Counted from the first letter of the stretch, positions 1 to 64,000 are shown. The stretch: 64,000 nucleotides of DNA from Pseudomonadota bacterium (GCA_018661145.1 JABJIU010000001.1:2176-66175); one strand, 5' to 3'. Notes: generated by a model not told the origin, from the letters alone. Translations and numbers: made by a program.

Positions 1-1
1 C

Positions 2-172
2 GCGGGCGACGCCGTTGGCCCGCGAATTCACAATGAAACCGTTAACCGGGGTATGTTCTCTCGGGTGCGCGGAGACGTTTACTGTGTTGCTCCGCCGATC
101 GTGACGGAGGAAGAGACCCTTGACCAGATTCCCGAGATTCTGGCTGATGCCACCCGGGCTGTGCTCGGTTAG
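2..172 (+). CDS. 3' end of a class-III PLP aminotransferase (truncated by window edge)
   Basis: Frame 2 is open from the window edge to TAG at 170-172. The tail ...RGDVYCVAPPIVTEEETLDQIPEILADATRAVLG resembles the conserved C-terminal segment of class-III aminotransferases. Confidence 0.4.
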   Translation, partial: AGDAVGPRIHNETVNRGMFSRVRGDVYCVAPPIVTEEETLDQIPEILADATRAVLG

Positions 173-313
173 CCGAATGAGTTAAGGATAGTGCGCCCGG
201 TCAAGGACCGGGTCGCGGCCTCGTATACATCCGACGCATTGACTCTGGTAAGTCGTCGATCACTTTGCCATCCTCTGAGCCTGTAGGCTAGTGAGGAAAG
301 GGAATCGTGCAGG

Positions 314-1885
314 ATGTCTGACAACCCGGAGAGTACCCGGTCGGCTCGCGGTAGCCGCAAGCGGGCCCGGGAGGATCGCAAAGCCGCCCGTGCTGCGTCT
401 GCCCGGGTGTCGCAATTGCCGTTCGGTCCTCTGGTTAATAACTATCCCCCACTGAGCCCTCTGACCGGGGAACAACTAGAGATCGTTCACGACGCATCGC
501 TGGAACTTCTCCGCGATGGCGGGATCGAGGTGATGAGCGAGAGGGTGAGAACCGCCTTTGAGCGTGAAGGTGCTACGTTGGACCGGGATCGGGATATTGT
601 GCGCACTGATCCCGAGATGATTCTTGAACTGGTGGCCCGTGCCCCCAGTACATTTACCCTAACACCGCGCAATGTTGATCATGCCCTGACGCTGGGGGGC
701 AATCAGACCTATTTCGGGATGGTGTCCGGCCCCCCCAACGTACATGACCGGATCGACGGCCGTCGATCTGGAAACTTTGCCGACTACAAGAAACTACTGA
801 ACCTTGGGCAACACTTCAACGTGATTGCGCTCTTCGGGAACCAGACGGTGGCCACCACCGATCTGCCGGCTACGACTCGTCATCTCGACTGCTATCTCGC
901 GAACCTTAGCCTGACCGACAAGGTGTTTTCCGCGATTCCGATCGGTGCTGGGCGAGTCAACGATGCAGCGCAGATGCTCGCGCTCGCCCGTGGTGTTAGT
1001 CTGGAGGAGATGCGGGCGCGCCCAGGTCTGATCGGCAATATCAACGTGAACTCGCCCAGAAAGCTGGACGAGGCGATGTCCGACGGGGCGCTCGCCCTTG
1101 CCGAGCTAGGTCAGGCGGTCATCGTGACGCCGTTCACCTTGTTAGGCGCAATGACGCCGGTAACCATGGCAGCAGGGCTGGTTCAGCAGAACGCGGAGGC
1201 CCTGTTTGGGATCGCGATGATCCAGTTGTTCTATCCCGGAAACCCCGTGGTTTACGGTGGTTTTACCTCCAACGTGGATATGCGCTCGGGAGCGCCTGCT
1301 TTTGGCACCCCGGAAAATGCCAAGGCTAATCTTGCCGGGGGCCAGTTGGCCAGACGCTACTGCCTACCGTACCGGACAAGTGCCTGCAACGCTTCGAATG
1401 TGGTGGATGCGCAGAGTACCTATGAGACTCAGATGGCGCTCTGGGGTGGCGTAATGGGTCATGGCAATGTTGTCTACCATGCTGCAGGCTGGTTGGAGGG
1501 GGGGCTCGTCGCGTCTTATGAGAAATTCATCCTAGATGTCGAGGTCTTACAGCATCTGGCTCACATGCTCTCGCCGATTGACTGCTCCCCGGATGAACTT
1601 GGCGTTGAAGCAATCCGGGATGTCGATCCGGGCGGACATTTCTTTGGTACTGAGCACACGATGGCCCGCTATGAGGATGCATTTTATGCGCCGCTGGTGA
1701 GTGATTGGCAGAACAGCGAGAACTGGCAGGCGGCCGGCAGCCAGGACGCGACTGCAAGGGCGACCCCCATCTGGCAGTCGATACTCGCAGAGCACGAACC
1801 ACCTCCGCTTGACCCTGCTGTACGTGAGTCCCTTGAAGACTACGTTGCCCGTAGAAAAGTCGAGATCGGTACCGACGAACCCTGA
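314..1885 (+). CDS. MttB-family (trimethylamine methyltransferase-like, non-pyrrolysine) quaternary-amine methyltransferase
   Basis: 523-aa ORF. LTGEQLEIVHDASLELLRDGGIEV...APSTFTLTPRN...GRRSGNFADY follows the MttB superfamily N-terminal pattern. There is no in-frame TAG, so it belongs to the non-Pyl class. Confidence 0.8.
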   Translation: MSDNPESTRSARGSRKRAREDRKAARAASARVSQLPFGPLVNNYPPLSPLTGEQLEIVHDASLELLRDGGIEVMSERVRTAFEREGATLDRDRDIVRTDPEMILELVARAPSTFTLTPRNVDHALTLGGNQTYFGMVSGPPNVHDRIDGRRSGNFADYKKLLNLGQHFNVIALFGNQTVATTDLPATTRHLDCYLANLSLTDKVFSAIPIGAGRVNDAAQMLALARGVSLEEMRARPGLIGNINVNSPRKLDEAMSDGALALAELGQAVIVTPFTLLGAMTPVTMAAGLVQQNAEALFGIAMIQLFYPGNPVVYGGFTSNVDMRSGAPAFGTPENAKANLAGGQLARRYCLPYRTSACNASNVVDAQSTYETQMALWGGVMGHGNVVYHAAGWLEGGLVASYEKFILDVEVLQHLAHMLSPIDCSPDELGVEAIRDVDPGGHFFGTEHTMARYEDAFYAPLVSDWQNSENWQAAGSQDATARATPIWQSILAEHEPPPLDPAVRESLEDYVARRKVEIGTDEP

Positions 1886-1954
1886 AGTCGACCCTCACAC
1901 CCCTTACGGGAACCCACCGGTTCTCCGATGCCAAACTTCACGGTCGCGGCACGG

Positions 1955-2572
1955 TCAGTCTATTAAGGTATCGATGACGGGACAGATCCGATCCGCGATC
2001 AGTTGTTGAGCCGCTTCATTGAGATGCACGCCATCCTCTTGAAACATTTCAGGATGAGAGAAGATGTCGGTGATAATCGAAGGAACAAAAGCGATGGCAT
2101 AATCGGCGGCCAGTTTTGTATAGACTGAACGAAATGCGTCTCGATATGCGGGACCGTAGTTCGAGGGGATATCAATCCCGGTCAGAAGGACGTCGGCGCC
2201 CGCTTGCAGTGAGCGTTCGATCATCCCAGCGAGATTCTCGTAAATGACCGCCGGAGGATGGCCTCTAAGGCCGTCGTTACCCCCGATCTCAAGTATGACG
2301 ACTCGGGGTCGATGTTCATCCAGTAGTCCAGGGAGATTGCGTGATGCTCCGGCCGTGGTTTCACCACTGATGGCAGCGTTAATGAACCGTACTTTCGAGC
2401 GCATGCGGTTCTGGGCAAGGCTGACCCAGTTCTTTTCGAAGGGGATGCCATAGCCGCTGGTGATGCTGTCACCGATGACGAGGACCGTGGGTAACGATGC
2501 CCTCGCTGAGGCCCCAACCAGCAGTAAAAAAAGGAGCAACAGAGCAGTGAAAGAACTTGTCTTGGAAGCCAT
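1955..2572 (-). CDS. tesA: SGNH/GDSL arylesterase / acyl-CoA thioesterase I
   Basis: Internal ATG at 2572 precedes a signal peptide (MASKTSSFTALLLLFLLLVGASA). GDSITSGYG block I, GGNDGLRG block and DGVHLN catalytic block are present. It is divergent from ybbA as in E. coli. Confidence 0.85.
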   Translation of the reverse strand: MASKTSSFTALLLLFLLLVGASARASLPTVLVIGDSITSGYGIPFEKNWVSLAQNRMRSKVRFINAAISGETTAGASRNLPGLLDEHRPRVVILEIGGNDGLRGHPPAVIYENLAGMIERSLQAGADVLLTGIDIPSNYGPAYRDAFRSVYTKLAADYAIAFVPSIITDIFSHPEMFQEDGVHLNEAAQQLIADRICPVIDTLID

Positions 2573-3227
2573 TAACGTTTCCCGGGATGTGCTTGGGCCT
2601 GCAGGGCCGCTCACGATTCTAAAGGACGTCTCTCTCAAGGTCGGCAAAGGGGAAGCCCTGGCGGTTACTGGGCCCTCTGGTTCAGGAAAATCTACCCTGA
2701 TTGCCCTCCTCGCAGGCCTCGACCAATCCAGCAGTGGCAAGATTATGCTTGCCGGCAGTGATCTGGACGTGCTCGATGAGGATGGTCGGGCGCGCCTGAG
2801 AGCGGGTCGGGTCGGGTTTGTCTTTCAGTCTTTTTATCTTATCGATACGCTCACGGCACTGGAGAACGTGATGTTGCCCCTGGAGTTGGCAGACCAAGAC
2901 ATGCCCCGCGAGAAAGCGATCGAATGGCTAGACAGAGTTGGGCTTGCTGACCGGCGGGATCACTATCCCCGGCAACTCTCGGGAGGAGAGCAGCAGCGGG
3001 TTGCGATCTCCCGTGCTTTTGCCATTGATCCGCAGATCCTTTTCGCTGATGAGCCTACCGGTAATCTTGATGATGCGGCGTCTGAGCAGGTTGCCGAACT
3101 TTTGTTTTCGCTGTGTGGCCGACGACAGGCCGCACTGGTGCTGGTGACCCACGACATGACATTGGCATCGCGCTGCGACAAGAACCTTCGCCTCGAGAAA
3201 GGTCGCGTGAGCGGAGTAGGCCAGTGA
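2547..3227 (+). CDS. ybbA: ABC transporter ATP-binding protein YbbA
   Basis: Walker A GPSGSGKST, signature LSGGEQQRVAISRA and Walker B LFADEPTGNLD. Length and sequence parallel E. coli YbbA. GTG at 2547 is preferred over the ATG at 2460 of the maximal ORF. Confidence 0.8.
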   Translation: MKELVLEAINVSRDVLGPAGPLTILKDVSLKVGKGEALAVTGPSGSGKSTLIALLAGLDQSSSGKIMLAGSDLDVLDEDGRARLRAGRVGFVFQSFYLIDTLTALENVMLPLELADQDMPREKAIEWLDRVGLADRRDHYPRQLSGGEQQRVAISRAFAIDPQILFADEPTGNLDDAASEQVAELLFSLCGRRQAALVLVTHDMTLASRCDKNLRLEKGRVSGVGQ

Positions 3228-5719
3228 GGTTTTCTTTGCGCCACGGCAGCCGTCAGTTCTGGCGAGACTGGCGCTCCGGCGAAATGTTGGCCCTGGGGGG
3301 CGCACTCCTGACAGCAGTTGCCGCGGTGAGTGCCGTGGGTAGTTTCGCGGACCGGGTTGAAAGCGGTCTGGAACGCGGCGCGGGAGAGGTCATCGCATCG
3401 GACATCAAGCTGACTGCGCGACTGGAGATTGCCGAGCCATTTGAAGCCAAGGCTAAGTCGCTAGGGTTAGCGACAGCGCGGACAGCAACGTTCCCGACCG
3501 TTCTGTTTGTTGACGGCCAGACACTGCTCGCTTCGGTGAAAGGGGTCACCCCAGAGTATCCATTGCGCGGCACATTGGGCTTGCGACCGGAGTTGCATGT
3601 ACCCGAGATGACTCGCTTGGCCCGTGGGCCAAAAAAGGGCGAGGCCTGGGTGGACAAGCGCCTGTTGACCACTTTGGGTTTGCGCCTGGGCGACCGTCTT
3701 GAGATCGGGAACATCTCGCTGATCCTCGATGCCGTGTTGGCATATGAACCTGATCGCGGTGGACAGTTTTTCAGTTTTAGCCCAAGAATCATGACGCACT
3801 ACGCGGACATCAAAGACTCTGGCCTGCTTGGACCCTCTAGCCGAGCCACATTTGCGTTATTGGCAGCGGGACCCCCGGATGATGTTGTCGCGCTGCGTGA
3901 TTTTGTAGAGGAGCAGGGGTCAAACGACATCAGGGTTGTGGATCTTGAATCTGCCCAGCGCCAGGTCGGAGCAACAGTGGGCGCGTCAACAGAATTCATT
4001 GGCCTGGCGTCTCTTGGAACACTTTTTATTGCTGGGATTGCGATCGCCGTGGCCTCGCGACGTTACGTCGAGCGGCGGCGAAAGCATGCGGCATTGCTTC
4101 GTTGCTTCGGCGCAAGCGGTCGAGTGGTTCTGCTGATACATATCCAGACGCTCGTTATGATGGGGGGTGTCTGGGGGTTTGTCGGGGCGGGTATCGGGTT
4201 CGCGGTTCAGGAACTAATGACACTGATGCTTGGCGAGGTCTTCTCGATAGGCACTGGCAAGTCAGGCATGGGGGCCGTGCTTATTAGCCTAATCCTCGGG
4301 CTGGCTTTATTGATCGGATTTTCTGTGCCGCAGTTGGCTCGACTAATGAGAGTTGCACCCATGGAGGTTCTCCGCCGGACAGACAGCCCTAGACGAGCGT
4401 TACAGGATGCGCTCTGGTATCTCGTCCCCGGAATCGTACTCCTGCTTCTGGCGGTTCAGCAGGCGGGTCGGAGCGAACTGGTGTTTTACGTATTGTTGGG
4501 AATCTTTGCGTCACTTGCGGGCATGATGGGGTTAAGCCTTGGCCTCATTGCGTTAATGAAGCATCTCGTGCGGGGGGCAGGCGTTTCGTGGCGCTTCGGT
4601 CTTGGGCGGCTTTATCGAGACCCCATCTCGACCACCTTTCAGATTTCAGCGATTGGATTGGGTTTGACCGTGCTGGTGACTCTCTCGTTGGTACGGGGCG
4701 AGTTGTTTGACAGCTGGGAATCCCGTGTGCCTGCAGGGTCTCCAAACTTTTTCCTGGCCAATGTTCAGGATTATGAAAAGGCGCAGGTGGGTGCGTTCTT
4801 TCAGGAGCGGCTCGGGGAAACCCCGGGGTTTACACCGATGGCGACAGGGCGGCTTGTCACGATAAACGGGAAGGTGCCGACGGCAGCTGATTATCCCGAT
4901 CCACGGACGGCATCGCGAATCGAAGGGAACCTAAACTTTTCTTGGTCGGAGGAGCTCCCGCCGGACAATGCCCTTATTGCCGGCAGTTGGTGGCAGACTG
5001 GCAGTCGTGATCCGGTGGTGTCCCTCGCCAAAAGTTGGGCGGCGCCGTTGGGCGTAACGGTGGGTGACCGCATCGGCGTCCAGGTCGGCGCTCAGACTAT
5101 TGATGCCCGGATTGCCAACCTTCGTGAGGTTCGCTGGGAAAGTTTTAATCCGAATTTCTTTGTGTTGTTCCCGCCAGGTGTGTTTGAAAACGCACCGCAC
5201 ACCTTCTTGAGTGCGGTGCGACTGGAAGAGAGTCGCCAGGATGCACTTGTCGCGTTAAGCAGGCAGTTTCCGACAGTAAACATAATTGATATCGGTGCGA
5301 TCCTCGGTCAGGTGCGGCACCTGATCGAAGTGGTGGGAGTCGCATTGAATCTGGTGTTTGGCTTCACGCTGATTGCGGGGGCTGCGGTGCTCTTCGCGGT
5401 GATGCAGGCAAGTCACGACAGTCGAATTCGGGACGCGGCCGTGCTGAAGGTGCTCGGATGCAATCGCCCACGCCTTCTGCGCGCTCTGAACACTGAATTT
5501 TTCGTCATTGCGCTAGTCGCGGGTGTGGTGGCGGCCGGTGCCGCAAGCCTCACCGGCTGGCTGCTTGCGAGTCAGGTCTTTAATCTTGATTATGCGCCGG
5601 GACTACTGGTGATCGCGATTTCGATTCTGTTGAGCGTTGTGATAGTCTGGCTTGTCAGCCGCTCTGGCGTGGAGGCAGCATTGCGGTCACGGCCTCACGC
5701 AACCCTGCGGGCGCCTTGA
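3224..5719 (+). CDS. ybbP: FtsX-like ABC transporter permease YbbP
   Basis: GTG at 3224 overlaps the ybbA stop (GTGA). About 830 aa with two FtsX-type TM bundles separated by a large soluble domain. tesA-ybbA-ybbP synteny supports the call. Confidence 0.75.
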   Translation: MRFSLRHGSRQFWRDWRSGEMLALGGALLTAVAAVSAVGSFADRVESGLERGAGEVIASDIKLTARLEIAEPFEAKAKSLGLATARTATFPTVLFVDGQTLLASVKGVTPEYPLRGTLGLRPELHVPEMTRLARGPKKGEAWVDKRLLTTLGLRLGDRLEIGNISLILDAVLAYEPDRGGQFFSFSPRIMTHYADIKDSGLLGPSSRATFALLAAGPPDDVVALRDFVEEQGSNDIRVVDLESAQRQVGATVGASTEFIGLASLGTLFIAGIAIAVASRRYVERRRKHAALLRCFGASGRVVLLIHIQTLVMMGGVWGFVGAGIGFAVQELMTLMLGEVFSIGTGKSGMGAVLISLILGLALLIGFSVPQLARLMRVAPMEVLRRTDSPRRALQDALWYLVPGIVLLLLAVQQAGRSELVFYVLLGIFASLAGMMGLSLGLIALMKHLVRGAGVSWRFGLGRLYRDPISTTFQISAIGLGLTVLVTLSLVRGELFDSWESRVPAGSPNFFLANVQDYEKAQVGAFFQERLGETPGFTPMATGRLVTINGKVPTAADYPDPRTASRIEGNLNFSWSEELPPDNALIAGSWWQTGSRDPVVSLAKSWAAPLGVTVGDRIGVQVGAQTIDARIANLREVRWESFNPNFFVLFPPGVFENAPHTFLSAVRLEESRQDALVALSRQFPTVNIIDIGAILGQVRHLIEVVGVALNLVFGFTLIAGAAVLFAVMQASHDSRIRDAAVLKVLGCNRPRLLRALNTEFFVIALVAGVVAAGAASLTGWLLASQVFNLDYAPGLLVIAISILLSVVIVWLVSRSGVEAALRSRPHATLRAP

Positions 5720-5782
5720 TCCACAATCCTGCAAGCGCGATGCCGAGCAGCAGCGAAACGCCAGAATATCTCCTCCTAAGTT

Positions 5783-7939
5783 ATGAAGCACTCTTCATTT
5801 ACCTTTCGCCGTCAACCCGCCTCAAAGCCAACCCTGCTGGATTACGCCTGGCGATGCTGGCGGTTGGCCATCATTGGCGCCCTGATAATGCCGACTTTGG
5901 CGTTTGCCCAAAGCGACTTTTCTAACGACATTATCAGTGGGGCCGAGAGCGATTCCGAGTCAAGCGACGCCACCCCGGTTACTTCCTCAGGGTTTGGGGT
6001 AGCGGTTCTTGATACCGGGGTGCAACTAGTTGGATCAATCACGACCGGCACGATGCTGCCGGGCAGTGCGAGTTTTGTGGGCGGCAATCCTCTTGTGGAC
6101 TACGCGAATCAGGGAACGCACGGCACGGCGGTAGCGCAAATCATCCGAGCACTGTCTCCGGGCAGCAAAATTCTTTCCCTTCAGACTTCAACCGGAGGTC
6201 GGTCGTTGGCGGCAAGTGCCGCGGCACAGGCTTTGCGCACCGCGGCGGCAAATCCTGCGATCCGGGTAATCAATCATTCCAACGCAGCGCTGGCTATTGT
6301 GCCCTATGATGCCATTTTTGCGACGGCTCTCGCGGATCAAGTGGTGGTGATGGCCTCCGGTAATGACCGACTGCTAAAACCCAACGGCGATGCCCTTCAT
6401 GCGCCGGGGCTTGGTGGCAAAGGGCTTATTGTCGGCGGCCTTGGACCAGACGGTGAGATGCTGGGTTTCAGTAATCGTGCAGGTGGGTATGCGCAACACT
6501 ATGTCGTTGCGTGGGGTGCGTCGGAGTTTGCCAACTACTGGGGTACGTCATTTGCGACGCCCAGGGTGAGTGCGTTAGCGGCTGAGTTGCGGCAACGCTG
6601 GCCGGACCTCAGAGCCGAACAGGTGACAGATATTATCAAGCGCTCCTCGACCGACATGGGCTCCCCGGGCGTGGACGAAAAATATGGTTGGGGACGGATC
6701 AATTCGGTTCGCGCCTTCCAGCCGCTTGGCGCGTTGACGGCTCCGGTGGGGTCAACAACAACCGAGACGGAAGAGGAGCAGGCGCAGGCGGACCCGCCCG
6801 ATGCGGACCTGCGAAGGCGGCGGCTGAGAATAGGGACACCGATTTTTGGCGCCCTGATGCGTGAACCAGCGTTGTTGAAGGTGCTTGCCCTGGACCGATA
6901 TGGTCGCGACTTCAGTCTCAATCTTTCTGCGATGGTGAGCGGAGCGGATACCCAAAGCAGTATCCGCCGGATCGCCAGGGACTGGGCGGCGCGGGATAGG
7001 TCGTCCTTACTCAGTGATGGTACTGGTTATCGTCTTTCTTCCTACGGCGGATCGGACTCAACCGGGGCGCCAAGGCTTCGGTTCGATTTTTCAGGTGATA
7101 CAGCCTCCCGCCACCAACTGGGTTACAGCATTCGCCCCGAGCAGCGCAACGGGGCGGTGAGTTGGCTTCCTCGCCTGGCAAACGGCGGTACGGCAGGGTC
7201 CGCCTGGCAGCGAAGCCTACTCACTGGGAACCTTGAGGAGGGTTTCTACAGTCTCAGTTCCTATCGCCTTGGAACCAAGACCACGCTTGATCTGGCCTTT
7301 GAGGACACCCATGATAGTGATTCAATGGGGCAGCAGAACCAAGTCTGGTCGTCTGCCGTTCACTTCGCCACCGACACCTTTGGCGCGACGTTTGAAGGGG
7401 GCCTGCTCCAGGAAGACGGTAGTCTTTTCGGAGGAGCGCCAGGCGGCGCGCTGAGTGTTGACGCGGCGGAAACGCGTTTCCTGCGTCTGTCAGGATATCG
7501 CAGTATCAACACCCGGCTTGCGCTTCTTGCGGCATACACCGGAGCCCTGACAGATGTGGATTCATCTTCGGGCAAACTGCTTGATAACTTCTCGGATCTT
7601 TCGTCCCAGGCGTGGCTAGTGGGTTTGGGTGCAAAGGAACTTCTCTCATCAGGTGATGCCGCGAGTCTGACACTGTCACAGCCGCTTCGGGTAACCGCAG
7701 GTTCTGCTGACCTCGATGTTCCTTATGGGCTAGGAAGCAACGGTCGCATCTTTCGCTTTCGGCAAAGGATAAGCATGGCGCCCGCTGGCACCGAAACGCT
7801 TCTGGAGATGACCTACCGATTTCCATGGTCGTCCGTGCTGGAGCTTGGGGTCTACGGCTCGCTTCGCTACCAGGCAGGCCATGATGAACGTGCCGGCATC
7901 GCCCCGCAGGTGATGACTGTCGTTCGGGGAAAAATTTAG
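5783..7939 (+). CDS. Secreted subtilisin-family (S8) serine protease with probable autotransporter-type C-terminal beta domain
   Basis: Signal peptide is present. The Asp-His-Ser triad occurs in subtilase order (VAVLDTGV, HGTAVAQII, GTSFATPRVSA). An acidic linker is followed by a roughly 330-aa C-terminal region with amphipathic beta-strand character. Confidence 0.65.
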   Translation: MKHSSFTFRRQPASKPTLLDYAWRCWRLAIIGALIMPTLAFAQSDFSNDIISGAESDSESSDATPVTSSGFGVAVLDTGVQLVGSITTGTMLPGSASFVGGNPLVDYANQGTHGTAVAQIIRALSPGSKILSLQTSTGGRSLAASAAAQALRTAAANPAIRVINHSNAALAIVPYDAIFATALADQVVVMASGNDRLLKPNGDALHAPGLGGKGLIVGGLGPDGEMLGFSNRAGGYAQHYVVAWGASEFANYWGTSFATPRVSALAAELRQRWPDLRAEQVTDIIKRSSTDMGSPGVDEKYGWGRINSVRAFQPLGALTAPVGSTTTETEEEQAQADPPDADLRRRRLRIGTPIFGALMREPALLKVLALDRYGRDFSLNLSAMVSGADTQSSIRRIARDWAARDRSSLLSDGTGYRLSSYGGSDSTGAPRLRFDFSGDTASRHQLGYSIRPEQRNGAVSWLPRLANGGTAGSAWQRSLLTGNLEEGFYSLSSYRLGTKTTLDLAFEDTHDSDSMGQQNQVWSSAVHFATDTFGATFEGGLLQEDGSLFGGAPGGALSVDAAETRFLRLSGYRSINTRLALLAAYTGALTDVDSSSGKLLDNFSDLSSQAWLVGLGAKELLSSGDAASLTLSQPLRVTAGSADLDVPYGLGSNGRIFRFRQRISMAPAGTETLLEMTYRFPWSSVLELGVYGSLRYQAGHDERAGIAPQVMTVVRGKI

Positions 7940-8026
7940 GACGCGTCAGCGTTCCCTGGATTACGTAATATAGGTTGTTTAAGGCGCCCCTAAACGGCGC
8001 TCCCAACAGCGTAGGTTTCAATAATC

Positions 8027-9271
8027 ATGCCGATTGAATCAGTTCGCAGTGGACGGTACGCCGCGCGCCAGCACGGCGCAATGGAATTCAGTGATCCGCC
8101 GGTCGATCTCGACGGGGTGCGCCGGTATCGCCTGGAGCGTCTTCGCGCGGAAATGAGAAAAGAGGGTGTCTCCGGGTTGCTCCTCTTTGATCAAATCAAC
8201 ACCCGCTACGCGACGGATGCCACCAATATGCAGGTCTGGTGTTCGCACTACGAAACCCGATGTGTATTTGTCGCGCTGGAGGGACCAGTAGTCCTATACG
8301 ACTATGCCAATCACCCCCACCTGGCAAAAGACCTCCCGGGGGTCGATGAATACCGGGTGATGCCCTCGTTTTATTTTTTCTCTGCCGGCTCTCATTGCGA
8401 AGCTCGCGCTCGAAAGTTTGCAGCCGAGATAGATGATCTGATGCGTACCTACGGCGGCGATGATCGTTGTCTTGGTATCGACCGGCTATCATTTATGCCT
8501 TGCGATGCGCTTCGGGAAACCGGTTTGATCCTCTGTGAGGGAGAGGGCATTGCAGAACGTGCGCGGTCGGTAAAGTCCGATGAGGAACTTGCATTGATGC
8601 GGGTATCGATGAACGCCTGTGAGGCAGCGTGTCACGCCATGCAGCAAGCCCTTCAGCCTGGAGTTACCGAAAACGCTCTCTGGGCCAGGATGCATGAAAC
8701 GAACATTCGCATGGGCGGTGAATGGATCGAGACCCGCCTGCTTTCTTCGGGCCCACGGACCAATCCCTGGTTCCGGGAGTGTTCCATGCGCCCCATTGAG
8801 ACGGGAGACCTTGTTAGTTTTGATACCGATCTTATTGGGCCTTACGGCTACTGTTCAGACGTCTCGCGATCATGGCTCTGCGGTGACCGGCCCAGCGATG
8901 AGCAAAGAAAGTTGTACGCGGCTGCCTATGAGCAGATTGAAACCAACATCGGCGTCTTGCGCCCCGGGCGCACGCTGCATGAGGTATCAAACGATTGCTG
9001 GCAGATTCCGCCGGAATACCTTTCTAATCGGTATCCTTCTCTGATGCACGGGGTGGGGCTCGCTGATGAGTATCCGAGTATCAAGCACCAGGTGGATCTG
9101 GAAGCAAAAGGGTATGAAGGTGTTGTTAGCCCCGGTATGGTGATCTGTGTGGAGTCCTTTATTGGCGTTGAAGGCGGTCGTGAAGGAGTCAAATTGGAGG
9201 AACAGGTTATCATCACTGATTCCGGGGTCGAGCGGATGTCGAGCCTGCCCTTTGAAACCGACTGGTTATAA
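8027..9271 (+). CDS. M24-family metallopeptidase-fold protein, DddP-like (possible DMSP lyase)
   Basis: Creatinase/prolidase fold. Motifs GGEWIETRLLSSGPRTNPWFRECS, SFDTDLIGPYGYCSDVSRSW and LMHGVGLADEYP match what I recall of the DddP clade. Confidence 0.55.
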   Translation: MPIESVRSGRYAARQHGAMEFSDPPVDLDGVRRYRLERLRAEMRKEGVSGLLLFDQINTRYATDATNMQVWCSHYETRCVFVALEGPVVLYDYANHPHLAKDLPGVDEYRVMPSFYFFSAGSHCEARARKFAAEIDDLMRTYGGDDRCLGIDRLSFMPCDALRETGLILCEGEGIAERARSVKSDEELALMRVSMNACEAACHAMQQALQPGVTENALWARMHETNIRMGGEWIETRLLSSGPRTNPWFRECSMRPIETGDLVSFDTDLIGPYGYCSDVSRSWLCGDRPSDEQRKLYAAAYEQIETNIGVLRPGRTLHEVSNDCWQIPPEYLSNRYPSLMHGVGLADEYPSIKHQVDLEAKGYEGVVSPGMVICVESFIGVEGGREGVKLEEQVIITDSGVERMSSLPFETDWL

Positions 9272-9272
9272 A

Positions 9273-10280
9273 ATGCCCGAGGCCCAAGCGGCGTTGACAG
9301 ACGCCAGAATCGACTGCTTGCAGTACTGCAACTGGTCCCGCAAGATCTTTTCCCAGATGCGGGAGGGCGGGTTGGATGCTGTGCATGTGACGGTCTGCTA
9401 TCACGAGGATTTCGGACAGACCGTAGCGAACCTTGCTGACTGGAACCGACTTTTCCAGGACCACGAGGCACTCATCATGCCTGGGCGCCTCGCTGAGGAT
9501 ATCCTTGCTGCGAGGCAAAGCAACCGGACGGCCGTTTTCTTCGGCTTTCAGAATTGCTCCCCCATCGAAGCAGACATCGGCCTTGTTGAGATCTGTCATC
9601 AACTGGGCGTACGGTTCATGCAGCTCTCCTATAACAACCAATCCCTTTTGGCGACGGGCTGTTATGAAGCGGATGATCCTGGGATCACTCGGATGGGGCG
9701 GCAGGTCATCGCCGAAATGAACCGGGTTGGACTAGTAGTGGACATGAGCCATTCCTCTGACCGTTCAACACTGGAGGCGATCGAAGTCTCCTCCCGGCCG
9801 ATCGCGATCACCCATGCCAACCCGTCTTTCTGGCACCCGGCTTTGCGAAACAAATCAGACACTGTCATTAAAGCTCTCGCGGAATCCGGGGGGATGATCG
9901 GGTTTTCGCTCTATCCGCACCACCTGCGTGAGGGCAGCGCGTGCACGCTTGAGAACTTTTGTGAAATGGTTGCTAAGACTGCAGAGCGTTTTGGGATTGA
10001 ACATATCGGCATCGGTTCAGACCTTTGCCAGGATCAGCCGGACAGTATCGTGGAGTGGATGCGCAATGGTCGCTGGACGACCGAACGGGATTTCGGTGAG
10101 GGTTCCGCAGATAAGCCTGGCTTTCCGGAACAACCGTCCTGGTTCAGGGACAGCCGAGATTTCCCCAACATCGCTGCTGGACTGAGAGACGTGGGCTTCG
10201 ACGATGAGTCTGTCGCCGCTGTGATGGGGAACAATTGGCTACGGTTTTTTGAACAATCCTTCGTGTCGGCCCGGATCTGA
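9273..10280 (+). CDS. Membrane (renal-type) dipeptidase, peptidase family M19
   Basis: ATG at 9273 lies 1 nt after the upstream stop. VDMSHSSDRSTLEAIEVSSRPIAITHANP and IGIGSDL blocks are typical of M19. Confidence 0.7.
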   Translation: MPEAQAALTDARIDCLQYCNWSRKIFSQMREGGLDAVHVTVCYHEDFGQTVANLADWNRLFQDHEALIMPGRLAEDILAARQSNRTAVFFGFQNCSPIEADIGLVEICHQLGVRFMQLSYNNQSLLATGCYEADDPGITRMGRQVIAEMNRVGLVVDMSHSSDRSTLEAIEVSSRPIAITHANPSFWHPALRNKSDTVIKALAESGGMIGFSLYPHHLREGSACTLENFCEMVAKTAERFGIEHIGIGSDLCQDQPDSIVEWMRNGRWTTERDFGEGSADKPGFPEQPSWFRDSRDFPNIAAGLRDVGFDDESVAAVMGNNWLRFFEQSFVSARI

Positions 10281-10493
10281 ACCCCGGGAAACTGGTAGGG
10301 CGAGAGAGTCTCTCGTTTGACACAACTCAAGAAGTCTTCATGTGTGACGCATTAGCATGACGACGCCATTGCAGGAGGAAAAGTGCAGGTAGCAGCGAGC
10401 AAGTTCCAGAGTTCCAGTAAAGAGTCGGCGATTGGGCCCTCGCACTCGCCAGTCGCGCCCCGCGCGCCCGCAAGTGTTTGTAACCTTGAGCGG

Positions 10494-12122
10494 ATGGGTG
10501 CTGCGTTTCCAACGCGCCTCAGTTTCATGCGTATCCTGCTGCGGCGTATGTCGACTGAAGGCTGGGAACTGGGGTGTGGACACTTCGACCTGGATGATGA
10601 GGGGTTTGGCACTGCGGTTTATACCGCGCGACTTCCGCAGCGCGCCTATTCACTGATTGCGTTTGCCAATCCGTTGGCGGACGAGGATAGAACGGACCGC
10701 GTTATCGCGTCTGCTTGGGATGCGGCGTTTGTGCTCTTTGATGGGATTCCCTCCGCCGTGGATATAGATCGACTTCGATCCCAGGTACCGCTCCAGGAGG
10801 CAGGGCGGTTTGAGCCCACCGACCTTGTGATTTCTCGCGCCAATCGCAGTCTTCGACTCTTTGAGTATGTTTGTGATTGTCTTAGCCGCGGCGAACAGCC
10901 CGAAGCAGGCCGACTTAATGATGTCGGTTATCTGATGCGCACGACTGCGGTGTATGGCAATGGCAAGTTCGGAATCAGTGACCGTTCGCGTATAGCCTCC
11001 CGACGGGAGACAAAGAATTCGTTTCAGGCCGAGATGCTGACCGTTTTTCTGATTCGCCAGTTCACCTTCGACCAGCTAGAACATATGGCATCGCGAAGAG
11101 CCCCTGATCGCTCAGTCGCGTTGGACGCGCGCTTGAAGCGTTCTTTGGGTATTGGCAACGCGACGGGGCTTGGTATGGCGCCTTTCGTCGTGAGTCACCC
11201 GGAACTTCTGAATCATTGGTTTGTCGCGCGCGAGACCGCGATTGCGCGCGTCCGATCGATGTCGGATATTGCGCCGAAGGATATTGACCGTGCGGTTGCG
11301 CTGCAGGCCCGCGCCTGCCAGCACGTAAGTGAGTGGCGAACGGCGGATGAGGATTACCAGCAGCGTAATCAGCGACTCCTCCAGGACCTTGCGGCACTAA
11401 GAGTCTGGCTGGAGCAGGCGAATCAGGAGCAGCCCGCTGGACGGCTATGGGATTCGCTCTTTCGCTTTGGTGAGAAGACATTTGGCGTGGACGGGCAGGA
11501 GTTGCTAGGCGCTCTCCTGATGGAGATCTATCCGGAGGTGGCGCAGGGACTCGATGGGATGTTCCACGCGCAGGAAGTGCGAAACATCCGAATCACGGCT
11601 ACTGTTGGAGAGGCACTGGAGCAGTTGAATCTGCAGTATGGATGGACAGACCGTTTTGACTTCTCGCTGGCTTCTGAGAACGCCCATTTCTGGTATGTTT
11701 CAGAAAACAAACTCGAACCGCGGTTCGGTCGAAGGCTTGAAGAACCTGGAGCGGATCGGGAGATGCCGGTGGCAATTGCACGGGACATGGCAGCTTTTCG
11801 CCAGACGTTATCGGAATCAGATTCCCAGCAGAGCTTGATGGCCTTCCTACATCAGCATCCCGAGTTCCGTCATCTCGCCCGTCGCGCCCAGGCGCTCGAA
11901 GATCATCCGTACGGCGAGATTCAGGATAACCTGATCTCTGACAACTGTTCACCGCTCAATATCTTGCGCTTTAAATTGGCTTGTTTCGGCGCGGCGAAGT
12001 TCGATCCGAAATCATCTTTGTGGACGCGGATCACCATGTTTCAGGGTGCACCGCTAATGAGCGAACTGGGTGAGCCCTCGGCCGATGACTGGTGGCTGTC
12101 GGTCACCCCGCAGAGCGGTTGA
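10494..12122 (+). CDS. Conserved-looking hypothetical protein (about 540 aa), function unknown
   Basis: Long uninterrupted ORF with codon usage like its neighbours. ATG at 10494 is preferred over GTG at 10383. I recognise no motif. Confidence 0.5.
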   Translation: MGAAFPTRLSFMRILLRRMSTEGWELGCGHFDLDDEGFGTAVYTARLPQRAYSLIAFANPLADEDRTDRVIASAWDAAFVLFDGIPSAVDIDRLRSQVPLQEAGRFEPTDLVISRANRSLRLFEYVCDCLSRGEQPEAGRLNDVGYLMRTTAVYGNGKFGISDRSRIASRRETKNSFQAEMLTVFLIRQFTFDQLEHMASRRAPDRSVALDARLKRSLGIGNATGLGMAPFVVSHPELLNHWFVARETAIARVRSMSDIAPKDIDRAVALQARACQHVSEWRTADEDYQQRNQRLLQDLAALRVWLEQANQEQPAGRLWDSLFRFGEKTFGVDGQELLGALLMEIYPEVAQGLDGMFHAQEVRNIRITATVGEALEQLNLQYGWTDRFDFSLASENAHFWYVSENKLEPRFGRRLEEPGADREMPVAIARDMAAFRQTLSESDSQQSLMAFLHQHPEFRHLARRAQALEDHPYGEIQDNLISDNCSPLNILRFKLACFGAAKFDPKSSLWTRITMFQGAPLMSELGEPSADDWWLSVTPQSG

Positions 12123-12850
12123 TGCGGCAGTCCTCTACGGAGTTCGGTCAACTCTTATTTAAAGCCGGCCGTGGTGTCGGGCTTCCCTTGGGCCTTGCGG
12201 AGGATCTGGTGGCGCCGATCTTCTGGCTTCAGGTCTGCGGTTTTCCAGGAGACGTCGAGGCGGTCAATGCGCTCACCGCGCTGGATGAGGGTCGAGCGGC
12301 GCATGAATTTCCTAATCTTGCTGCGCTGTCTAAAGACGTCGACTACGAGGGCGGTAGATTATCCGGCATCTATCTTGCGGCCGTGGTCTGCGATTCACTG
12401 CAGTTGGGCTGGCCGCGCCAGGATAAAGAAATCCATTTCTCCAATGTCGACAGCCCGCTGGTTTTTGCGGCAGCGCTTCTCCTTGCTCATCGTAGGCTCA
12501 AAACGGAACTGGGCCTGAGTATCGAAACTGAGGCTTATGTTTTTTCGAATACATCGAGCGGCAAAGTCGTTTGTGTGCATAAAGAACGCGCAGATGAAAG
12601 CGTGGACAGCGAGGGAGCGACGGAGGTTCGGCTGAGGTCGTCTAAGGGGATGGTCGATTGCGCACGCGGCACTCTGCTTCTTGATGGCGCCAGGGAGGCG
12701 CAACTTCATCAGATTTGTGAGGCCGAGGGCCTTTGCGCCAATCCAGATAGCATTCGCGGACTTAAAACCTTGGCGGACCGATTACTCGTTCCTGAGTCGG
12801 AGCGTTCCCTAAAATTTGGCGCCGGTGCGGGGATCGTTGACTCTGACTGA
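12122..12850 (+). CDS. Hypothetical protein (DUF3726-like N-terminus), translationally coupled to upstream ORF
   Basis: ATG at 12122 shares a base with the upstream TGA (TGATG). The N-terminus FKAGRGVGLPLGLAEDLVAPIFWLQVCGFPG recalls DUF3726 / Ldh_2-type N-termini. Confidence 0.45.
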   Translation: MRQSSTEFGQLLFKAGRGVGLPLGLAEDLVAPIFWLQVCGFPGDVEAVNALTALDEGRAAHEFPNLAALSKDVDYEGGRLSGIYLAAVVCDSLQLGWPRQDKEIHFSNVDSPLVFAAALLLAHRRLKTELGLSIETEAYVFSNTSSGKVVCVHKERADESVDSEGATEVRLRSSKGMVDCARGTLLLDGAREAQLHQICEAEGLCANPDSIRGLKTLADRLLVPESERSLKFGAGAGIVDSD

Positions 12851-12872
12851 ACCGAGCACGCGGCGTTGGTGG

Positions 12873-14042
12873 ATGCTCGCGGGGGTGTGGTTCTGTTACA
12901 TGACCTTTGGGCTCAGTATGGCGAGTCTCGCGCCGCTCGTCCGTGAGATTGAATCCGATCTCGCCTTCAGTCATAGCGCGATGGGCACGGTTCTGGGCGC
13001 ATGGCAGTTTGTGTACATATTTGCTGCGATTCCTTGCGGCATTCTGTTGGATCGAATCGGCGCCCGATGGGGGTTAGCGATCGGTGCGCTCATCATTGGA
13101 CTTTCCGGGATCTTCCGAGGCTTTGCCGAGGAATATATTCATCTACTTATCGCGGTAGCCCTTTTCGGGCTCGGTGGCCCGCTGATTTCGGCTGGGGCGC
13201 CCAAGGTTGTCAGCGAACGCTTCGAGGGTAAGGATCGGGGTCTCGCGATGGGGATATACATCACTGGCCCGGGCATCGGCGCCGTCACGGCCCTGTTGTT
13301 GACCCAACCCCTGATTCTGCCTTGGCTCGACGGTAATTGGCGTGTGCTCTTGCAGATATGGGGTGGTGTGAGTCTCGCGGCAGGGCTATTCTGGCTTCTG
13401 GTGGCGAAGGAAAGTCCGCGCACGCCAGATGGCGTCGAAGGCCGGGCCATAATGTCTGGACTGGTTGAGATGTTGCGTATCCCTGCGGTACGCCTCATTT
13501 TGCTCATGAGCGTTGCTGTTTTCTCGATAAATCATGGCATGGGAAATTGGTTAGTCGAGATTCTTCAGAGTTTCGGTGCAGATGTGAGTAGGGCGAGTGC
13601 GCTCGCCACCATACCTGTTGCCGTCGGCATTTTGAGCGCTTTGACGCTGCCCCGAATGGCGGTTGGTTCGAGGCGGTTTTCTGTTCTGATACTCCTTTTT
13701 TCGTGTTCGGTTCTGGCGAGTCTCGCACTCCTCGGCGAACCGGTTGGTATCTGGCTTTATCTTGCGCTGATCGTGGAGGGTATTGCTGCAGGGTCAATGA
13801 TGACCGTACTGGTGTTGACGCTAGTGGAGGTTCCCGGTGTGGGTGACAAGCGGGCAGGGACTGCTGGGGGGTTATTCTTCTCGGCAGCCGAGATCGGAGG
13901 CGTTGGCGGACCCGTGCTCCTGGGAATTCTTTTTCATGCGCAGGGCCGCTTCAGTAGTAGTCTAATGGTCCTCGCACTTCTAGGCGTCCTGCTTGTTGCG
14001 AGCGTCTTTCCTCTTCGACGCCACTTACTTTCAAAAGCCTGA
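12873..14042 (+). CDS. MFS transporter
   Basis: About 12 predicted TM segments with an MFS loop motif (LLDRIGARWG). The start is uncertain. ATG at 12873 is given, with TTG alternatives at 12816 and 12837. Confidence 0.7.
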   Translation: MLAGVWFCYMTFGLSMASLAPLVREIESDLAFSHSAMGTVLGAWQFVYIFAAIPCGILLDRIGARWGLAIGALIIGLSGIFRGFAEEYIHLLIAVALFGLGGPLISAGAPKVVSERFEGKDRGLAMGIYITGPGIGAVTALLLTQPLILPWLDGNWRVLLQIWGGVSLAAGLFWLLVAKESPRTPDGVEGRAIMSGLVEMLRIPAVRLILLMSVAVFSINHGMGNWLVEILQSFGADVSRASALATIPVAVGILSALTLPRMAVGSRRFSVLILLFSCSVLASLALLGEPVGIWLYLALIVEGIAAGSMMTVLVLTLVEVPGVGDKRAGTAGGLFFSAAEIGGVGGPVLLGILFHAQGRFSSSLMVLALLGVLLVASVFPLRRHLLSKA

Positions 14043-14055
14043 GGAATCGAGAAGA

Positions 14056-14093
14056 TAGTGCTCCCTCGGGGAATCGAACTCCGGTTTCCGGCG
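14056..14093 (-). pseudogene. Degenerate copy of the 3' part (acceptor, T-arm, variable region) of tRNA-Glu
   Basis: TAGTGCTCCCTCGGGGAATCGAACTCCGGTTTCCGGCG aligns with TGGCGCTCCCTAGGGGAATCGAACCCCTGTTTCCGGCG at 15166-15203 with 5 mismatches. The 7 nt beyond the tRNA end (gagaaga) are also shared. Confidence 0.7.
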
Positions 14094-14101
14094 AACCAAT
14101 A

Positions 14102-15067
14102 CTACTCAACTAAATGTGCTTGCAAAAAGGCAATCACGAGCTGTTGCACGTCCTCATTATGGAGAAGGCTGTGTTTATATCGTAGCGGCCCTTGATCGTA
14201 GACCACAGATCGACTGCCATTTTCTTTGTTAATAAATTCGGCACAGTCCCCTTTAGTCCAATAATTCTGGAACCACGGATCTCCCTCGGCAACTAGAGTT
14301 AACACCGGCTCAATGGTCGCCCGATTCAGGCCCCGGTATTCAGGCCACCCAGCTTGGCAGGTCCACCCCTCTATAACTCTCGCTCGCAGCGGTTGATCTA
14401 ATTCTGCCGGCAAAGTTGCACTCACGATGGCTCCCTCACTAAAACCCACCAGGAAAATATTGTCCGGATCCACCCAATTCAATTTCCTTGCCTCTTGGAT
14501 AGCGTGTAGGGTATCCAGCTGGCGCATCTTGAGAATGTCTCTATAAAACCCGCCAACTTTCTTTACTGGGTCGCAGGATTTGGGGTACTTATTGCGGGCA
14601 AAACTGGCCGGGGTAATTACCGCAAATCCATTCCGCTTGAACACGTCCATCCTCGCACGTGTGCCGGACCAGATTCCACCGCACCCATGCAGATAGATAA
14701 CCGTCGGCAGGCGTTTAGATTCGGGGGATACTTTGATGGAAGAAAGATCGGTAAGGACGCCCGCGATGACTTGATGTTTATCTGGGAGTGCGATCAGCGC
14801 CCCCTGCCATGTGCGATCCAGTTCTTCAGGATCGGACCAGTCAGCAGGAGTCATTTCTCCAGTGGCCGTAAATTCCTTAGTGGTGTTGTTAAAATCGTTA
14901 CTGCTAACGGCAGTTGGGAACCAGAGCCCGGTTTGCACTATCAATGCGATTCCACATATTTTCAGGCCGAAGAGAAAATGCAGCGACCAACTTCTGATAA
15001 GGCAATCGGAACCCGGTGGGAGATGTCCTCCGGTGAGCCTGTTTGGAGGAATATCTGGTTCTGCCAT
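14102..15067 (-). CDS. Membrane-anchored alpha/beta hydrolase (dienelactone hydrolase-like)
   Basis: N-terminal TM segment, IYLHGCGG oxyanion region and nucleophile elbow GFSEG. Confidence 0.6.
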   Translation of the reverse strand: MAEPDIPPNRLTGGHLPPGSDCLIRSWSLHFLFGLKICGIALIVQTGLWFPTAVSSNDFNNTTKEFTATGEMTPADWSDPEELDRTWQGALIALPDKHQVIAGVLTDLSSIKVSPESKRLPTVIYLHGCGGIWSGTRARMDVFKRNGFAVITPASFARNKYPKSCDPVKKVGGFYRDILKMRQLDTLHAIQEARKLNWVDPDNIFLVGFSEGAIVSATLPAELDQPLRARVIEGWTCQAGWPEYRGLNRATIEPVLTLVAEGDPWFQNYWTKGDCAEFINKENGSRSVVYDQGPLRYKHSLLHNEDVQQLVIAFLQAHLVE

Positions 15068-15165
15068 AAATCTGAACCCACTAGCAGGTTGCCCCTAGTT
15101 TATTAGATAAAAATTAGGTCAATCGATTCACTAGAAAACGAATCGATCCTAAGTCATTGAGAAGA

Positions 15166-15240
15166 TGGCGCTCCCTAGGGGAATCGAACCCCTGTTTCCG
15201 GCGTGAGAGGCCAGCGTCCTAACCGCTAGACGAAGGGAGC
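15166..15240 (-). tRNA. tRNA-Glu (anticodon CUC)
   Basis: The reverse complement folds as a cloverleaf. It reads GCTCCCT TC GTCT AGCGGTTA GGAC G CTGGC CTCTCAC GCCGG AAAC AGGGG TTCGATT CCCCT AGGGAGC G CCA, parallel to E. coli tRNA-Glu. CCA is encoded. Confidence 0.9.
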
Positions 15241-15577
15241 GTGGTGCTTAGGGCGTGAATATATCTTATTGAGGGGCCTCGCGTGCCTGCGTCGCACATC
15301 AGATTGGCATAAGCGTCCGAATCAACCGTTAGATAGTTTTTGGTTGAGCAACCGCGTAACTATATCTTCCACTAGTCGACTGACATTGTTAAGCGCAGCG
15401 TAGGCTGGCTCTGCTGTTTTCAGTCCAATATTAGTGAATGTTCTAGTAAGTATCAGCCTGCCAAGTTCCCTTAGGAAAAAATATAGCGGGACTGTTGACG
15501 GTAGTGACCCCGTGTCGACTGATAATGTTCCCCATAGGTGAGATGCTAAGATATAGTCGCTTTTCTGCTACTACGCT

Positions 15578-16996
15578 GTGCGCCTGGCGGTTTGTTCACC
15601 ACGATCCTGCGGCCGGCATCCAAGACTTCTGATCAAGAAATTTCTGAAATCCTTAATTCCGACCGGCCGTCCTAATAGGGATCAGCCGACTGCCCCGCGT
15701 GTTCTCAGTGCCGAGGAGCACGGACTGCAGGTATCTAGCGTCAGCAAAGGTGCCCGCAAGGTGGCTGACACACTCACCGACGCGGGGTTTTCCGCAGAAC
15801 TGGTAGGCGGATGCGTTCGTGACCTGCTGTTGGGCGAGCGGCCAAAAGATTTTGATGTCGTTACGAGTGCTTCACCGGAAGAGGTCCGCCAAGTGTTTCC
15901 CCGATCCCGGATGGTGGGGCGGCGTTTTCGAATCGTTCATGTGCGGATGGGCCGAGAGATGATCGAGGTTTCGACATACCGCGCGGGGCGCGACGGTGAC
16001 TCGAAGATCGGGGATGACGCGAGGAGTCGTTCCGGCCGGATTCTCCGGGATAACGTATTCGGGACCCGAGAACAGGATGTGTTCCGGCGTGACTTCACTG
16101 CCAATGCCCTGTACTACGACATTGGATCCAACTCTTTGATCGACTATGTCGATGGTTTTTCGGATATCAAATCCCGCCGGCTGCGATTCATTGGTGATCC
16201 GTCGACGCGAATAAACGAAGATCCTGTCCGGATGCTGCGGGCGGTCCGGTTCAAGGCGAAGCTGGATATGGAGCTCGATCCGGATCTTGAAGCCCTTTGC
16301 CGGGATCAGGCATATCTTTTGCGTCAAGTTCCGCCAGCGCGATTATTCGATGAAGTGCTGAAACTCTTCCATAGCGGGCACGGCGTTACGACTTTCCGAC
16401 TTTTGCGTGAATTTGGTCTCTTCGCCGAACTCTTCCCGGAAGCAGAGCGGTCCTACGGAGAGAGCGACCTGAATCCTGAACGTGGTTTGGTTCTGCAGGG
16501 GCTTGAAAACACCGACAGGCGAATCACAAACCGCAAGCCGGTTATCGCGGCCTTTCTGTTTTCCTGCATATTCTGGAGAGTCGTCCGTTCTCAATGTGAT
16601 CGGCAGGAGGGAAAGCGGAAGAACAACCCGCAAGTGCTTCAGCGCATAGCGCTGGAAGTGCTCGGCCGGGAAAACCAGAGGGTAATGATTCCAAGGCGCG
16701 TCAGTACGGTGGTAGTGGAGATCTGGGATCTGCAGAGCCGCCTGGAGTCGCGGCGTCCGCGAACGATTCAGCGTTTGTTGGAGAATCGACGATTTCGTGC
16801 CGCCTATGACTTTTTGCTGTTGCGTTCCACTGCTGGAGAGGTGTCTTCGCACCTTGGCCAGTGGTGGACCGAGATCCAGGAATGCGATGAAGCTCAGCGT
16901 CAGGCGATGATCAAAGGATTAGATGGGCCCAGCGCTCCAGGGAAACGGCGCCGGCGTCCACGCCGAGCTCGATCTGGCAATGGGAATGTGGGATGA
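15578..16996 (+). CDS. pcnB: Poly(A) polymerase I
   Basis: GGCVRDLLLGERPKDFDVVTSASPEEVRQVF nucleotidyltransferase head and basic C-terminal tail. pcnB-folK synteny supports it. The true start is uncertain and may be non-ATG, as in E. coli. Confidence 0.85.
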   Translation: MRLAVCSPRSCGRHPRLLIKKFLKSLIPTGRPNRDQPTAPRVLSAEEHGLQVSSVSKGARKVADTLTDAGFSAELVGGCVRDLLLGERPKDFDVVTSASPEEVRQVFPRSRMVGRRFRIVHVRMGREMIEVSTYRAGRDGDSKIGDDARSRSGRILRDNVFGTREQDVFRRDFTANALYYDIGSNSLIDYVDGFSDIKSRRLRFIGDPSTRINEDPVRMLRAVRFKAKLDMELDPDLEALCRDQAYLLRQVPPARLFDEVLKLFHSGHGVTTFRLLREFGLFAELFPEAERSYGESDLNPERGLVLQGLENTDRRITNRKPVIAAFLFSCIFWRVVRSQCDRQEGKRKNNPQVLQRIALEVLGRENQRVMIPRRVSTVVVEIWDLQSRLESRRPRTIQRLLENRRFRAAYDFLLLRSTAGEVSSHLGQWWTEIQECDEAQRQAMIKGLDGPSAPGKRRRRPRRARSGNGNVG

Positions 16997-17511
16997 GCGC
17001 AGGTTCGACCTCTGTCCGGGCCTGGATCGGGCTTGGAGGAAATCTAGATGATCCCAAGTCTGCTATTCGTGATGCGCTCACTCGCCTGAATCAAGAGGCG
17101 GATGTTGAGGTGGAGGCGGTTTCCTCGCTCTATCGCACAGCAGCCGTGGGGGTCACAGATCAACCCGATTTTCTGAATGCAGTGGCACGCCTGGTGACCA
17201 AGCGTGATCCGGAAGGTCTATTACAAACGCTGCTCGGTATCGAAACCGCCCTTGGGCGGGTTCGATCCGGAGTGCAGTTTGGGCCCAGAAACATCGATCT
17301 TGATCTCTTGCTTTATGGTGAGATGGAAATGGCGACAAGGAGCCTGACGGTACCGCACCCCAGGATGCATCTTCGCCGCTTCGTACTCGAACCGCTATAC
17401 GAGATCGACGGAGATTTGACCTTGCCTGGCGGCCGGCGGGTGTCGTATCTCTTGGAGCAATCCCGGGACCAGGGCGTAGCGCATGCAGGTTCGATCGAAG
17501 TCCCGCGTTGA
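16993..17511 (+). CDS. folK: 2-amino-4-hydroxy-6-hydroxymethyldihydropteridine pyrophosphokinase (HPPK)
   Basis: ATGA overlap with the pcnB stop. Motifs SSLYRTAAVG, GPRNIDLDLLLYG and VPHPRMHLRRFVLEPL are present. Confidence 0.85.
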   Translation: MSAGSTSVRAWIGLGGNLDDPKSAIRDALTRLNQEADVEVEAVSSLYRTAAVGVTDQPDFLNAVARLVTKRDPEGLLQTLLGIETALGRVRSGVQFGPRNIDLDLLLYGEMEMATRSLTVPHPRMHLRRFVLEPLYEIDGDLTLPGGRRVSYLLEQSRDQGVAHAGSIEVPR

Positions 17512-17629
17512 GTTCGGGATAAACGTTCAGGTGACGGGGCGGATCAGGTAAAATTATGCCTGTATCTTCCCATTGGCGGTGCCCGCCAGGACCCCCGCTA
17601 CATGACCTCTGTGCTGTCTGAATCTTTCC

Positions 17630-18844
17630 ATGTCGATTGAGCCCGAATCCCGGAGGATTCTCTCCGGCATGCGGCCGACGGGCCGCCTCCATCTGGGCCA
17701 CTACCACGGGGTCCTGAAAAACTGGGTCCGCCTCCAGGAAGAAACCGAGTGTTTCTTTTTCGTTGCTGACTGGCACGCGCTAACGACTCATTACGAGGAA
17801 CCAACGTCGATGGATGCCCACGTCTGGGACATGCTTGTCGACTGGTTAGCGTCTGGTATTGACCCAGACCAGGCGACGCTCTTTATACAGTCGCGCGTCC
17901 CTCAGCACGCAGAACTGCATCTTTTGCTTTCGATGATTACCCCACTGGGCTGGCTGCTCAGGGTGCCGAGTTTCAAGGATCAGCAGCAGCAACTGAAAGA
18001 TCGCGATCTCGCCACATACGGCTTTTTGGGATATCCGTTACTGCAGAGCGCGGATATCCTGATGTACCGAGCCACCGGCGTCCCTGTCGGCGAGGATCAG
18101 GTTCCACACGTTGAACTGACCCGGGAGATTGCTCGCAGATTCAACCATGTGTTCGGGCGCGACAGTGCTTTTGAAGAAAAAGCTCAGGAGGCGCTTTCAC
18201 GCCTCGGCAAGAAAGTGACCAAAGCCTTCTCAAGGGCTCGTAATGAGTGGCTTCAGGAAGGTAGCGTAGAGGCTCGGGAGAGCGCCCTTGCCACGATTAC
18301 AGGATCGGCCAATATCTCGGCAGAGGATCGTGAGCGATTGAGTGGATTTCTCGATGGGGGGGGTCGGGTAATTCTTCCTGAACCGGAGGCGCTGCTGACA
18401 CCGGCAGCGAAGATGCCGGGGCTGGACGGACAAAAGATGTCCAAATCCTATAACAACACCATCCAGATGCGTGACGAACCCGAACGTGTGAGTACCCGGC
18501 TGATGTCGATGCCGACAGACCCGGCTCGACAGCGGCGCAATGATCCTGGTGATCCAGAGAAGTGCCCTGTTTGGGATCTGCATCGGGTGTATACCTCGAA
18601 GGAAAAACGCGACGAACTCGCGGAAGGATGCAAAAGTGCCGGTATCGGGTGTGTTGACTGCAAGAAGCCCTTGCTTGAGTCGCTGCTGGAAGAGCAGGCA
18701 TTACTTCGCGATCGAGCGGCGCCTTTTGAAAGAAATCCTGGAACGATGCGGGAGGTGATCGAGGTTGGGTGTGCCCGGGCGCGTGAGGTAGCCGAGGAAA
18801 CACTGGAGGAAGTACGAACCGCTGTGGGGACGCTTTACACATGA
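17630..18844 (+). CDS. trpS: Tryptophan--tRNA ligase, long form with C-terminal Cys4 motif
   Basis: HIGH-type GRLHLGHYHG, KMSKS present, and a C-x21-C-x6-C-x2-C motif near the C-terminus. Confidence 0.85.
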   Translation: MSIEPESRRILSGMRPTGRLHLGHYHGVLKNWVRLQEETECFFFVADWHALTTHYEEPTSMDAHVWDMLVDWLASGIDPDQATLFIQSRVPQHAELHLLLSMITPLGWLLRVPSFKDQQQQLKDRDLATYGFLGYPLLQSADILMYRATGVPVGEDQVPHVELTREIARRFNHVFGRDSAFEEKAQEALSRLGKKVTKAFSRARNEWLQEGSVEARESALATITGSANISAEDRERLSGFLDGGGRVILPEPEALLTPAAKMPGLDGQKMSKSYNNTIQMRDEPERVSTRLMSMPTDPARQRRNDPGDPEKCPVWDLHRVYTSKEKRDELAEGCKSAGIGCVDCKKPLLESLLEEQALLRDRAAPFERNPGTMREVIEVGCARAREVAEETLEEVRTAVGTLYT

Positions 18845-19659
18845 GTGACGATACGGGGCAGCTTTCGGATAACGACCGCTCTGAGGGCGGCACGAGGGCG
18901 GTCGTTGCTGGGAAAACACTCGAGCAGTGGCCCGCCGACCTTTACATTCCCCCCGAGGCGCTTGAGGTGGTGCTCGACAGTTTTGAAGGACCCTTGGATC
19001 TGCTGCTCTATCTGATCCGAAAGCAGAACATTGACATCCTGAATCTACCGGTCGCGGATATCACTCGTCAGTACATGCACTATATTGATCTGATGCAGCG
19101 CATGCGCCTTGATCTGGCGGCGGACTATCTGGTGATGGCAACCATGCTTGCAGAAATCAAATCGCGGATGTTGCTGCCACGTCCGGATCCCGAAGATGAT
19201 GACCAAGAGGATCCAAGAGCGGCGTTGATTAAGCGGCTGCAGGAATACGAAAGATTCAAGAGCGCAGCAGAAAATCTGGATAGCCGACCGCGGCTGGAGC
19301 GGGACCTGTATCTTGTTTATGCGCGGGTAGAGGATCCAGATCCGCCCAAGGTAGAAGCCCGGGTGGAGTTGGACGACTTAGTGGCCGCAATGCGTTCTGC
19401 GATGCTTTCTGCTGCGAGACGTCAAAGCCTGCAAATGGTTCCCGAAACCCTTTCGGTCAGGGAGCGGATGTCACAGATTCTTGACCGGGTCCGCAGTGGT
19501 GAGTATGTGGCACTGGGCGACTTTTTTACGAGCGAAGAGGGGAGAAAGGGATTGGTAGTAAGTTTTATTGCAATTCTGGAACTGGTCAGGGACGGTATTT
19601 TGACCGTGGCACAGAACGAAGCGTTTTCCCAGATACACGTTAAGGCGAAATCGGCATGA
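18841..19659 (+). CDS. scpA: Segregation and condensation protein A (kleisin)
   Basis: FEGPLDLLLYLIRKQNIDILNLPVADIT motif. The start overlaps the trpS stop. Confidence 0.8.
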   Translation: MSDDTGQLSDNDRSEGGTRAVVAGKTLEQWPADLYIPPEALEVVLDSFEGPLDLLLYLIRKQNIDILNLPVADITRQYMHYIDLMQRMRLDLAADYLVMATMLAEIKSRMLLPRPDPEDDDQEDPRAALIKRLQEYERFKSAAENLDSRPRLERDLYLVYARVEDPDPPKVEARVELDDLVAAMRSAMLSAARRQSLQMVPETLSVRERMSQILDRVRSGEYVALGDFFTSEEGRKGLVVSFIAILELVRDGILTVAQNEAFSQIHVKAKSA

Positions 19660-20438
19660 CCGAATCAAGGCAGATCGCAAATGCAATCGAGGCGGCCTTG
19701 TTCTCCTCAGAGAGACCATTGAGTGTGCGGGACCTACAAATACTGTTTGATCAGAAGACTGATAAAGGAATGATCCAGTCGGCGCTGGACGAATTATGCG
19801 CCGATTATGCAGACCGGGGAGTTGAGCTTGTCGAGGTTGCTGGCGGGTTTCGTTTCCAGACGAAAGCGACGCACGCCCCGGCGTTGCGCGTACTTCGTGA
19901 AAGTCGTCCGCCGCGATACTCGCGTGCACTGCTGGAGACTTTGGCCATTATTGCCTATCGCCAGCCTGTGACCCGTGGCGATATCGAGGAGGTTCGGGGG
20001 GTAACAGTTACCACCGAAATCATGCGGGTTTTGCTGGATCGCGAATGGATTCGCCAGTCGGGCACCCGTGAAGTACCCGGGCACCCTGCGTTGTATGTCA
20101 CTACGCCTATTTTTCTCGAGTATTTTGGCTTGACATCGCTAAAAGAACTGCCAGGCCTAGATGATGAGCGGCAACTTGCCGATATTGCCCGAGAGCTTGG
20201 CATAGAAATGCCTGAGTCCCTTACACCTGTTGCTCCTCAATCTGACGGGGAAGAGTCTTCTGAGGATGAGTCAGAAGAGGCGTCGGCCGAGGACATCAAT
20301 CCTGAGACCAGTGACGACGATGAACCTCTGGTAGGTGGTGAGTATCCCGGCGAGGGGTCCCACAGTGAAGGCACCGAGATTCAGGATCCGGATGAGCGAT
20401 CCGCCACCAAGGCGGCGCTGACTTCGGAATTTGACTGA
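19656..20438 (+). CDS. scpB: Segregation and condensation protein B, with long acidic C-terminal tail
   Basis: IEAALFSSERPLSV..., LETLAIIAYRQPVTRGDIEEVRGV. The start overlaps the scpA stop. Confidence 0.8.
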   Translation: MTESRQIANAIEAALFSSERPLSVRDLQILFDQKTDKGMIQSALDELCADYADRGVELVEVAGGFRFQTKATHAPALRVLRESRPPRYSRALLETLAIIAYRQPVTRGDIEEVRGVTVTTEIMRVLLDREWIRQSGTREVPGHPALYVTTPIFLEYFGLTSLKELPGLDDERQLADIARELGIEMPESLTPVAPQSDGEESSEDESEEASAEDINPETSDDDEPLVGGEYPGEGSHSEGTEIQDPDERSATKAALTSEFD

Positions 20439-21228
20439 ACGCATTCAGAAGGTCCTGGCTCGGGCGGGCCTTGGGTCCCGTCGTGAGGTAGAGCGTTGGA
20501 TTCGTGAGGGACGGGTAACGGTCAACAATCGACCTGCAGAACTTGGACAGCAGATCGATCCATCTTGCCAGGTCGCGGTGGACGGACGCTCCGTGGCTCT
20601 TGCTTCGACACCCTCAGCACCGGCTCGGATCTTGCTCTATCACAAACCCGTTGGGCAGATTTGTTCTCGGGATGATCCGCAGGGTCGTCCGACGGTGTTT
20701 GATAGCCTACCCCGCCTTAGGGGCCGCCGTTGGGTGTCAGTTGGCCGACTCGATATCAATACGTCAGGTCTCCTCGTTTTTACAACGGATGGTGAACTCG
20801 CGCACCGGCTGATGCATCCCTCGACCGGTATTGAGCGGGAGTATCGTTGTCGGGTCCGTGGTAACCCTGGTGAGCGGGAACTCAAACGCCTGCTGACTGG
20901 CGTCACACTCGGCGGGCAGTTATGTCGTTTTGAGCTGGTCGAGGCGGGTAGGGGGTCAGGCGCAAACCGTTGGTTTCGCGTGGTCCTGAGGGAGGGTCGC
21001 AATAGAGAGGTGCGGCGGATGTGGCAGAGCGTCGGTAGCACCGTCAGTCGGCTGATCCGCGTGCGTTATGGCCCGTTTCAACTGGAGCGCCAGCACCATA
21101 CCGGGGAGAGTATTGAACTAAGCGAATCTCAGAGCGCAAAACTGCTTCAAAGCGCGGGCGGGGCGCAAGCGAGCGCCCGGGTCCAAAAATCAGGTAGAAA
21201 GCGCCCCGGCACGCGTCACCGGCGCTGA
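20431..21228 (+). CDS. rluB: 23S rRNA pseudouridine synthase (RluB/RsuA family)
   Basis: TTG start overlaps the scpB stop. S4 domain (RIQKVLARAGLGSRREVE) plus GRLDINTSGLLVFTTDGELAHRLMHP catalytic motif. Confidence 0.8.
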   Translation: MTERIQKVLARAGLGSRREVERWIREGRVTVNNRPAELGQQIDPSCQVAVDGRSVALASTPSAPARILLYHKPVGQICSRDDPQGRPTVFDSLPRLRGRRWVSVGRLDINTSGLLVFTTDGELAHRLMHPSTGIEREYRCRVRGNPGERELKRLLTGVTLGGQLCRFELVEAGRGSGANRWFRVVLREGRNREVRRMWQSVGSTVSRLIRVRYGPFQLERQHHTGESIELSESQSAKLLQSAGGAQASARVQKSGRKRPGTRHRR

Positions 21229-21725
21229 GGTCGGTCCTTTTTTGGGTTCAGATGGGTTGCGTCTTGGTATATCCGGCCTCGGAAGTCAAATGCCTTGCCA
21301 AACCCTTTTACCCATTGACCGCCTAGCGGTTTGAGCGCAAAGAGTTCGAAGTCGGGCAGCGTGCGCAACGTATCGATGATCTGACCGAATCGTTCTGCGA
21401 AAAGGTCAATCAGTTCATTCCAGGCCGTAGTTTCCTTTGCGAAACGTTCAGCCTCACATTGGAAGCGCAACCTGCGTCGCGCATAGATTTGTTCGCACCT
21501 GCTTTCATCCTCGATGAACAGTACCGCGGCCCGTGGGTCATTAATCAGGTTGCGGGTATGGGCGGAAAGATGGCTCGTCAGGATCAGGAACTGCTCTTCA
21601 TGATCGACAAAAGGGGTGTAACTGAGGTCGGGCGAACCGTCCGGATTCAATGTCGAGAGCAAGAGTGAACCAAACCCGTCGATAAACTGCTCACACTCCC
21701 CTTTGAGTTTGGTATCGAGCGCCAT
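21216..21725 (-). CDS. Pyridoxamine-5'-phosphate-oxidase-fold FMN/haem-binding protein (HugZ/HutZ-like)
   Basis: 169 aa. GFGSLLLSTLNPDGSPDLSYTPF...AAVLFIEDE pattern of the split-barrel family. Confidence 0.55.
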   Translation of the reverse strand: MALDTKLKGECEQFIDGFGSLLLSTLNPDGSPDLSYTPFVDHEEQFLILTSHLSAHTRNLINDPRAAVLFIEDESRCEQIYARRRLRFQCEAERFAKETTAWNELIDLFAERFGQIIDTLRTLPDFELFALKPLGGQWVKGFGKAFDFRGRIYQDATHLNPKKDRPQRR

Positions 21726-21743
21726 TACCGATATCCCGGTACG

Positions 21744-22958
21744 TCAGTCGCCGCGGGTAGCCTGGTTAAGTCGGTTAAATCCGGCATCCAGATCGGCGAT
21801 CAAATCATCGAAATCCTCAAGACCTGCATGGATACGCAAGGTTGCTCCGGAAGCATCCCAGGCGGTAGCGCTGCGGTACTGTTCCGGGTACACCGGAATC
21901 ATCAGGCTCTCAAAACCTCCCCAACTTGCCCCGATCCGGAAAAGGGTCATGCCGTTAACCATGGCGAGAACCGCTTCGCGGGATTTGGGATGCAGTACGA
22001 TACTGAACAAACCTGAAGCGCCAAGAAAATCTCTTTTCCAGATCGCGTGGCCGGCATGATCTGCCAGACCGGGATGCAGTACCGTAGCGACCTCGTCGCG
22101 CTGTGAAAGCCATTTGGCTAACGCCAACCCCTGCTTTTCATGGGCGTTGAGTCGTGTGGATAGATTGCGCACACTACGCAACGTGACATAGACGTCATCC
22201 GGGCCCACGCATTGTCCGAGGTGTCGGTGCGTACGCTTAACCTGATCCCAGGTGTGTTCCGCACAGATGATGGCGCCCATTAAGACGTCGCTGTGGCCGG
22301 AGAGATATTTGGTGGCGGCGTGCACGGAAACATCGACACCGTGGCTAAAGGATTTGAAAAAGAGGGGAGTACTCCAGGTGTTATCCAGGACCGTGATGAT
22401 GCCGTGTTTTCGGGCTACTGCGGTGATGGCTGGAATATCCTGGACCTCAAAGGTGAAGGACCCCGGTGACTCAAGAAATATTACCCGCGTCTCTGGTTGA
22501 ATCAGGGACTCAATCCCTGCTCCCACGAGTGGATCGTAATAATCCACCGTGACATCCATACCTGCGAGATATTGATCGCAGAACGATCGTGTCGGGGGAT
22601 AAACCGTGTCCGCAACCAGAAGGTGGTCTCCCGGATGCAAAAATGAGAGCAGTGCCACGCTGATAGCTGCGAGTCCGGAAGGGACCAGTACAGCATCATG
22701 ACCCCCTTCAAGATCTGCAACCACCTCTTCAAGATCGAAGGTTGTCGGGGTGCCGAGCAGACCATAAATAACCTTACGCCGATCGGTGTTCGGATCGTGA
22801 CGTCTCTCAAAGGAGTCGACATCCGGATGCAGAATCGTCGAGGCGTGATATACCGGTGTATTGACTGCACCGTAATGCTCAGCCGAGGTCCGGCCCTTGG
22901 TAATAGCGCGGGTTGCGTCGCCGGGGGCACGAGTATCTTGAGAGTCTTTCATTCGCAC
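21744..22958 (-). CDS. metC: Cystathionine beta-lyase
   Basis: Collinear with E. coli MetC, including the PLP-lysine block ATKYLSGHSDVLMG and C-terminal RIHAGLEDFDDLIADLDAGF. Confidence 0.85.
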   Translation of the reverse strand: MRMKDSQDTRAPGDATRAITKGRTSAEHYGAVNTPVYHASTILHPDVDSFERRHDPNTDRRKVIYGLLGTPTTFDLEEVVADLEGGHDAVLVPSGLAAISVALLSFLHPGDHLLVADTVYPPTRSFCDQYLAGMDVTVDYYDPLVGAGIESLIQPETRVIFLESPGSFTFEVQDIPAITAVARKHGIITVLDNTWSTPLFFKSFSHGVDVSVHAATKYLSGHSDVLMGAIICAEHTWDQVKRTHRHLGQCVGPDDVYVTLRSVRNLSTRLNAHEKQGLALAKWLSQRDEVATVLHPGLADHAGHAIWKRDFLGASGLFSIVLHPKSREAVLAMVNGMTLFRIGASWGGFESLMIPVYPEQYRSATAWDASGATLRIHAGLEDFDDLIADLDAGFNRLNQATRGD

Positions 22959-23084
22959 AATTGTCAGGGGTGCGGCCTACTCTATCAAGCCTACTTCGCG
23001 ACATCGAGGTCTCCCAGGATGTTATTTTGATGGAAGGTGGCTAAACTCGGCGTTCTCTGATCACCCACGGGGTTGAACGAAGCA

Positions 23085-24302
23085 ATGTCAACAGTAAAGC
23101 GTGATTGGCACGACAGATACATGATGCCGAACTATGCTCCGGCCGCGGTGATTCCGGTGCGTGGCTCGGGTTCCCGTATGTGGGACCAGGAAGACCGGGA
23201 ATATATTGATTTCGGTGGTGGCATTGCGGTGAATGCGCTCGGTCACGCTCATCCCGATCTTGTGGCGGCGCTTACCAAGCAAGCCGGTCGTCTGTGGCAT
23301 ACATCGAACGTCCTCGCAACCGAACCCGCGCTCGAACTTGCTCGCCGGCTTGTTGAGCTCACGTTTGCCGATAAGGTCTTCTTCAGCAATTCCGGCGCGG
23401 AAGCCAATGAGGCGGCACTCAAGCTCGCCCGGCGGTACGCCTTTGACCATCACCACAAGGGAAAAGAACGGATTCTTGCCTTTGATAACGCATTCCATGG
23501 CCGAACGTTGTTTACAGTGACCGCCGGGGGGCAGGCGAGTTACCGTGAGGGCTTCGGGCCGCTACCCGGCGCAATAGAGCATCTACCCTTTAACGACATT
23601 GGGGCACTCAGTGAGGCCTTTGATAAGGACGTTTGTGCGGTGATCGTGGAGCCAGTACAGGGCGAGGGAGGTGTGACCGCAGCGGACAAGGCTTTCCTGG
23701 AAACGATCCGAAGGCTTTGTGATGAGCACGACGCCTTGTTGATACTGGACGAGGTCCAGACTGGGGTGGGAAGGGTGGGAACCCTTTATGCGTATCAGTC
23801 CTATGGTGTCACCCCTGATATTCTGACGACAGCCAAGGGCTTGGGAGGAGGCTTTCCCGTGGCAGCGACTTTATCTACGGGAACTGTTGCGGAGTCACTG
23901 AAGGTCGGCACCCATGGCAGTACCTGGGGTGGTAACCCAATGGGCTGCGCGGTGGCCAGCACTGTGCTTGATATCGTCAGCACCGACGCCGTCCTTGCCG
24001 GAGTCAGCGAGCGTCGACAGCAGATCGAAGGCGCGCTTCGGGCTTTGGGTGACAAATATGGCATCTTCGGCGAGATTCGGGGGCTTGGACTGCTGATGGG
24101 TTGCGTCCTGAACGAGCCCTGGGAAAGTAAGGCACGGGACCTCATGCGTGCCGCGCAGGATGAAGGCGTCTTCGTGTTGGTGGCGGGGGCTAGTGTGTTA
24201 CGCATAGCGCCCTCGCTGATTATTCCCGAGAGGGATATAGCAGAAGGACTGGAACGCCTCGAGCGGGCGATTGTGCGGTTTTGCGCAGCGGATAAGAACT
24301 GA
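23085..24302 (+). CDS. argD: Acetylornithine / succinylornithine-type class-III aminotransferase
   Basis: GGIAVNALGHAHP, DEVQTGVGRVGTLYAYQ and TTAKGLGGGFP (PLP lysine). ATG at 23085 is preferred over TTG at 23073. Confidence 0.75.
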   Translation: MSTVKRDWHDRYMMPNYAPAAVIPVRGSGSRMWDQEDREYIDFGGGIAVNALGHAHPDLVAALTKQAGRLWHTSNVLATEPALELARRLVELTFADKVFFSNSGAEANEAALKLARRYAFDHHHKGKERILAFDNAFHGRTLFTVTAGGQASYREGFGPLPGAIEHLPFNDIGALSEAFDKDVCAVIVEPVQGEGGVTAADKAFLETIRRLCDEHDALLILDEVQTGVGRVGTLYAYQSYGVTPDILTTAKGLGGGFPVAATLSTGTVAESLKVGTHGSTWGGNPMGCAVASTVLDIVSTDAVLAGVSERRQQIEGALRALGDKYGIFGEIRGLGLLMGCVLNEPWESKARDLMRAAQDEGVFVLVAGASVLRIAPSLIIPERDIAEGLERLERAIVRFCAADKN

Positions 24303-24314
24303 GATCTCTTCCGG

Positions 24315-25598
24315 TCAGTGAAGCTCGCTGACTGAGAAGCTCGTGCGGACGTCCTCACCCATAAAACGGACTTCACTGACCACTGGCGCGGTTCTGCTGA
24401 TAATCTCACCTCGGCGGATAACAAAAAGTCGATTCGCTCTCAGGCGTATTGCTTCGGTGGGGTCTTTTGCCTGTAGGACCACCATATCAGCGTTGCATCC
24501 CACCTCCAGGCCGTAGCCTTCGAGTTGCAGCGTTCTGGCTGGATTAACTGTGATGGCATTGAACATGTCTGCGGTTTCATGCACTCCGGTCATCTGACCC
24601 ACATGGAGCCCCATATGAGCAACTTCAAGCATGTCGTGGCTGCCCCCTGCGTACCAGGGATCCATCACGCAGTCATGTCCTAGAGCGTAGTTGATACCGC
24701 GCTGCATCATCTCCTTGATGCGGGTAAGGCCCCGCCGCTTGGGGTAGGTATCCTTGCGCCCCTGCAGAGTGATGTTGATCAGCGGGCAGGCGATGGCGTT
24801 CACCTCGTTTTCGCTCATGAGGCCAAGCAGTTTGTCGGCAAGAGTGTTATCCATGGAGTGCATCGAGGTTAAATGAGATCCAGTAATCCGGCCCTGCATC
24901 CCCAGTTCAGCCGTCATTGAGATCAGCGTTTCAATGTGGTGCGATCCAGGGTCATCAGACTCATCGCAGTGCATATCAACCATCAGGCCTCGGTCCGCTG
25001 CGATCCGGCAGAGCGCTTCGACGGATCGGCGTCCATCGTCATAGGTGCGCTCAAAGTGAGGAATCCCCCCTACAATATCCACGCCAAGATCGAGCGCCCG
25101 ATTGAGTAGGTCCACAGCTTTGGGATCTCGGAAATAGCCGTCCTGGGGGAAGGCGACAAGTTGAAGATCGAGCCACGGGCTGACCTTCTTTCGGACCTCC
25201 AGCAGAGCGTGAACAGCAGTGAGCCCAGGGTCCCCAATATCGACGTGAGAACGAATCGCCAGACTGCCTCTGGCGATAGCCCAGCGACACAGCAGAAGCG
25301 CTCGTTGCTCAATATCTTCAACGGTTAGTCCGGGTTTGATCTCACCCCAGAGGCTGATGCCTTCATAAAGCGTGCCGCTTTCGTTATATCGCGGTGTACC
25401 ATAGGTCAGGGTGGAATCCATGTGGAAGTGGCTGTCCACGAACGGCGGTGACACGAGATGGCCGCCGGCATCAATCTCTTTACGGGCAGGGCCCTCCAAG
25501 CGACCCGTCCTTTCGGTAATACGCCCATCGAGACACCCAAGATCGACCGTCTCTGTCTCACCGACGATTCGCGCGTTACGTATAATGAGGTCGAGCAT
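24315..25598 (-). CDS. codA: Cytosine deaminase-family amidohydrolase (CodA-like)
   Basis: Collinear with E. coli CodA as I recall it: PPFVDSHFHMDST, SGTLYEGI, DLQLVAFPQDG, GGIPHFE, DMHCDESDD, TYPKRRGLTRIKEM, GHDCVMDPWY. The substrate could also be creatinine or a related amine. Confidence 0.75.
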   Translation of the reverse strand: MLDLIIRNARIVGETETVDLGCLDGRITERTGRLEGPARKEIDAGGHLVSPPFVDSHFHMDSTLTYGTPRYNESGTLYEGISLWGEIKPGLTVEDIEQRALLLCRWAIARGSLAIRSHVDIGDPGLTAVHALLEVRKKVSPWLDLQLVAFPQDGYFRDPKAVDLLNRALDLGVDIVGGIPHFERTYDDGRRSVEALCRIAADRGLMVDMHCDESDDPGSHHIETLISMTAELGMQGRITGSHLTSMHSMDNTLADKLLGLMSENEVNAIACPLINITLQGRKDTYPKRRGLTRIKEMMQRGINYALGHDCVMDPWYAGGSHDMLEVAHMGLHVGQMTGVHETADMFNAITVNPARTLQLEGYGLEVGCNADMVVLQAKDPTEAIRLRANRLFVIRRGEIISRTAPVVSEVRFMGEDVRTSFSVSELH

Positions 25599-25599
25599 A

Positions 25600-26706
25600 C
25601 TAATCCTGGCCCCTGCTGATTAAATGGGTGTCCGTCGCACTCCATGAGGCGAAAAACGCGACCCCTTCCTCAAGCGACATACTTGCAAGGTCACGCTGGC
25701 GGGCCTGCACTTTAAAGTCAGAGCCGTCTTCCAACTCAGCGAAGATTGTCACGATGGACCCGACGAACTCCTCACTGATAAAGCGGCAGTGAAGGCTATT
25801 CTGGGTCCCGGGGTCTTCCATCGATATCTGAACAAGATCAGCGCTGATGACCATGTCCAGCGTGTCGCCGGTGCTAAAGGCCTCATAGCCGTTCGCTTGA
25901 CAGCGAAACTCCCCAACGGCGGTGTTGAGACTGAGTTCCGTACCCGTACCGATTACAGAGCCCGACAGAATGTTGTTCGCCCCAACAAAGTCAGCGACAA
26001 ATCGTGACGCGGGGCTACGGTAAATCGCTTTCGGTGAGCCGATCTGGTCGATCTGTCCCTGACTCATGATCACCACCCGATCGGACATGGCGAAGGCTTC
26101 CGATTGGCTATGAGTCACATAGACGAAGGTGATCCCAAGCTCCTTTTGCAGGCGTGATAGTACTCCCTGCATCCGAACCACCAGGTTGGCGTCGAGCGCG
26201 CTTAGAGGCTCATCGAGCAACAGGATGCGCGGCTCCGTTACCAGGGAGCGGGCGAGAGCGACCCGCTGCTTCTGACCGCCTGAAAGCTGACTGATGTCCC
26301 GATCGGCAAGTTCCAGGATTTCCATACGCTCTAGCCACGTGCGCGCCCGCTGTTGACGCTCTTCGGCTGGAATGCTGCGCATTTTGAGGCCGAACTCGAC
26401 GTTTTTCTGGACGTTCAAAAACGGAAACAGCGCGAGACTCTGCCAGACCATCGGCGTATCCCTTTCGATGCTACTGATCTCATTAATCCGCTGGCCATCC
26501 AGGCGGATCTCGCCTTCACTGGGCTCCTCAAGCCCTGCCAGCATGCGCAGCGAGGTTGTTTTTCCGCACCCTGAGGGGCCCATAATGGCGAGGAACTCCC
26601 CTTCATAAATTTCCAGATTCATCGTGTGCACGGCAGTGACGGAGCCATAGCGCTTGGAAACACCATCAAAGGTGACCAGAGGTCGTGATGAGGGCGTTTT
26701 GCTCAT
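25600..26706 (-). CDS. ABC transporter ATP-binding protein (PotA/spermidine-putrescine type)
   Basis: GPSGCGKTT, LSGGQKQRVALARSL and LLLDEPLSALD, plus a C-terminal TOBE-like domain. Confidence 0.8.
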   Translation of the reverse strand: MSKTPSSRPLVTFDGVSKRYGSVTAVHTMNLEIYEGEFLAIMGPSGCGKTTSLRMLAGLEEPSEGEIRLDGQRINEISSIERDTPMVWQSLALFPFLNVQKNVEFGLKMRSIPAEERQQRARTWLERMEILELADRDISQLSGGQKQRVALARSLVTEPRILLLDEPLSALDANLVVRMQGVLSRLQKELGITFVYVTHSQSEAFAMSDRVVIMSQGQIDQIGSPKAIYRSPASRFVADFVGANNILSGSVIGTGTELSLNTAVGEFRCQANGYEAFSTGDTLDMVISADLVQISMEDPGTQNSLHCRFISEEFVGSIVTIFAELEDGSDFKVQARQRDLASMSLEEGVAFFASWSATDTHLISRGQD

Positions 26707-26708
26707 GA

Positions 26709-27515
26709 TCAGATTCCGGTGGTCGTTTGGTTGATGGTTTTTCGCATCAGGATCAACTGCGCTAGGACTACGAGTGTCATCGAGGTAATGAATACAATTG
26801 ACCCGATCGCGTTGATCTGGGGATCAGTGTTGCCTTGCAGAATTTCAAGAATAATAACCGGTACGGTCTTGTTAAGCCCGGACACAAACCACGCGACAGC
26901 GAACTCATCAAAGGAGACAGCCGCCGTCAGGCAAAACGCAGAGGCGATCGCTGGAAGACAAAAGGGTACGATCACTTCGCGCATCGCTCGCCAGTTAGAG
27001 GCTCCAAGATTCCATGCCGCGGACTCCAGGTTGGGATCAATCTGCGCGAGACGCATTCGGATAACAGCCATCGCAAAGGGTGAGCAGAGCACCACGTGGC
27101 TGACGACGATTGAATAAATCTCCCCTGACATATTGATCCGCGCCAGCAGGGCGAGCATTGCGAGACCCATGATCACCAACGGGATGGTGGGCGGGAGCAG
27201 AGCTAGGGAAAGATAAAGCGCCTTTCCGGTGAAGTTGTAACGGTAATCAGTGTAGGCTGTGCAAAACCCGATAAAGGTTGCAAGTATAGCCACGGTGATC
27301 GAAACAATGCCGCTGATCCTAAAGGCATCCCATACATCCGGATCCGCGAAAATGGTTTCGTACCAGTGGGTCGTGAAGTGCCCGAGGGGAATCGTTGGAA
27401 ATCTGTCCGAATTCACCGAAAAAACGAAACTGGTCAGGATTGGCGTGAAGACAAAAATAAACACCAGCACGACATAGCCGCGCAGCAGAATATTCTTGGA
27501 CGGTTTTGTGCTCAT
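26709..27515 (-). CDS. ABC transporter permease (PotC-like)
   Basis: ATG at 27515 overlaps the upstream permease stop (ATGA). Six TM segments and an EAA-type loop (ESAAWNLGASNWRAMREVIVP). Confidence 0.75.
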   Translation of the reverse strand: MSTKPSKNILLRGYVVLVFIFVFTPILTSFVFSVNSDRFPTIPLGHFTTHWYETIFADPDVWDAFRISGIVSITVAILATFIGFCTAYTDYRYNFTGKALYLSLALLPPTIPLVIMGLAMLALLARINMSGEIYSIVVSHVVLCSPFAMAVIRMRLAQIDPNLESAAWNLGASNWRAMREVIVPFCLPAIASAFCLTAAVSFDEFAVAWFVSGLNKTVPVIILEILQGNTDPQINAIGSIVFITSMTLVVLAQLILMRKTINQTTTGI

Positions 27516-28396
27516 GCCCGTTTCCGGTAGGCCGCGGCGACAGAGGCGAACATGATCGTGAGCAGGGTTAGGATCATCACAATCGCTACAACAGCGGCAC
27601 GCGGCCACTGTTGGCCCGACTTTGTAGTATCAATGATCAGAATACTGAGTGTCGGCGGTTTCGATCCACCAAGATAGTAGGGGCTGACAAAGTCACCAAA
27701 ACTGAGAATGAACGTGAAAACCGCACCGAGGATGATCCCGATCTTGGCGAGCGGGATGATCACTTGAAAAACGGTACGCAAGCGTCCACACCCAAGATTA
27801 TGCGCGGCTTCAATCAGAGTCCGATCAACATTGGCGAGCGAGGTCAGCTGTAGCACCACAACAAGAGGCAGACACAACGTGAGATATCCAACCAGGGTCC
27901 CAAAGAAGTTATTCAGCAACTGAAACGGACCTAATCCGATTAGCGCAAACAATGTGTTGAAGATGCCGTTGTCGTTGAGGAAGATCTGCCACGAATAGGC
28001 GCGCACCAGATAACTGGTAAAAAAGGGCACGATCAGGAAAAAGAGCGCCCAGCGACGCACCTTGGGAGATACCTTGAACGCGAGCGCAAAAGCGCAAGGA
28101 AATGCAAGTATGCTGGTTACGACTGTCGCAACCCCCGCGTATCCCAGGGTCCGCCAGTATGCATCCCAGAAGTATCCCTTGGAAAACATTTTGACCCAGT
28201 TTATCGTGTCAAACCCTGGAACCATCCGGTAGTTCTTGACCAGCCAGAAACTGATCAAAAACAGGAAAATCAGAGGGAATACAAAAAAGATCAACTGCCA
28301 GATCACAATCGGCATCGACCAGGTCAGTCCGTACAGGGTTACCTGTCGGCGCTGTTTGGTAACGGGGTCGGAAGGGCTATTCTGGGTCCGGGCCAA
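27512..28396 (-). CDS. ABC transporter permease (PotB-like)
   Basis: EAA loop IEAAHNLGCGRLRTVFQVIIP. Six TM segments. Confidence 0.75.
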   Translation of the reverse strand: MARTQNSPSDPVTKQRRQVTLYGLTWSMPIVIWQLIFFVFPLIFLFLISFWLVKNYRMVPGFDTINWVKMFSKGYFWDAYWRTLGYAGVATVVTSILAFPCAFALAFKVSPKVRRWALFFLIVPFFTSYLVRAYSWQIFLNDNGIFNTLFALIGLGPFQLLNNFFGTLVGYLTLCLPLVVVLQLTSLANVDRTLIEAAHNLGCGRLRTVFQVIIPLAKIGIILGAVFTFILSFGDFVSPYYLGGSKPPTLSILIIDTTKSGQQWPRAAVVAIVMILTLLTIMFASVAAAYRKRA

Positions 28397-28428
28397 GTGA
28401 GTTGATCTCCTGCAGGCTTGTTATTTAG

Positions 28429-28462
28429 CCAAGAAAAGAAAACCGGCCCCGAAGGGCCGGTT
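28429..28462 (-). terminator. Intrinsic terminator/attenuator between the binding-protein gene and the permease genes
   Basis: On the minus strand there is a 9-bp GC-rich stem (aaccggccc / gggccggtt) with a 4-nt loop. It is followed by TTTTCTTTTCTT. Confidence 0.65.
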
Positions 28463-28477
28463 GCAGTGATCATAGAG

Positions 28478-29653
28478 TCACGCGTTCTTGTATTCCGACC
28501 AGAAGTCGTTCCAGTCCTCAAGTGACTGCTGAACCGGCGTCTCCCTGAAGTGAATACGTCCTTCGCGAAGATCATCGATGCAGTTGGGCCCATCGAAAGT
28601 CATGCGTTGGCGTTTGGCTTCTTCCGGGTTGGCCTCATTGATCGCGGTCCAGCCGGATTTGTACGGAGACATACCGGGGTAGGCTCCCATTTGGATGGAG
28701 CGGACCTGTCCTTTGGGTGACGTGATATAGCGGATGAACTCCTTGGCGAGATCCTGTTTCTTCGAACCTTTACCGACAGAATAGGACTCCGTCCACTGGA
28801 TGCCGCCTTGTTTGGGGATGACCGAATCGACAGGGGCTCCGTCTTTTCTGACGACACCGGTGATCCAGTCGCCGATACCACACATGGCGTAAATCTCACC
28901 GTTCTTCAGTGAGGCAAAGGTGCCGCCATAGTCAAAATATCCACCCACTTGAGGTTTCAGAGATAGCGTGGTTTCTTGTAACTTCGACCACTGGGATGAA
29001 TTGATATCAAATGGGGACGGACTGTCGTTGCCATCCCGCAGGCTGAGGCAGCCGAGATTCGGCAGATGCCAGTCGAAGTGACCGACTTTTCCTTCGAGCT
29101 TTGAATCCCAGAGGATATTGTAGTCGGACGCTTCTTCGTGGCTAATGATCTCGGTGTTGAAAGATACGCCGAGGTAGCCGAAGCGTACGATGACGGAATA
29201 CAGCGCGTCGCCCATCCAGTGTGCGTCAAAATGAGCGTACTCATCGAACAGATCTCCCATGTTGTATTCATTGGGATCCATCGCCTCGATATAACCTGCC
29301 TCTTTGAGAAGCTTGACAAACTCACCGTCAGAAAGAATCAGATCGTAGGTGCCGGGAGGTGACTGCGAAATCAGCGCCAACATGTTATCGCCACCGGCGT
29401 AGTACTTGGCTTTAATTTTGACATTGTGCATGGCCTCAAACTCTTCAACCATGTCGGGTTCGCCGTGCCCATACCAGGCGATCATGTTGAGTTCAGTCGC
29501 GGCGTTCGCACGAGGCGGTACCAGGATCATCGGCACGCTCAGTGCACTCGCCGCCGTGACAGCGCCCGCGCCTTTAAGAATCTTGCGCCGGCCCGCGTCG
29601 GGCTGAGTCGTTTGCTTAATCGGACGATCTTTGTCCTTTTTGATATCCGTCAT
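28478..29653 (-). CDS. Periplasmic substrate-binding protein, PotD/PotF family, Tat-type signal peptide
   Basis: RRKILKGAGAVTAASAL twin-arginine leader. About 390 aa in total with PotD-like layout. First gene of the ABC operon. Confidence 0.7.
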   Translation of the reverse strand: MTDIKKDKDRPIKQTTQPDAGRRKILKGAGAVTAASALSVPMILVPPRANAATELNMIAWYGHGEPDMVEEFEAMHNVKIKAKYYAGGDNMLALISQSPPGTYDLILSDGEFVKLLKEAGYIEAMDPNEYNMGDLFDEYAHFDAHWMGDALYSVIVRFGYLGVSFNTEIISHEEASDYNILWDSKLEGKVGHFDWHLPNLGCLSLRDGNDSPSPFDINSSQWSKLQETTLSLKPQVGGYFDYGGTFASLKNGEIYAMCGIGDWITGVVRKDGAPVDSVIPKQGGIQWTESYSVGKGSKKQDLAKEFIRYITSPKGQVRSIQMGAYPGMSPYKSGWTAINEANPEEAKRQRMTFDGPNCIDDLREGRIHFRETPVQQSLEDWNDFWSEYKNA

Positions 29654-29855
29654 CGAGTCTCCTCCGAGGGTGAGTTTGTTAAGACAGCTTCATTATTGAG
29701 AATTGCTTTACTAACCATGCTTAATGGATCGTAGGTTCAGAGATTATCACTGCTGCTGGCCGTTCGGATATATTTAGCCGTTAACGAGATTGGATTGACC
29801 CATCACCTGAGTTGAAGAGGTGAAATTGCATAAATTCAAGGGAAAAGACCAAACC

Positions 29856-31229
29856 ATGCGCCGAGGAGAATTTCGCAAATATTTCAAGTCAATGGGGCCG
29901 GTTGTTCTCCCAGTGATTCATGTTCTGGACAGCCCCCAGGCTAAACGAAATCTCGCTACAGTAGTCGATTGCGGTGCACCCGGTGCTTTTCTGATAAACC
30001 ATGATTTTGATGTTGATCAGTTTCTACCCATTATTGACGATTGCCGACGCACGTATCCGGATTTGTGGCTCGGAGTTAATTTCCTGGGGGTGAGTGGCGA
30101 AACCGCCTTTCCGATTCTTGGCCTTTTGGCGGAAAAAGGCACCGCAGTGGATGCCTACTGGGCAGATGATGCTCGGATCGATGAGCGGGTCGCGGAGCAA
30201 ACAGAAGCAGAGTCGATCACGAAGGTCAGAATATCCGGCGCTTGGGATGGTCTTTATTTCGGCGGTACTGCATTCAAGAAGCAGCGCACTGTCGAGCCGA
30301 CGAAGTATCGCGAAGCCGCTGGTATCGCGTCGAAGCATATGGACGTGGTAACCACGTCTGGCATTGCCACGGGGCACTCTGCGCAAATTCAGAAAATTCA
30401 TGACTTTCGGCAAGGCGTGGCAGACCGCCCGCTCGCAATCGCTTCAGGGATCACCCCGGAAAATGTTGGCGATTACCTGGAGCACGCGGATGCGTTTCTG
30501 GTCGCCACGGGGATCAATTACCCCGATGATTTTTATAACCTGGATCCACGGCGACTCCGCCAACTCCTTAGGAAGAGTCGACAATTCGCCGCGCGGGGAT
30601 ACCATAACGAAGAAACCGCGCTCGAGAAGAGTGGAGATGACGATTGGTACCTTAGGTGCATGGCGCCAAACGTTAAGGATCCAAAGATGGCTTGGTTGGA
30701 TCCCTCCTCAGCGTATGTGAACGCGAAAGCATTTCACGCGATGCTGGACGCTCTGTGCGAGCCGTTTGTCTCAACACAAGTCGATGTCGTTGCAGGAATT
30801 GATGCCGCGGGCTACGTGCTTGGGGCTGCTATGGCCGAGCGGCTCGGGACAGGCTTTTTGACCGTGCGCAAGGCCGGCAAGCTTCCGGTCCCTGCGGATC
30901 AGGTTTCTTTTGTGAACTACACGGAGCGTACCCAGCACATGGAGCTTCGAAAACCTGCGTTCCGAAAGGGAGCCCGCGTACTGCTGGTCGACCAATGGGT
31001 TGAAACCGGCGGCACGATGGGCGCCGCAATAGAATTGGTGGAACGCCAAGGGGGGCAGGTGGCAGGTATTGCGACGATCTGCATCGAGGAAACGCCGGCG
31101 GGGGATGCTTTGCGCGAACGCTACCTGTGCGCGACCTGCGTGAGGCCAGGGTCGGAACTACAGCGTCAATGCAATGCTAAATCTCTGGATTACTTCAAAG
31201 CCTTCAACTGGGACGCAATCCTGCCGTAA
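29856..31229 (+). CDS. Fusion protein: BtpA/SgcQ-like TIM-barrel domain + type I phosphoribosyltransferase (APRT-like) domain
   Basis: The N-terminal half (VIHVLDSP...GAFLINHDF...IASGITPENV) resembles the BtpA/SgcQ family. The C-terminal half carries VDVVAGIDAAGYVLGAA and the PRPP loop VLLVDQWVETGGT. Confidence 0.55.
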   Translation: MRRGEFRKYFKSMGPVVLPVIHVLDSPQAKRNLATVVDCGAPGAFLINHDFDVDQFLPIIDDCRRTYPDLWLGVNFLGVSGETAFPILGLLAEKGTAVDAYWADDARIDERVAEQTEAESITKVRISGAWDGLYFGGTAFKKQRTVEPTKYREAAGIASKHMDVVTTSGIATGHSAQIQKIHDFRQGVADRPLAIASGITPENVGDYLEHADAFLVATGINYPDDFYNLDPRRLRQLLRKSRQFAARGYHNEETALEKSGDDDWYLRCMAPNVKDPKMAWLDPSSAYVNAKAFHAMLDALCEPFVSTQVDVVAGIDAAGYVLGAAMAERLGTGFLTVRKAGKLPVPADQVSFVNYTERTQHMELRKPAFRKGARVLLVDQWVETGGTMGAAIELVERQGGQVAGIATICIEETPAGDALRERYLCATCVRPGSELQRQCNAKSLDYFKAFNWDAILP

Positions 31230-31253
31230 TCACACCCCTTGGAGGCTGGAGCG

Positions 31254-32465
31254 CTATTCCTCGACTGCCTTCGCGATGACCACTGTGATTTGAGTGATCT
31301 TTTCAGGCTCGAAGGGTTCGCTTAATCCCAGAAGATCACCTGGCGCTTTCTGGACGGTTCCCGAGCGTGAGATGTGTGCCCCGATCTCAAGCTCGGGGTA
31401 ACTACCAATGCTGGCGCCCGCCAGCATGAGATTCTGATCGCTCAGAACGACCTCCCGCGGCAGGGGTTGCGCTTTAAGTTTTCTGACGGCGACGGGCATG
31501 GGCGGTCCATTCGGTACTCGAGCATAGACGAACAATGTGTCTTCGGGCGTGATCGTAGATACCAAATCCGCATCTACGCTAACGAGGATGCGTAATGAAT
31601 CGGTTTGAGTCAAAGAGTCGCCCTCAAGCGCAGTTGTGGTCCTCGAGATGAGCGCGCGTACCTCGGTCAACACCTCGGGTTGATCACTGACAAGCGGAAG
31701 CAGTCGGTTGAAAATAACAAGTGCATCAGCGTAAGCCCCGCGTTGTTCGGCGGCGATGCCAGCCAGCCAGAGGCCCTGGGGGTGTCCCGGCGAGAGCATG
31801 AGCGCTTGCTGGATCAGTTCCTCAGGTTCGCCTGTCAACACGCCGTTACGGCTCATGGCGAGCGCGTCCGCCAGACGCACCAACCGCTCGGCATTGCCCG
31901 GTTGGAGAGCGACGAGCCGGCGATAGGCGGGGACGGCCTTGGCATATTCGCCGGTACTCATCAGCGAATTTCCAAGCAGGGTCCAGCCACGGATATCGTT
32001 AGGTTCATCCACAAGGCGTGCCTTTAGTTGCGCAAGCATCACGTCGACATCCGCCGGTGGGTCTTGCCCGGTTACGTCGCTTGTTGCAGGCATGCCCGGA
32101 TGCTCGGGCAGGTTTGGTGAGCCAAGAAAAATGTAAAGGCCCAGCGCTAGGATGGGCAGTACTGCACTGACCGCCACAGCAAGGACAGGAGAGGTGGCTT
32201 TGTCGGGGGTCGCATGGGGCTCGCCTTCGAGATCGATCGCAAGCCCGTGCTCAAGTTCCCTGCGCGCAGCATCGAACTCTGAATCGCTCAATATGCCTTC
32301 ATCAAGTTCCTTGCGAAGTTCGCGCTCGCGTTCCCGGGCAATTGCAACATTAACCTGAGTACGTTCGATATCCCCGGGTCGCGATACTCGAAGCAGCGCC
32401 GGCATCACGATACCCACCGCCAGCAGCGCCAGTATCGAAGCCGTCAGCCAGAGCAGTATGGACAT
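31254..32465 (-). CDS. ccmI: Cytochrome c maturation protein CcmI (TPR)
   Basis: N-terminal TM plus a charged helix (ARERERELRKELDEGILSDSEFDAARRELE), a second TM and TPR repeats. It follows ccmH directly. Confidence 0.75.
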   Translation of the reverse strand: MSILLWLTASILALLAVGIVMPALLRVSRPGDIERTQVNVAIARERERELRKELDEGILSDSEFDAARRELEHGLAIDLEGEPHATPDKATSPVLAVAVSAVLPILALGLYIFLGSPNLPEHPGMPATSDVTGQDPPADVDVMLAQLKARLVDEPNDIRGWTLLGNSLMSTGEYAKAVPAYRRLVALQPGNAERLVRLADALAMSRNGVLTGEPEELIQQALMLSPGHPQGLWLAGIAAEQRGAYADALVIFNRLLPLVSDQPEVLTEVRALISRTTTALEGDSLTQTDSLRILVSVDADLVSTITPEDTLFVYARVPNGPPMPVAVRKLKAQPLPREVVLSDQNLMLAGASIGSYPELEIGAHISRSGTVQKAPGDLLGLSEPFEPEKITQITVVIAKAVEE

Positions 32466-32951
32466 CTACGGGTTCTCGTCGAGAAAGCGCGCGGCCGTCT
32501 CACGCCGTGCCTCGCTCATCACCTGGGGTGCCCGGCTTTTTCGAACTGTAAAGAAAAAGATTCCAAGAGCGATCAACAGGATCGCAAACGGACCGAGCCA
32601 AAGAAGTATCGTGCGTAGCCGCAAAGGCGGCCGATACAGTACGAAATCGCCATAGCGAGCAATCATGAAGTCAACAATTTGTTTATCGGTGGCGCCCCGA
32701 TTGATCATTTGGAAGGTACGGGCCCGTAGATCTTTTGCGAGATCGGCATTTGAGTCAGCCAGGTTCTGGTTTTGGCATACCAGACAGCGAAGTTGGGCAA
32801 TCATGTCGTGGTAGCGGGACTCGTGGACAGGTTCGGAGAACTCATAGGTCTCTATCGCTGCCGGGGCAGGAGAGGACAAGCCGAGTGCCACAATGACCCC
32901 AACCAGAAAAGGCCGTGGCCCACCGACAAATAGGGCTTTAAAAGGTTGCAT
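32466..32951 (-). CDS. ccmH: Cytochrome c maturation protein CcmH
   Basis: LRCLVCQNQNLADSNA motif (CxxC). ATG at 32951 overlaps the ccmF 3' end by 14 nt. Confidence 0.85.
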   Translation of the reverse strand: MQPFKALFVGGPRPFLVGVIVALGLSSPAPAAIETYEFSEPVHESRYHDMIAQLRCLVCQNQNLADSNADLAKDLRARTFQMINRGATDKQIVDFMIARYGDFVLYRPPLRLRTILLWLGPFAILLIALGIFFFTVRKSRAPQVMSEARRETAARFLDENP

Positions 32952-34914
32952 GAGAGGCGTCGGAAACGGCCCGGTTCGCGGCTTCACGGGTAAATTTGCG
33001 GTAGCGCCGATCGGAAGCGGAGAGCAGTCCGCCAAATGCCATGATCAGGGCGCCAAGCCAGATCCAACGTACATAGGGCTTAAGGTATAGACGAACCGCC
33101 CAACTGCCCCCGTCGTCGAGCGGTTCCCCAAGGGCAACGTAGAGGTCCCGCGTTAGGCCCGCATCAATAGCTGCCTCGGTCATGGGCATCTGCTGTACGA
33201 GATAAGTTCTTTTTTCAGGATTAAGAGTGGCCGCCAATCGGCCACTCTTAATCACGGTGATGGTTCCCGTTTCGGATAAATAGTTGGGTCCCCGGTGCTG
33301 GTCAATGCCGTCAAACCGAAAGGTGAAGCCACCAGTTGTGTAGGTATCACCTGGCGCCATCCGCAGATCCTTTTCGACAGAATAGGTCGAGGTGAAGGTA
33401 ATGCCAATAACAAAGACCCCAAGCCCGATATGCGCAAGACTCATACCGAAGACGGCGCGCGGAGTTTGAGCAAGATCCCGCCTTCGTTGGCCGACCCGGG
33501 TCCGCTGCCAAATTCCGCTTAGCACCGCGAAGATAGTCCAGAGTCCGAGGATCCCGCCGAATACTGCGACCCATTGATAGCTGTCAAAAAACACTGGCCA
33601 GAGCAGGCCAAGTAGTACCGCAAGCGCAAACGGCAGACCCAGGGGTTGGACCAGTCTTCCCAGTCGATCTTTTTTCCACCTCAGCATTGATCCAACGCCC
33701 ACGAGAGCGGCGAGGGGTGCGGTTAAGGGGATGAATACCGAATTGAAGTAAGGCGGGCCGACTGAGATCTTGCCGAGCCCCAGCGCGTCGATCATTAGCG
33801 GGTATAGGGTACCAAGCAGCACGGTTGCGGCGGCGACCACCAGAAGGACGTTATTCAGTAAAAGCCCGGCTTCTCTGGAGACCAGGTTGAAACCACCACT
33901 GCTTTTGACGGCCGGAGCGCGCCAGGCGTAAAGCGCCAAAGAGCCGCCGACCACCACTGCGAGAAAGATTAGGATAAAAAGTCCCCGCGCAGGATCAGTG
34001 GCAAAGGCGTGCACCGACGTCAGGACACCCGAGCGGACCAGAAAGGTTCCGAGCAGTGACAGCGAAAACGCAAATACCGCGAGGAGTACCGTCCAGGCCT
34101 TGAAGACTCCGCGTTTTTCCGTCGCGGCAAGCGAGTGAATCAGTGCAGTCCCGACCATCCACGGCATAAAGGAAGCATTTTCGACCGGATCCCAGAACCA
34201 CCAACCACCCCAGCCGAGTTCGTAATAGGCCCACCAACTGCCAAGCGCGATACCTGCTGTGAGGAAGATCCATGCGGCCAGAGTCCAGGGACGTGACCAA
34301 CGCGCCCAGGCAGAATCAAGGCGTCCTCCCAAAAGCGCGGCGATGGCGAAGGCGAAAGCGACTGAGAAGCCCACATATCCCATGTAGAGCATCGGTGGGT
34401 GAATGGCGAGCCCCGGATCCTGAAGCAGAGGGTTAAGGTCGCGGCCATCCAGCGGTGCTGGGAATTGGCGTTCGAATGGATTGGACGTAAAAAGAATGAA
34501 TAGTAGAAAGCCCACGCTCACGATACCCATAACGCCGAGTACCCGGGCGACCATCCGGTCGGGGACGCTCTTGCTGAACCAGGCAACGGCTGCAGTCCAA
34601 AGCGCCAGCGTCAGCGCCCAAAGCAGGAGCGATCCCTCATGAGCGCCCCACACTCCCGAGATGAGATAGATCAGAGGCAGGCGTGAGTTGGAATTCTGCG
34701 CCACATAAACGACACTGAAATCGTGGGACAGGAACGCTGCGGTTAGGCAGCCATAGGAGATGGCTACAAAAAGAAGCTGTGCGAAGGCCGCGGGCCGCGC
34801 TACGCCAATCCATGAAGGATTGTTTCGGGTTGCCCCAGCAATGGGAATGGCACTTTGAAGAACCGCAATCAACAAGGCCAGAATCAGCGCAAAAAGACCA
34901 ATCTCCGGGATCAT
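32938..34914 (-). CDS. ccmF: Cytochrome c haem lyase subunit CcmF
   Basis: 658 aa and polytopic, with a [12 protein letters not shown] tryptophan-rich motif. Confidence 0.9.
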
Positions 34915-35351
34915 TGAACCCCCATAGCTTTGGCTTTCTCTAGGGCTTCTGTGACCTCGGGCGGCATATAGGTTTCGTCGTGTTTGGCGAGCACTTGGGT
35001 CGCATTGAAAAGCCCGTCTGTTCGGAGACTGCCTTGCGCGACGATGCCCTGACCCTCCCGGAAGAGATCAGGGAGTATCCCGGTATAAGCAACCGCAACT
35101 GATTTGGCGGTATCGGTGAGCTCAAATTGAATCTCAAGGCTTCCGTCGCTGCGCCGCACACTGCCCTCAACGACCATGCCGCCCAGGCGAAACGGGGTAT
35201 TAGCAGGCGCCTCGCCGGCGACTACCTGGGAAGGGCTGAAGAAGAGATTAATGTTTTCCTGCAGGGCGAGCAGGGCAAGACCTACCGCTACGGTAACGCC
35301 CGCAACCAGTAGACCAACTAAGAGAAGTCTTTGCCGCCGTCTGGGCTTCAT
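34911..35351 (-). CDS. ccmE: Haem chaperone CcmE
   Basis: N-terminal anchor, [11 protein letters not shown], and C-terminal [14 protein letters not shown] (haem-binding His). Confidence 0.9.
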
Positions 35352-35518
35352 TTCGGGCGTTGGGTATTCCGCTGGGCGGTGACGGCGGAAAGCTCTCGGA
35401 TCATCCGAGTCCGTCGGCGAAGTGGCCCGACGAGTGTAACGACTAGCGCCGCGGCAGTCACGAGATATGCGGGCCAGACATACATCGCGTAGCCTCCCAT
35501 TTGGAAAAACTCACTCAT
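35348..35518 (-). CDS. ccmD: Haem exporter protein CcmD
   Basis: 56 aa. [12 protein letters not shown] motif. ATGA overlaps with both ccmC and ccmE. Confidence 0.75.
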
Positions 35519-36282
35519 GATGACCTCTGGGTGACTAGCGCGTTGACCCACGCGGTGCGGCGTTCACTTTCTAGAATCTCCACACGCACCCGAGTCAGCA
35601 CGACGCAAAGGTAGTGAAACTTGAAGGCACCGGCCATGAGTAGGAGGGGAATCAGCATGCTAAGTGCGATCGACGGTTGATCGAACTTCGTCACCGTTGG
35701 ACCCTGGTGGAGTGTGTTCCACCATTCGACCGAAAAATGGATGATCGGCAGATTGACGACACCAACAATTGCGAGTACTGCGCCCGCCCGGGAGGCGGTA
35801 CGCCGATCATCAATGGCGGCGACCAGCGCCATATAGCCAAGGTATAAAAAGAGGAGAATCAATTCTGAGGTCAGTCTCGCATCCCACACCCACCAGGCTC
35901 CCCACATGGGTTTACCCCAGAGCGATCCTGTAACCAACGCGAGAAAGGTATAGGCAGCTCCGACTGGGGCGCTTGCACGCGCTACCGCCTCGGCGAGTTT
36001 CATACGCCAAATAAGACTGACCGCACTGGCCCCGGCGAGAACCGAATAGGCGAACATCGACATCCATGCTGACGGGACGTGGATATAAATGATCCGGTAA
36101 CTTTCTCCCTGCTGATAATCTGTGGGTGCAAGCACCAATCCCCAATAGAGTCCAGCCGCGAATAGCATGCCGCAGATGGTGAGGGCATATGGCAGAAGTG
36201 TCCCCGCAAGACGATAAAGTCTCGGGGGGGAGCCGAGTCGATGAAAACGAGTCAGCCAAGTGTCGGGATTGTTGCTCATCAC
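35515..36282 (-). CDS. ccmC: Haem exporter protein CcmC
   Basis: WGKPMWGAWWVWDARLTSE tryptophan-rich motif. Six TM segments. Confidence 0.9.
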   Translation of the reverse strand: MMSNNPDTWLTRFHRLGSPPRLYRLAGTLLPYALTICGMLFAAGLYWGLVLAPTDYQQGESYRIIYIHVPSAWMSMFAYSVLAGASAVSLIWRMKLAEAVARASAPVGAAYTFLALVTGSLWGKPMWGAWWVWDARLTSELILLFLYLGYMALVAAIDDRRTASRAGAVLAIVGVVNLPIIHFSVEWWNTLHQGPTVTKFDQPSIALSMLIPLLLMAGAFKFHYLCVVLTRVRVEILESERRTAWVNALVTQRSS

Positions 36283-36557
36283 CGTATGATTATCTCAGGG
36301 CGCAGTCCAGCGGCAGGGACGCTTTTTGCATTAGGCAAGGCTCTTTTCTTGCAGAAAAAAGCGGATGAAAGAGGCCATTGCGAGAAGGAGATTGTAATCG
36401 ACAGACTGTCAGGGCGTCATGCACTTGAGACACCAGCCCAGGCCGCGTGAAGTTCACGAGAACTGTCATGTACAATTTTGATTTAACAGAATCCCGTATG
36501 TGAGCGCCATGAACAGCAAGCAATGTAACCCTTGTTGGGAATAATCGTCAGCGGCCA

Positions 36558-37181
36558 ATGAACATCTTGAGCTTTCGGGATCTTGATGAAGTGGCCGAGA
36601 GCCTCGGTCAGCTTTCGGAGGAACCCGCGATAGCGCTCACCTGCGCTTCAAATGAGCTCTGTCGCGAGCTTTCTCAGCTTGCCGATCAACTTCAGTACCG
36701 GGATGCACGGCCGGTCACCGGACCGGACAAGGCGCCCGTGTACCAGGATTTCGAACTCGATTACGAAATTCCTCAGGAACATTACTTCTGGGAAATTGCC
36801 TCTGAGTTGCAAAGCGTATTCAAGCCGCTGCTCGAGGAGTATCAGATTGCCGGCGATGACAGCGACGATTTCAGGTTGAATGATCTGATTGTGCAGCGTT
36901 ATCCGCCTGGCTGCGCGGGAATTAGCCCGCATCGGGACCATATTGAATACCGTGTGGTAATTTTGATTCTGCTGTTGAGCGGTGATGGTGAGTTCAGAAT
37001 TCACCCGGACCGTGATGAAAAAACTGGCGAGATTATTGACTTTCGCCCGGGCCAGTTACTCATGATGGGCGCGCCGGGTCTTTCACCGGGGTTTGTCCGG
37101 CCGTTTCATTCTGTGAGAAACGTTAGCACTGCGCGCCGGACGATCGGAATACGCTATGACCGCCGGCGTCCTCATTTTTGA
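36558..37181 (+). CDS. Hypothetical protein, possible 2OG-Fe(II) oxygenase fold
   Basis: HRD (HxD) in ISPHRDH plus a distal His (PFHSVRN) and Arg (RRTIGIRY), spaced like the jelly-roll dioxygenase facial triad. Confidence 0.4.
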   Translation: MNILSFRDLDEVAESLGQLSEEPAIALTCASNELCRELSQLADQLQYRDARPVTGPDKAPVYQDFELDYEIPQEHYFWEIASELQSVFKPLLEEYQIAGDDSDDFRLNDLIVQRYPPGCAGISPHRDHIEYRVVILILLLSGDGEFRIHPDRDEKTGEIIDFRPGQLLMMGAPGLSPGFVRPFHSVRNVSTARRTIGIRYDRRRPHF

Positions 37182-37309
37182 ATCAACTAGATCAAATTTA
37201 TAAAATAGAAAGGCGGGAGCAGGCACAAGAATTTAATATTTAAGATCCTTAGATTCTTTTTAGGGCTCATGGAGATATCGTATGTGGATAAAAAAAAGAT
37301 ATAGGTAGC

Positions 37310-37663
37310 TTGGTGACAGGCATTTCGCTTGCCTGTTTTTGCTCATTGCCGGTTCAGGCAGGAGAACTGCCTAACTCACTGCCGGACAAAGATACAAAGT
37401 ATTCTCCTTTTGTTGATGTGGATTATCCCAATCAGGTGTTTTTCGGCGATACCCATTGCCATACCAGTTTCTCGACGGACGCAGGCATGCTTGGAAATAA
37501 ACTGGGGCCGGACAATGCCTACCTTTTTGCCAAGGGTGAAGCGGTCATTTCCAGTAACGGTGTTCGAGCGCGCGTACACCTCACCGATCTGGTACAACCC
37601 GTAATCGGGGTCGATCCTGATCAGGGACCGGGACGCGAAAAGTTATCCGATCCCGGACCCTGA
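37310..37663 (+). pseudogene. N-terminal remnant of a DUF3604-family gene
   Basis: Signal peptide followed by YPNQVFFGDTHCHTSFSTDAGMLGN...DNAYLFAKGE, typical of the N-terminus of roughly 600-aa DUF3604 proteins. The ORF stops after 117 aa, and only about 145 nt remain before the next gene. Confidence 0.5.
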
Positions 37664-37807
37664 CTTTTTGAGGCGGGTCAATAAGGGTGCTCAATGACGG
37701 GATTTTCCCGATGTCATCTGCCCTGCCATTTTTGCCACCCCATCTCACCAAGGGGTCAATCATTGTCTTTCCGTAGGCCAATCTGAGATCAGGTAACATG
37801 ACGGCCT

Positions 37808-39454
37808 ATGCCTGAATATCAAATACCGAAAACACCTTCTGCCTACGAGTTTCCGCTGCTTATCCGGCATCTGCTCTCAAGGCTTTCAGCCCAGCACACG
37901 GAACAGCAGATTGTCTATGCCGATGGGCAGCGGTTCAGTTATGGGGACTTTTTCGAACGCGTTCAGCGGCTTGCCAACGGCCTAAGAAGTTTCGGCATTG
38001 GGCCGGGTGACACCGTCGCGGTGATGGATTGGGACAGTCATCGCTACCTGGAATGCTTCTTTGCGGTACCGATGATTGGTGCGGTGCTGCATACGATAAA
38101 CATCCGTCTGGCGCCGGGGGAGATGCTCTACACCATTAACCACGCCCGCGATACGGCGCTCTTGGTGCACGATGATTTTGTGCCGCTTCTGGAGGGTTTT
38201 AAAGGTAAAACGCCAACCGTCAAGAGAACGCTACGCCTTTCCGATCAGCCAAGTGATGTGGGTGGCGGGTCAAACCAGGCTGAATTCGATGACGAATATG
38301 AACACTTGCTTAGCCGGGCATCTGTAGAGGTTAACGTCCCCGATTTTGACGAGAACGTTCGGGCGACGACCTTCTATACGACTGGGACCACGGGGAATCC
38401 AAAAGGGGTGTATTTCAGCCAGCGCCAGATTGTCCTACACACTCTTGGTGTGGCCGTAGCCCTCTCCAGCGCAGCAGAGCAGGGCCGGGTTCATGTCGAT
38501 GATGTCTATATGCCGATTACTCCCATGTTTCATGTTCACGCTTGGGGGTTACCTTATGTGGCGACCATGCTGGGTCTGAAGCAGGTTTACCCGGGCCGAT
38601 ACGAACCTGCGAAATTACTGTCTCTGATCGAGAATGAGAAAGTAACGTTCTCGCACTGTGTGCCGACTATCCTGCACATGCTGTTGAGTGACCCAGCGGC
38701 CGAGGCGATCGATCTTTCTAACTGGAAAGTGATTATTGGTGGGTCAGCGCTCCCTCCCGCGCTCGCCCGGCGTGCTCGAGATCTTGGCATCGATGTCTTC
38801 GGTGGTTACGGCATGTCTGAAACCGCTCCGGTACTGACACTGGCTCAACTGAATTCAGACGCTGTGTCCGCCGATGATCCTGACAGGCTGGAAATCCGTT
38901 GCAAGGCAGGAAGACCGATTCCGCTGGTTGATCTGAAAGTAGTGGATTCTGAGTTGAATGAAGTGCCTCGCGATGGCTTAAGCACGGGCGAGGTCGTAGT
39001 ACGGGCACCCTGGCTCACGCAGGGCTATCTCGAAGACCCCGAGCGCTCGGAGGAGCTCTGGCAGGGCGGTTTTCTACACACCAGCGATATTGGCCACGTG
39101 GACGAGGCAGGCTACTTAAAGATCACAGATCGACTTAAAGACGTTATTAAGAGCGGGGGCGAGTGGATCTCGTCACTCGAGCTCGAAGATATTGCACTTA
39201 CCTGTGACGGAGTGAGCGAGGCTGCGGCGATTGGCATTGCCGATGAGAAGTGGGGCGAAAGGCCTCTACTACTCTTGGTGGCGACAGAGGATGCGTCCAG
39301 TCTTGACTCAGTGCGCGTTGAGTTTCAACGCCAGGCGAAAATCGGGACGATCAGTGAATGGGCAGTTCCCCAGCGCATTGAACTCGTGTCGGAAATTCCC
39401 AAGACCAGTGTGGGTAAAATTGACAAGAAAAAACTGCGGGAGCAATATGGGTAA
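37808..39454 (+). CDS. AMP-dependent acyl-CoA synthetase / fatty-acid--CoA ligase
   Basis: AMP-binding signature YTTGTTGNPKGV, GYGMSET, and C-terminal IPKTSVGKIDKKKLR. Confidence 0.8.
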   Translation: MPEYQIPKTPSAYEFPLLIRHLLSRLSAQHTEQQIVYADGQRFSYGDFFERVQRLANGLRSFGIGPGDTVAVMDWDSHRYLECFFAVPMIGAVLHTINIRLAPGEMLYTINHARDTALLVHDDFVPLLEGFKGKTPTVKRTLRLSDQPSDVGGGSNQAEFDDEYEHLLSRASVEVNVPDFDENVRATTFYTTGTTGNPKGVYFSQRQIVLHTLGVAVALSSAAEQGRVHVDDVYMPITPMFHVHAWGLPYVATMLGLKQVYPGRYEPAKLLSLIENEKVTFSHCVPTILHMLLSDPAAEAIDLSNWKVIIGGSALPPALARRARDLGIDVFGGYGMSETAPVLTLAQLNSDAVSADDPDRLEIRCKAGRPIPLVDLKVVDSELNEVPRDGLSTGEVVVRAPWLTQGYLEDPERSEELWQGGFLHTSDIGHVDEAGYLKITDRLKDVIKSGGEWISSLELEDIALTCDGVSEAAAIGIADEKWGERPLLLLVATEDASSLDSVRVEFQRQAKIGTISEWAVPQRIELVSEIPKTSVGKIDKKKLREQYG

Positions 39455-39661
39455 TTGCCTTCATGGATTGATTGCACCTTGCCCGACTCAGGGGTAGACT
39501 GGAAGTCCTTTCAGCCGATAAATAAGGGGGTGATCCAATGTCTAGTGATTCAGGAATCGTCGCAGTGAGCTTTGGTGTCTACATGGAGCTTGGGAGCATC
39601 CTCTCGTAGTTTCATCGATACCCTGTCCGGTGACAGTGCTTACTGTGGCAGCCAATCACGA

Positions 39662-39684
39662 CGCCCCGCTCAGCGGGGCGTTTT
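39662..39684 (+). terminator. Rho-independent terminator
   Basis: cgccccgc-tca-gcggggcg (8-bp GC stem) followed by TTTT. It sits between convergent genes. Confidence 0.6.
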
Positions 39685-39688
39685 GGTT

Positions 39689-41035
39689 TCAGAGGGAGAC
39701 GGTCTCGAGTATCGGATTGGCGCACTCTTCGATGGTGGATACCAACGAGGCTTCAAACTGATCGAACATCCCCTCCGTCACCGGCAGCGAGATATTAATC
39801 ATGCCGCGTCTCGCGTAGAACTGGCTTTTCGCCATCATCTTTAGATGCAAGAGTTCATAAAGTTCTGAATACCCGGGTGGATGAGAATAGGGTGCCCTGG
39901 GTTTTTTGCTCCCAAAATGCAGTGCCATCATGGACCCCATGCCAGTAACTTGAATCGGCAGGTTCAAACTGCAGGCAGAGGTTTCAAGGCGGTGGCGAAA
40001 GCGTTCACCCTGCTTGAAGAATGTTTGCGCAATCTCAGCGGTAAACACCTTGCTGAGCCCAGTGTAGCCTGCTGTCATGCTCAGCATGTTGTTGTTGAAG
40101 GTGCCTGCGTGCGGCCAGGCGTCGGGTCGACTGGGATCAAAACGCTCGAGGATGTCCGCACGTCCGCCGAATGCCCCAAAACTCAACCCACCGCCGACAT
40201 ACTTGCCAAGGGTCACAAGATCCGGCCTGATATCGAACATGCCGTGCAGTCCTCCCGGGCCATGACGAGACGTCATGACCTCGTCAAAGATGAGAAGTGC
40301 TCCCGTTTTTTCGGTCGCCTCACGTAAACCCTGAAGAAAACCGACATCAGCCGGGATGCAGCCACCGGCTCCGATCATTGGTTCGATGATTACGGCGGCA
40401 AGCACTCTACCGACTTGATTGATCTTTTCAACGGCGACTTCAAGATTATTAAAAGGAATCCGGTGGGTCGGGAAGGGCGCGTTTAAGGGATTCTCGCCTG
40501 CGAAGCTTAGGACACCCCCGTGGTAGCTACCATCAACCACCATGATGTCGGTTCGCCCGGTGTGAGCTCGGGCAGCACTCAAGGCGAGTAGGTTGGCTTC
40601 GGTTCCTGAGTTACAGAAACGAAGACGTTCTACGGCAGCAAAGCGTTCGCAAATTAATGCCGCGAGTTGTGCTTCACGCTCAGTAGGGCCACCAAAGGTA
40701 AGGCCATGGGAGAGAGCTTCTGAAACGGCATTGATGATCTCCGGGTGACTGTGGCCATAGAGACCTGCTGTGTATTCCCCAAGGAAGTCTTGATACCAAT
40801 GATCGTCGACGTCCTGGATATTTGCGGCTTGCGCCTGTTTGAGAACAACCGGAAACGGGGAGTAGTGCAGTACCGTACGTGTGTTGCCTCCCGGAAGTGC
40901 GTTCTTGGCCTTTTGGAAAAGCGCGAGGCTCTGGGGGTTATGCTTGGTATAAAGCTCACGTTCGTGTGTGAGCAAGTCCGCCAGAGCTGGCGAGGAGCTT
41001 CTGGATGTTTCAGGGATTGCCTGGCTAACACTCAT
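39689..41035 (-). CDS. Class-III aminotransferase (glutamate-1-semialdehyde aminomutase-like)
   Basis: GGNTRTV, FCNSGTEANL, IFDEVMTSR and LGKYVGGGLSFGAFGG (PLP lysine). ATG at 41035 is preferred. Confidence 0.7.
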   Translation of the reverse strand: MSVSQAIPETSRSSSPALADLLTHERELYTKHNPQSLALFQKAKNALPGGNTRTVLHYSPFPVVLKQAQAANIQDVDDHWYQDFLGEYTAGLYGHSHPEIINAVSEALSHGLTFGGPTEREAQLAALICERFAAVERLRFCNSGTEANLLALSAARAHTGRTDIMVVDGSYHGGVLSFAGENPLNAPFPTHRIPFNNLEVAVEKINQVGRVLAAVIIEPMIGAGGCIPADVGFLQGLREATEKTGALLIFDEVMTSRHGPGGLHGMFDIRPDLVTLGKYVGGGLSFGAFGGRADILERFDPSRPDAWPHAGTFNNNMLSMTAGYTGLSKVFTAEIAQTFFKQGERFRHRLETSACSLNLPIQVTGMGSMMALHFGSKKPRAPYSHPPGYSELYELLHLKMMAKSQFYARRGMINISLPVTEGMFDQFEASLVSTIEECANPILETVSL

Positions 41036-41336
41036 GGAATTGAATAATACAGGGTAAGTCCGAAACAAAGAACGACGAGCGCGATGCCGAGACCCCGCCA
41101 GACGCGGTTATAGCGATCGCTAAAAAGGGCTGTCTCCTTAAGCCACGCGGTTGACTTCTTGAATGCCAATTATTAGACCTCTTGTAACCCAGTTCTTAGC
41201 CCATGGGAAATAGAAGCATACACAGTTTCAGTTAAAGTGGGTCCTTGGAAAAAGCCCAGTTCGCCCGCTCGGCGCTCTTGAAAGGAGTCATTTCAGCACT
41301 TATTATCTAAAGACTATTAACAAAAAGGGTAATATC

Positions 41337-41831
41337 ATGGAGAGGATAAAGACTTCAATCATTTTTGGGACCGTCGGGTTGTTAATGGGGGCTACGGCAA
41401 TAGCCGGCACCGCCGTACCGACAACCGGTCATGGATACGGTGCCACGACATCTTCCGTCGCAACTCCATTGGCGGATGGCTCTACGTTGATTAAGCGGAC
41501 CACCCACGAGGTCTGGATTCAGGGTCCATCCGAAGCGAATTTTCCGGCCGAGGTGATCGCGGATTGCAATTCAGCGATGTTGCTCTCTGCAGAAGGGGCA
41601 CCTTTAGCCTTTAGCGGAGTTTGTTCTGGAACGGACATTGACGGGGATACGTTCGTCGCAGCCAACCATTCGATGACGCCCGACTTCAGTGACTGTCAGT
41701 GGAGTATGTATGGCGGAACCGGAAAGTACGCAGGCGTAACTGGGGGCGGTGTCTGCATCCCAGGCGGCCCAACCACTGCGGATGGCAGTAACAGCAAGTT
41801 TTCCTGGCAAGGGGAATGGATTCTGCCATAA
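41337..41831 (+). CDS. Secreted hypothetical protein
   Basis: Signal peptide MERIKTSIIFGTVGLLMGATAIAG. No recognisable domain. Confidence 0.45.
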   Translation: MERIKTSIIFGTVGLLMGATAIAGTAVPTTGHGYGATTSSVATPLADGSTLIKRTTHEVWIQGPSEANFPAEVIADCNSAMLLSAEGAPLAFSGVCSGTDIDGDTFVAANHSMTPDFSDCQWSMYGGTGKYAGVTGGGVCIPGGPTTADGSNSKFSWQGEWILP

Positions 41832-41900
41832 GCGAGAGGCGGCCCGGTTATTCAGTGGAGTAAACGGCAAGAGCGGTCTACAGGACTTAAGGAGGTCGGT

Positions 41901-42272
41901 ATGTCAGCATTAGAACAGGTGTTGAAAGGATACGGATGTTTCAAGGAAGGTGATATCGAAGGGCTTGCGGCGCTGTGCCATGAAGACATGACATTTAGGA
42001 TGAACGGAACACATAGCCTTTCCGGCGAGTACCATGGGTTCGGCAATTGGTTGAACAACTTTCTTGCCAAGATCCCGACCGTGATACCAGGGTTTCATCT
42101 GGAAATGGAACACAGTTTCGAATCAGGAAATGATGTCTTCTGTCACCTGCGGGCAACCGGCGAGGGGTTGGACGCTTACTTCGGGCACTATTTTGTGGTG
42201 GAGGATGGAAAGATCCGAAGTTTCCACGCGTTCGATGACTCTCAACAGTGGGCCAAGGCCCTCGGAGAGTAA
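41901..42272 (+). CDS. NTF2/SnoaL-like small protein
   Basis: 123 aa. KGYGCFKEGDIEGLAALCHEDMTF...FVVEDGKIRSFHAFDD follows the SnoaL-like pattern. Confidence 0.6.
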   Translation: MSALEQVLKGYGCFKEGDIEGLAALCHEDMTFRMNGTHSLSGEYHGFGNWLNNFLAKIPTVIPGFHLEMEHSFESGNDVFCHLRATGEGLDAYFGHYFVVEDGKIRSFHAFDDSQQWAKALGE

Positions 42273-42364
42273 TCTCTCTGGATTCGACTCCGCTTTTCGG
42301 CGTTGTAGAGAAAGCCTGACGCCAAGAGAAGGGCCCGTAGCTTATGGAAGTTACGGGGCTATCT

Positions 42365-42410
42365 TGGTCGGGGTGAGGGAGTTCGAATCTTTGGGTCCTG
42401 TCTCCCGAAG
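42365..42410 (-). pseudogene. Degenerate 3' fragment of a tRNA-Pro(CGG)-like gene (copy A)
   Basis: The reverse complement reads C TTCGGGA GACAG GACCC AAAGA TTCGAAC TCCCT CACCCCG A CCA. The anticodon loop and acceptor are retained, but the T-stem no longer pairs. Confidence 0.6.
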
Positions 42411-42594
42411 ATACGAGACAGGGAAGTTCTCCCGTGCGTAAAGAGCAATATTTGCAGTTAGGAAATTTGGATAAGCGCTTGCCCGTTCTATAAAGACGAT
42501 GGATCACATTCTAATTCTGCTGGCTAGTTTGGCTTCAGTGGGTCGACCCATGCTAATCTGATGGGTAATTTTCTTAACTGATTGGAGAATCCCT

Positions 42595-42729
42595 ATGGGA
42601 ATGAGTCAAAGGAAGAAAAAAGGGAAGGTGATGAACTACAACCGCCCTGTTAACAAGAAGAACGCAACGAAAAATCAAAAGCGTGTCAGTGAAAATAATG
42701 CTGCACTACGGTCGTTAGACAAAGGGTAG
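42595..42729 (+). CDS. Small (44 aa) highly basic Lys/Asn-rich ORF
   Basis: GGAG lies 7 nt upstream of ATG at 42595. Translation is MGMSQRKKKGKVMNYNRPVNKKNATKNQKRVSENNAALRSLDKG. It is below the ORF-track cutoff and lies between the two tRNA-Pro fragments. Confidence 0.3.
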   Translation: MGMSQRKKKGKVMNYNRPVNKKNATKNQKRVSENNAALRSLDKG

Positions 42730-42745
42730 GCGCGTCTTAGAATAT

Positions 42746-42795
42746 TGGCCGGGGTGAGAGGATTCGAACCTCCGGCCCCTGCCTCCCGAAGGCTG
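42746..42795 (-). pseudogene. 3' half of tRNA-Pro (anticodon CGG), no 5' half (copy B)
   Basis: The reverse complement reads CAGCC TTCGGGA GGCAG GGGCC GGAGG TTCGAAT CCTCT CACCCCG G CCA, which parallels E. coli tRNA-Pro(CGG) from the anticodon stem to CCA. The upstream sequence has no D-arm or 5' acceptor strand. Confidence 0.75.
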
Positions 42796-43317
42796 AGGCC
42801 ACTCGTCCGTTATCTGTTTAGACCGCCATAACCTGCTATTTTTAAGCCATTTTTAAAACCGCTGGTTTTGCGCTCTTCGCACTGTTTGAGATTTCAGGGC
42901 CCTATCCTGACAACTGATTGTTAAAATGATCTAAGCTAGAAGCAGAGAAAAAATACTTCCAAGTTGGCGCTGAGAGTTTTTGGGTCCTCATATTTATTCC
43001 ATAAGAATCGACATCTCTGCTCGAATTTCTCGGAGCACCTGACCGAAGCTCAGATGCTCAATCTGTTTGGGTAATCAAGAATGCCGTGGGTGGCTGTGAA
43101 AAACGCGAATATTTTGTCCCAAAATAAGATGTTTCAGGACGTGGCGAGCCTTCTGTGCGGGTTAATCTATGTAGTGGATCCCGGGAATACGTTAATAACT
43201 AGCGGTATTGATTGTGAGGGACACCTTACCCTTACAAGTTTGGTTGATTTTCACACTGGCAATTTTAAACAAAACTTCAGTCACCCTGGAGTCTCCTGAT
43301 TGTCACCTTCCGCGATG

Positions 43318-43376
43318 CAGATTCACGATCGGCAGCCCGGCGTTGCAAGGGTCACCACCGTTTTGGATCGTGAATC
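43318..43376. repeat. Perfect 12-bp inverted repeat separated by 35 nt
   Basis: agattcacgatc (43318-43329) pairs with gatcgtgaatct (43365-43376), about 150 nt upstream of the ATP-grasp gene. Confidence 0.6.
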
Positions 43377-43525
43377 TCCGAGCCTAGTATTTCATCAGAG
43401 GGATCGTAGTGCGTGAGATTGCTTGGTATAGTCGCCGCCCTCGATTAGATCTCGCTCTTGCGTAGGAGCTTTACGATCGAGTCAAAAGCTCAGCCTTTGT
43501 TCAGAACCTCTCTAAATATGCGATT

Positions 43526-44665
43526 GTGAATACCAAAGACTTACTTGAACGGGCTCGTGATGACCTTAAGATCGCCCTTGTTTATGCGGGCAATAAAAAT
43601 GAGCCCGACGCTGTAATCGAGCGACAAATCAATAGTCGAGATTGGAAAAGTTATCGACTAGTCGCTGAAAATATCGCTGAGACGCTTGAAGCAGAGGGGT
43701 TCTCCGATGTCGTTGTATTGCCCGAGGACCGTCACCTCGGAGACGTAATAAGTAGATCCAATATCGACTTAGTTTGGTTGAATTCTGGTGGGGTCCAAGG
43801 AATTAATCCAATGGCGCATGCTCCTGCGCTGTTAGAAATGTTAGGGGTCCCTTATATTGGCCATAACCCACTAGCCGTATCACTTCTCGATAACAAGCAC
43901 GTGTTTAAGAGCATGTGTATGGCTGGATCCTTGCCAACAGCTCGATCTGTGGTGATCGCTCCGAGCTCTAAAGGCTGCAATTTCATTGACTCAGAAAACT
44001 TTGAGTCAGTATTTTACGGGTTTCCAGGACCGTTCGTGATAAAGCCGGTAAGTGGCCGAGCTTCGAAGAACGTGTATTTCGTGGGCTCAAAAAGGGAAGT
44101 GAAGCATGCGGTGGAGAAGGTTTGGAACGAAACAGGCCACCTCTGCCTTGTAGAGGAATATCTCCCCGGAAGGGAGTTCGCGATCTCGATTATGGGGTCG
44201 CGCGTGCGGCAAGACGGAGAATTCGTGACCCATGATGGACCCTTCGCGTTCTCCGCCGTTCAGCGCCTTTTTGAGCCCGATGAAAAGATCTTCACTTCGA
44301 TGGATGAGAAGCCGATTACCTACGACCGCATTCGGTTACTTGATCTCTCTCGCGAATCGGAGTTAATCAGTGAGATGGAGCATCTGGCTCGCCAAGTCTT
44401 TGCACAGTTCACATTAAGCAGCCTCGTCCGACTCGACTTGCGTGAATCAGGTGATGGAGAGCTTCAACTATTGGAAGCCAATCCAAAACCTGATCTAAAA
44501 CGCCCGTCCGAGCACGCAGCCAGTATTACTTGCACAGGATTAGCTCAGCGGGGAATGTCATACGCGGATTTGATAGTGTCAATTCTCGCTGAACGCTTGA
44601 CGGAGCTATCAAAAACCAGAAAAAAAGACTCCGCAATTCTTAAGAAACTGATGGTCACTTCTTAA
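43526..44665 (+). CDS. ATP-grasp enzyme, D-alanine--D-alanine ligase-like
   Basis: GTG start. Ddl-like N-domain (KIALVYAGNKNE...), LLEMLGVPYIGHNPLAVSLLDNKHVFK, then the central ATP-grasp region FVIKPVSGRASKNVYFV...LVEEYLPGREF and C-terminal LLEANPKPDL. Confidence 0.6.
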   Translation: MNTKDLLERARDDLKIALVYAGNKNEPDAVIERQINSRDWKSYRLVAENIAETLEAEGFSDVVVLPEDRHLGDVISRSNIDLVWLNSGGVQGINPMAHAPALLEMLGVPYIGHNPLAVSLLDNKHVFKSMCMAGSLPTARSVVIAPSSKGCNFIDSENFESVFYGFPGPFVIKPVSGRASKNVYFVGSKREVKHAVEKVWNETGHLCLVEEYLPGREFAISIMGSRVRQDGEFVTHDGPFAFSAVQRLFEPDEKIFTSMDEKPITYDRIRLLDLSRESELISEMEHLARQVFAQFTLSSLVRLDLRESGDGELQLLEANPKPDLKRPSEHAASITCTGLAQRGMSYADLIVSILAERLTELSKTRKKDSAILKKLMVTS

Positions 44666-44814
44666 AAGTTTTCGGCCTTACTTGACTAATTTCTGGTGCG
44701 GACGTGAGATATAATTTGATTGTGGAGTCTGCACAACCTAAGATCATCGGTCCATGATTGAGTGGTAGATAAATCCAAAACAAAGCGGAAGAAGCCGAAG
44801 AAGAGGGCAAAATA

Positions 44815-47394
44815 TTGGAATCAACAAAAAATACCGCCTATATAGAACGATTTAAGGCTGCGTTATCTCCGGGAGCAATCGCGCTTATCTCGCTACTACT
44901 TCTTGGTTACGTGGGTCTGGGGGAGACCCTTAGATCGTACCCCGGTCTGCAACACGACCGATTGGTCGCGCAGGGCGAAGTCGTGCAAACAGAGATGAAT
45001 ACGTTTTTGCAGGCAGGCCTACCGCTTCGGCAGTTTGTGGGGTTTGAAACCTTAGCGGCTCCTCTACTAGATTCCGACTCGCTCTTGCAGAGTAATGTTG
45101 TCAGCGATCTACGTGGGTCTATTCTATTTTCTGCTTCTGCGCCGGGTCGAGATCCTGTTTCGGCACTACGAGATCAGCCTTTGCCTATTGGGGAAACAAA
45201 AACTGGTTTATCTCCTGCTTTCACGATTCAGGAGACGCCGCGAAACTATATCGCTGTCCTTCCCTTAGAAAACAAATTCGAAACAGTGGGTTTTCTCTCA
45301 ATTACCCTGGACAAAGTCTCAATTTTATCCGCCGTTAAAGAAAAATTTGGAATGGTGTTCGGTATCATGCTGGCGTTAGCGGCCGTCATTTTACTCGGAG
45401 CGTTCTTTCTGAACGGATTTCGGGCTTCCGTATCCGGACGCTGGCTTCAGCCGTTTTTCGCAGCGATATTCATAATCGCTGCGGGCGTTGTTACCACCGT
45501 GACGATACAGATTTACTCCCAGGGTGTTCAGGCGAAGGCATCAGCCTTGGCAGATTCATTATCGACTCGAGTGGGTACCGTCCTTGATCTTGGACTCGAT
45601 CTGGAAGACATTAGCGGCGTTAATCAAGCATTGATTGATTACCATCAGCGTAACCCAGAGCTTGATTCAGTTGCGCTGACCTTTAACGGGGAGGTTGCTT
45701 ACCATAGCAATAAGGAATTAATTGGTGGACAGTGGTCGGAGCCCCAAAATTGCTTTGTTTACCAGCAAGCGTTAGTGCCCGAGGGCCAAAACTCTTCCAA
45801 AGATCAGGTCAGTTTAGTTCTGGCAGTGCCCAAAAGTGTCGTCTACTCGCGTGTTGCGAGAAACGTAAAAAACTTTGCTGTTCTTTTTCTCGCAACGGTG
45901 TTTCTAACGGCGCTGTTTTTCAAGTTAAGCGTTGTGCTAGAGGAGCGTAAAAGAAAGAAAGAGATGTCGGAAACTGCCACGGCAGTCACTGATGCCAGCG
46001 GCCTCGAGGCGCTGCGCGAGTTGGAGCACGATAGCGATAGCTCAAAAGCCTACCGGCTTGCGCTTTTGACGCCACTTTTCTTCGTTGCGGTTTTTCTAGA
46101 GGCGATGAACGCCTCCTTCTTGCCGCAGTTGATTCAGGAGGTTTCCGTCTTATCGGGGCTCGGAGCCGGGTTCACGGCGCAGGTTTTCATACTATTTTTT
46201 CTTGCTTTTGCGCTGACTCTTGTTCCAGCAGGTAAATTTGCAGAGATTCACGGCTCTCGTGGCCTTCTGCTCACTGGGAGCATCCTCACTGCTTCCTCTC
46301 AGATTTTGCTAACGTTCATCGAGACTACTAGCGTTTGGGTTCAGGCATATTTCGGAGCCGGCGCTATCGAGATTCTATGTTTGGCCAGAGTAGTCTCTGG
46401 AATAGGCCAGGGTTTTCTACTTATCGGTACACAGGCGTTCATTTTAGAGAATACACCAGAAAGTCGTCGCACCCAGGGCAACAACATCATCGTTTACGGA
46501 TATAACGGTGGCATTATTTCCGGCGCCGCGATTGGCGCTTTGCTTGCTGTCTACCTGGGATATGCGGGCGTGTTCCTGGTTGCGGGAATAATTGGCTTTC
46601 TATGCGCAATCTATGTCTTTGTCCTGCTTCCATCGGGCCACTCGAGCAACAAAACCTCGGAACTTGAAGAGGGTAGCTCTGCTCAACGGGGAAGCTTGAA
46701 GCAATACTTCTCTGGATATCTCGATATATTTAAAATTTTCGGAGATCTCAAGTTCCTGAATACAATAATCGCGGTTGGCATTCCCACTAAGGCGATTCTG
46801 ACAGGGGTTACTATCTTTGCGATTCCTCTCATACTTTCGGCGCTCGATTATGCGCCGGATGATATCGGTCAGATCATAATGATCTATGGCCTAGGGGTAG
46901 TGCTTGCCTCTCACTTTATTTCGAAGCACGTTGACAGAACTGGCTCGAGCACTAACGTGCTCTTCGGGGGGGTGATTCTGAGCTCAATCGGATTGATGTT
47001 GATCGGAGTAATGCTGGAAGCGCCGACGACCGTCAGCGAATTTCTCAACCTTGATCTAGAGCGCTTTTCCGGCTGGATTGAGGTAACAGCGTTAATTGTT
47101 GGAGTTGCGCTATTGGGCGTGGCTCATGGGTTTATTAATGCCCCTGTGGTTACTCACGTAGCAGAAGCCAAGGTCGTTCAACAGATAGGACTTGCTCCCT
47201 CAACAGCAATTTATCGGTTTTTGGAGCGACTAGGTCATGTAGCGGGTCCATTAATTGTCGCGCAGTTTCTACTATGGTTCGGGATGCAGCCAAGTACGTT
47301 ACTGTACCTTGCCCTAGTGGTCCTCATTCTGGGTCTCATTTTCCGGATAGTCTCTTTCTCGCATTCGTCCTCAGCAAGAGAACGCGCAGCTTAG
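44815..47394 (+). CDS. Fusion membrane protein: N-terminal 4-TM module with two extracytoplasmic domains + C-terminal MFS transporter
   Basis: 859 aa. TM1, a domain of about 140 aa, TM2-TM3, a domain of about 120 aa and TM4, then a charged linker (EERKRKKEMSE...). About 12 MFS-type TM helices follow, with a VSGIGQG-type loop. Confidence 0.6.
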   Translation: MESTKNTAYIERFKAALSPGAIALISLLLLGYVGLGETLRSYPGLQHDRLVAQGEVVQTEMNTFLQAGLPLRQFVGFETLAAPLLDSDSLLQSNVVSDLRGSILFSASAPGRDPVSALRDQPLPIGETKTGLSPAFTIQETPRNYIAVLPLENKFETVGFLSITLDKVSILSAVKEKFGMVFGIMLALAAVILLGAFFLNGFRASVSGRWLQPFFAAIFIIAAGVVTTVTIQIYSQGVQAKASALADSLSTRVGTVLDLGLDLEDISGVNQALIDYHQRNPELDSVALTFNGEVAYHSNKELIGGQWSEPQNCFVYQQALVPEGQNSSKDQVSLVLAVPKSVVYSRVARNVKNFAVLFLATVFLTALFFKLSVVLEERKRKKEMSETATAVTDASGLEALRELEHDSDSSKAYRLALLTPLFFVAVFLEAMNASFLPQLIQEVSVLSGLGAGFTAQVFILFFLAFALTLVPAGKFAEIHGSRGLLLTGSILTASSQILLTFIETTSVWVQAYFGAGAIEILCLARVVSGIGQGFLLIGTQAFILENTPESRRTQGNNIIVYGYNGGIISGAAIGALLAVYLGYAGVFLVAGIIGFLCAIYVFVLLPSGHSSNKTSELEEGSSAQRGSLKQYFSGYLDIFKIFGDLKFLNTIIAVGIPTKAILTGVTIFAIPLILSALDYAPDDIGQIIMIYGLGVVLASHFISKHVDRTGSSTNVLFGGVILSSIGLMLIGVMLEAPTTVSEFLNLDLERFSGWIEVTALIVGVALLGVAHGFINAPVVTHVAEAKVVQQIGLAPSTAIYRFLERLGHVAGPLIVAQFLLWFGMQPSTLLYLALVVLILGLIFRIVSFSHSSSARERAA

Positions 47395-47468
47395 AGTCCG
47401 TAACATTGAGAAATGATGTGATAGCGATTAGCAAAAAGCTCTCATCCTCACTGAAAAAAGGAAATCGT

Positions 47469-48725
47469 ATGACGTTTTTTAATCCGCGCGGGAATCTTAG
47501 AACGGGAGCAAAGATTAATTTACTGCTCGCCTGTGTATTGAGTTTTGCACCTTTTAACTTAATCACAAGCACAGCTCTCGCAGATTCTGGGAGCGCTCGA
47601 GTTGCTATTTCATCCTGGTTGGAGGTTGATTCCGACGTGACCCAAGCATGGGATGCGCGTGAGATTTCGTCCGATAGAGTCCGCTTCATCATGGCGGATG
47701 ACGTCGAGTCCGCAGACAACTCGTCATCAAGAGCGGCTGACAAAAAAGTCCTCTTTATCTTCCCAAAGAAATCCTCAGCTTACAACACCGCTTTAAGCAC
47801 AAGTCTCAGGGTGTTCGCTGATCGCGGATTATTTCCTGAGGTCGAGATTGTATTGATGGAAAAGGATGCCTCAAAGCGGCTGGAAGTGATTGCCGCCGCA
47901 GAAACGTCTAACGTTGACCTTATCTTCGCAACTGGCTCTTCCTCTGCGAAGTTTGCCTATAAAAATTATTGGGGCGGTAAGATTCCGGTAGTCACGATAT
48001 GCGCTAAGGATCCGGTGATGTTGGGCCAGATGCCCGACTATGCTTCCGGAAGTGGTAGCAATATGGCATTTACCTCCCTAAATGTTCCCGTTGGCCTACA
48101 GGGCAAGTATTTAAAGGAACTAAAGCCCGGACTCAAGAACGTTGCTGTGCTTTTCGCGAACGAAAACAAGAGCGCTATTAAAACTCAGTATGAACCGCTG
48201 GTTAAATGGGGCGAAGAAAACGGAATTCAGATTCTGGGTGTAGGCGTGAGTAAGAAAGAAGCGGCGGTCGAATTATCAAAAATGGTGCCAGAGGCTGTTG
48301 CGCAGATGCGCTCTTCGGACCCGTCCTTGGAGGAGAGTATCTTCTGGATTACTGGGAGTACGTCCGTCTTTAAAGAAATAGCAACGATTAATGCCCATTC
48401 GAGCACTGTCCCAGTCTTGAGCGTGGTTCCGGATGTCGTGCAAGCCGGGAGCGATACTGCTGTTATGTCCATCGGTGTTGGTTTCGACAGCAACGCAAAG
48501 CTCGCCGCAATTTACGGCGTAAATTTGCTTACGGGAAAAGTTAACGTAAGCGACCTCCCCGTTGGCCTCGTCGAGCCGCCGGATATAGCAATAAGCTTTC
48601 TGAAGTCACGAGATATTGGAATGAAAGTCCCGTTTTCTTTTGTAGAACGTGCTTCAACGATCTACGGAAACACGGGAGAGGTAGCTCGCAGCAAAGGGAA
48701 GAACGTCGTCGTAAGCGTAAATTAG
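47469..48725 (+). CDS. Periplasmic binding protein of the ABC_sub_bind (PF04392-like) type, orphan
   Basis: ATG at 47469 with AAGGA upstream. Signal peptide is present. The body (KKVLFIFPKKSSAYN...DLIFATGSSSAKFA...KNVAVLFANENKSAIKTQYE) resembles the ABC_sub_bind family. No ABC permease or ATPase genes are adjacent. Confidence 0.5.
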   Translation: MTFFNPRGNLRTGAKINLLLACVLSFAPFNLITSTALADSGSARVAISSWLEVDSDVTQAWDAREISSDRVRFIMADDVESADNSSSRAADKKVLFIFPKKSSAYNTALSTSLRVFADRGLFPEVEIVLMEKDASKRLEVIAAAETSNVDLIFATGSSSAKFAYKNYWGGKIPVVTICAKDPVMLGQMPDYASGSGSNMAFTSLNVPVGLQGKYLKELKPGLKNVAVLFANENKSAIKTQYEPLVKWGEENGIQILGVGVSKKEAAVELSKMVPEAVAQMRSSDPSLEESIFWITGSTSVFKEIATINAHSSTVPVLSVVPDVVQAGSDTAVMSIGVGFDSNAKLAAIYGVNLLTGKVNVSDLPVGLVEPPDIAISFLKSRDIGMKVPFSFVERASTIYGNTGEVARSKGKNVVVSVN

Positions 48726-48787
48726 CATCAGTCGCCCCTTGATGGCTCAGCGTTGAAGCCCAGTCTTTCACATCACGGCATACTGTT

Positions 48788-51073
48788 TTGGCAAATATCT
48801 ACCAACATAACCCAGCAGAAGGTTCGCTAAAGCAGTCTGAAGGGGAGAGCGTCCCAAAAAAGAAAGCCACCAGACCAGGTTTCGGCCTGAGCTTCCAGAA
48901 TCTGTTCCTGATTTTTTCGCTCGTGACTATCCTGTCAACGGCACTCGTGATATTTGTTCCGTTTGATTCAACGGCGCGGGAAAATGTTGATTATCTGGCT
49001 CGGAAGATCAACGCAGAGACATCCTTACGGGTCGTCTCGGAAGTCTCTAATTTGCTTGAATCTGCTGAGCTGGTGCAGGAATCAATTTACCAGATGTTCG
49101 TAGCATCCCCGAGGATGATGTCTAATGCAGTGCAGCGAGAACAAGTCTTTTTTTCAATCTTAAAAGCCAATCCGTCGTTCTCGTGGCTGAGTTTAGGACT
49201 CTCTGACGGAAACTTCTTTGGTGTCCAACGGGCAGATCCTGTCAACTTTAGAGTGGTTGATAGCCGTCACTCCAAACGTGAGTTTGACCTGCGCAATACT
49301 CAGAAGTTTCTTTTTGTTGATGGTGAGTATGTGCCTGTCGGTCACAAATTGACGAAAAAAAATTATGATGCAAGAAAGAGGCCTTGGTACAAGCTTGCTT
49401 CTGCTGAGCCCGGCGCTACCGTGTGGACTAATCTCTACGTTTTTTCGACAAGCGGGAAACCAGGACTCAACACGGCGAAAGCGCTTCCAATTTCAGCGTC
49501 ATCTGAATCGCCAGATGTAATTAGTATTGCTTTGGAGTTAGAAAGGCTTTCAACCTTTCTGGCAACGCTATTCAACCCGTCCGCCGATTCAGCAGCATTG
49601 CGCGAGGGTACCGGCTTCATCATGACAGCGGACGGCATTATGGTTGCGTTTCCAGATCAGGCACAGGTGGTTATTGCTTCGGATAAGCCTGGGGGTAAGC
49701 TTAGGCCACGCCTCCTTAGTGAGACGACGAATCCTTACCTTAGCCTCGTTAGTGACGCTTTAGCGAGCGGAGAAGTTCCCACAGTAAATCTAGATCAACC
49801 ATCCACGGCTCTGATTGCCGATCCACTCAATCCCGAAAAACTTTTTTATGTCACGTTGAGTGCTGAGACTCGACTCGGCTGGGTTGTTGGGACGATTATT
49901 CCGGCGAGTGTGTTTCTCTCGACCATCGAAAAGAACAACGAGGTACTGATCTTTCTACTTGGAATTATGGTCGTCGTTCTGTCGGTGCTTTCGATTATTG
50001 CAGCAAGAATTGTCTTTGTTAGACCGCTAAATAGGATGGTCGACCAAATGGGTGCGATTGAGCAATTTCGCTTGCACGATGTGGAGAAGGTCTCTAGCGC
50101 AGTATCCGAAATAAAGTCTTTGTCTCGATCCATGGAGAAAATGAAAACTGGATTGGAGTCATTTGGTCGATATCTGCCCAGAGAATTGTTGCCAGAGCTC
50201 CTTAAAAAAGATCAGATTGCGGCAATTGGAGCAGAGCGTCGCACCTTGACGGTATTGTTTTCGGATATTGCTAATTTCACGACGATATCTGAAAAGCTGG
50301 GATTTCGACTTGCAGAGCACCTTGCGGCCTATTTTGAATCAATGTCCGAGCGAATCTATCGCAACAATGGTGTAATCGATAAGTATATTGGTGACGCGAT
50401 CATGGCGTTCTGGGGTGCCCCCATACCCAACGAAAACCACGCGACCGATGCATGTGCAGCTGCGGTAAGTTGCCGAGACGCGCTCGCAGAGCAAAGCCAG
50501 TCGGCGAAAACTGACGATGTAGTGTTCTCCGCACGATTTGGAATTAGTACCGGGCGTATGCTCGTCGGAAATTTCGGTTCGAACAATCGGCTGTCTTACA
50601 CGGTAATTGGGGACCCGGTAAATCTCGCGGCGCGGCTGGAAGGCCTTAACAAAGAGTTCGGAACCTCGATTCTGATTGGTCCAACAACGTATCAATTCGC
50701 ACGATACGAAATTATCGTACGACGCTTAGATCAAGTAATAGTCAAGGGTAAAACAGAAGCAGTCGATGTTTATGAATTGCTCGAAATGCATGATGGATGG
50801 GGGCCTCCAGTTATCCCAGAATGGGTTCAGATTTACGAAGAAGGCCTGAAGGCATATCTCGTTAGAGATCTCTCAAGTGCAATTGAGTATTTCACTAAAG
50901 CGAATGCTCTTCGGCCAGGCGGTGATTATGCGTCTGGAGTAATGATTGAAAGATGTCAGGGAATCACACGGGAACTTGCGGGCGAAAAACTAATTTCGGC
51001 AGAAACGATCAATAGCTCGCCAAATAAAGAAGATAAGCCCGCGCGCCTAGAACGACCTAAGCCCACTGATTAA
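48788..51073 (+). CDS. Membrane receptor-type class III adenylate/guanylate cyclase (dCache-like periplasmic domain, HAMP, CYC, C-terminal TPR-like tail)
   Basis: TM, then about 325 aa periplasmic with the Cache signature YDARKRPWYKLA, then TM and HAMP. The cyclase core reads LTVLFSDIANFTTISE, DKYIGDAIMAFWGAP and YTVIGDPVNLAARLEGLNKEFGT. Confidence 0.8.
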   Translation: MANIYQHNPAEGSLKQSEGESVPKKKATRPGFGLSFQNLFLIFSLVTILSTALVIFVPFDSTARENVDYLARKINAETSLRVVSEVSNLLESAELVQESIYQMFVASPRMMSNAVQREQVFFSILKANPSFSWLSLGLSDGNFFGVQRADPVNFRVVDSRHSKREFDLRNTQKFLFVDGEYVPVGHKLTKKNYDARKRPWYKLASAEPGATVWTNLYVFSTSGKPGLNTAKALPISASSESPDVISIALELERLSTFLATLFNPSADSAALREGTGFIMTADGIMVAFPDQAQVVIASDKPGGKLRPRLLSETTNPYLSLVSDALASGEVPTVNLDQPSTALIADPLNPEKLFYVTLSAETRLGWVVGTIIPASVFLSTIEKNNEVLIFLLGIMVVVLSVLSIIAARIVFVRPLNRMVDQMGAIEQFRLHDVEKVSSAVSEIKSLSRSMEKMKTGLESFGRYLPRELLPELLKKDQIAAIGAERRTLTVLFSDIANFTTISEKLGFRLAEHLAAYFESMSERIYRNNGVIDKYIGDAIMAFWGAPIPNENHATDACAAAVSCRDALAEQSQSAKTDDVVFSARFGISTGRMLVGNFGSNNRLSYTVIGDPVNLAARLEGLNKEFGTSILIGPTTYQFARYEIIVRRLDQVIVKGKTEAVDVYELLEMHDGWGPPVIPEWVQIYEEGLKAYLVRDLSSAIEYFTKANALRPGGDYASGVMIERCQGITRELAGEKLISAETINSSPNKEDKPARLERPKPTD

Positions 51074-51191
51074 ATAAGTGAAGGATGTGTAGCCGTCCTA
51101 TAAGAAGATATTTCCTGATAGCAGGCGAGGGATACAGCTTTTGAGCAGTTTATAGAATCGAAAAAGAATAATCTGGAACACTAGGAAAGGG

Positions 51192-52619
51192 GTGAGACAA
51201 AGAACGATGACTACACAATCAGCCGAAGAAAATCTAAGCCAAAGGGCAACACGTCCGAAAATGGGATGGAGCATTTTGCGTATGGTTGTGCTCTCGATCA
51301 TTGTGGGGATTCTTGCAGCGGGTCTTGCCAAGCTATTGCTGATGGCTATCGGCCTGACTGAGACCTACCTTCACGATGGAGCATTATTCAACGTCGATGG
51401 CACGCCATTAATGGATCTTGCAAAAGAGCAAGGGATTGAAAATGCGACTCTGCGACCTTTTAACGTGATTGTCATGGTCGTTTTTGGGTTAATCGTAGGG
51501 TGTATGACTTATTACTTGATGCCAAACAGAGCGAACAGAGGGTTGTCTCATGTAATTGAAGATGTCCACTTCAACAAGGGTACCACCGGTGTTAAAGAAG
51601 GCCTCACTGTCGGTGCGATCAGTGCGGTTTCTATCGGGGCAGGCGCCTCTGTAGGCCGGTTCGGCCCGGCTGTCCATCTTGGAGCGGCGGCTGCATCGGG
51701 GTTAGGGGCTGTGCTTAAGCTAGATGATCAGGAGCGACTGACTCTGAGTTGTGCAGGCATGGCGGCCGCAATCTCTGCCTCCTTTTTATCTCCCCTGGCA
51801 GCGGTAATCTTTGTGCAAGAGGTCGTTTTGCGGCAGTGGCGCTTATATCAGTTCATACCGATCGCCGCGGCGGCGGTAGCGGCTTCGGAGACCGCGGCGC
51901 TCTTGGATGTTCATTTCATCATCCCAAGTGAAATCATTCCAGACTTCGTGAACCCATATGAGTTTATCTTTTTTGGAATTATCGGACTGCTCTGCGGTGG
52001 ATTGGCGATCGCATTTAATCGCGCCTTACCGGCCGCGGTTGCACTGGTTGGCAAGCATGTGAAGATAGACAACCGTTTAAAGCCGGCGTTGGGCGGTTTA
52101 GTGCTAGCCGGGATCGGATTCTACTTTCCCTCAGTGCTGGGCCTAGGCGGTTATGAGACTCAGCTCGCGGTCGCTGGCGGAATCGCTCTCAAGCTATGCT
52201 TGATTCTGTTAGCTCTGAAATTTGTAGCGACTATCGCGAGCTTTGCGTTCGGATTCAATGGAGGAGTATTCGGCCCCAGCCTCTTTATGGGAGCGATGCT
52301 TGGCTTAGCTGTTGGGTTGATGGTCGAGGGTGCCGGAGTTGAGATCGCAAGCCTGTCCTTGTATGCACTGGCGGGCATGGGTGCTATGGTGGCGGGAGTA
52401 GTTGGAGCAGTCATGTCAGCGATCATCATGATGATCGAAATGACAGGCCGCTTGACCACCTCTTTGCCGCTGCTTTTCTCGGTTACATGTGTGTACGTGG
52501 TAATTTATCTGACCGGACAAAGCTCGTTACTTGTGAACCAGTTGAAAGGGAGAGGTAAAAATCCCTGGGAAGAGATTCGAGCCTCCGACAAGAAGTACAC
52601 GGGTGTGAAGGAATCCTAG
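51192..52619 (+). CDS. ClC-family chloride channel/antiporter
   Basis: About 10-12 TM segments, with selectivity-filter-like GAGASVGRFGP and GGVFGPSLFMGA motifs. Confidence 0.75.
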   Translation: MRQRTMTTQSAEENLSQRATRPKMGWSILRMVVLSIIVGILAAGLAKLLLMAIGLTETYLHDGALFNVDGTPLMDLAKEQGIENATLRPFNVIVMVVFGLIVGCMTYYLMPNRANRGLSHVIEDVHFNKGTTGVKEGLTVGAISAVSIGAGASVGRFGPAVHLGAAAASGLGAVLKLDDQERLTLSCAGMAAAISASFLSPLAAVIFVQEVVLRQWRLYQFIPIAAAAVAASETAALLDVHFIIPSEIIPDFVNPYEFIFFGIIGLLCGGLAIAFNRALPAAVALVGKHVKIDNRLKPALGGLVLAGIGFYFPSVLGLGGYETQLAVAGGIALKLCLILLALKFVATIASFAFGFNGGVFGPSLFMGAMLGLAVGLMVEGAGVEIASLSLYALAGMGAMVAGVVGAVMSAIIMMIEMTGRLTTSLPLLFSVTCVYVVIYLTGQSSLLVNQLKGRGKNPWEEIRASDKKYTGVKES

Positions 52620-52844
52620 TAACCTATTCAAGTTCCGCCAGTAAGCGGGGTTATGCGGCACTATGGACAACGCACTAAATATGTGCATAGTAGATATCGT
52701 TACTCGTTTAAAGATCTACCAGAAGTTCTGGAGCCTTGATGACATTTTGGAGACTTAGAGATTTTATGGCCGTCGAGGGGGTTAGTTGCTCGGTCTACTT
52801 ACTCCAAATGACAAGAGGCCGGAGAGTCGTCAAGACTCTTGTGC

Positions 52845-52873
52845 TTGACAAATTGGCGTATGGTGTAAAAATT
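52845..52873 (+). promoter_or_regulatory. Candidate sigma70 promoter for the T6SS operon
   Basis: Perfect -35 TTGACA (52845-52850), a 16-nt spacer, and an extended -10 TGT-AAAAAT (52864-52872). It lies about 135 nt upstream of the tssB ATG. Confidence 0.3.
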
Positions 52874-53004
52874 AGGTCGTCGATAGGCGATGCTAGATCG
52901 CATGAGAGAAATATCTAGAGCCTAATCCCAGATTGGATTTTTTCGGCATTAGGGCAGTTCGCCCAGTGCCGTGGAACTTTTTATTTACAACAGGAGATAA
53001 ACAG

Positions 53005-53445
53005 ATGGCAAAAGGTTTGGACAGCGCGGTAGCGCCTAAGGAGCGGATCAATATCGTCTATCAGCCAGCTACAGGTGGCCGTAAAGAGCAGATTGAATTA
53101 CCGCTAAAGGTGATGGTCCTCGGAGACTTTCATGGCCGAAAAGATTCTCGTCTTTCGGACCGAAGTGCGTCTGAAGTAACTTCGCCATCCGTCGACAGTG
53201 TGATGGCATCTATGGATGTTGCAACCGAATACTCAGTCCCTAATACCCTTACTGGAAAAGGTGAGGTAAAAGTCAGTCTCGAGTTCAATAGTATGAAAGA
53301 CTTGAGTCCGTCTGCGGTAATCGATCAAATCCCGGAACTCAAAAAGATGCTGGGGCTACGTGATGCACTAAAAGCTCTACGCGCTCCGATAGGCAACTCC
53401 TCGGACTTCAGAAAGCTAATCGACGAGAAAGTCTCTAGCAAATAG
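53005..53445 (+). CDS. tssB: T6SS contractile sheath small subunit
   Basis: AGGAGA lies 8 nt upstream of ATG at 53005. PKERINIVYQPATGG...IELPLKVMVLGDFHGR and C-terminal IPELKKMLGLRDALKAL are typical of TssB/VipA. Confidence 0.85.
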   Translation: MAKGLDSAVAPKERINIVYQPATGGRKEQIELPLKVMVLGDFHGRKDSRLSDRSASEVTSPSVDSVMASMDVATEYSVPNTLTGKGEVKVSLEFNSMKDLSPSAVIDQIPELKKMLGLRDALKALRAPIGNSSDFRKLIDEKVSSK

Positions 53446-53480
53446 TCAACTAAGAAAACAGATTCAATAGGATTTTTATT

Positions 53481-54932
53481 ATGGTTAAGACAGCTGTTGT
53501 GGATGAGGTATTAGGGGCTTCCGGTCTGGCTCTTCCTGATGATTCGGTTGACTCGGCAAAAGAGGCAGTCGTCACTTTAATTGAGCGCGCATCGGCCCAG
53601 GAAAATGGGGCGGCTAGGGTAGACCGTCGTTTGGTAGACGCCGTCATCGCGGAGCTCGATCAGAAAATCAGTGAGCAGATGGATCAAGTACTGCATCATG
53701 AATCGTTCAAGTCGATCGAATCGGCGTGGCGTCAGCTAGATTTTCTTGTTTCTAGGACAAATTTCCGAGAAAACATCAAGCTACAGGTCTTGGATGTCAC
53801 AAAAGAGGAGCTCGCTGAGGATTTTGGGGATGCTTCTGAAATTAGTGACTCAAGTCTCCACAGAATGGTCTATACGGATGAGTACGGTCAGTTCGGAGGC
53901 GAGCCGGTTGGTGCACTGGTCGGCGCCTACGAATTCGGTCCAGGTGAAAAGGACTGCGAATTGCTTAAGTGTATGGCGAATGTTGCAGGCATGGCCCATG
54001 CGCCATTTATTGCTGCAGCTAGCTCCTCTTTCTTGGGTCTGGAGTCCTGGGGTGATCTGTACAAACTCAAAGACCTCGAGTCTGTGTTTGATTCCCCAAC
54101 ATATAGAACGTGGAACGGGCTACGGGATGTGGAAGACTCGCGTAACGTGTGCCTCACGTTGCCAAGGTTTTTATTGCGCGCACCTTACGGTCCGCAGAAT
54201 GAGATCGCTGATTTTGACTATGAAGAGAATGCGGTGGAAGGGGATGACTTGTGTTGGGGTAATGCGGCATTTGCTTTGGCCACGCGAGTGGTTGATTCCT
54301 TCGCCAAGTACCGCTGGTGTCCAAACATCATCGGCCCGAAAAGCGGTGGTGCAGTTACGGGTCTCCCGTCCTACGTATACGACCGAGACGGTAAGTTTTT
54401 TGTAGCAGGTCCTGTCGAGATTCCAATCTCAGACCGGCGCGAATATGAGTTTAGCAACTTGGGCTTCGCGCCATTGACGTTGCGTAAGGGGACTGACAAC
54501 GCGTCGTTCTTCTCAGCAAACTCAATTCAGAAAACCAAATTTTTTGGATCAGACGCAGAAGCTAAGCAAGCAGAATTGAACTACAAACTCGGGACGCAGC
54601 TGCCGTATCTCTTCGTCGTCACTCGATTGGCCCACTACTTAAAAGTGCTTCAGAGAGAAAACTTAGGAGGTTGGGTATCACGCGGCGAAATAGAGGCGGA
54701 GTTGAACCGCTGGATTAGAAGTTACGTCGCTGACCAGGAAAATGTGCCATCGGCAATGCGGAGCTCGAGACCCTTACGAAACGCAAAAATAGCGGTTTCC
54801 GATATTCCCTCGAGTGCAGGTTGGTTTGCAATTAGCATGGAAGTAACACCGCACTTTAAGTTTATGGGAGCGAACTTCACATTATCACTTACGGGTTCGG
54901 TCGAGGCTGGAGAAGCAGCAGCAGAAGCGTAG
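53481..54932 (+). CDS. tssC: T6SS contractile sheath large subunit
   Basis: 483 aa. HHESFKSIESAWRQLDFLV, DEYGQFGGEPVGALVGAYEFG, HAPFIAAAS, LTLPRFLLRAPYG and the C-terminal PHFKF block are typical of TssC/VipB. Confidence 0.9.
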   Translation: MVKTAVVDEVLGASGLALPDDSVDSAKEAVVTLIERASAQENGAARVDRRLVDAVIAELDQKISEQMDQVLHHESFKSIESAWRQLDFLVSRTNFRENIKLQVLDVTKEELAEDFGDASEISDSSLHRMVYTDEYGQFGGEPVGALVGAYEFGPGEKDCELLKCMANVAGMAHAPFIAAASSSFLGLESWGDLYKLKDLESVFDSPTYRTWNGLRDVEDSRNVCLTLPRFLLRAPYGPQNEIADFDYEENAVEGDDLCWGNAAFALATRVVDSFAKYRWCPNIIGPKSGGAVTGLPSYVYDRDGKFFVAGPVEIPISDRREYEFSNLGFAPLTLRKGTDNASFFSANSIQKTKFFGSDAEAKQAELNYKLGTQLPYLFVVTRLAHYLKVLQRENLGGWVSRGEIEAELNRWIRSYVADQENVPSAMRSSRPLRNAKIAVSDIPSSAGWFAISMEVTPHFKFMGANFTLSLTGSVEAGEAAAEA

Positions 54933-54950
54933 TGGCAACTGTTGACAGCA

Positions 54951-55030
54951 TCAGGAGCGCTGAATTGGGTCTCTAGAAAGTTTCATCCTAGAGTGTGATC
55001 CCGGTCACACCAATTCAGACCAGCTCCTGA
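54951..55030 (+). promoter_or_regulatory. Structured tssC-hcp intergenic RNA element (predicted three-way junction)
   Basis: The outer stem pairs tcaggagc/tgaattg(g) (54951-54968) with (c)caattca/gctcctga (55010-55030). It encloses hairpin ctctag...ctagag (54971-54993) and hairpin tgtga-tcccgg-tcaca (54994-55009). Confidence 0.4.
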
Positions 55031-55077
55031 TACCGTACAAATTCGATCGACAACTCTTTTAATGAAGGAGAACTAGT

Positions 55078-55578
55078 TTGGCTTACAACATTTATTTGGA
55101 AATAGCGGATATTTCTGACGGTGCAAACACAGAAGATAGTATCGGCCAATTCGCCGTAGCGGAACATGAAGATGAAATATCTGTTCTCGAGTTCCATTGG
55201 GGAATGTATGTCCCAACGGATCAGCTTTCAGGTCAGATCACGGGAAACCGTCGGCACCAGCATCTAACGATTAAGAAGCACCTCGACGCTTCATCGCCGC
55301 TGCTAGCGCAGGCCTTAACCAATCCGACGCCTTTAGAATGTACATTCGCATTCTTTAGGCCTGGGGATATCGGAGGAGATGGTGACCCCGAGCCGTTTTA
55401 TGAAATCGTTATTGAGGGAGCGAAAGTGACGAATATTGAAGTATCGTCGCCTAATATCCTAGATCCCGCAAACGATAATATCCCTGCTTATGAATTAGTT
55501 ACTTTCGCCTACAACAAAGTAACGGCATCTCACGAGCCTGGTGGAACGGAGTTTGAGGATACGTGGAGCGGCGAATAA
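55078..55578 (+). CDS. hcp: T6SS inner tube protein Hcp
   Basis: TTG start with AAGGAGA upstream. 166 aa. MAYNIYLEI...ISVLEFHWGM...KHLDASSPLLAQALTN...VTFAYNKV follows the Hcp pattern. Confidence 0.8.
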   Translation: MAYNIYLEIADISDGANTEDSIGQFAVAEHEDEISVLEFHWGMYVPTDQLSGQITGNRRHQHLTIKKHLDASSPLLAQALTNPTPLECTFAFFRPGDIGGDGDPEPFYEIVIEGAKVTNIEVSSPNILDPANDNIPAYELVTFAYNKVTASHEPGGTEFEDTWSGE

Positions 55579-55613
55579 TAAGCGTAGTTTGATTTCGTTT
55601 CTTGCTGAAAAAC

Positions 55614-55656
55614 ACAGGCTGGCCGGTCTAGAGATCGTCCAGCCTGTTGCTGTTTT
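55614..55656 (+). terminator. Probable intrinsic terminator/attenuator after hcp
   Basis: 9-bp stem acaggctgg / ccagcctgt with a 16-nt loop, followed by tgctgtttta. Confidence 0.45.
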
Positions 55657-55777
55657 ACGAAACCTGAAAATTAATGAATACTCTAGCTACTTTCTTCGCC
55701 ATAACGTGTACTCATTTTCGGGATCGCTCGTATTGGCGTTGTACGGTAGTCCTAAGAGAGACGTTTGAGTAGGCTCT

Positions 55778-56425
55778 ATGCATCTTAAATTTCAATCGGT
55801 ATTGGTGATGATAATCGTCATCGGTCTTGCTGGATGCATCACGCGCCCAGTCGAGGTTACGAAGCCATTAAAGCTGAGCCAAGTGACGGCGGGTAATTTA
55901 CCGGAGCAAGCTGGGGCGCTCACCGTTAACATTGTAGCGGACGACGATCTAAACTGGTTTGGCAATACAAATAACGGATTGATGATAGGATTCCTCCAGG
56001 CCAGTAGTCGGGGCATTATTTCGGAAATTGGAAGAAGCTCGCTTGGTCTTCAGAAGATTCTAGAAGGGGATCTTGATGATCCGGCGATAATAAGTATTGA
56101 TACTTTCAGGGTTCAACCAGGATCACGATCAACGATAGTTTTGACTCGTGGCGAGATGTCGAAGCATTTGGCGATCGTTGCCGGCTACTATGACTTAAAG
56201 CCCAATAAATCACTGCTGGTGTTTGATACATCGATTTTTCTAGATCGAACTTATCATGCAGACCCGTTCGCGCTGTTTCACAACGATACCCCAATGTATG
56301 CGCCCTATGAGCTAATCGATCTCAAATTGGGGTCGGAGGAGATAGATGTAAACGAAACTACATCCACTCTCTTTTGGCTTGAGGCGCCCGGCCTGTTGGG
56401 TCGGTTTCTTTACAACGTTCCTTGA
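55778..56425 (+). CDS. tssJ: Outer-membrane lipoprotein, probable T6SS TssJ
   Basis: Lipobox VIGLAGC. Its position immediately upstream of tssK-tssL-tssM fits TssJ. At 215 aa it is larger than typical TssJ. Confidence 0.55.
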   Translation: MHLKFQSVLVMIIVIGLAGCITRPVEVTKPLKLSQVTAGNLPEQAGALTVNIVADDDLNWFGNTNNGLMIGFLQASSRGIISEIGRSSLGLQKILEGDLDDPAIISIDTFRVQPGSRSTIVLTRGEMSKHLAIVAGYYDLKPNKSLLVFDTSIFLDRTYHADPFALFHNDTPMYAPYELIDLKLGSEEIDVNETTSTLFWLEAPGLLGRFLYNVP

Positions 56426-56544
56426 GCCTGGGTTGGTTTAGGTGCGGAGCTGTCATCGCGCAGCGTTGATTGAAGTGCCGGGCAGCAAGGAGAAACGCTA
56501 CTTGTCTAGCTTGATGGACGAACGGCGAACTAGGAGTTGAGACA

Positions 56545-57912
56545 ATGAATTATGGAAGGCAACCGAAATGGTACTCAGGGCAGTTTCTGGAGTCCCAACA
56601 TCTTCAGTACCTGACCAATCATGTAGCGCAACTGCAAGGGGAGGCTTTAAAGATCGTACCCAACGAGACCTGGGGCTTCGCTCAATTAGAGCTAGACAAT
56701 AGCCTGCTTCAGGCGGGAACACTGCGTATCAAGGCAATGACCGCGGTTACGCAGGATGGTACGTTTGTGGAGTTCCCCGGGAACTGCAAGGCGCCGGATC
56801 TCCAATTTTCCGACCAGTGGACAGATTCAGCTAGGCCACTGGAGGTCTATCTCGGTCTTAGGCGCTATAACCCCTCTGCTCCCAACGTAGCGGCTGGCGA
56901 CAGCGGTGGGCGGAGCAGCAACAGTGCTCCACTTGAGTTACTCGACTTCAACGACGCCGACCGATCCGTGAAGGTTGACCTAATCGAATACAACATTCGA
57001 TTGTTCACAAATTATGATGTAGACGCTGCAAGTGATTACGAGTTGTTACATGTTGCGCGTCTCACCATGGATGATAGCGTTGTTCAACATGATCCTCAGT
57101 TTTCTTTCCCAACTAGTAATTTACGAGGTTCTGATGTGTTGGAGTCGCTTGCCCAGCAGTTTTATCAACAGGTGATGGCTACGGCACGGGGGTTGGAGGA
57201 GATTAAAAATACGTTCAACGGTAGTTCAATGGAGTACGGCAGGCGCGAGGCACGGTTGATGGCTGGTATGCAAGCGTTGAGTGAATGCACCGCAAGTATG
57301 AGGCATCAGATGGGCAACCCTTTCGTGCATCCCGCCGCCCTTTTTGGAGCCGTGAATATTCTGATCTCCAGGCTTAGTGCGTTTTCAGACCTCATCGACC
57401 TTACCGGGAGTTATCGTGGCGGGTCTTCAGAGTTACTTAATTATGATCATGGGAATCCTGCGGCGTGCTTCCGGAGAGCGCTCGAGTTAATTCCAATCCT
57501 CCTTGATGAGCTGACGCCTACCCCCAGGCTTGTCGTGCCATTCGTGAATGTCGGTGGAGAGCGCCTATATACCGAAGTACCATCTCATTTTTTCGGGGAC
57601 AACGTTGATTTCTTTCTAATGATCGAAAGTTCGGACGAGGAAAACTCATGGGTTCCAGGTTTTCAGTCCAATGTTCGAATAGCGGCTGAGAGCGAAATGA
57701 AAGATCTGATTCGCTTCTCACTATCTGGCCTGCCATGCCAGTTTTCACCATCTCGGCCCGCCGGTGCGCCAATTCGAGAGAAGGCATTCTTTTTTAAATT
57801 GAACACTCATTCAAAGGTTTGGAGAACAATTGCGGATGAGCGAGACATCGCGATTGAGTGGAAGGAAATTCCGGCTGAGGTCTCAGTCGAGCTCGTCGCG
57901 GTTCAGAAGTAG
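56545..57912 (+). CDS. tssK: T6SS baseplate subunit TssK
   Basis: The N-terminus KWYSGQFLESQHLQYL matches the TssK W.eG.fL.PQHfQ signature. 455 aa. Confidence 0.8.
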   Translation: MNYGRQPKWYSGQFLESQHLQYLTNHVAQLQGEALKIVPNETWGFAQLELDNSLLQAGTLRIKAMTAVTQDGTFVEFPGNCKAPDLQFSDQWTDSARPLEVYLGLRRYNPSAPNVAAGDSGGRSSNSAPLELLDFNDADRSVKVDLIEYNIRLFTNYDVDAASDYELLHVARLTMDDSVVQHDPQFSFPTSNLRGSDVLESLAQQFYQQVMATARGLEEIKNTFNGSSMEYGRREARLMAGMQALSECTASMRHQMGNPFVHPAALFGAVNILISRLSAFSDLIDLTGSYRGGSSELLNYDHGNPAACFRRALELIPILLDELTPTPRLVVPFVNVGGERLYTEVPSHFFGDNVDFFLMIESSDEENSWVPGFQSNVRIAAESEMKDLIRFSLSGLPCQFSPSRPAGAPIREKAFFFKLNTHSKVWRTIADERDIAIEWKEIPAEVSVELVAVQK

Positions 57913-57924
57913 GAAAAGATAAAA

Positions 57925-58698
57925 ATGTTGCTTATCGAATGTTTCCATCCGGTACTCAGTCTTGTAGAGAGCCTTCAACGTGATGCGGCGGAGCCCGCTG
58001 TGGCTGGTGATCTGGAACGGCGCTGCACGGATGCGTTCGAGCGTTCTGAGACCGAGGCTAAGGATGCCGGGCACGGAATATTAACGATTGAGGCGGCTAA
58101 GTTTTCTTTCGCGGTCCTCATCGACGAGCTCTTGATGTCGGAAGAAGGCCGCCTGGGTGGGGATTGGAAAAAGCACCTGCTTCAAGAAAAATTTTTTGGA
58201 ACGCGAACTGGCGGTGATTGGATGTTTGCAGAGATGCAGAAGGTGCTTGACCCGCTCCCCGAGAACTTTGATATTCAATTGGTATACCTAAGTTGCTTAG
58301 ACACAGGTTTGGTTGCGGCACTCCACAAAGATCTCGCGTCTGTCGATGAAGTAAAACATCGTCTTCGGGAATCAGTCCATCTACTCCGGCGTGCTGGGTC
58401 TAATGACCGAGTGCTGTGTCCTAGCGCATATCGTGGTTTGGGACAACGTGGAACGGTGAATCGAGCCAAGCGACGCGGAGGGCTCTTCACAGCAAACCTT
58501 GTCGGGGCCCTGGTAGTCCTAGCCTTCTTTATTTACTACTCAAGCTCGATAACGCAGGTTGTTGATTCAACCGCGACGCACGGCGTCCTTCAAACAGGTC
58601 CAATGGATGATTCGGTAAGTGGGCACGCGCAAAACGAATTTGGGGCCTGGGTTGACGGGGCTTCCGCCTGGATTGGGGGAGTTTTCGGTAGGGAATAG
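57925..58698 (+). CDS. tssL: T6SS membrane-complex subunit TssL (DotU family), no OmpA/peptidoglycan-binding extension
   Basis: DotU-like cytosolic domain (AAKFSFAVLIDELLM...LLQEKFFGTRTGGDWMF), a single C-terminal TM and a short periplasmic tail. Confidence 0.75.
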   Translation: MLLIECFHPVLSLVESLQRDAAEPAVAGDLERRCTDAFERSETEAKDAGHGILTIEAAKFSFAVLIDELLMSEEGRLGGDWKKHLLQEKFFGTRTGGDWMFAEMQKVLDPLPENFDIQLVYLSCLDTGLVAALHKDLASVDEVKHRLRESVHLLRRAGSNDRVLCPSAYRGLGQRGTVNRAKRRGGLFTANLVGALVVLAFFIYYSSSITQVVDSTATHGVLQTGPMDDSVSGHAQNEFGAWVDGASAWIGGVFGRE

Positions 58699-58781
58699 CC
58701 TGGTGACCAGGCTGCTTGTTTTCTCCAAACGACCTTTTCAGCCAGAGGAACGAGTGCGGCATCTAGTCTTACGGTAAGCGA

Positions 58782-61700
58782 ATGAAAATTTTTAAATGGT
58801 TTTTAATCATCCTGCTGATCGCGGCGATCAGTTTAGGGATTCTTGTCGTGATGCTAGGCCTGGGTTATCCCGAACAGTCTGCGTTTCGGGCCGTAGCTTA
58901 TTTCATCCTGGCCGTAGTTGCGTTTTTCGTTTTAAGACGTCTCTTAAATCGGTGGCGAGCCAAACGCAAAGCCAAACAGCTTCTCGACGTTGAACCAAGA
59001 GAGAAATCCCTACTCGCTCGTCTTGGTTTCTCAAGAGACGGGAGTGAGGATCGTTTTCGTCAACTCCAGAAAGCTCTGCGTCGGCGAATTGGCCGCGGTG
59101 GTGAATACCAGATTCCTTGGTACGTTGAGTTTGAATGTGAATCAGGGGACTTTCGACGTTACCTGAAGCGAAATAACAATAACGCCGCGCTGGAGATCGG
59201 ACCCGACATCTCTTCAGGGTCCGCGCTCGATATTGACGTTCTTGACTCATTCCTGTGCCTCTCGTGCGGACCTGAAATCGTCAAAAGTGGGAGCGCTGGT
59301 AAGGTTTGGCGGGATCTATTGCTCGGATTAAACCGGTATCGGGAGCAGCGTCCGTTAGAAGGGGTAATAGTTTCGGCACCTGTGGGCCTGCTAATGGGTT
59401 CCGGCGATCGGCTGCACGATACTGGTCGATCTGTTAATGACTTGGTCCAGAGTGCAATCCGAGTTCTGCGTATCCAAGTACCGGTATTCTTAGTCGTTAC
59501 AGACTTGTGGCAGCTCGAGGGTTTTGAGGAATTTAGTCATCTTTTATCCGAAGGAGAACGAGGTCAAGCGTTTGGCGCAGGATTTGGCCAGGAGGATGTA
59601 CATCTCTTAAGCTCAGATGGAGGATTGCAGCGTTTCTCTGCGGACGTAATCAGCGAGCTTGGAAAGGTAATAGAGAATAAGATTGCCTTGAACGTTGCGG
59701 AAGGAAACCAAAGCGATGTTTCGACGGTTGCTCTAATTCGACTCCAGTCACAGATTTCCAGCATCGAAAAAAATCTCGGAACCCTTGTAGAGACAATTTC
59801 GGGAAGTGAATTGCAGCGGGTTCGGCCGAACTTTCGGGGAGTGTATTTTCTAAGCTTCGCGCCGCGGCAAAGTCTCCAGGACCAGCAACGTCCGACCGCA
59901 TCCGTTTTTTACCAAGAGTTAATCGACAGAATACTCCCCCAGGAAAGTGGGGCGACAACGACTCTCGAGTTCGCAGAAAGACTGTTTCGCGGGGCCCGGA
60001 GAAGGGTTTTAAATCGATTTGGGATTGCTTGGGTAGTGATCGCGCTTGTCATCGCGGTTGAAGGCTCATTAGATCTTCGGTCTTTGAATCTACTCCGTTC
60101 TGATTTTCTCGCTTTCGCCCCGACCGTTGACGCCAATTATGAAGTTAATTTAATTAAACAACTGGATCATAAAAGAGCGCTGATCGACACCATGGAGGCT
60201 GAGATCGCAGCGTATGTTGAGCCTCCAATTCCGATCCCTTGGCTGGGGATACCGAGTGACCAGACGACGGTTGAGGAGATGAAAGGGGAGTGGGCCGATC
60301 AGGCCAAGAGGCTACTGTCGATCCTCGACCAGGAGCAGTTCGATAGTGTTCGCGCAGTAAAAAGCGAATATATGTTAGCGCTGCAAAGTGAAACCCAGAG
60401 GCTGCTCACCTCTCCCGCATTGGACCCTCGACAGAATTCCGCCTTCTCAAAGCTCGGGCAAGTGATTAAAAACTCGATGGACCGGATCAATGTGATCCGC
60501 GCAATCGAGGACAAACGATCCCTGCGCGAAATCCTTGAAATGCCTAACCCATTTGGGGAGGGGTCTTCATATAACTTAACCCGGAATGACCCAGAATTAG
60601 CGGCAATGGTCTTTACGGCATTTATTTATAGCAAGGTGTGGGATAAGTACTCGAGCGAACCAGCGTCACTTTCCGAGAGGAGGGAGTTTTGGACTGCATC
60701 ATTCCAGAATCTCGTCTCAGGAATCGATCCTAAATTGACGTGGCTGCTCTATCTTGCAAATGATGAATTAATAAAGGTGAAACCCGAGGTAACTAGCGCG
60801 GACCTTTGGGGAGGCACCCCGCCCGCCATCGCGCAAATAGTTCAACCGGTGTGGAGTGATGAAGGAGTTGGATTTATTACTAGCTTCTTTAAACAAGTAC
60901 GCAAGACCGGTACTACAGGCGCATGGCTTGATGAGGCAGAAGGCGAAATACAGAAAGATTTCTTCAAACGTCGAATCCAGGTTTGGACCGATTACGCGGA
61001 GACAGTCCTGCTAGGCAACGGCCAACTGACTAATCGGGAAATGGCGCAGGGAAATATTATTCAGATGGCGTCGGCGCGTCGAAATCCTTATCGATCTGCA
61101 CTGCGGATTATCGCCGAGGAGAACCAAGAGTCTTTCTTCCCGGACCAGCGGCCAGATTGGCTAGAGTTGACTCTCTTTCACAGAAAAATTGAACTCCTTG
61201 GAGGCGATGAAGGGGGTGGTGGGCCGAGCAAAACACTGACCAAACTTGGTCTGAAAATGCTTGGTGCATTTGGTGCGGTGGGTAAGGCAGTGAGCAAGGA
61301 GGCCAAAAAAGGGGTAAAGACTAAGAAAAAACTCGATAAAGAGAAGGGAGGACCTGCCCGAGACGAACAACTTGAGAATGCGGCAAAAGAATATAAGGAT
61401 AACTACCTTCCCGCATTGGAACTGATCGCGTTTTCTGCCGACAGCCGTACGGCATCTTTTGCCACAATCACTGATCGCTTCCTATCTGGCGATGACCCAG
61501 GATCCGGTAAGACGGCATTAGCCTCGGGTTACAAGTCAATTCGCAGCCTTGAGATGATGTTAGGACTTCGGGACAAATACTCTCGTATCTATTGGGACCT
61601 CGTTTCTGCCCCGATCCATGTCAGTGAGGACTATCTTTTGGAAGAGGCCGCATGTCAGACAGACGCCCTCTGGAGAGAGGAAGTGCTGGCTGGGATGGAT

Positions 61701-62372
61701 AATGTCCCCGAAAATGCCAAGTTCTCAAAGCTATTCCAAGAGGGCGGGCTCGCATGGACTTTTCTAGATGGAAAGCTCAAACCATTTATCAAGACCAGTC
61801 CCGGGGTCGGGCTTGTCCCGCGGGAAGTCGGAAAACACACTCTTCCTCTGACCGAAACCTTTTTTGAATTCTTGTCGGCCGGCCGCCTGGGACTCCAGTC
61901 GATGCAGAATACCTATCCCACTCAGCTTTTGACCCGACCGGTGATGGTAAACAAGCAGGCATTATTAAAACCAGTGAAAACCACTATGACGCTGCTCTGT
62001 GACAATGGTAAAACGCGACAACGGTTGGTTAATCAAAACTTCTTAACTCAGGGTCAGATCGAATGGTCAAATGCATGCTCCGATTTCCGTCTTGATATAG
62101 ATTTTGGGATATTTGAGTTACGCAAGGTCTATAAAGGTCTGCGCGGTTATCCCGCATTCCTTGAAGGGTTCGAAAGCGACCGATTGCGGCTTACCAAAGA
62201 TGATTTCCCGGAGTATTCAAGAGTTTTTAAGCAACAGCGGTTGGGTTATATCGATCTAGAGTATGAAATCATAGGCAAGGATGCAGTAATCAAAGCGGCA
62301 CAGGAGCGTCCCACGAATACTCCCCCCCATATAGCAACATGTTGGCCGACCGAGGGACGAGATGCCAGTTGA
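58782..62372 (+). CDS. tssM: T6SS membrane-complex subunit TssM (IcmF family) with degenerate Walker A
   Basis: 1196 aa. Two N-terminal TMs, a cytosolic domain, a third TM at about aa 410 and a large periplasmic domain. The position of the usual PWY-x4-G-x-x-G-S-G-K-[ST] reads IPWYVEFECESGDF. Confidence 0.8.
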   Translation: MKIFKWFLIILLIAAISLGILVVMLGLGYPEQSAFRAVAYFILAVVAFFVLRRLLNRWRAKRKAKQLLDVEPREKSLLARLGFSRDGSEDRFRQLQKALRRRIGRGGEYQIPWYVEFECESGDFRRYLKRNNNNAALEIGPDISSGSALDIDVLDSFLCLSCGPEIVKSGSAGKVWRDLLLGLNRYREQRPLEGVIVSAPVGLLMGSGDRLHDTGRSVNDLVQSAIRVLRIQVPVFLVVTDLWQLEGFEEFSHLLSEGERGQAFGAGFGQEDVHLLSSDGGLQRFSADVISELGKVIENKIALNVAEGNQSDVSTVALIRLQSQISSIEKNLGTLVETISGSELQRVRPNFRGVYFLSFAPRQSLQDQQRPTASVFYQELIDRILPQESGATTTLEFAERLFRGARRRVLNRFGIAWVVIALVIAVEGSLDLRSLNLLRSDFLAFAPTVDANYEVNLIKQLDHKRALIDTMEAEIAAYVEPPIPIPWLGIPSDQTTVEEMKGEWADQAKRLLSILDQEQFDSVRAVKSEYMLALQSETQRLLTSPALDPRQNSAFSKLGQVIKNSMDRINVIRAIEDKRSLREILEMPNPFGEGSSYNLTRNDPELAAMVFTAFIYSKVWDKYSSEPASLSERREFWTASFQNLVSGIDPKLTWLLYLANDELIKVKPEVTSADLWGGTPPAIAQIVQPVWSDEGVGFITSFFKQVRKTGTTGAWLDEAEGEIQKDFFKRRIQVWTDYAETVLLGNGQLTNREMAQGNIIQMASARRNPYRSALRIIAEENQESFFPDQRPDWLELTLFHRKIELLGGDEGGGGPSKTLTKLGLKMLGAFGAVGKAVSKEAKKGVKTKKKLDKEKGGPARDEQLENAAKEYKDNYLPALELIAFSADSRTASFATITDRFLSGDDPGSGKTALASGYKSIRSLEMMLGLRDKYSRIYWDLVSAPIHVSEDYLLEEAACQTDALWREEVLAGMDNVPENAKFSKLFQEGGLAWTFLDGKLKPFIKTSPGVGLVPREVGKHTLPLTETFFEFLSAGRLGLQSMQNTYPTQLLTRPVMVNKQALLKPVKTTMTLLCDNGKTRQRLVNQNFLTQGQIEWSNACSDFRLDIDFGIFELRKVYKGLRGYPAFLEGFESDRLRLTKDDFPEYSRVFKQQRLGYIDLEYEIIGKDAVIKAAQERPTNTPPHIATCWPTEGRDAS

Positions 62373-64000
62373 TATTCCTGCGCCTTATATTCCCCCGGAT
62401 GACTGGGCGTACTCCGACGTCGACCTAGGAAACGAAAGCCGTCTAAAGGTCTTATTTGTCGGAAACTTTAGGGGAACGCTGGCTCCAATCGAAGTGCCTT
62501 TGAGTGCGCAGCACTCGGGCGAGCTGCTTGGGTTCTGGTCGCCATCAATGGACCTAGAGCTCCACCTGGACTTTTTGGGAAGTAAAGAGCGGGTCTTTGT
62601 TCGCTATCAGCCGTCTGACATCGTGTCGTTCCTGTCTCCGCTTCCCGCTTGCAGGCTCGTATCCGGCCCGCTCGATGTTCCCCATCTCAACACTGGAATA
62701 CTAAAGATTCTCGGAGGCTTACTGAGCGATTGGGAGTCGCTCCAGAGGGAAATTCGTGCAGGAATCGAAAGGGGTGGTGCCGATATTGAGGGAGTGGGAA
62801 CCCAGTTGCCGAGCGTTGCGTTGCAGAGTGTTATAGAAGGATTGCAATTATTAAAGGGGCGATCGGCTTCCGATAGCCAGCTTTTCGAGTTGGATCAGGT
62901 CTATCTCGACTTAAGCGAACTATACGAACAAGTTCAAGACGCGATCCGCCAGGACGCTGTTTTCAAGGAATTAAAGGAGTCTTGGTTAGGACTAGATCGA
63001 ATTCTTAAAGCGGGAATGAGCCATCACTTCCTTGAAATCTGGGCTCTGAATGCATCGCCCCGCGCATTGCTGAACGATTGCGATCTTGATGTGGCGAATA
63101 CAGATCTTTATTCCGCAATTTATCAGAGCGAAATAGGCCAATACGGGGGTGATCCGTTTTCCGCTGTAGTCTTAGGTTTCCCTTTTGGATTTAGCTCTGA
63201 AACCAGTGCAGTTTATAAGTACCTAGCGACAATAGGGGAGTTGGCAAGTACGCCGATGTTGCTTGATCCCGGGTTGTCCTTGTTGAAAGCCAATGATCAT
63301 TCGATCTTGGATGGGCTGGAAAATATCCGAATCGAGCTCGATAGCTCGCTGCGTAATATTTCCGCGGAGACCTGCGGTAGCTTTCTTTTCCTAACCCCCC
63401 AAAGTTCGGTGATTGCAGTGCGGCAAGCAACCGGTCTGGGCGATGGAGGTGTGAGTCGAGAGCTTGGCATCTTTGATTGTGCTGGATCGGTCGATCTCGT
63501 TATCGATCTAATTCAGACGCTAATTGATTTACGGGGCACTGTACCTGATCTTCAACAGGACGCTCTCGATTACGAGGTGCGACCCGTATATTGGTTTGGG
63601 CCCAGTACTGTCGAAACGCTCCAGAGCAATGGGATGATTTTGCCGGTGTGTGTCCACCCCCAGCGGCCATTAAAGTTCGATGGGGTGCGTCCGATTGGTG
63701 GGATTCACGGTGACACCCATAGCTCCCAGAGAGTCGATGGAATTCGGCCGCCTGAACTCGTCGGCCTCGTCCAGATCTTGCGAATATTGCATAAATTGAA
63801 AGGGTGGGCGCGAGATAATATCGGTAGCTCTATGAGCGTAAATGAGAGGGTAGCCGCGATTAATGATCAGATTGGGACTTTCGTGCTCGATACCCCAAAA
63901 CCAAGAGCGGAACTACTGCGTACTCGCCCCCTTAGTACGGGGTTTTGCGAAATTTTCGATGATCCTGACATCACTCGCGATTCATATCGTTTAACTTTTA
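62362..64000 (+). CDS. Fused TssB-like + TssC-like sheath paralogue (partial; continues past window edge)
   Basis: ATG at 62362 overlaps the tssM 3' end by 11 nt. I read 546 sense codons to the window end. The N-terminal part resembles TssB (RLKVLFVGNFRG). The rest tracks TssC motifs (ESWLGLDRIL, SEIGQYGGDPFSAVVLGFPFG, RTRPLSTGFCEIF...SYRLTF). Confidence 0.7.
   Translation, partial: MPVDIPAPYIPPDDWAYSDVDLGNESRLKVLFVGNFRGTLAPIEVPLSAQHSGELLGFWSPSMDLELHLDFLGSKERVFVRYQPSDIVSFLSPLPACRLVSGPLDVPHLNTGILKILGGLLSDWESLQREIRAGIERGGADIEGVGTQLPSVALQSVIEGLQLLKGRSASDSQLFELDQVYLDLSELYEQVQDAIRQDAVFKELKESWLGLDRILKAGMSHHFLEIWALNASPRALLNDCDLDVANTDLYSAIYQSEIGQYGGDPFSAVVLGFPFGFSSETSAVYKYLATIGELASTPMLLDPGLSLLKANDHSILDGLENIRIELDSSLRNISAETCGSFLFLTPQSSVIAVRQATGLGDGGVSRELGIFDCAGSVDLVIDLIQTLIDLRGTVPDLQQDALDYEVRPVYWFGPSTVETLQSNGMILPVCVHPQRPLKFDGVRPIGGIHGDTHSSQRVDGIRPPELVGLVQILRILHKLKGWARDNIGSSMSVNERVAAINDQIGTFVLDTPKPRAELLRTRPLSTGFCEIFDDPDITRDSYRLTF

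Follow-up and report, generated by a model that had tools for sequence, protein, structure and literature searches.

A gene at the downstream end of a 64,000-nucleotide stretch of DNA from a Pseudomonadota bacterium (GCA_018661145.1, JABJIU010000001.1:2176-66175; the whole stretch is referred to as the window) very probably encodes a sheath paralog that is genuine, fused and functional and that belongs to a recurrent T6SS cluster type with dual sheath and tube genes. The gene, X (62362..64000, + strand), is a fused TssB-like/TssC-like sheath paralog of which aa 1–546 of 566 lie in the window, the C-terminus being cut by the window edge. Its product is best explained as a single-chain sheath paralog, one of a family here named TssBC*, within which it would be the most diverged branch known. 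Clusters with an additional sheath gene and an additional tube gene by the baseplate genes apparently constitute an undescribed class.

Reading frame of X: start codon ATG at 62362–62364; 546 sense codons up to base 63999; zero stops. The TGA stop of tssM (62370–62372) overlaps the start of X by 11 nt, and a Shine-Dalgarno-like motif, GAGG(GA), was read from the sequence at 62352–62357 (motif and overlap together, 62352..62372, + strand); the same 11-nt overlap is present in the homologous loci L001 and L002. An earlier note on this DNA had described an open frame from the ATG at 62362, 11 nt into tssM, running for 546 codons, and translation bore this out, as the stop/start overlap did the position of X directly behind tssM and the membrane-complex genes. 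The note had also called X one divergent polypeptide, joining TssB-like and TssC-like parts and translationally coupled to tssM; the single ORF with both parts stands, and the coupling is reduced to what an 11-nt overlap suggests, namely that translation of X may be coupled to that of tssM through the stop/start overlap. The full ORF was recovered via database protein P0001 (566 aa, 100% identical to X), the window thus being without the last 20 residues. X is absent from the ORF track solely since its frame runs past the window edge.

The host cluster (all genes on the + strand) was assigned with Pfam: canonical tssB, 53005..53445 (T6SS_VipA, E 3e-43; ATG start, 146 aa); canonical tssC, 53481..54932 (VipB, E 1e-113; VipB_2, E 8e-39); canonical hcp, 55078..55578 (T6SS_HCP, E 1e-22); tssJ lipoprotein, 55778..56425 (T6SS-SciN, E 4e-6, at cut-off); tssK, 56545..57912 (T6SS_VasE, E 3e-72); tssL (DotU), 57925..58698 (DotU, E 4e-27); tssM (IcmF-related), 58782..62372 (IcmF-related_N, E 8e-27). 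The ATG start of tssB at 53005 fits the length of its homologs (146–147 aa); the mechanical ORF begins at TTG 52933. The separate canonical pair reported at 53005–54932 in the same cluster as X was thereby confirmed. An ImpA_N (TssA) gene was found neither in the 52 kb upstream of the cluster within the window nor within 10 kb downstream in the homologous contigs of the X lineage, which are partial; X itself gave no ImpA_N similarity at E up to 10 (Pfam).

The TssC-like part of X is solid on profile matches and predicted structure. VipB (PF05943), the N-terminal sheath domain, was matched at aa 187–322 (62920..63327, + strand; E 8.2e-17), a segment that contains AIYQSEIGQYGGDPF; the score of 61.6 bits passes the gathering cut-off of 27, and the match spans only positions 11–147 of the 301 of the profile. 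VipB_2 (PF18945), the gpW/gp25-like C-terminal sheath domain, was matched at aa 469–536 with the RPLS motif (63766..63969, + strand); the window fragment scored 26.8 bits (E 6.3e-6), just below the 27-bit cut-off, which full-length P0001 passes (29.4 bits, E 1e-6). BLASTP of X with the TssC of its own cluster gave E 3e-12. By its profile score X is a TssC homolog, not an equivalog, since it reached 74.6 bits with TIGR03355 (NCBIfam), below the equivalog cut-off of 271.5 bits. From the SW[RL]GL motif to the C-terminus X has about 360 aa vs 397–402 in canonical TssC, in agreement with the earlier description of a shortened TssC-like part.

Support for a TssB-like N-terminus of X comes from profile-profile comparison and from its collinear alignment with proteins that are clearly VipA-VipB fusions. 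The TssB/VipA-like segment, aa 14–91 (62401..62634, + strand), includes the LKVLFVGNF strand motif and was delimited by hhalign with the N-terminus alone: aa 1–150 vs the VipA part of 31 fused proteins gave probability 90%, E 1.5e-6 and score 40 (20 column shuffles, all ≤16.5). Against six standalone TssBs the values were 36% and E 4e-4, the alignment being confined to the motif, and BLASTP with the TssB of the same cluster likewise matched the motif alone (LKVLFVGNFRG / LKVMVLGDFHG, E 0.075). The conserved LP..hLVhGDF-type strand of the VipA region is carried by X. Pfam VipA (PF05591) was not matched by HMMER at E up to 10 with whole X or with seven N-terminal fragments, and the N-terminal profile of X (HMMER) gave no VipA match among PDB sequences. 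In the AlphaFold model, strands E28-34, E63-71 and E74-82 have pLDDT 82–93. The TssB-like residues had previously been placed at about 20–150; they are retained by hhalign to the fused VipA parts, at a strength far below that suggested by the quoted motif comparison. Profile searches on each half accordingly differ in outcome: the TssC half matches VipB and VipB_2, and the TssB half is matched by hhalign and not by HMMER.

Over its whole length X is collinear with the 31 fused TssBC proteins (hhalign, aa 14–562; probability 99.9, E 4.6e-35), and the order in the single ORF is TssB-like, VipB, VipB_2. The AlphaFold model of X (pLDDT 78, pTM 0.83) was compared with Foldseek: the top nine matches (3j9g, 5myu, 5urx, 5n8n, 3j9o, 5urw, 5mxn, 5ojq, 9n4v) are all T6SS VipB/TssC chains (E 1e-12 to 5e-10; TM 0.6–0.68, normalised to target). 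The structure prediction thus upheld, with the two Pfam matches, the TssC-like body proposed before. The N-terminal arm is disordered in the model, yet conserved in sequence; the C-terminal strands are also kept.

Homologous loci of the X lineage (L001, L002, L004, L012) have the order tssB-tssC-hcp-tssJKLM-X-171/195 aa-tssE-F-G-vgrG; they come from related marine MAGs of Gammaproteobacteria, which NCBI names Arenicellales or Acidiferrobacteraceae. Genome-contig scans for X with single-protein patterns returned no locus, and an alignment-based scan returned two MAG loci only. Metagenomes contain many clean VipA+VipB+VipB_2 fusions, and a clean fused TssBC with a clean second Hcp, in the same order as in the X lineage, was found in L015, L016 and L018, with L005 as a variant. 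In all dual contexts inspected (these four loci) the fused TssBC has the same place behind tssM, and in these other uncultured lineages a second hcp and tssEFG come after it; separate tssB/tssC are kept in L005, L015 and L018, and in L016 tssC was seen. Some clusters with a clean fused TssBC also carry TssA or ClpV: L018 combines the fused copy with a normal TssA (ImpA_N plus VasJ); in L005 and L015 no tssA lies within about 20 kb. At least in L014 the fused TssBC is apparently the sole sheath, and for this reason a fused subunit is probably able in itself to build a whole tail. When a clean fused protein was searched against 72,556 plasmids (tblastn), 580 TssC matches were obtained, of which 0 covered the TssB-like N-terminus. 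A rough NJ tree of TssC parts set X on a long branch and did not resolve its placement relative to the clean fusions found after tssM; nor was orthology distinguished by the hhalign scores of X with fused proteins of the dual and single types and with canonical TssC. The fused architecture is therefore no peculiarity of the X locus, being numerous in metagenomes and present in the same slot in other uncultured lineages.

The gene just downstream of X, beyond the window, was read in the homologous loci as a second hcp (product Hcp*, 171–195 aa), followed by tssE-F-G-vgrG, which supplies the downstream genes that the window edge had hidden. By hhalign the protein resembles Hcp (probability 95.8, E 7e-9); the Hcp Pfam model gave no match to Hcp* in the X lineage, its AlphaFold model is poor (pLDDT 50), and the Foldseek matches of that model are meaningless. 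By hhalign and gene position, X-lineage Hcp* would be a second, cryptic Hcp.

X is under purifying selection: dN/dS against L002 is about 0.18 and does not differ between segments, the linker among them. Identities between L001 and L004 were: TssB/TssC/Hcp, 76–84%; X, 27%; Hcp*, 42%; TssE, 24%; TssF, 36%; TssG, 44% (the last three being baseplate proteins). Canonical TssC is 49–57% identical across all dual clusters vs 19–41% for the fused copy. X was thus shown to evolve at a rate like that of the baseplate and membrane complex, far above that of the canonical sheath. That X should be a decaying tssBC duplicate, or tssB2/tssC2 joined by a sequencing error, is highly improbable: its high divergence, a TIGR03355 score far under the equivalog cut-off and the missing Pfam VipA match would fit, but the low and even dN/dS, the conserved gene order, the confidently predicted structure and an intact single ORF of 565–571 aa on dozens of independent contigs, including lineages just 24–50% identical, speak against it. 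The artefact or pseudogene reading is largely refuted by the dN/dS value and the recurrence on independent contigs.

Compared with canonical TssB/TssC (VipA/VipB; PF05591, PF05943, PF18945), X is alike in the fold of the TssC body, the location in a T6SS cluster, the Y..E.GQ.GG.P and RPL motifs, the LKVLFVGNF strand and the N- and C-terminal arms; it differs in being one polypeptide and additional to a normal pair, just 23–27% identical to the TssC of its own cluster over aligned segments, with a core shorter by about 40 aa, a reduced junction region, a TssB part invisible to HMMER and an evolution several times faster. With the clean fused VipA-VipB proteins (e.g., P0012, P0173, P0202, P0229; uncultured Gammaproteobacteria, Desulfobacterales; 564–582 aa, a length like that of X) it has in common the domain order, the slot (tssM, fused gene, hcp2-tssE-F-G) and the coexistence with tssB/tssC; X differs from them in being only about 20% identical, in lacking a recognisable match to Pfam VipA, in retaining half the match to the VipB profile, and in the cryptic nature of its partner Hcp. 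Databases label the clean fused proteins 'contractile sheath large subunit'.

The 13–14 'core' components of T6SS are treated as a closed list, and the sheath is described as a polymer of TssB/TssC heterodimers that starts directly on TssE. No description of a natural TssB-TssC fusion or of a second sheath copy was found in the literature searched, including a 2026 review; 'fused' TssB/TssC in this literature denotes GFP tags. The earlier note had placed the arrangement outside the described T6SS subtypes, and no paper on it was found there; as to its reservation that the fusion might be both common and characterised, the architecture proved common in metagenomes, and no describing paper was found. 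In eCIS the sheath subunit is by default a single chain, and the gp25-like adaptor is the homolog of TssE. A precedent is offered by Photorhabdus PVC, whose sheath is initiated by a ring of the sheath paralog Pvc4; this protein engages the gp25-like Pvc9 in a handshake and touches the tube paralog Pvc5 (PMC12546770). The eCIS proteins Pvc4/Afp4 and Pvc5/Afp5 are likewise sheath and tube paralogs beside the major proteins, with genes near the baseplate genes; the likeness to X is an analogy only.

By this analogy X could, tentatively, be a minor baseplate-proximal sheath subunit, forming an initiator ring paired with a specialised Hcp ring; it is the gene position and the co-variation in rate with TssE/F/G that point, indirectly, to the baseplate end. 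The long contractile tail would be built by the canonical, slowly evolving TssB and TssC and the main Hcp; TssBC* and Hcp*, encoded immediately upstream of tssE-tssF-tssG-vgrG, would make up a baseplate-proximal tail layer. X would then be incorporated into the tail in sub-stoichiometric amounts: a TssBC* ring would dock on the wedge and on TssE, which is gp25-like, by a beta-strand 'handshake', enclose an Hcp* ring seated on VgrG, and serve as template for the polymerising ordinary TssBC and Hcp, TssBC* and Hcp* being the T6SS counterparts of the sheath initiator Pvc4 and of Pvc5, which makes the first tube ring. Of the roles that the note had listed, the sheath-initiating one is thus the favoured, at a conjectural level, and a TssA-like capping role has been weakened by the normal TssA of L018. 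The well-studied T6SSs, whose sheaths start directly on TssE, are not known to have a dedicated initiator paralog, and it is not evident why one should be required.

It is rather unlikely, by our estimate, that TssBC* and Hcp* form a complete second sheath and tube on the same baseplate and membrane complex, so that two kinds of tail would be fired, e.g., with different effectors or without ClpV recycling. The cluster does encode a full spare sheath-plus-tube pair, single-chain subunits probably build whole sheaths if L014 is a guide, and the N- and C-terminal handshake elements are kept in X; however, of all T6SS parts, those that polymerise into sheath and tube normally evolve most slowly, and X (27–52% identity) and Hcp* (42–78%) drift like accessory or baseplate proteins, the canonical pair being at 76–90%, while X-lineage Hcp* fails to match the Hcp Pfam model at all and about 40 aa of the TssC core are lost in X. 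Smaller still is the chance of a distal-end or assembly factor, in which TssBC* would imitate a sheath subunit so as to cap, end or chaperone the growing sheath, in place of TssA or together with it. Like TssA/TagA (ImpA_N), X is a non-canonical component that must contact sheath ends, and the X-lineage sequence available (52 kb upstream in the window, 10 kb downstream in related contigs) shows no tssA, nor do L005 and L015 over the distance given above; but this absence is judged on partial contigs only, X is without the ImpA_N domain, and the fused gene always adjoins baseplate genes, never tssA. As a general substitute for TssA, TssBC* is ruled out by the related dual cluster L018, which carries both proteins.

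The initiator reading extends to a T6SS class of uncultured marine and sediment Proteobacteria and Desulfobacterota with a single-chain sheath-initiator ring and an Hcp-paralog first tube ring, in which TssBC* may escape disassembly by ClpV and persist as a reusable baseplate seed; in this full form the proposal is possible and speculative. ClpV acts on the region of the TssC N-terminus, and the question is raised whether fusion of the TssB C-terminus to the TssC N-terminus blocks recycling by ClpV. The class is currently invisible, annotation pipelines calling its members ordinary 'sheath large subunit' or 'hypothetical'. Phage tails and eCIS have a first-ring initiator layer of this kind, which T6SS is not known to have. 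If the proposal is true, a conserved single-chain sheath paralog and an Hcp paralog would give the T6SS tail a further structural layer and draw T6SS architecture closer to that of eCIS and phage tails, with their specialised first-ring paralogs; the dual clusters would be natural test cases for the seeding of sheath polymerisation and for the reason why the T6SS sheath has two chains.

The gene X, a fused TssB-like/TssC-like sheath gene, was read on the forward strand from ATG 62362 (preceded by GAGGGA at 62352–62357) through 546 codons without a stop to the window edge; its start lies inside tssM, with an 11-nt overlap up to the tssM stop TGA 62370–62372, as the earlier note had described. 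X was absent from the mechanical ORF list only because its frame runs off the window end. The database protein P0001 (566 aa) is 100% identical to X across all 546 residues, so that no more than the C-terminal 20 residues of X fall outside the window. Pfam confirmed the ordinary pair of the same cluster at 53005–54932 and gave the order, all on the forward strand: tssB (53005–53445), tssC (53481–54932), canonical hcp (55078–55578), tssJ (55778–56425), tssK (56545–57912), tssL (57925–58698) and tssM (58782–62372). The mechanical tssB ORF (52933–53445) begins at TTG 52933; ATG 53005 was taken as the true start because the homologs are of 146–147 aa with the N-terminus MAKGLDS. The 52 kb upstream of the cluster are ordinary chromosome (MttB-family methyltransferase, CcmF, poly(A) polymerase, CLC channel etc.), and no ClpV or TssA was found there by Pfam within the window. 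At 44815–48725, the MFS_1 domain of an 859-aa ORF is confined to its second half and a 483-aa ORF without Pfam match overlaps its end; gene starts there may need revision.

The C-terminal two-thirds of X are clearly TssC-like: Pfam VipB, E 8e-17 (aa 187–322); VipB_2, 29.4 bits (full-length X); BLASTP with the cluster's own TssC, E 3e-12, 23% identity. TIGR03355 scored 74.6 bits, below its equivalog cut-off of 271.5, and X is thus a homolog and not an ordinary TssC. The AlphaFold model, built from a 37-sequence alignment, was confident (pLDDT 78, pTM 0.83), and its nine best PDB matches were all T6SS VipB/TssC chains (E 1e-12 to 5e-10; TM 0.57–0.68 relative to target). From the SW[RL]GL motif to the C-terminus X has about 360 aa, clean fusions (VipA, VipB and VipB_2 in one chain) 388–389 aa and canonical TssC 397–402 aa, so that the TssC part is indeed the shorter one.

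The TssB-like N-terminus is the weakest link. HMMER gave no match in Pfam or PDB, and BLASTP with the neighbouring TssB aligned only the strand LKVLFVGNFRG / LKVMVLGDFHG (E 0.075). The link to TssB came from an exhaustive profile search, in which true relatives were few and many further matches were clean fusions of 560–640 aa. The X family was aligned by hhalign with 31 of these collinearly over aa 14–562 (probability 99.9, E 4.6e-35); the first 150 residues of X alone aligned with their VipA part at 90% probability (E 1.5e-6, score 40), the reversed and 20 column-shuffled controls scoring ≤16.5, and with six closely related standalone TssBs at 36% (E 4e-4). On these results the designation TssB-like is accepted as supported.

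Against an 84%-identical homolog in locus L002, dN/dS of X was 0.18, with 0.14–0.19 in each of four segments, TssB-like part and linker included. The single ORF of 565–571 aa was found again on dozens of independent contigs and in the P0008 branch, only 24% identical. A frameshift artefact or pseudogene is effectively excluded by these low ratios and the repeated ORF, a split into separate tssB2/tssC2 genes was not borne out, and the selection evidence refutes a decaying duplicate. Source names of the homologs point to uncultured marine Gammaproteobacteria (Arenicellales, a MAG labelled Acidiferrobacteraceae, a Tara Oceans MAG).

Genomic context was examined for nine clean fused proteins. L015 (P0173) has the gene order of the X cluster: tssB, tssC, hcp, tssJKLM, fused gene, hcp, tssEFG, vgrG, DUF2169. 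The same order was found in L018 (P0229), with a normal tssA (ImpA_N plus VasJ) in front, and in L016 (P0202), with clpV after tssC; L005 (P0012) has tssB, tssC, three hcp, tssKLM, fused gene, three other genes, hcp and tssEFG. The remaining contexts include L006 (P0028; tssM, fused gene, hcp, tssEFG, vgrG), L017 (P0219; clpV, hcp, tssJKLM, fused gene) and L010 (P0024; vgrG, DUF4123, fused gene, hcp, tssEFG). In L014 (P0177, 793 aa, 10001–12382; tssL-tssM-tssA, fused gene, hcp-tssE-F-G-vgrG) no separate tssB/tssC was found in 22 kb, and the fused gene is apparently the sole sheath gene; it falls apart from the second-copy fusions in a rough tree, which suggests independent fusion events. The ninth, L008 (P0030), is an orphan. 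These contexts show a recurrent architecture: behind tssM stands an additional, fused sheath gene, and a second hcp and the baseplate genes always come next. It is found together with a canonical tssBC pair (e.g. L015, L018, L005), and X is its most diverged form. Clean fusions are abundant among metagenomic proteins, labelled just "contractile sheath large subunit" or "ImpC"; 580 plasmids from cultured bacteria that carry TssC yielded none.

Several features of these loci were recorded besides. The orphan fusion (613 aa; 4972–6813 in L008 and L009) has housekeeping genes as neighbours (RF-1, ribosomal protein S3, GrpE); the gene after it, of 195 aa, is unannotated, and no other recognisable T6SS gene was seen in the available 5 kb upstream or 7–10 kb downstream. 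L005 carries three tandem hcp and a fourth before tssE. A ParA/CbiA-like ATPase gene directly follows the fused gene in L017 and sits two genes further on in L005, a hint that the apparatus may be spatially positioned (intervals for these L005 and L017 features: L005 3048–4707 and 14444–16303, L017 11739–12611). DUF2169-pentapeptide, DUF3540 and PAAR-like genes surround vgrG (L018, 15379–21695; L014, 18770–22382); a 2026 review lists the identical set for Burkholderia T6SS-5 (TagAB/TagC/TagD), and it may indicate the phylogroup of the dual and fused clusters.

Past the window, the X-lineage loci (L001, L002, L004, L012) have the order tssB-tssC-hcp-tssJ-tssK-tssL-tssM-X-(171–195 aa)-tssE-tssF-tssG-vgrG; tssA and clpV were not seen within reach of the loci. 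The 171–195-aa protein has no Pfam match and a poor AlphaFold model; its likeness to Hcp comes from hhalign (probability 95.8, E 7e-9). Large proteins without Pfam matches come after vgrG. In L012 (16918–21698) the proteins behind vgrG are of 707, 805 and 644 aa, the last gene running off the locus; the 707- and 805-aa proteins gave no Pfam family, just weak coiled-coil-like C-terminal matches. Effectors or further structural parts are possible.

Between L001 and L004, identity was 76–84% for TssB, TssC and Hcp, 48–63% for TssJKLM, 27% for X, 42% for the second Hcp (Hcp*), 24% for TssE, 36% for TssF and 44% for TssG. Over all dual-cluster pairs canonical TssC was 49–57% identical and the fused copy 19–41%, close to TssK, TssM and TssG. 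By these rates, the canonical pair behaves as the main polymer would, and the fused copy as a part at the periphery or at the baseplate would.

The position of the gene, its co-variation in rate and the retained N- and C-terminal arms lead us to propose, tentatively, that the single-chain paralog (TssBC*) and Hcp* form a baseplate-proximal initiator layer of the tail. A TssBC* ring would handshake with gp25-like TssE, enclose an Hcp* ring seated on VgrG and serve as template for canonical TssBC/Hcp polymerisation. Photorhabdus PVC offers the nearest parallel: its sheath paralog Pvc4 initiates the sheath, has gp25-like Pvc9 as handshake partner, contacts the tube paralog Pvc5 and relays the handshake to the main sheath (PMC12546770).

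A full alternative tail built of TssBC* and Hcp* is plausible because L014 suggests that a whole sheath can be made of fused subunits, but it is unlikely in view of the fast divergence of the fused copy. Still less probable is a distal cap or TssA-like helper, weakened by L018, which carries both tssA and the fused copy. An attractive further possibility is that fusion of the TssB C-terminus with the TssC N-terminus takes away the free end engaged by ClpV; in view of how VipB and ClpV bind, the subunit could then be non-recyclable.

The system is a T6SS and X a sheath homolog. Neither a natural TssB-TssC fusion nor a second sheath/tube pair inside one T6SS cluster was found described in the full-text literature searched or in the 2026 review of T6SS accessory factors, and a dual sheath/tube organisation that includes a single-chain paralog appears to be uncharacterised. 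The earlier note could place X in no described T6SS subtype; the architecture recurs in metagenomes beyond this locus. The dual sheath/tube architecture, known from MAGs only, is surprising and conserved, and its role is proposed here by inference.
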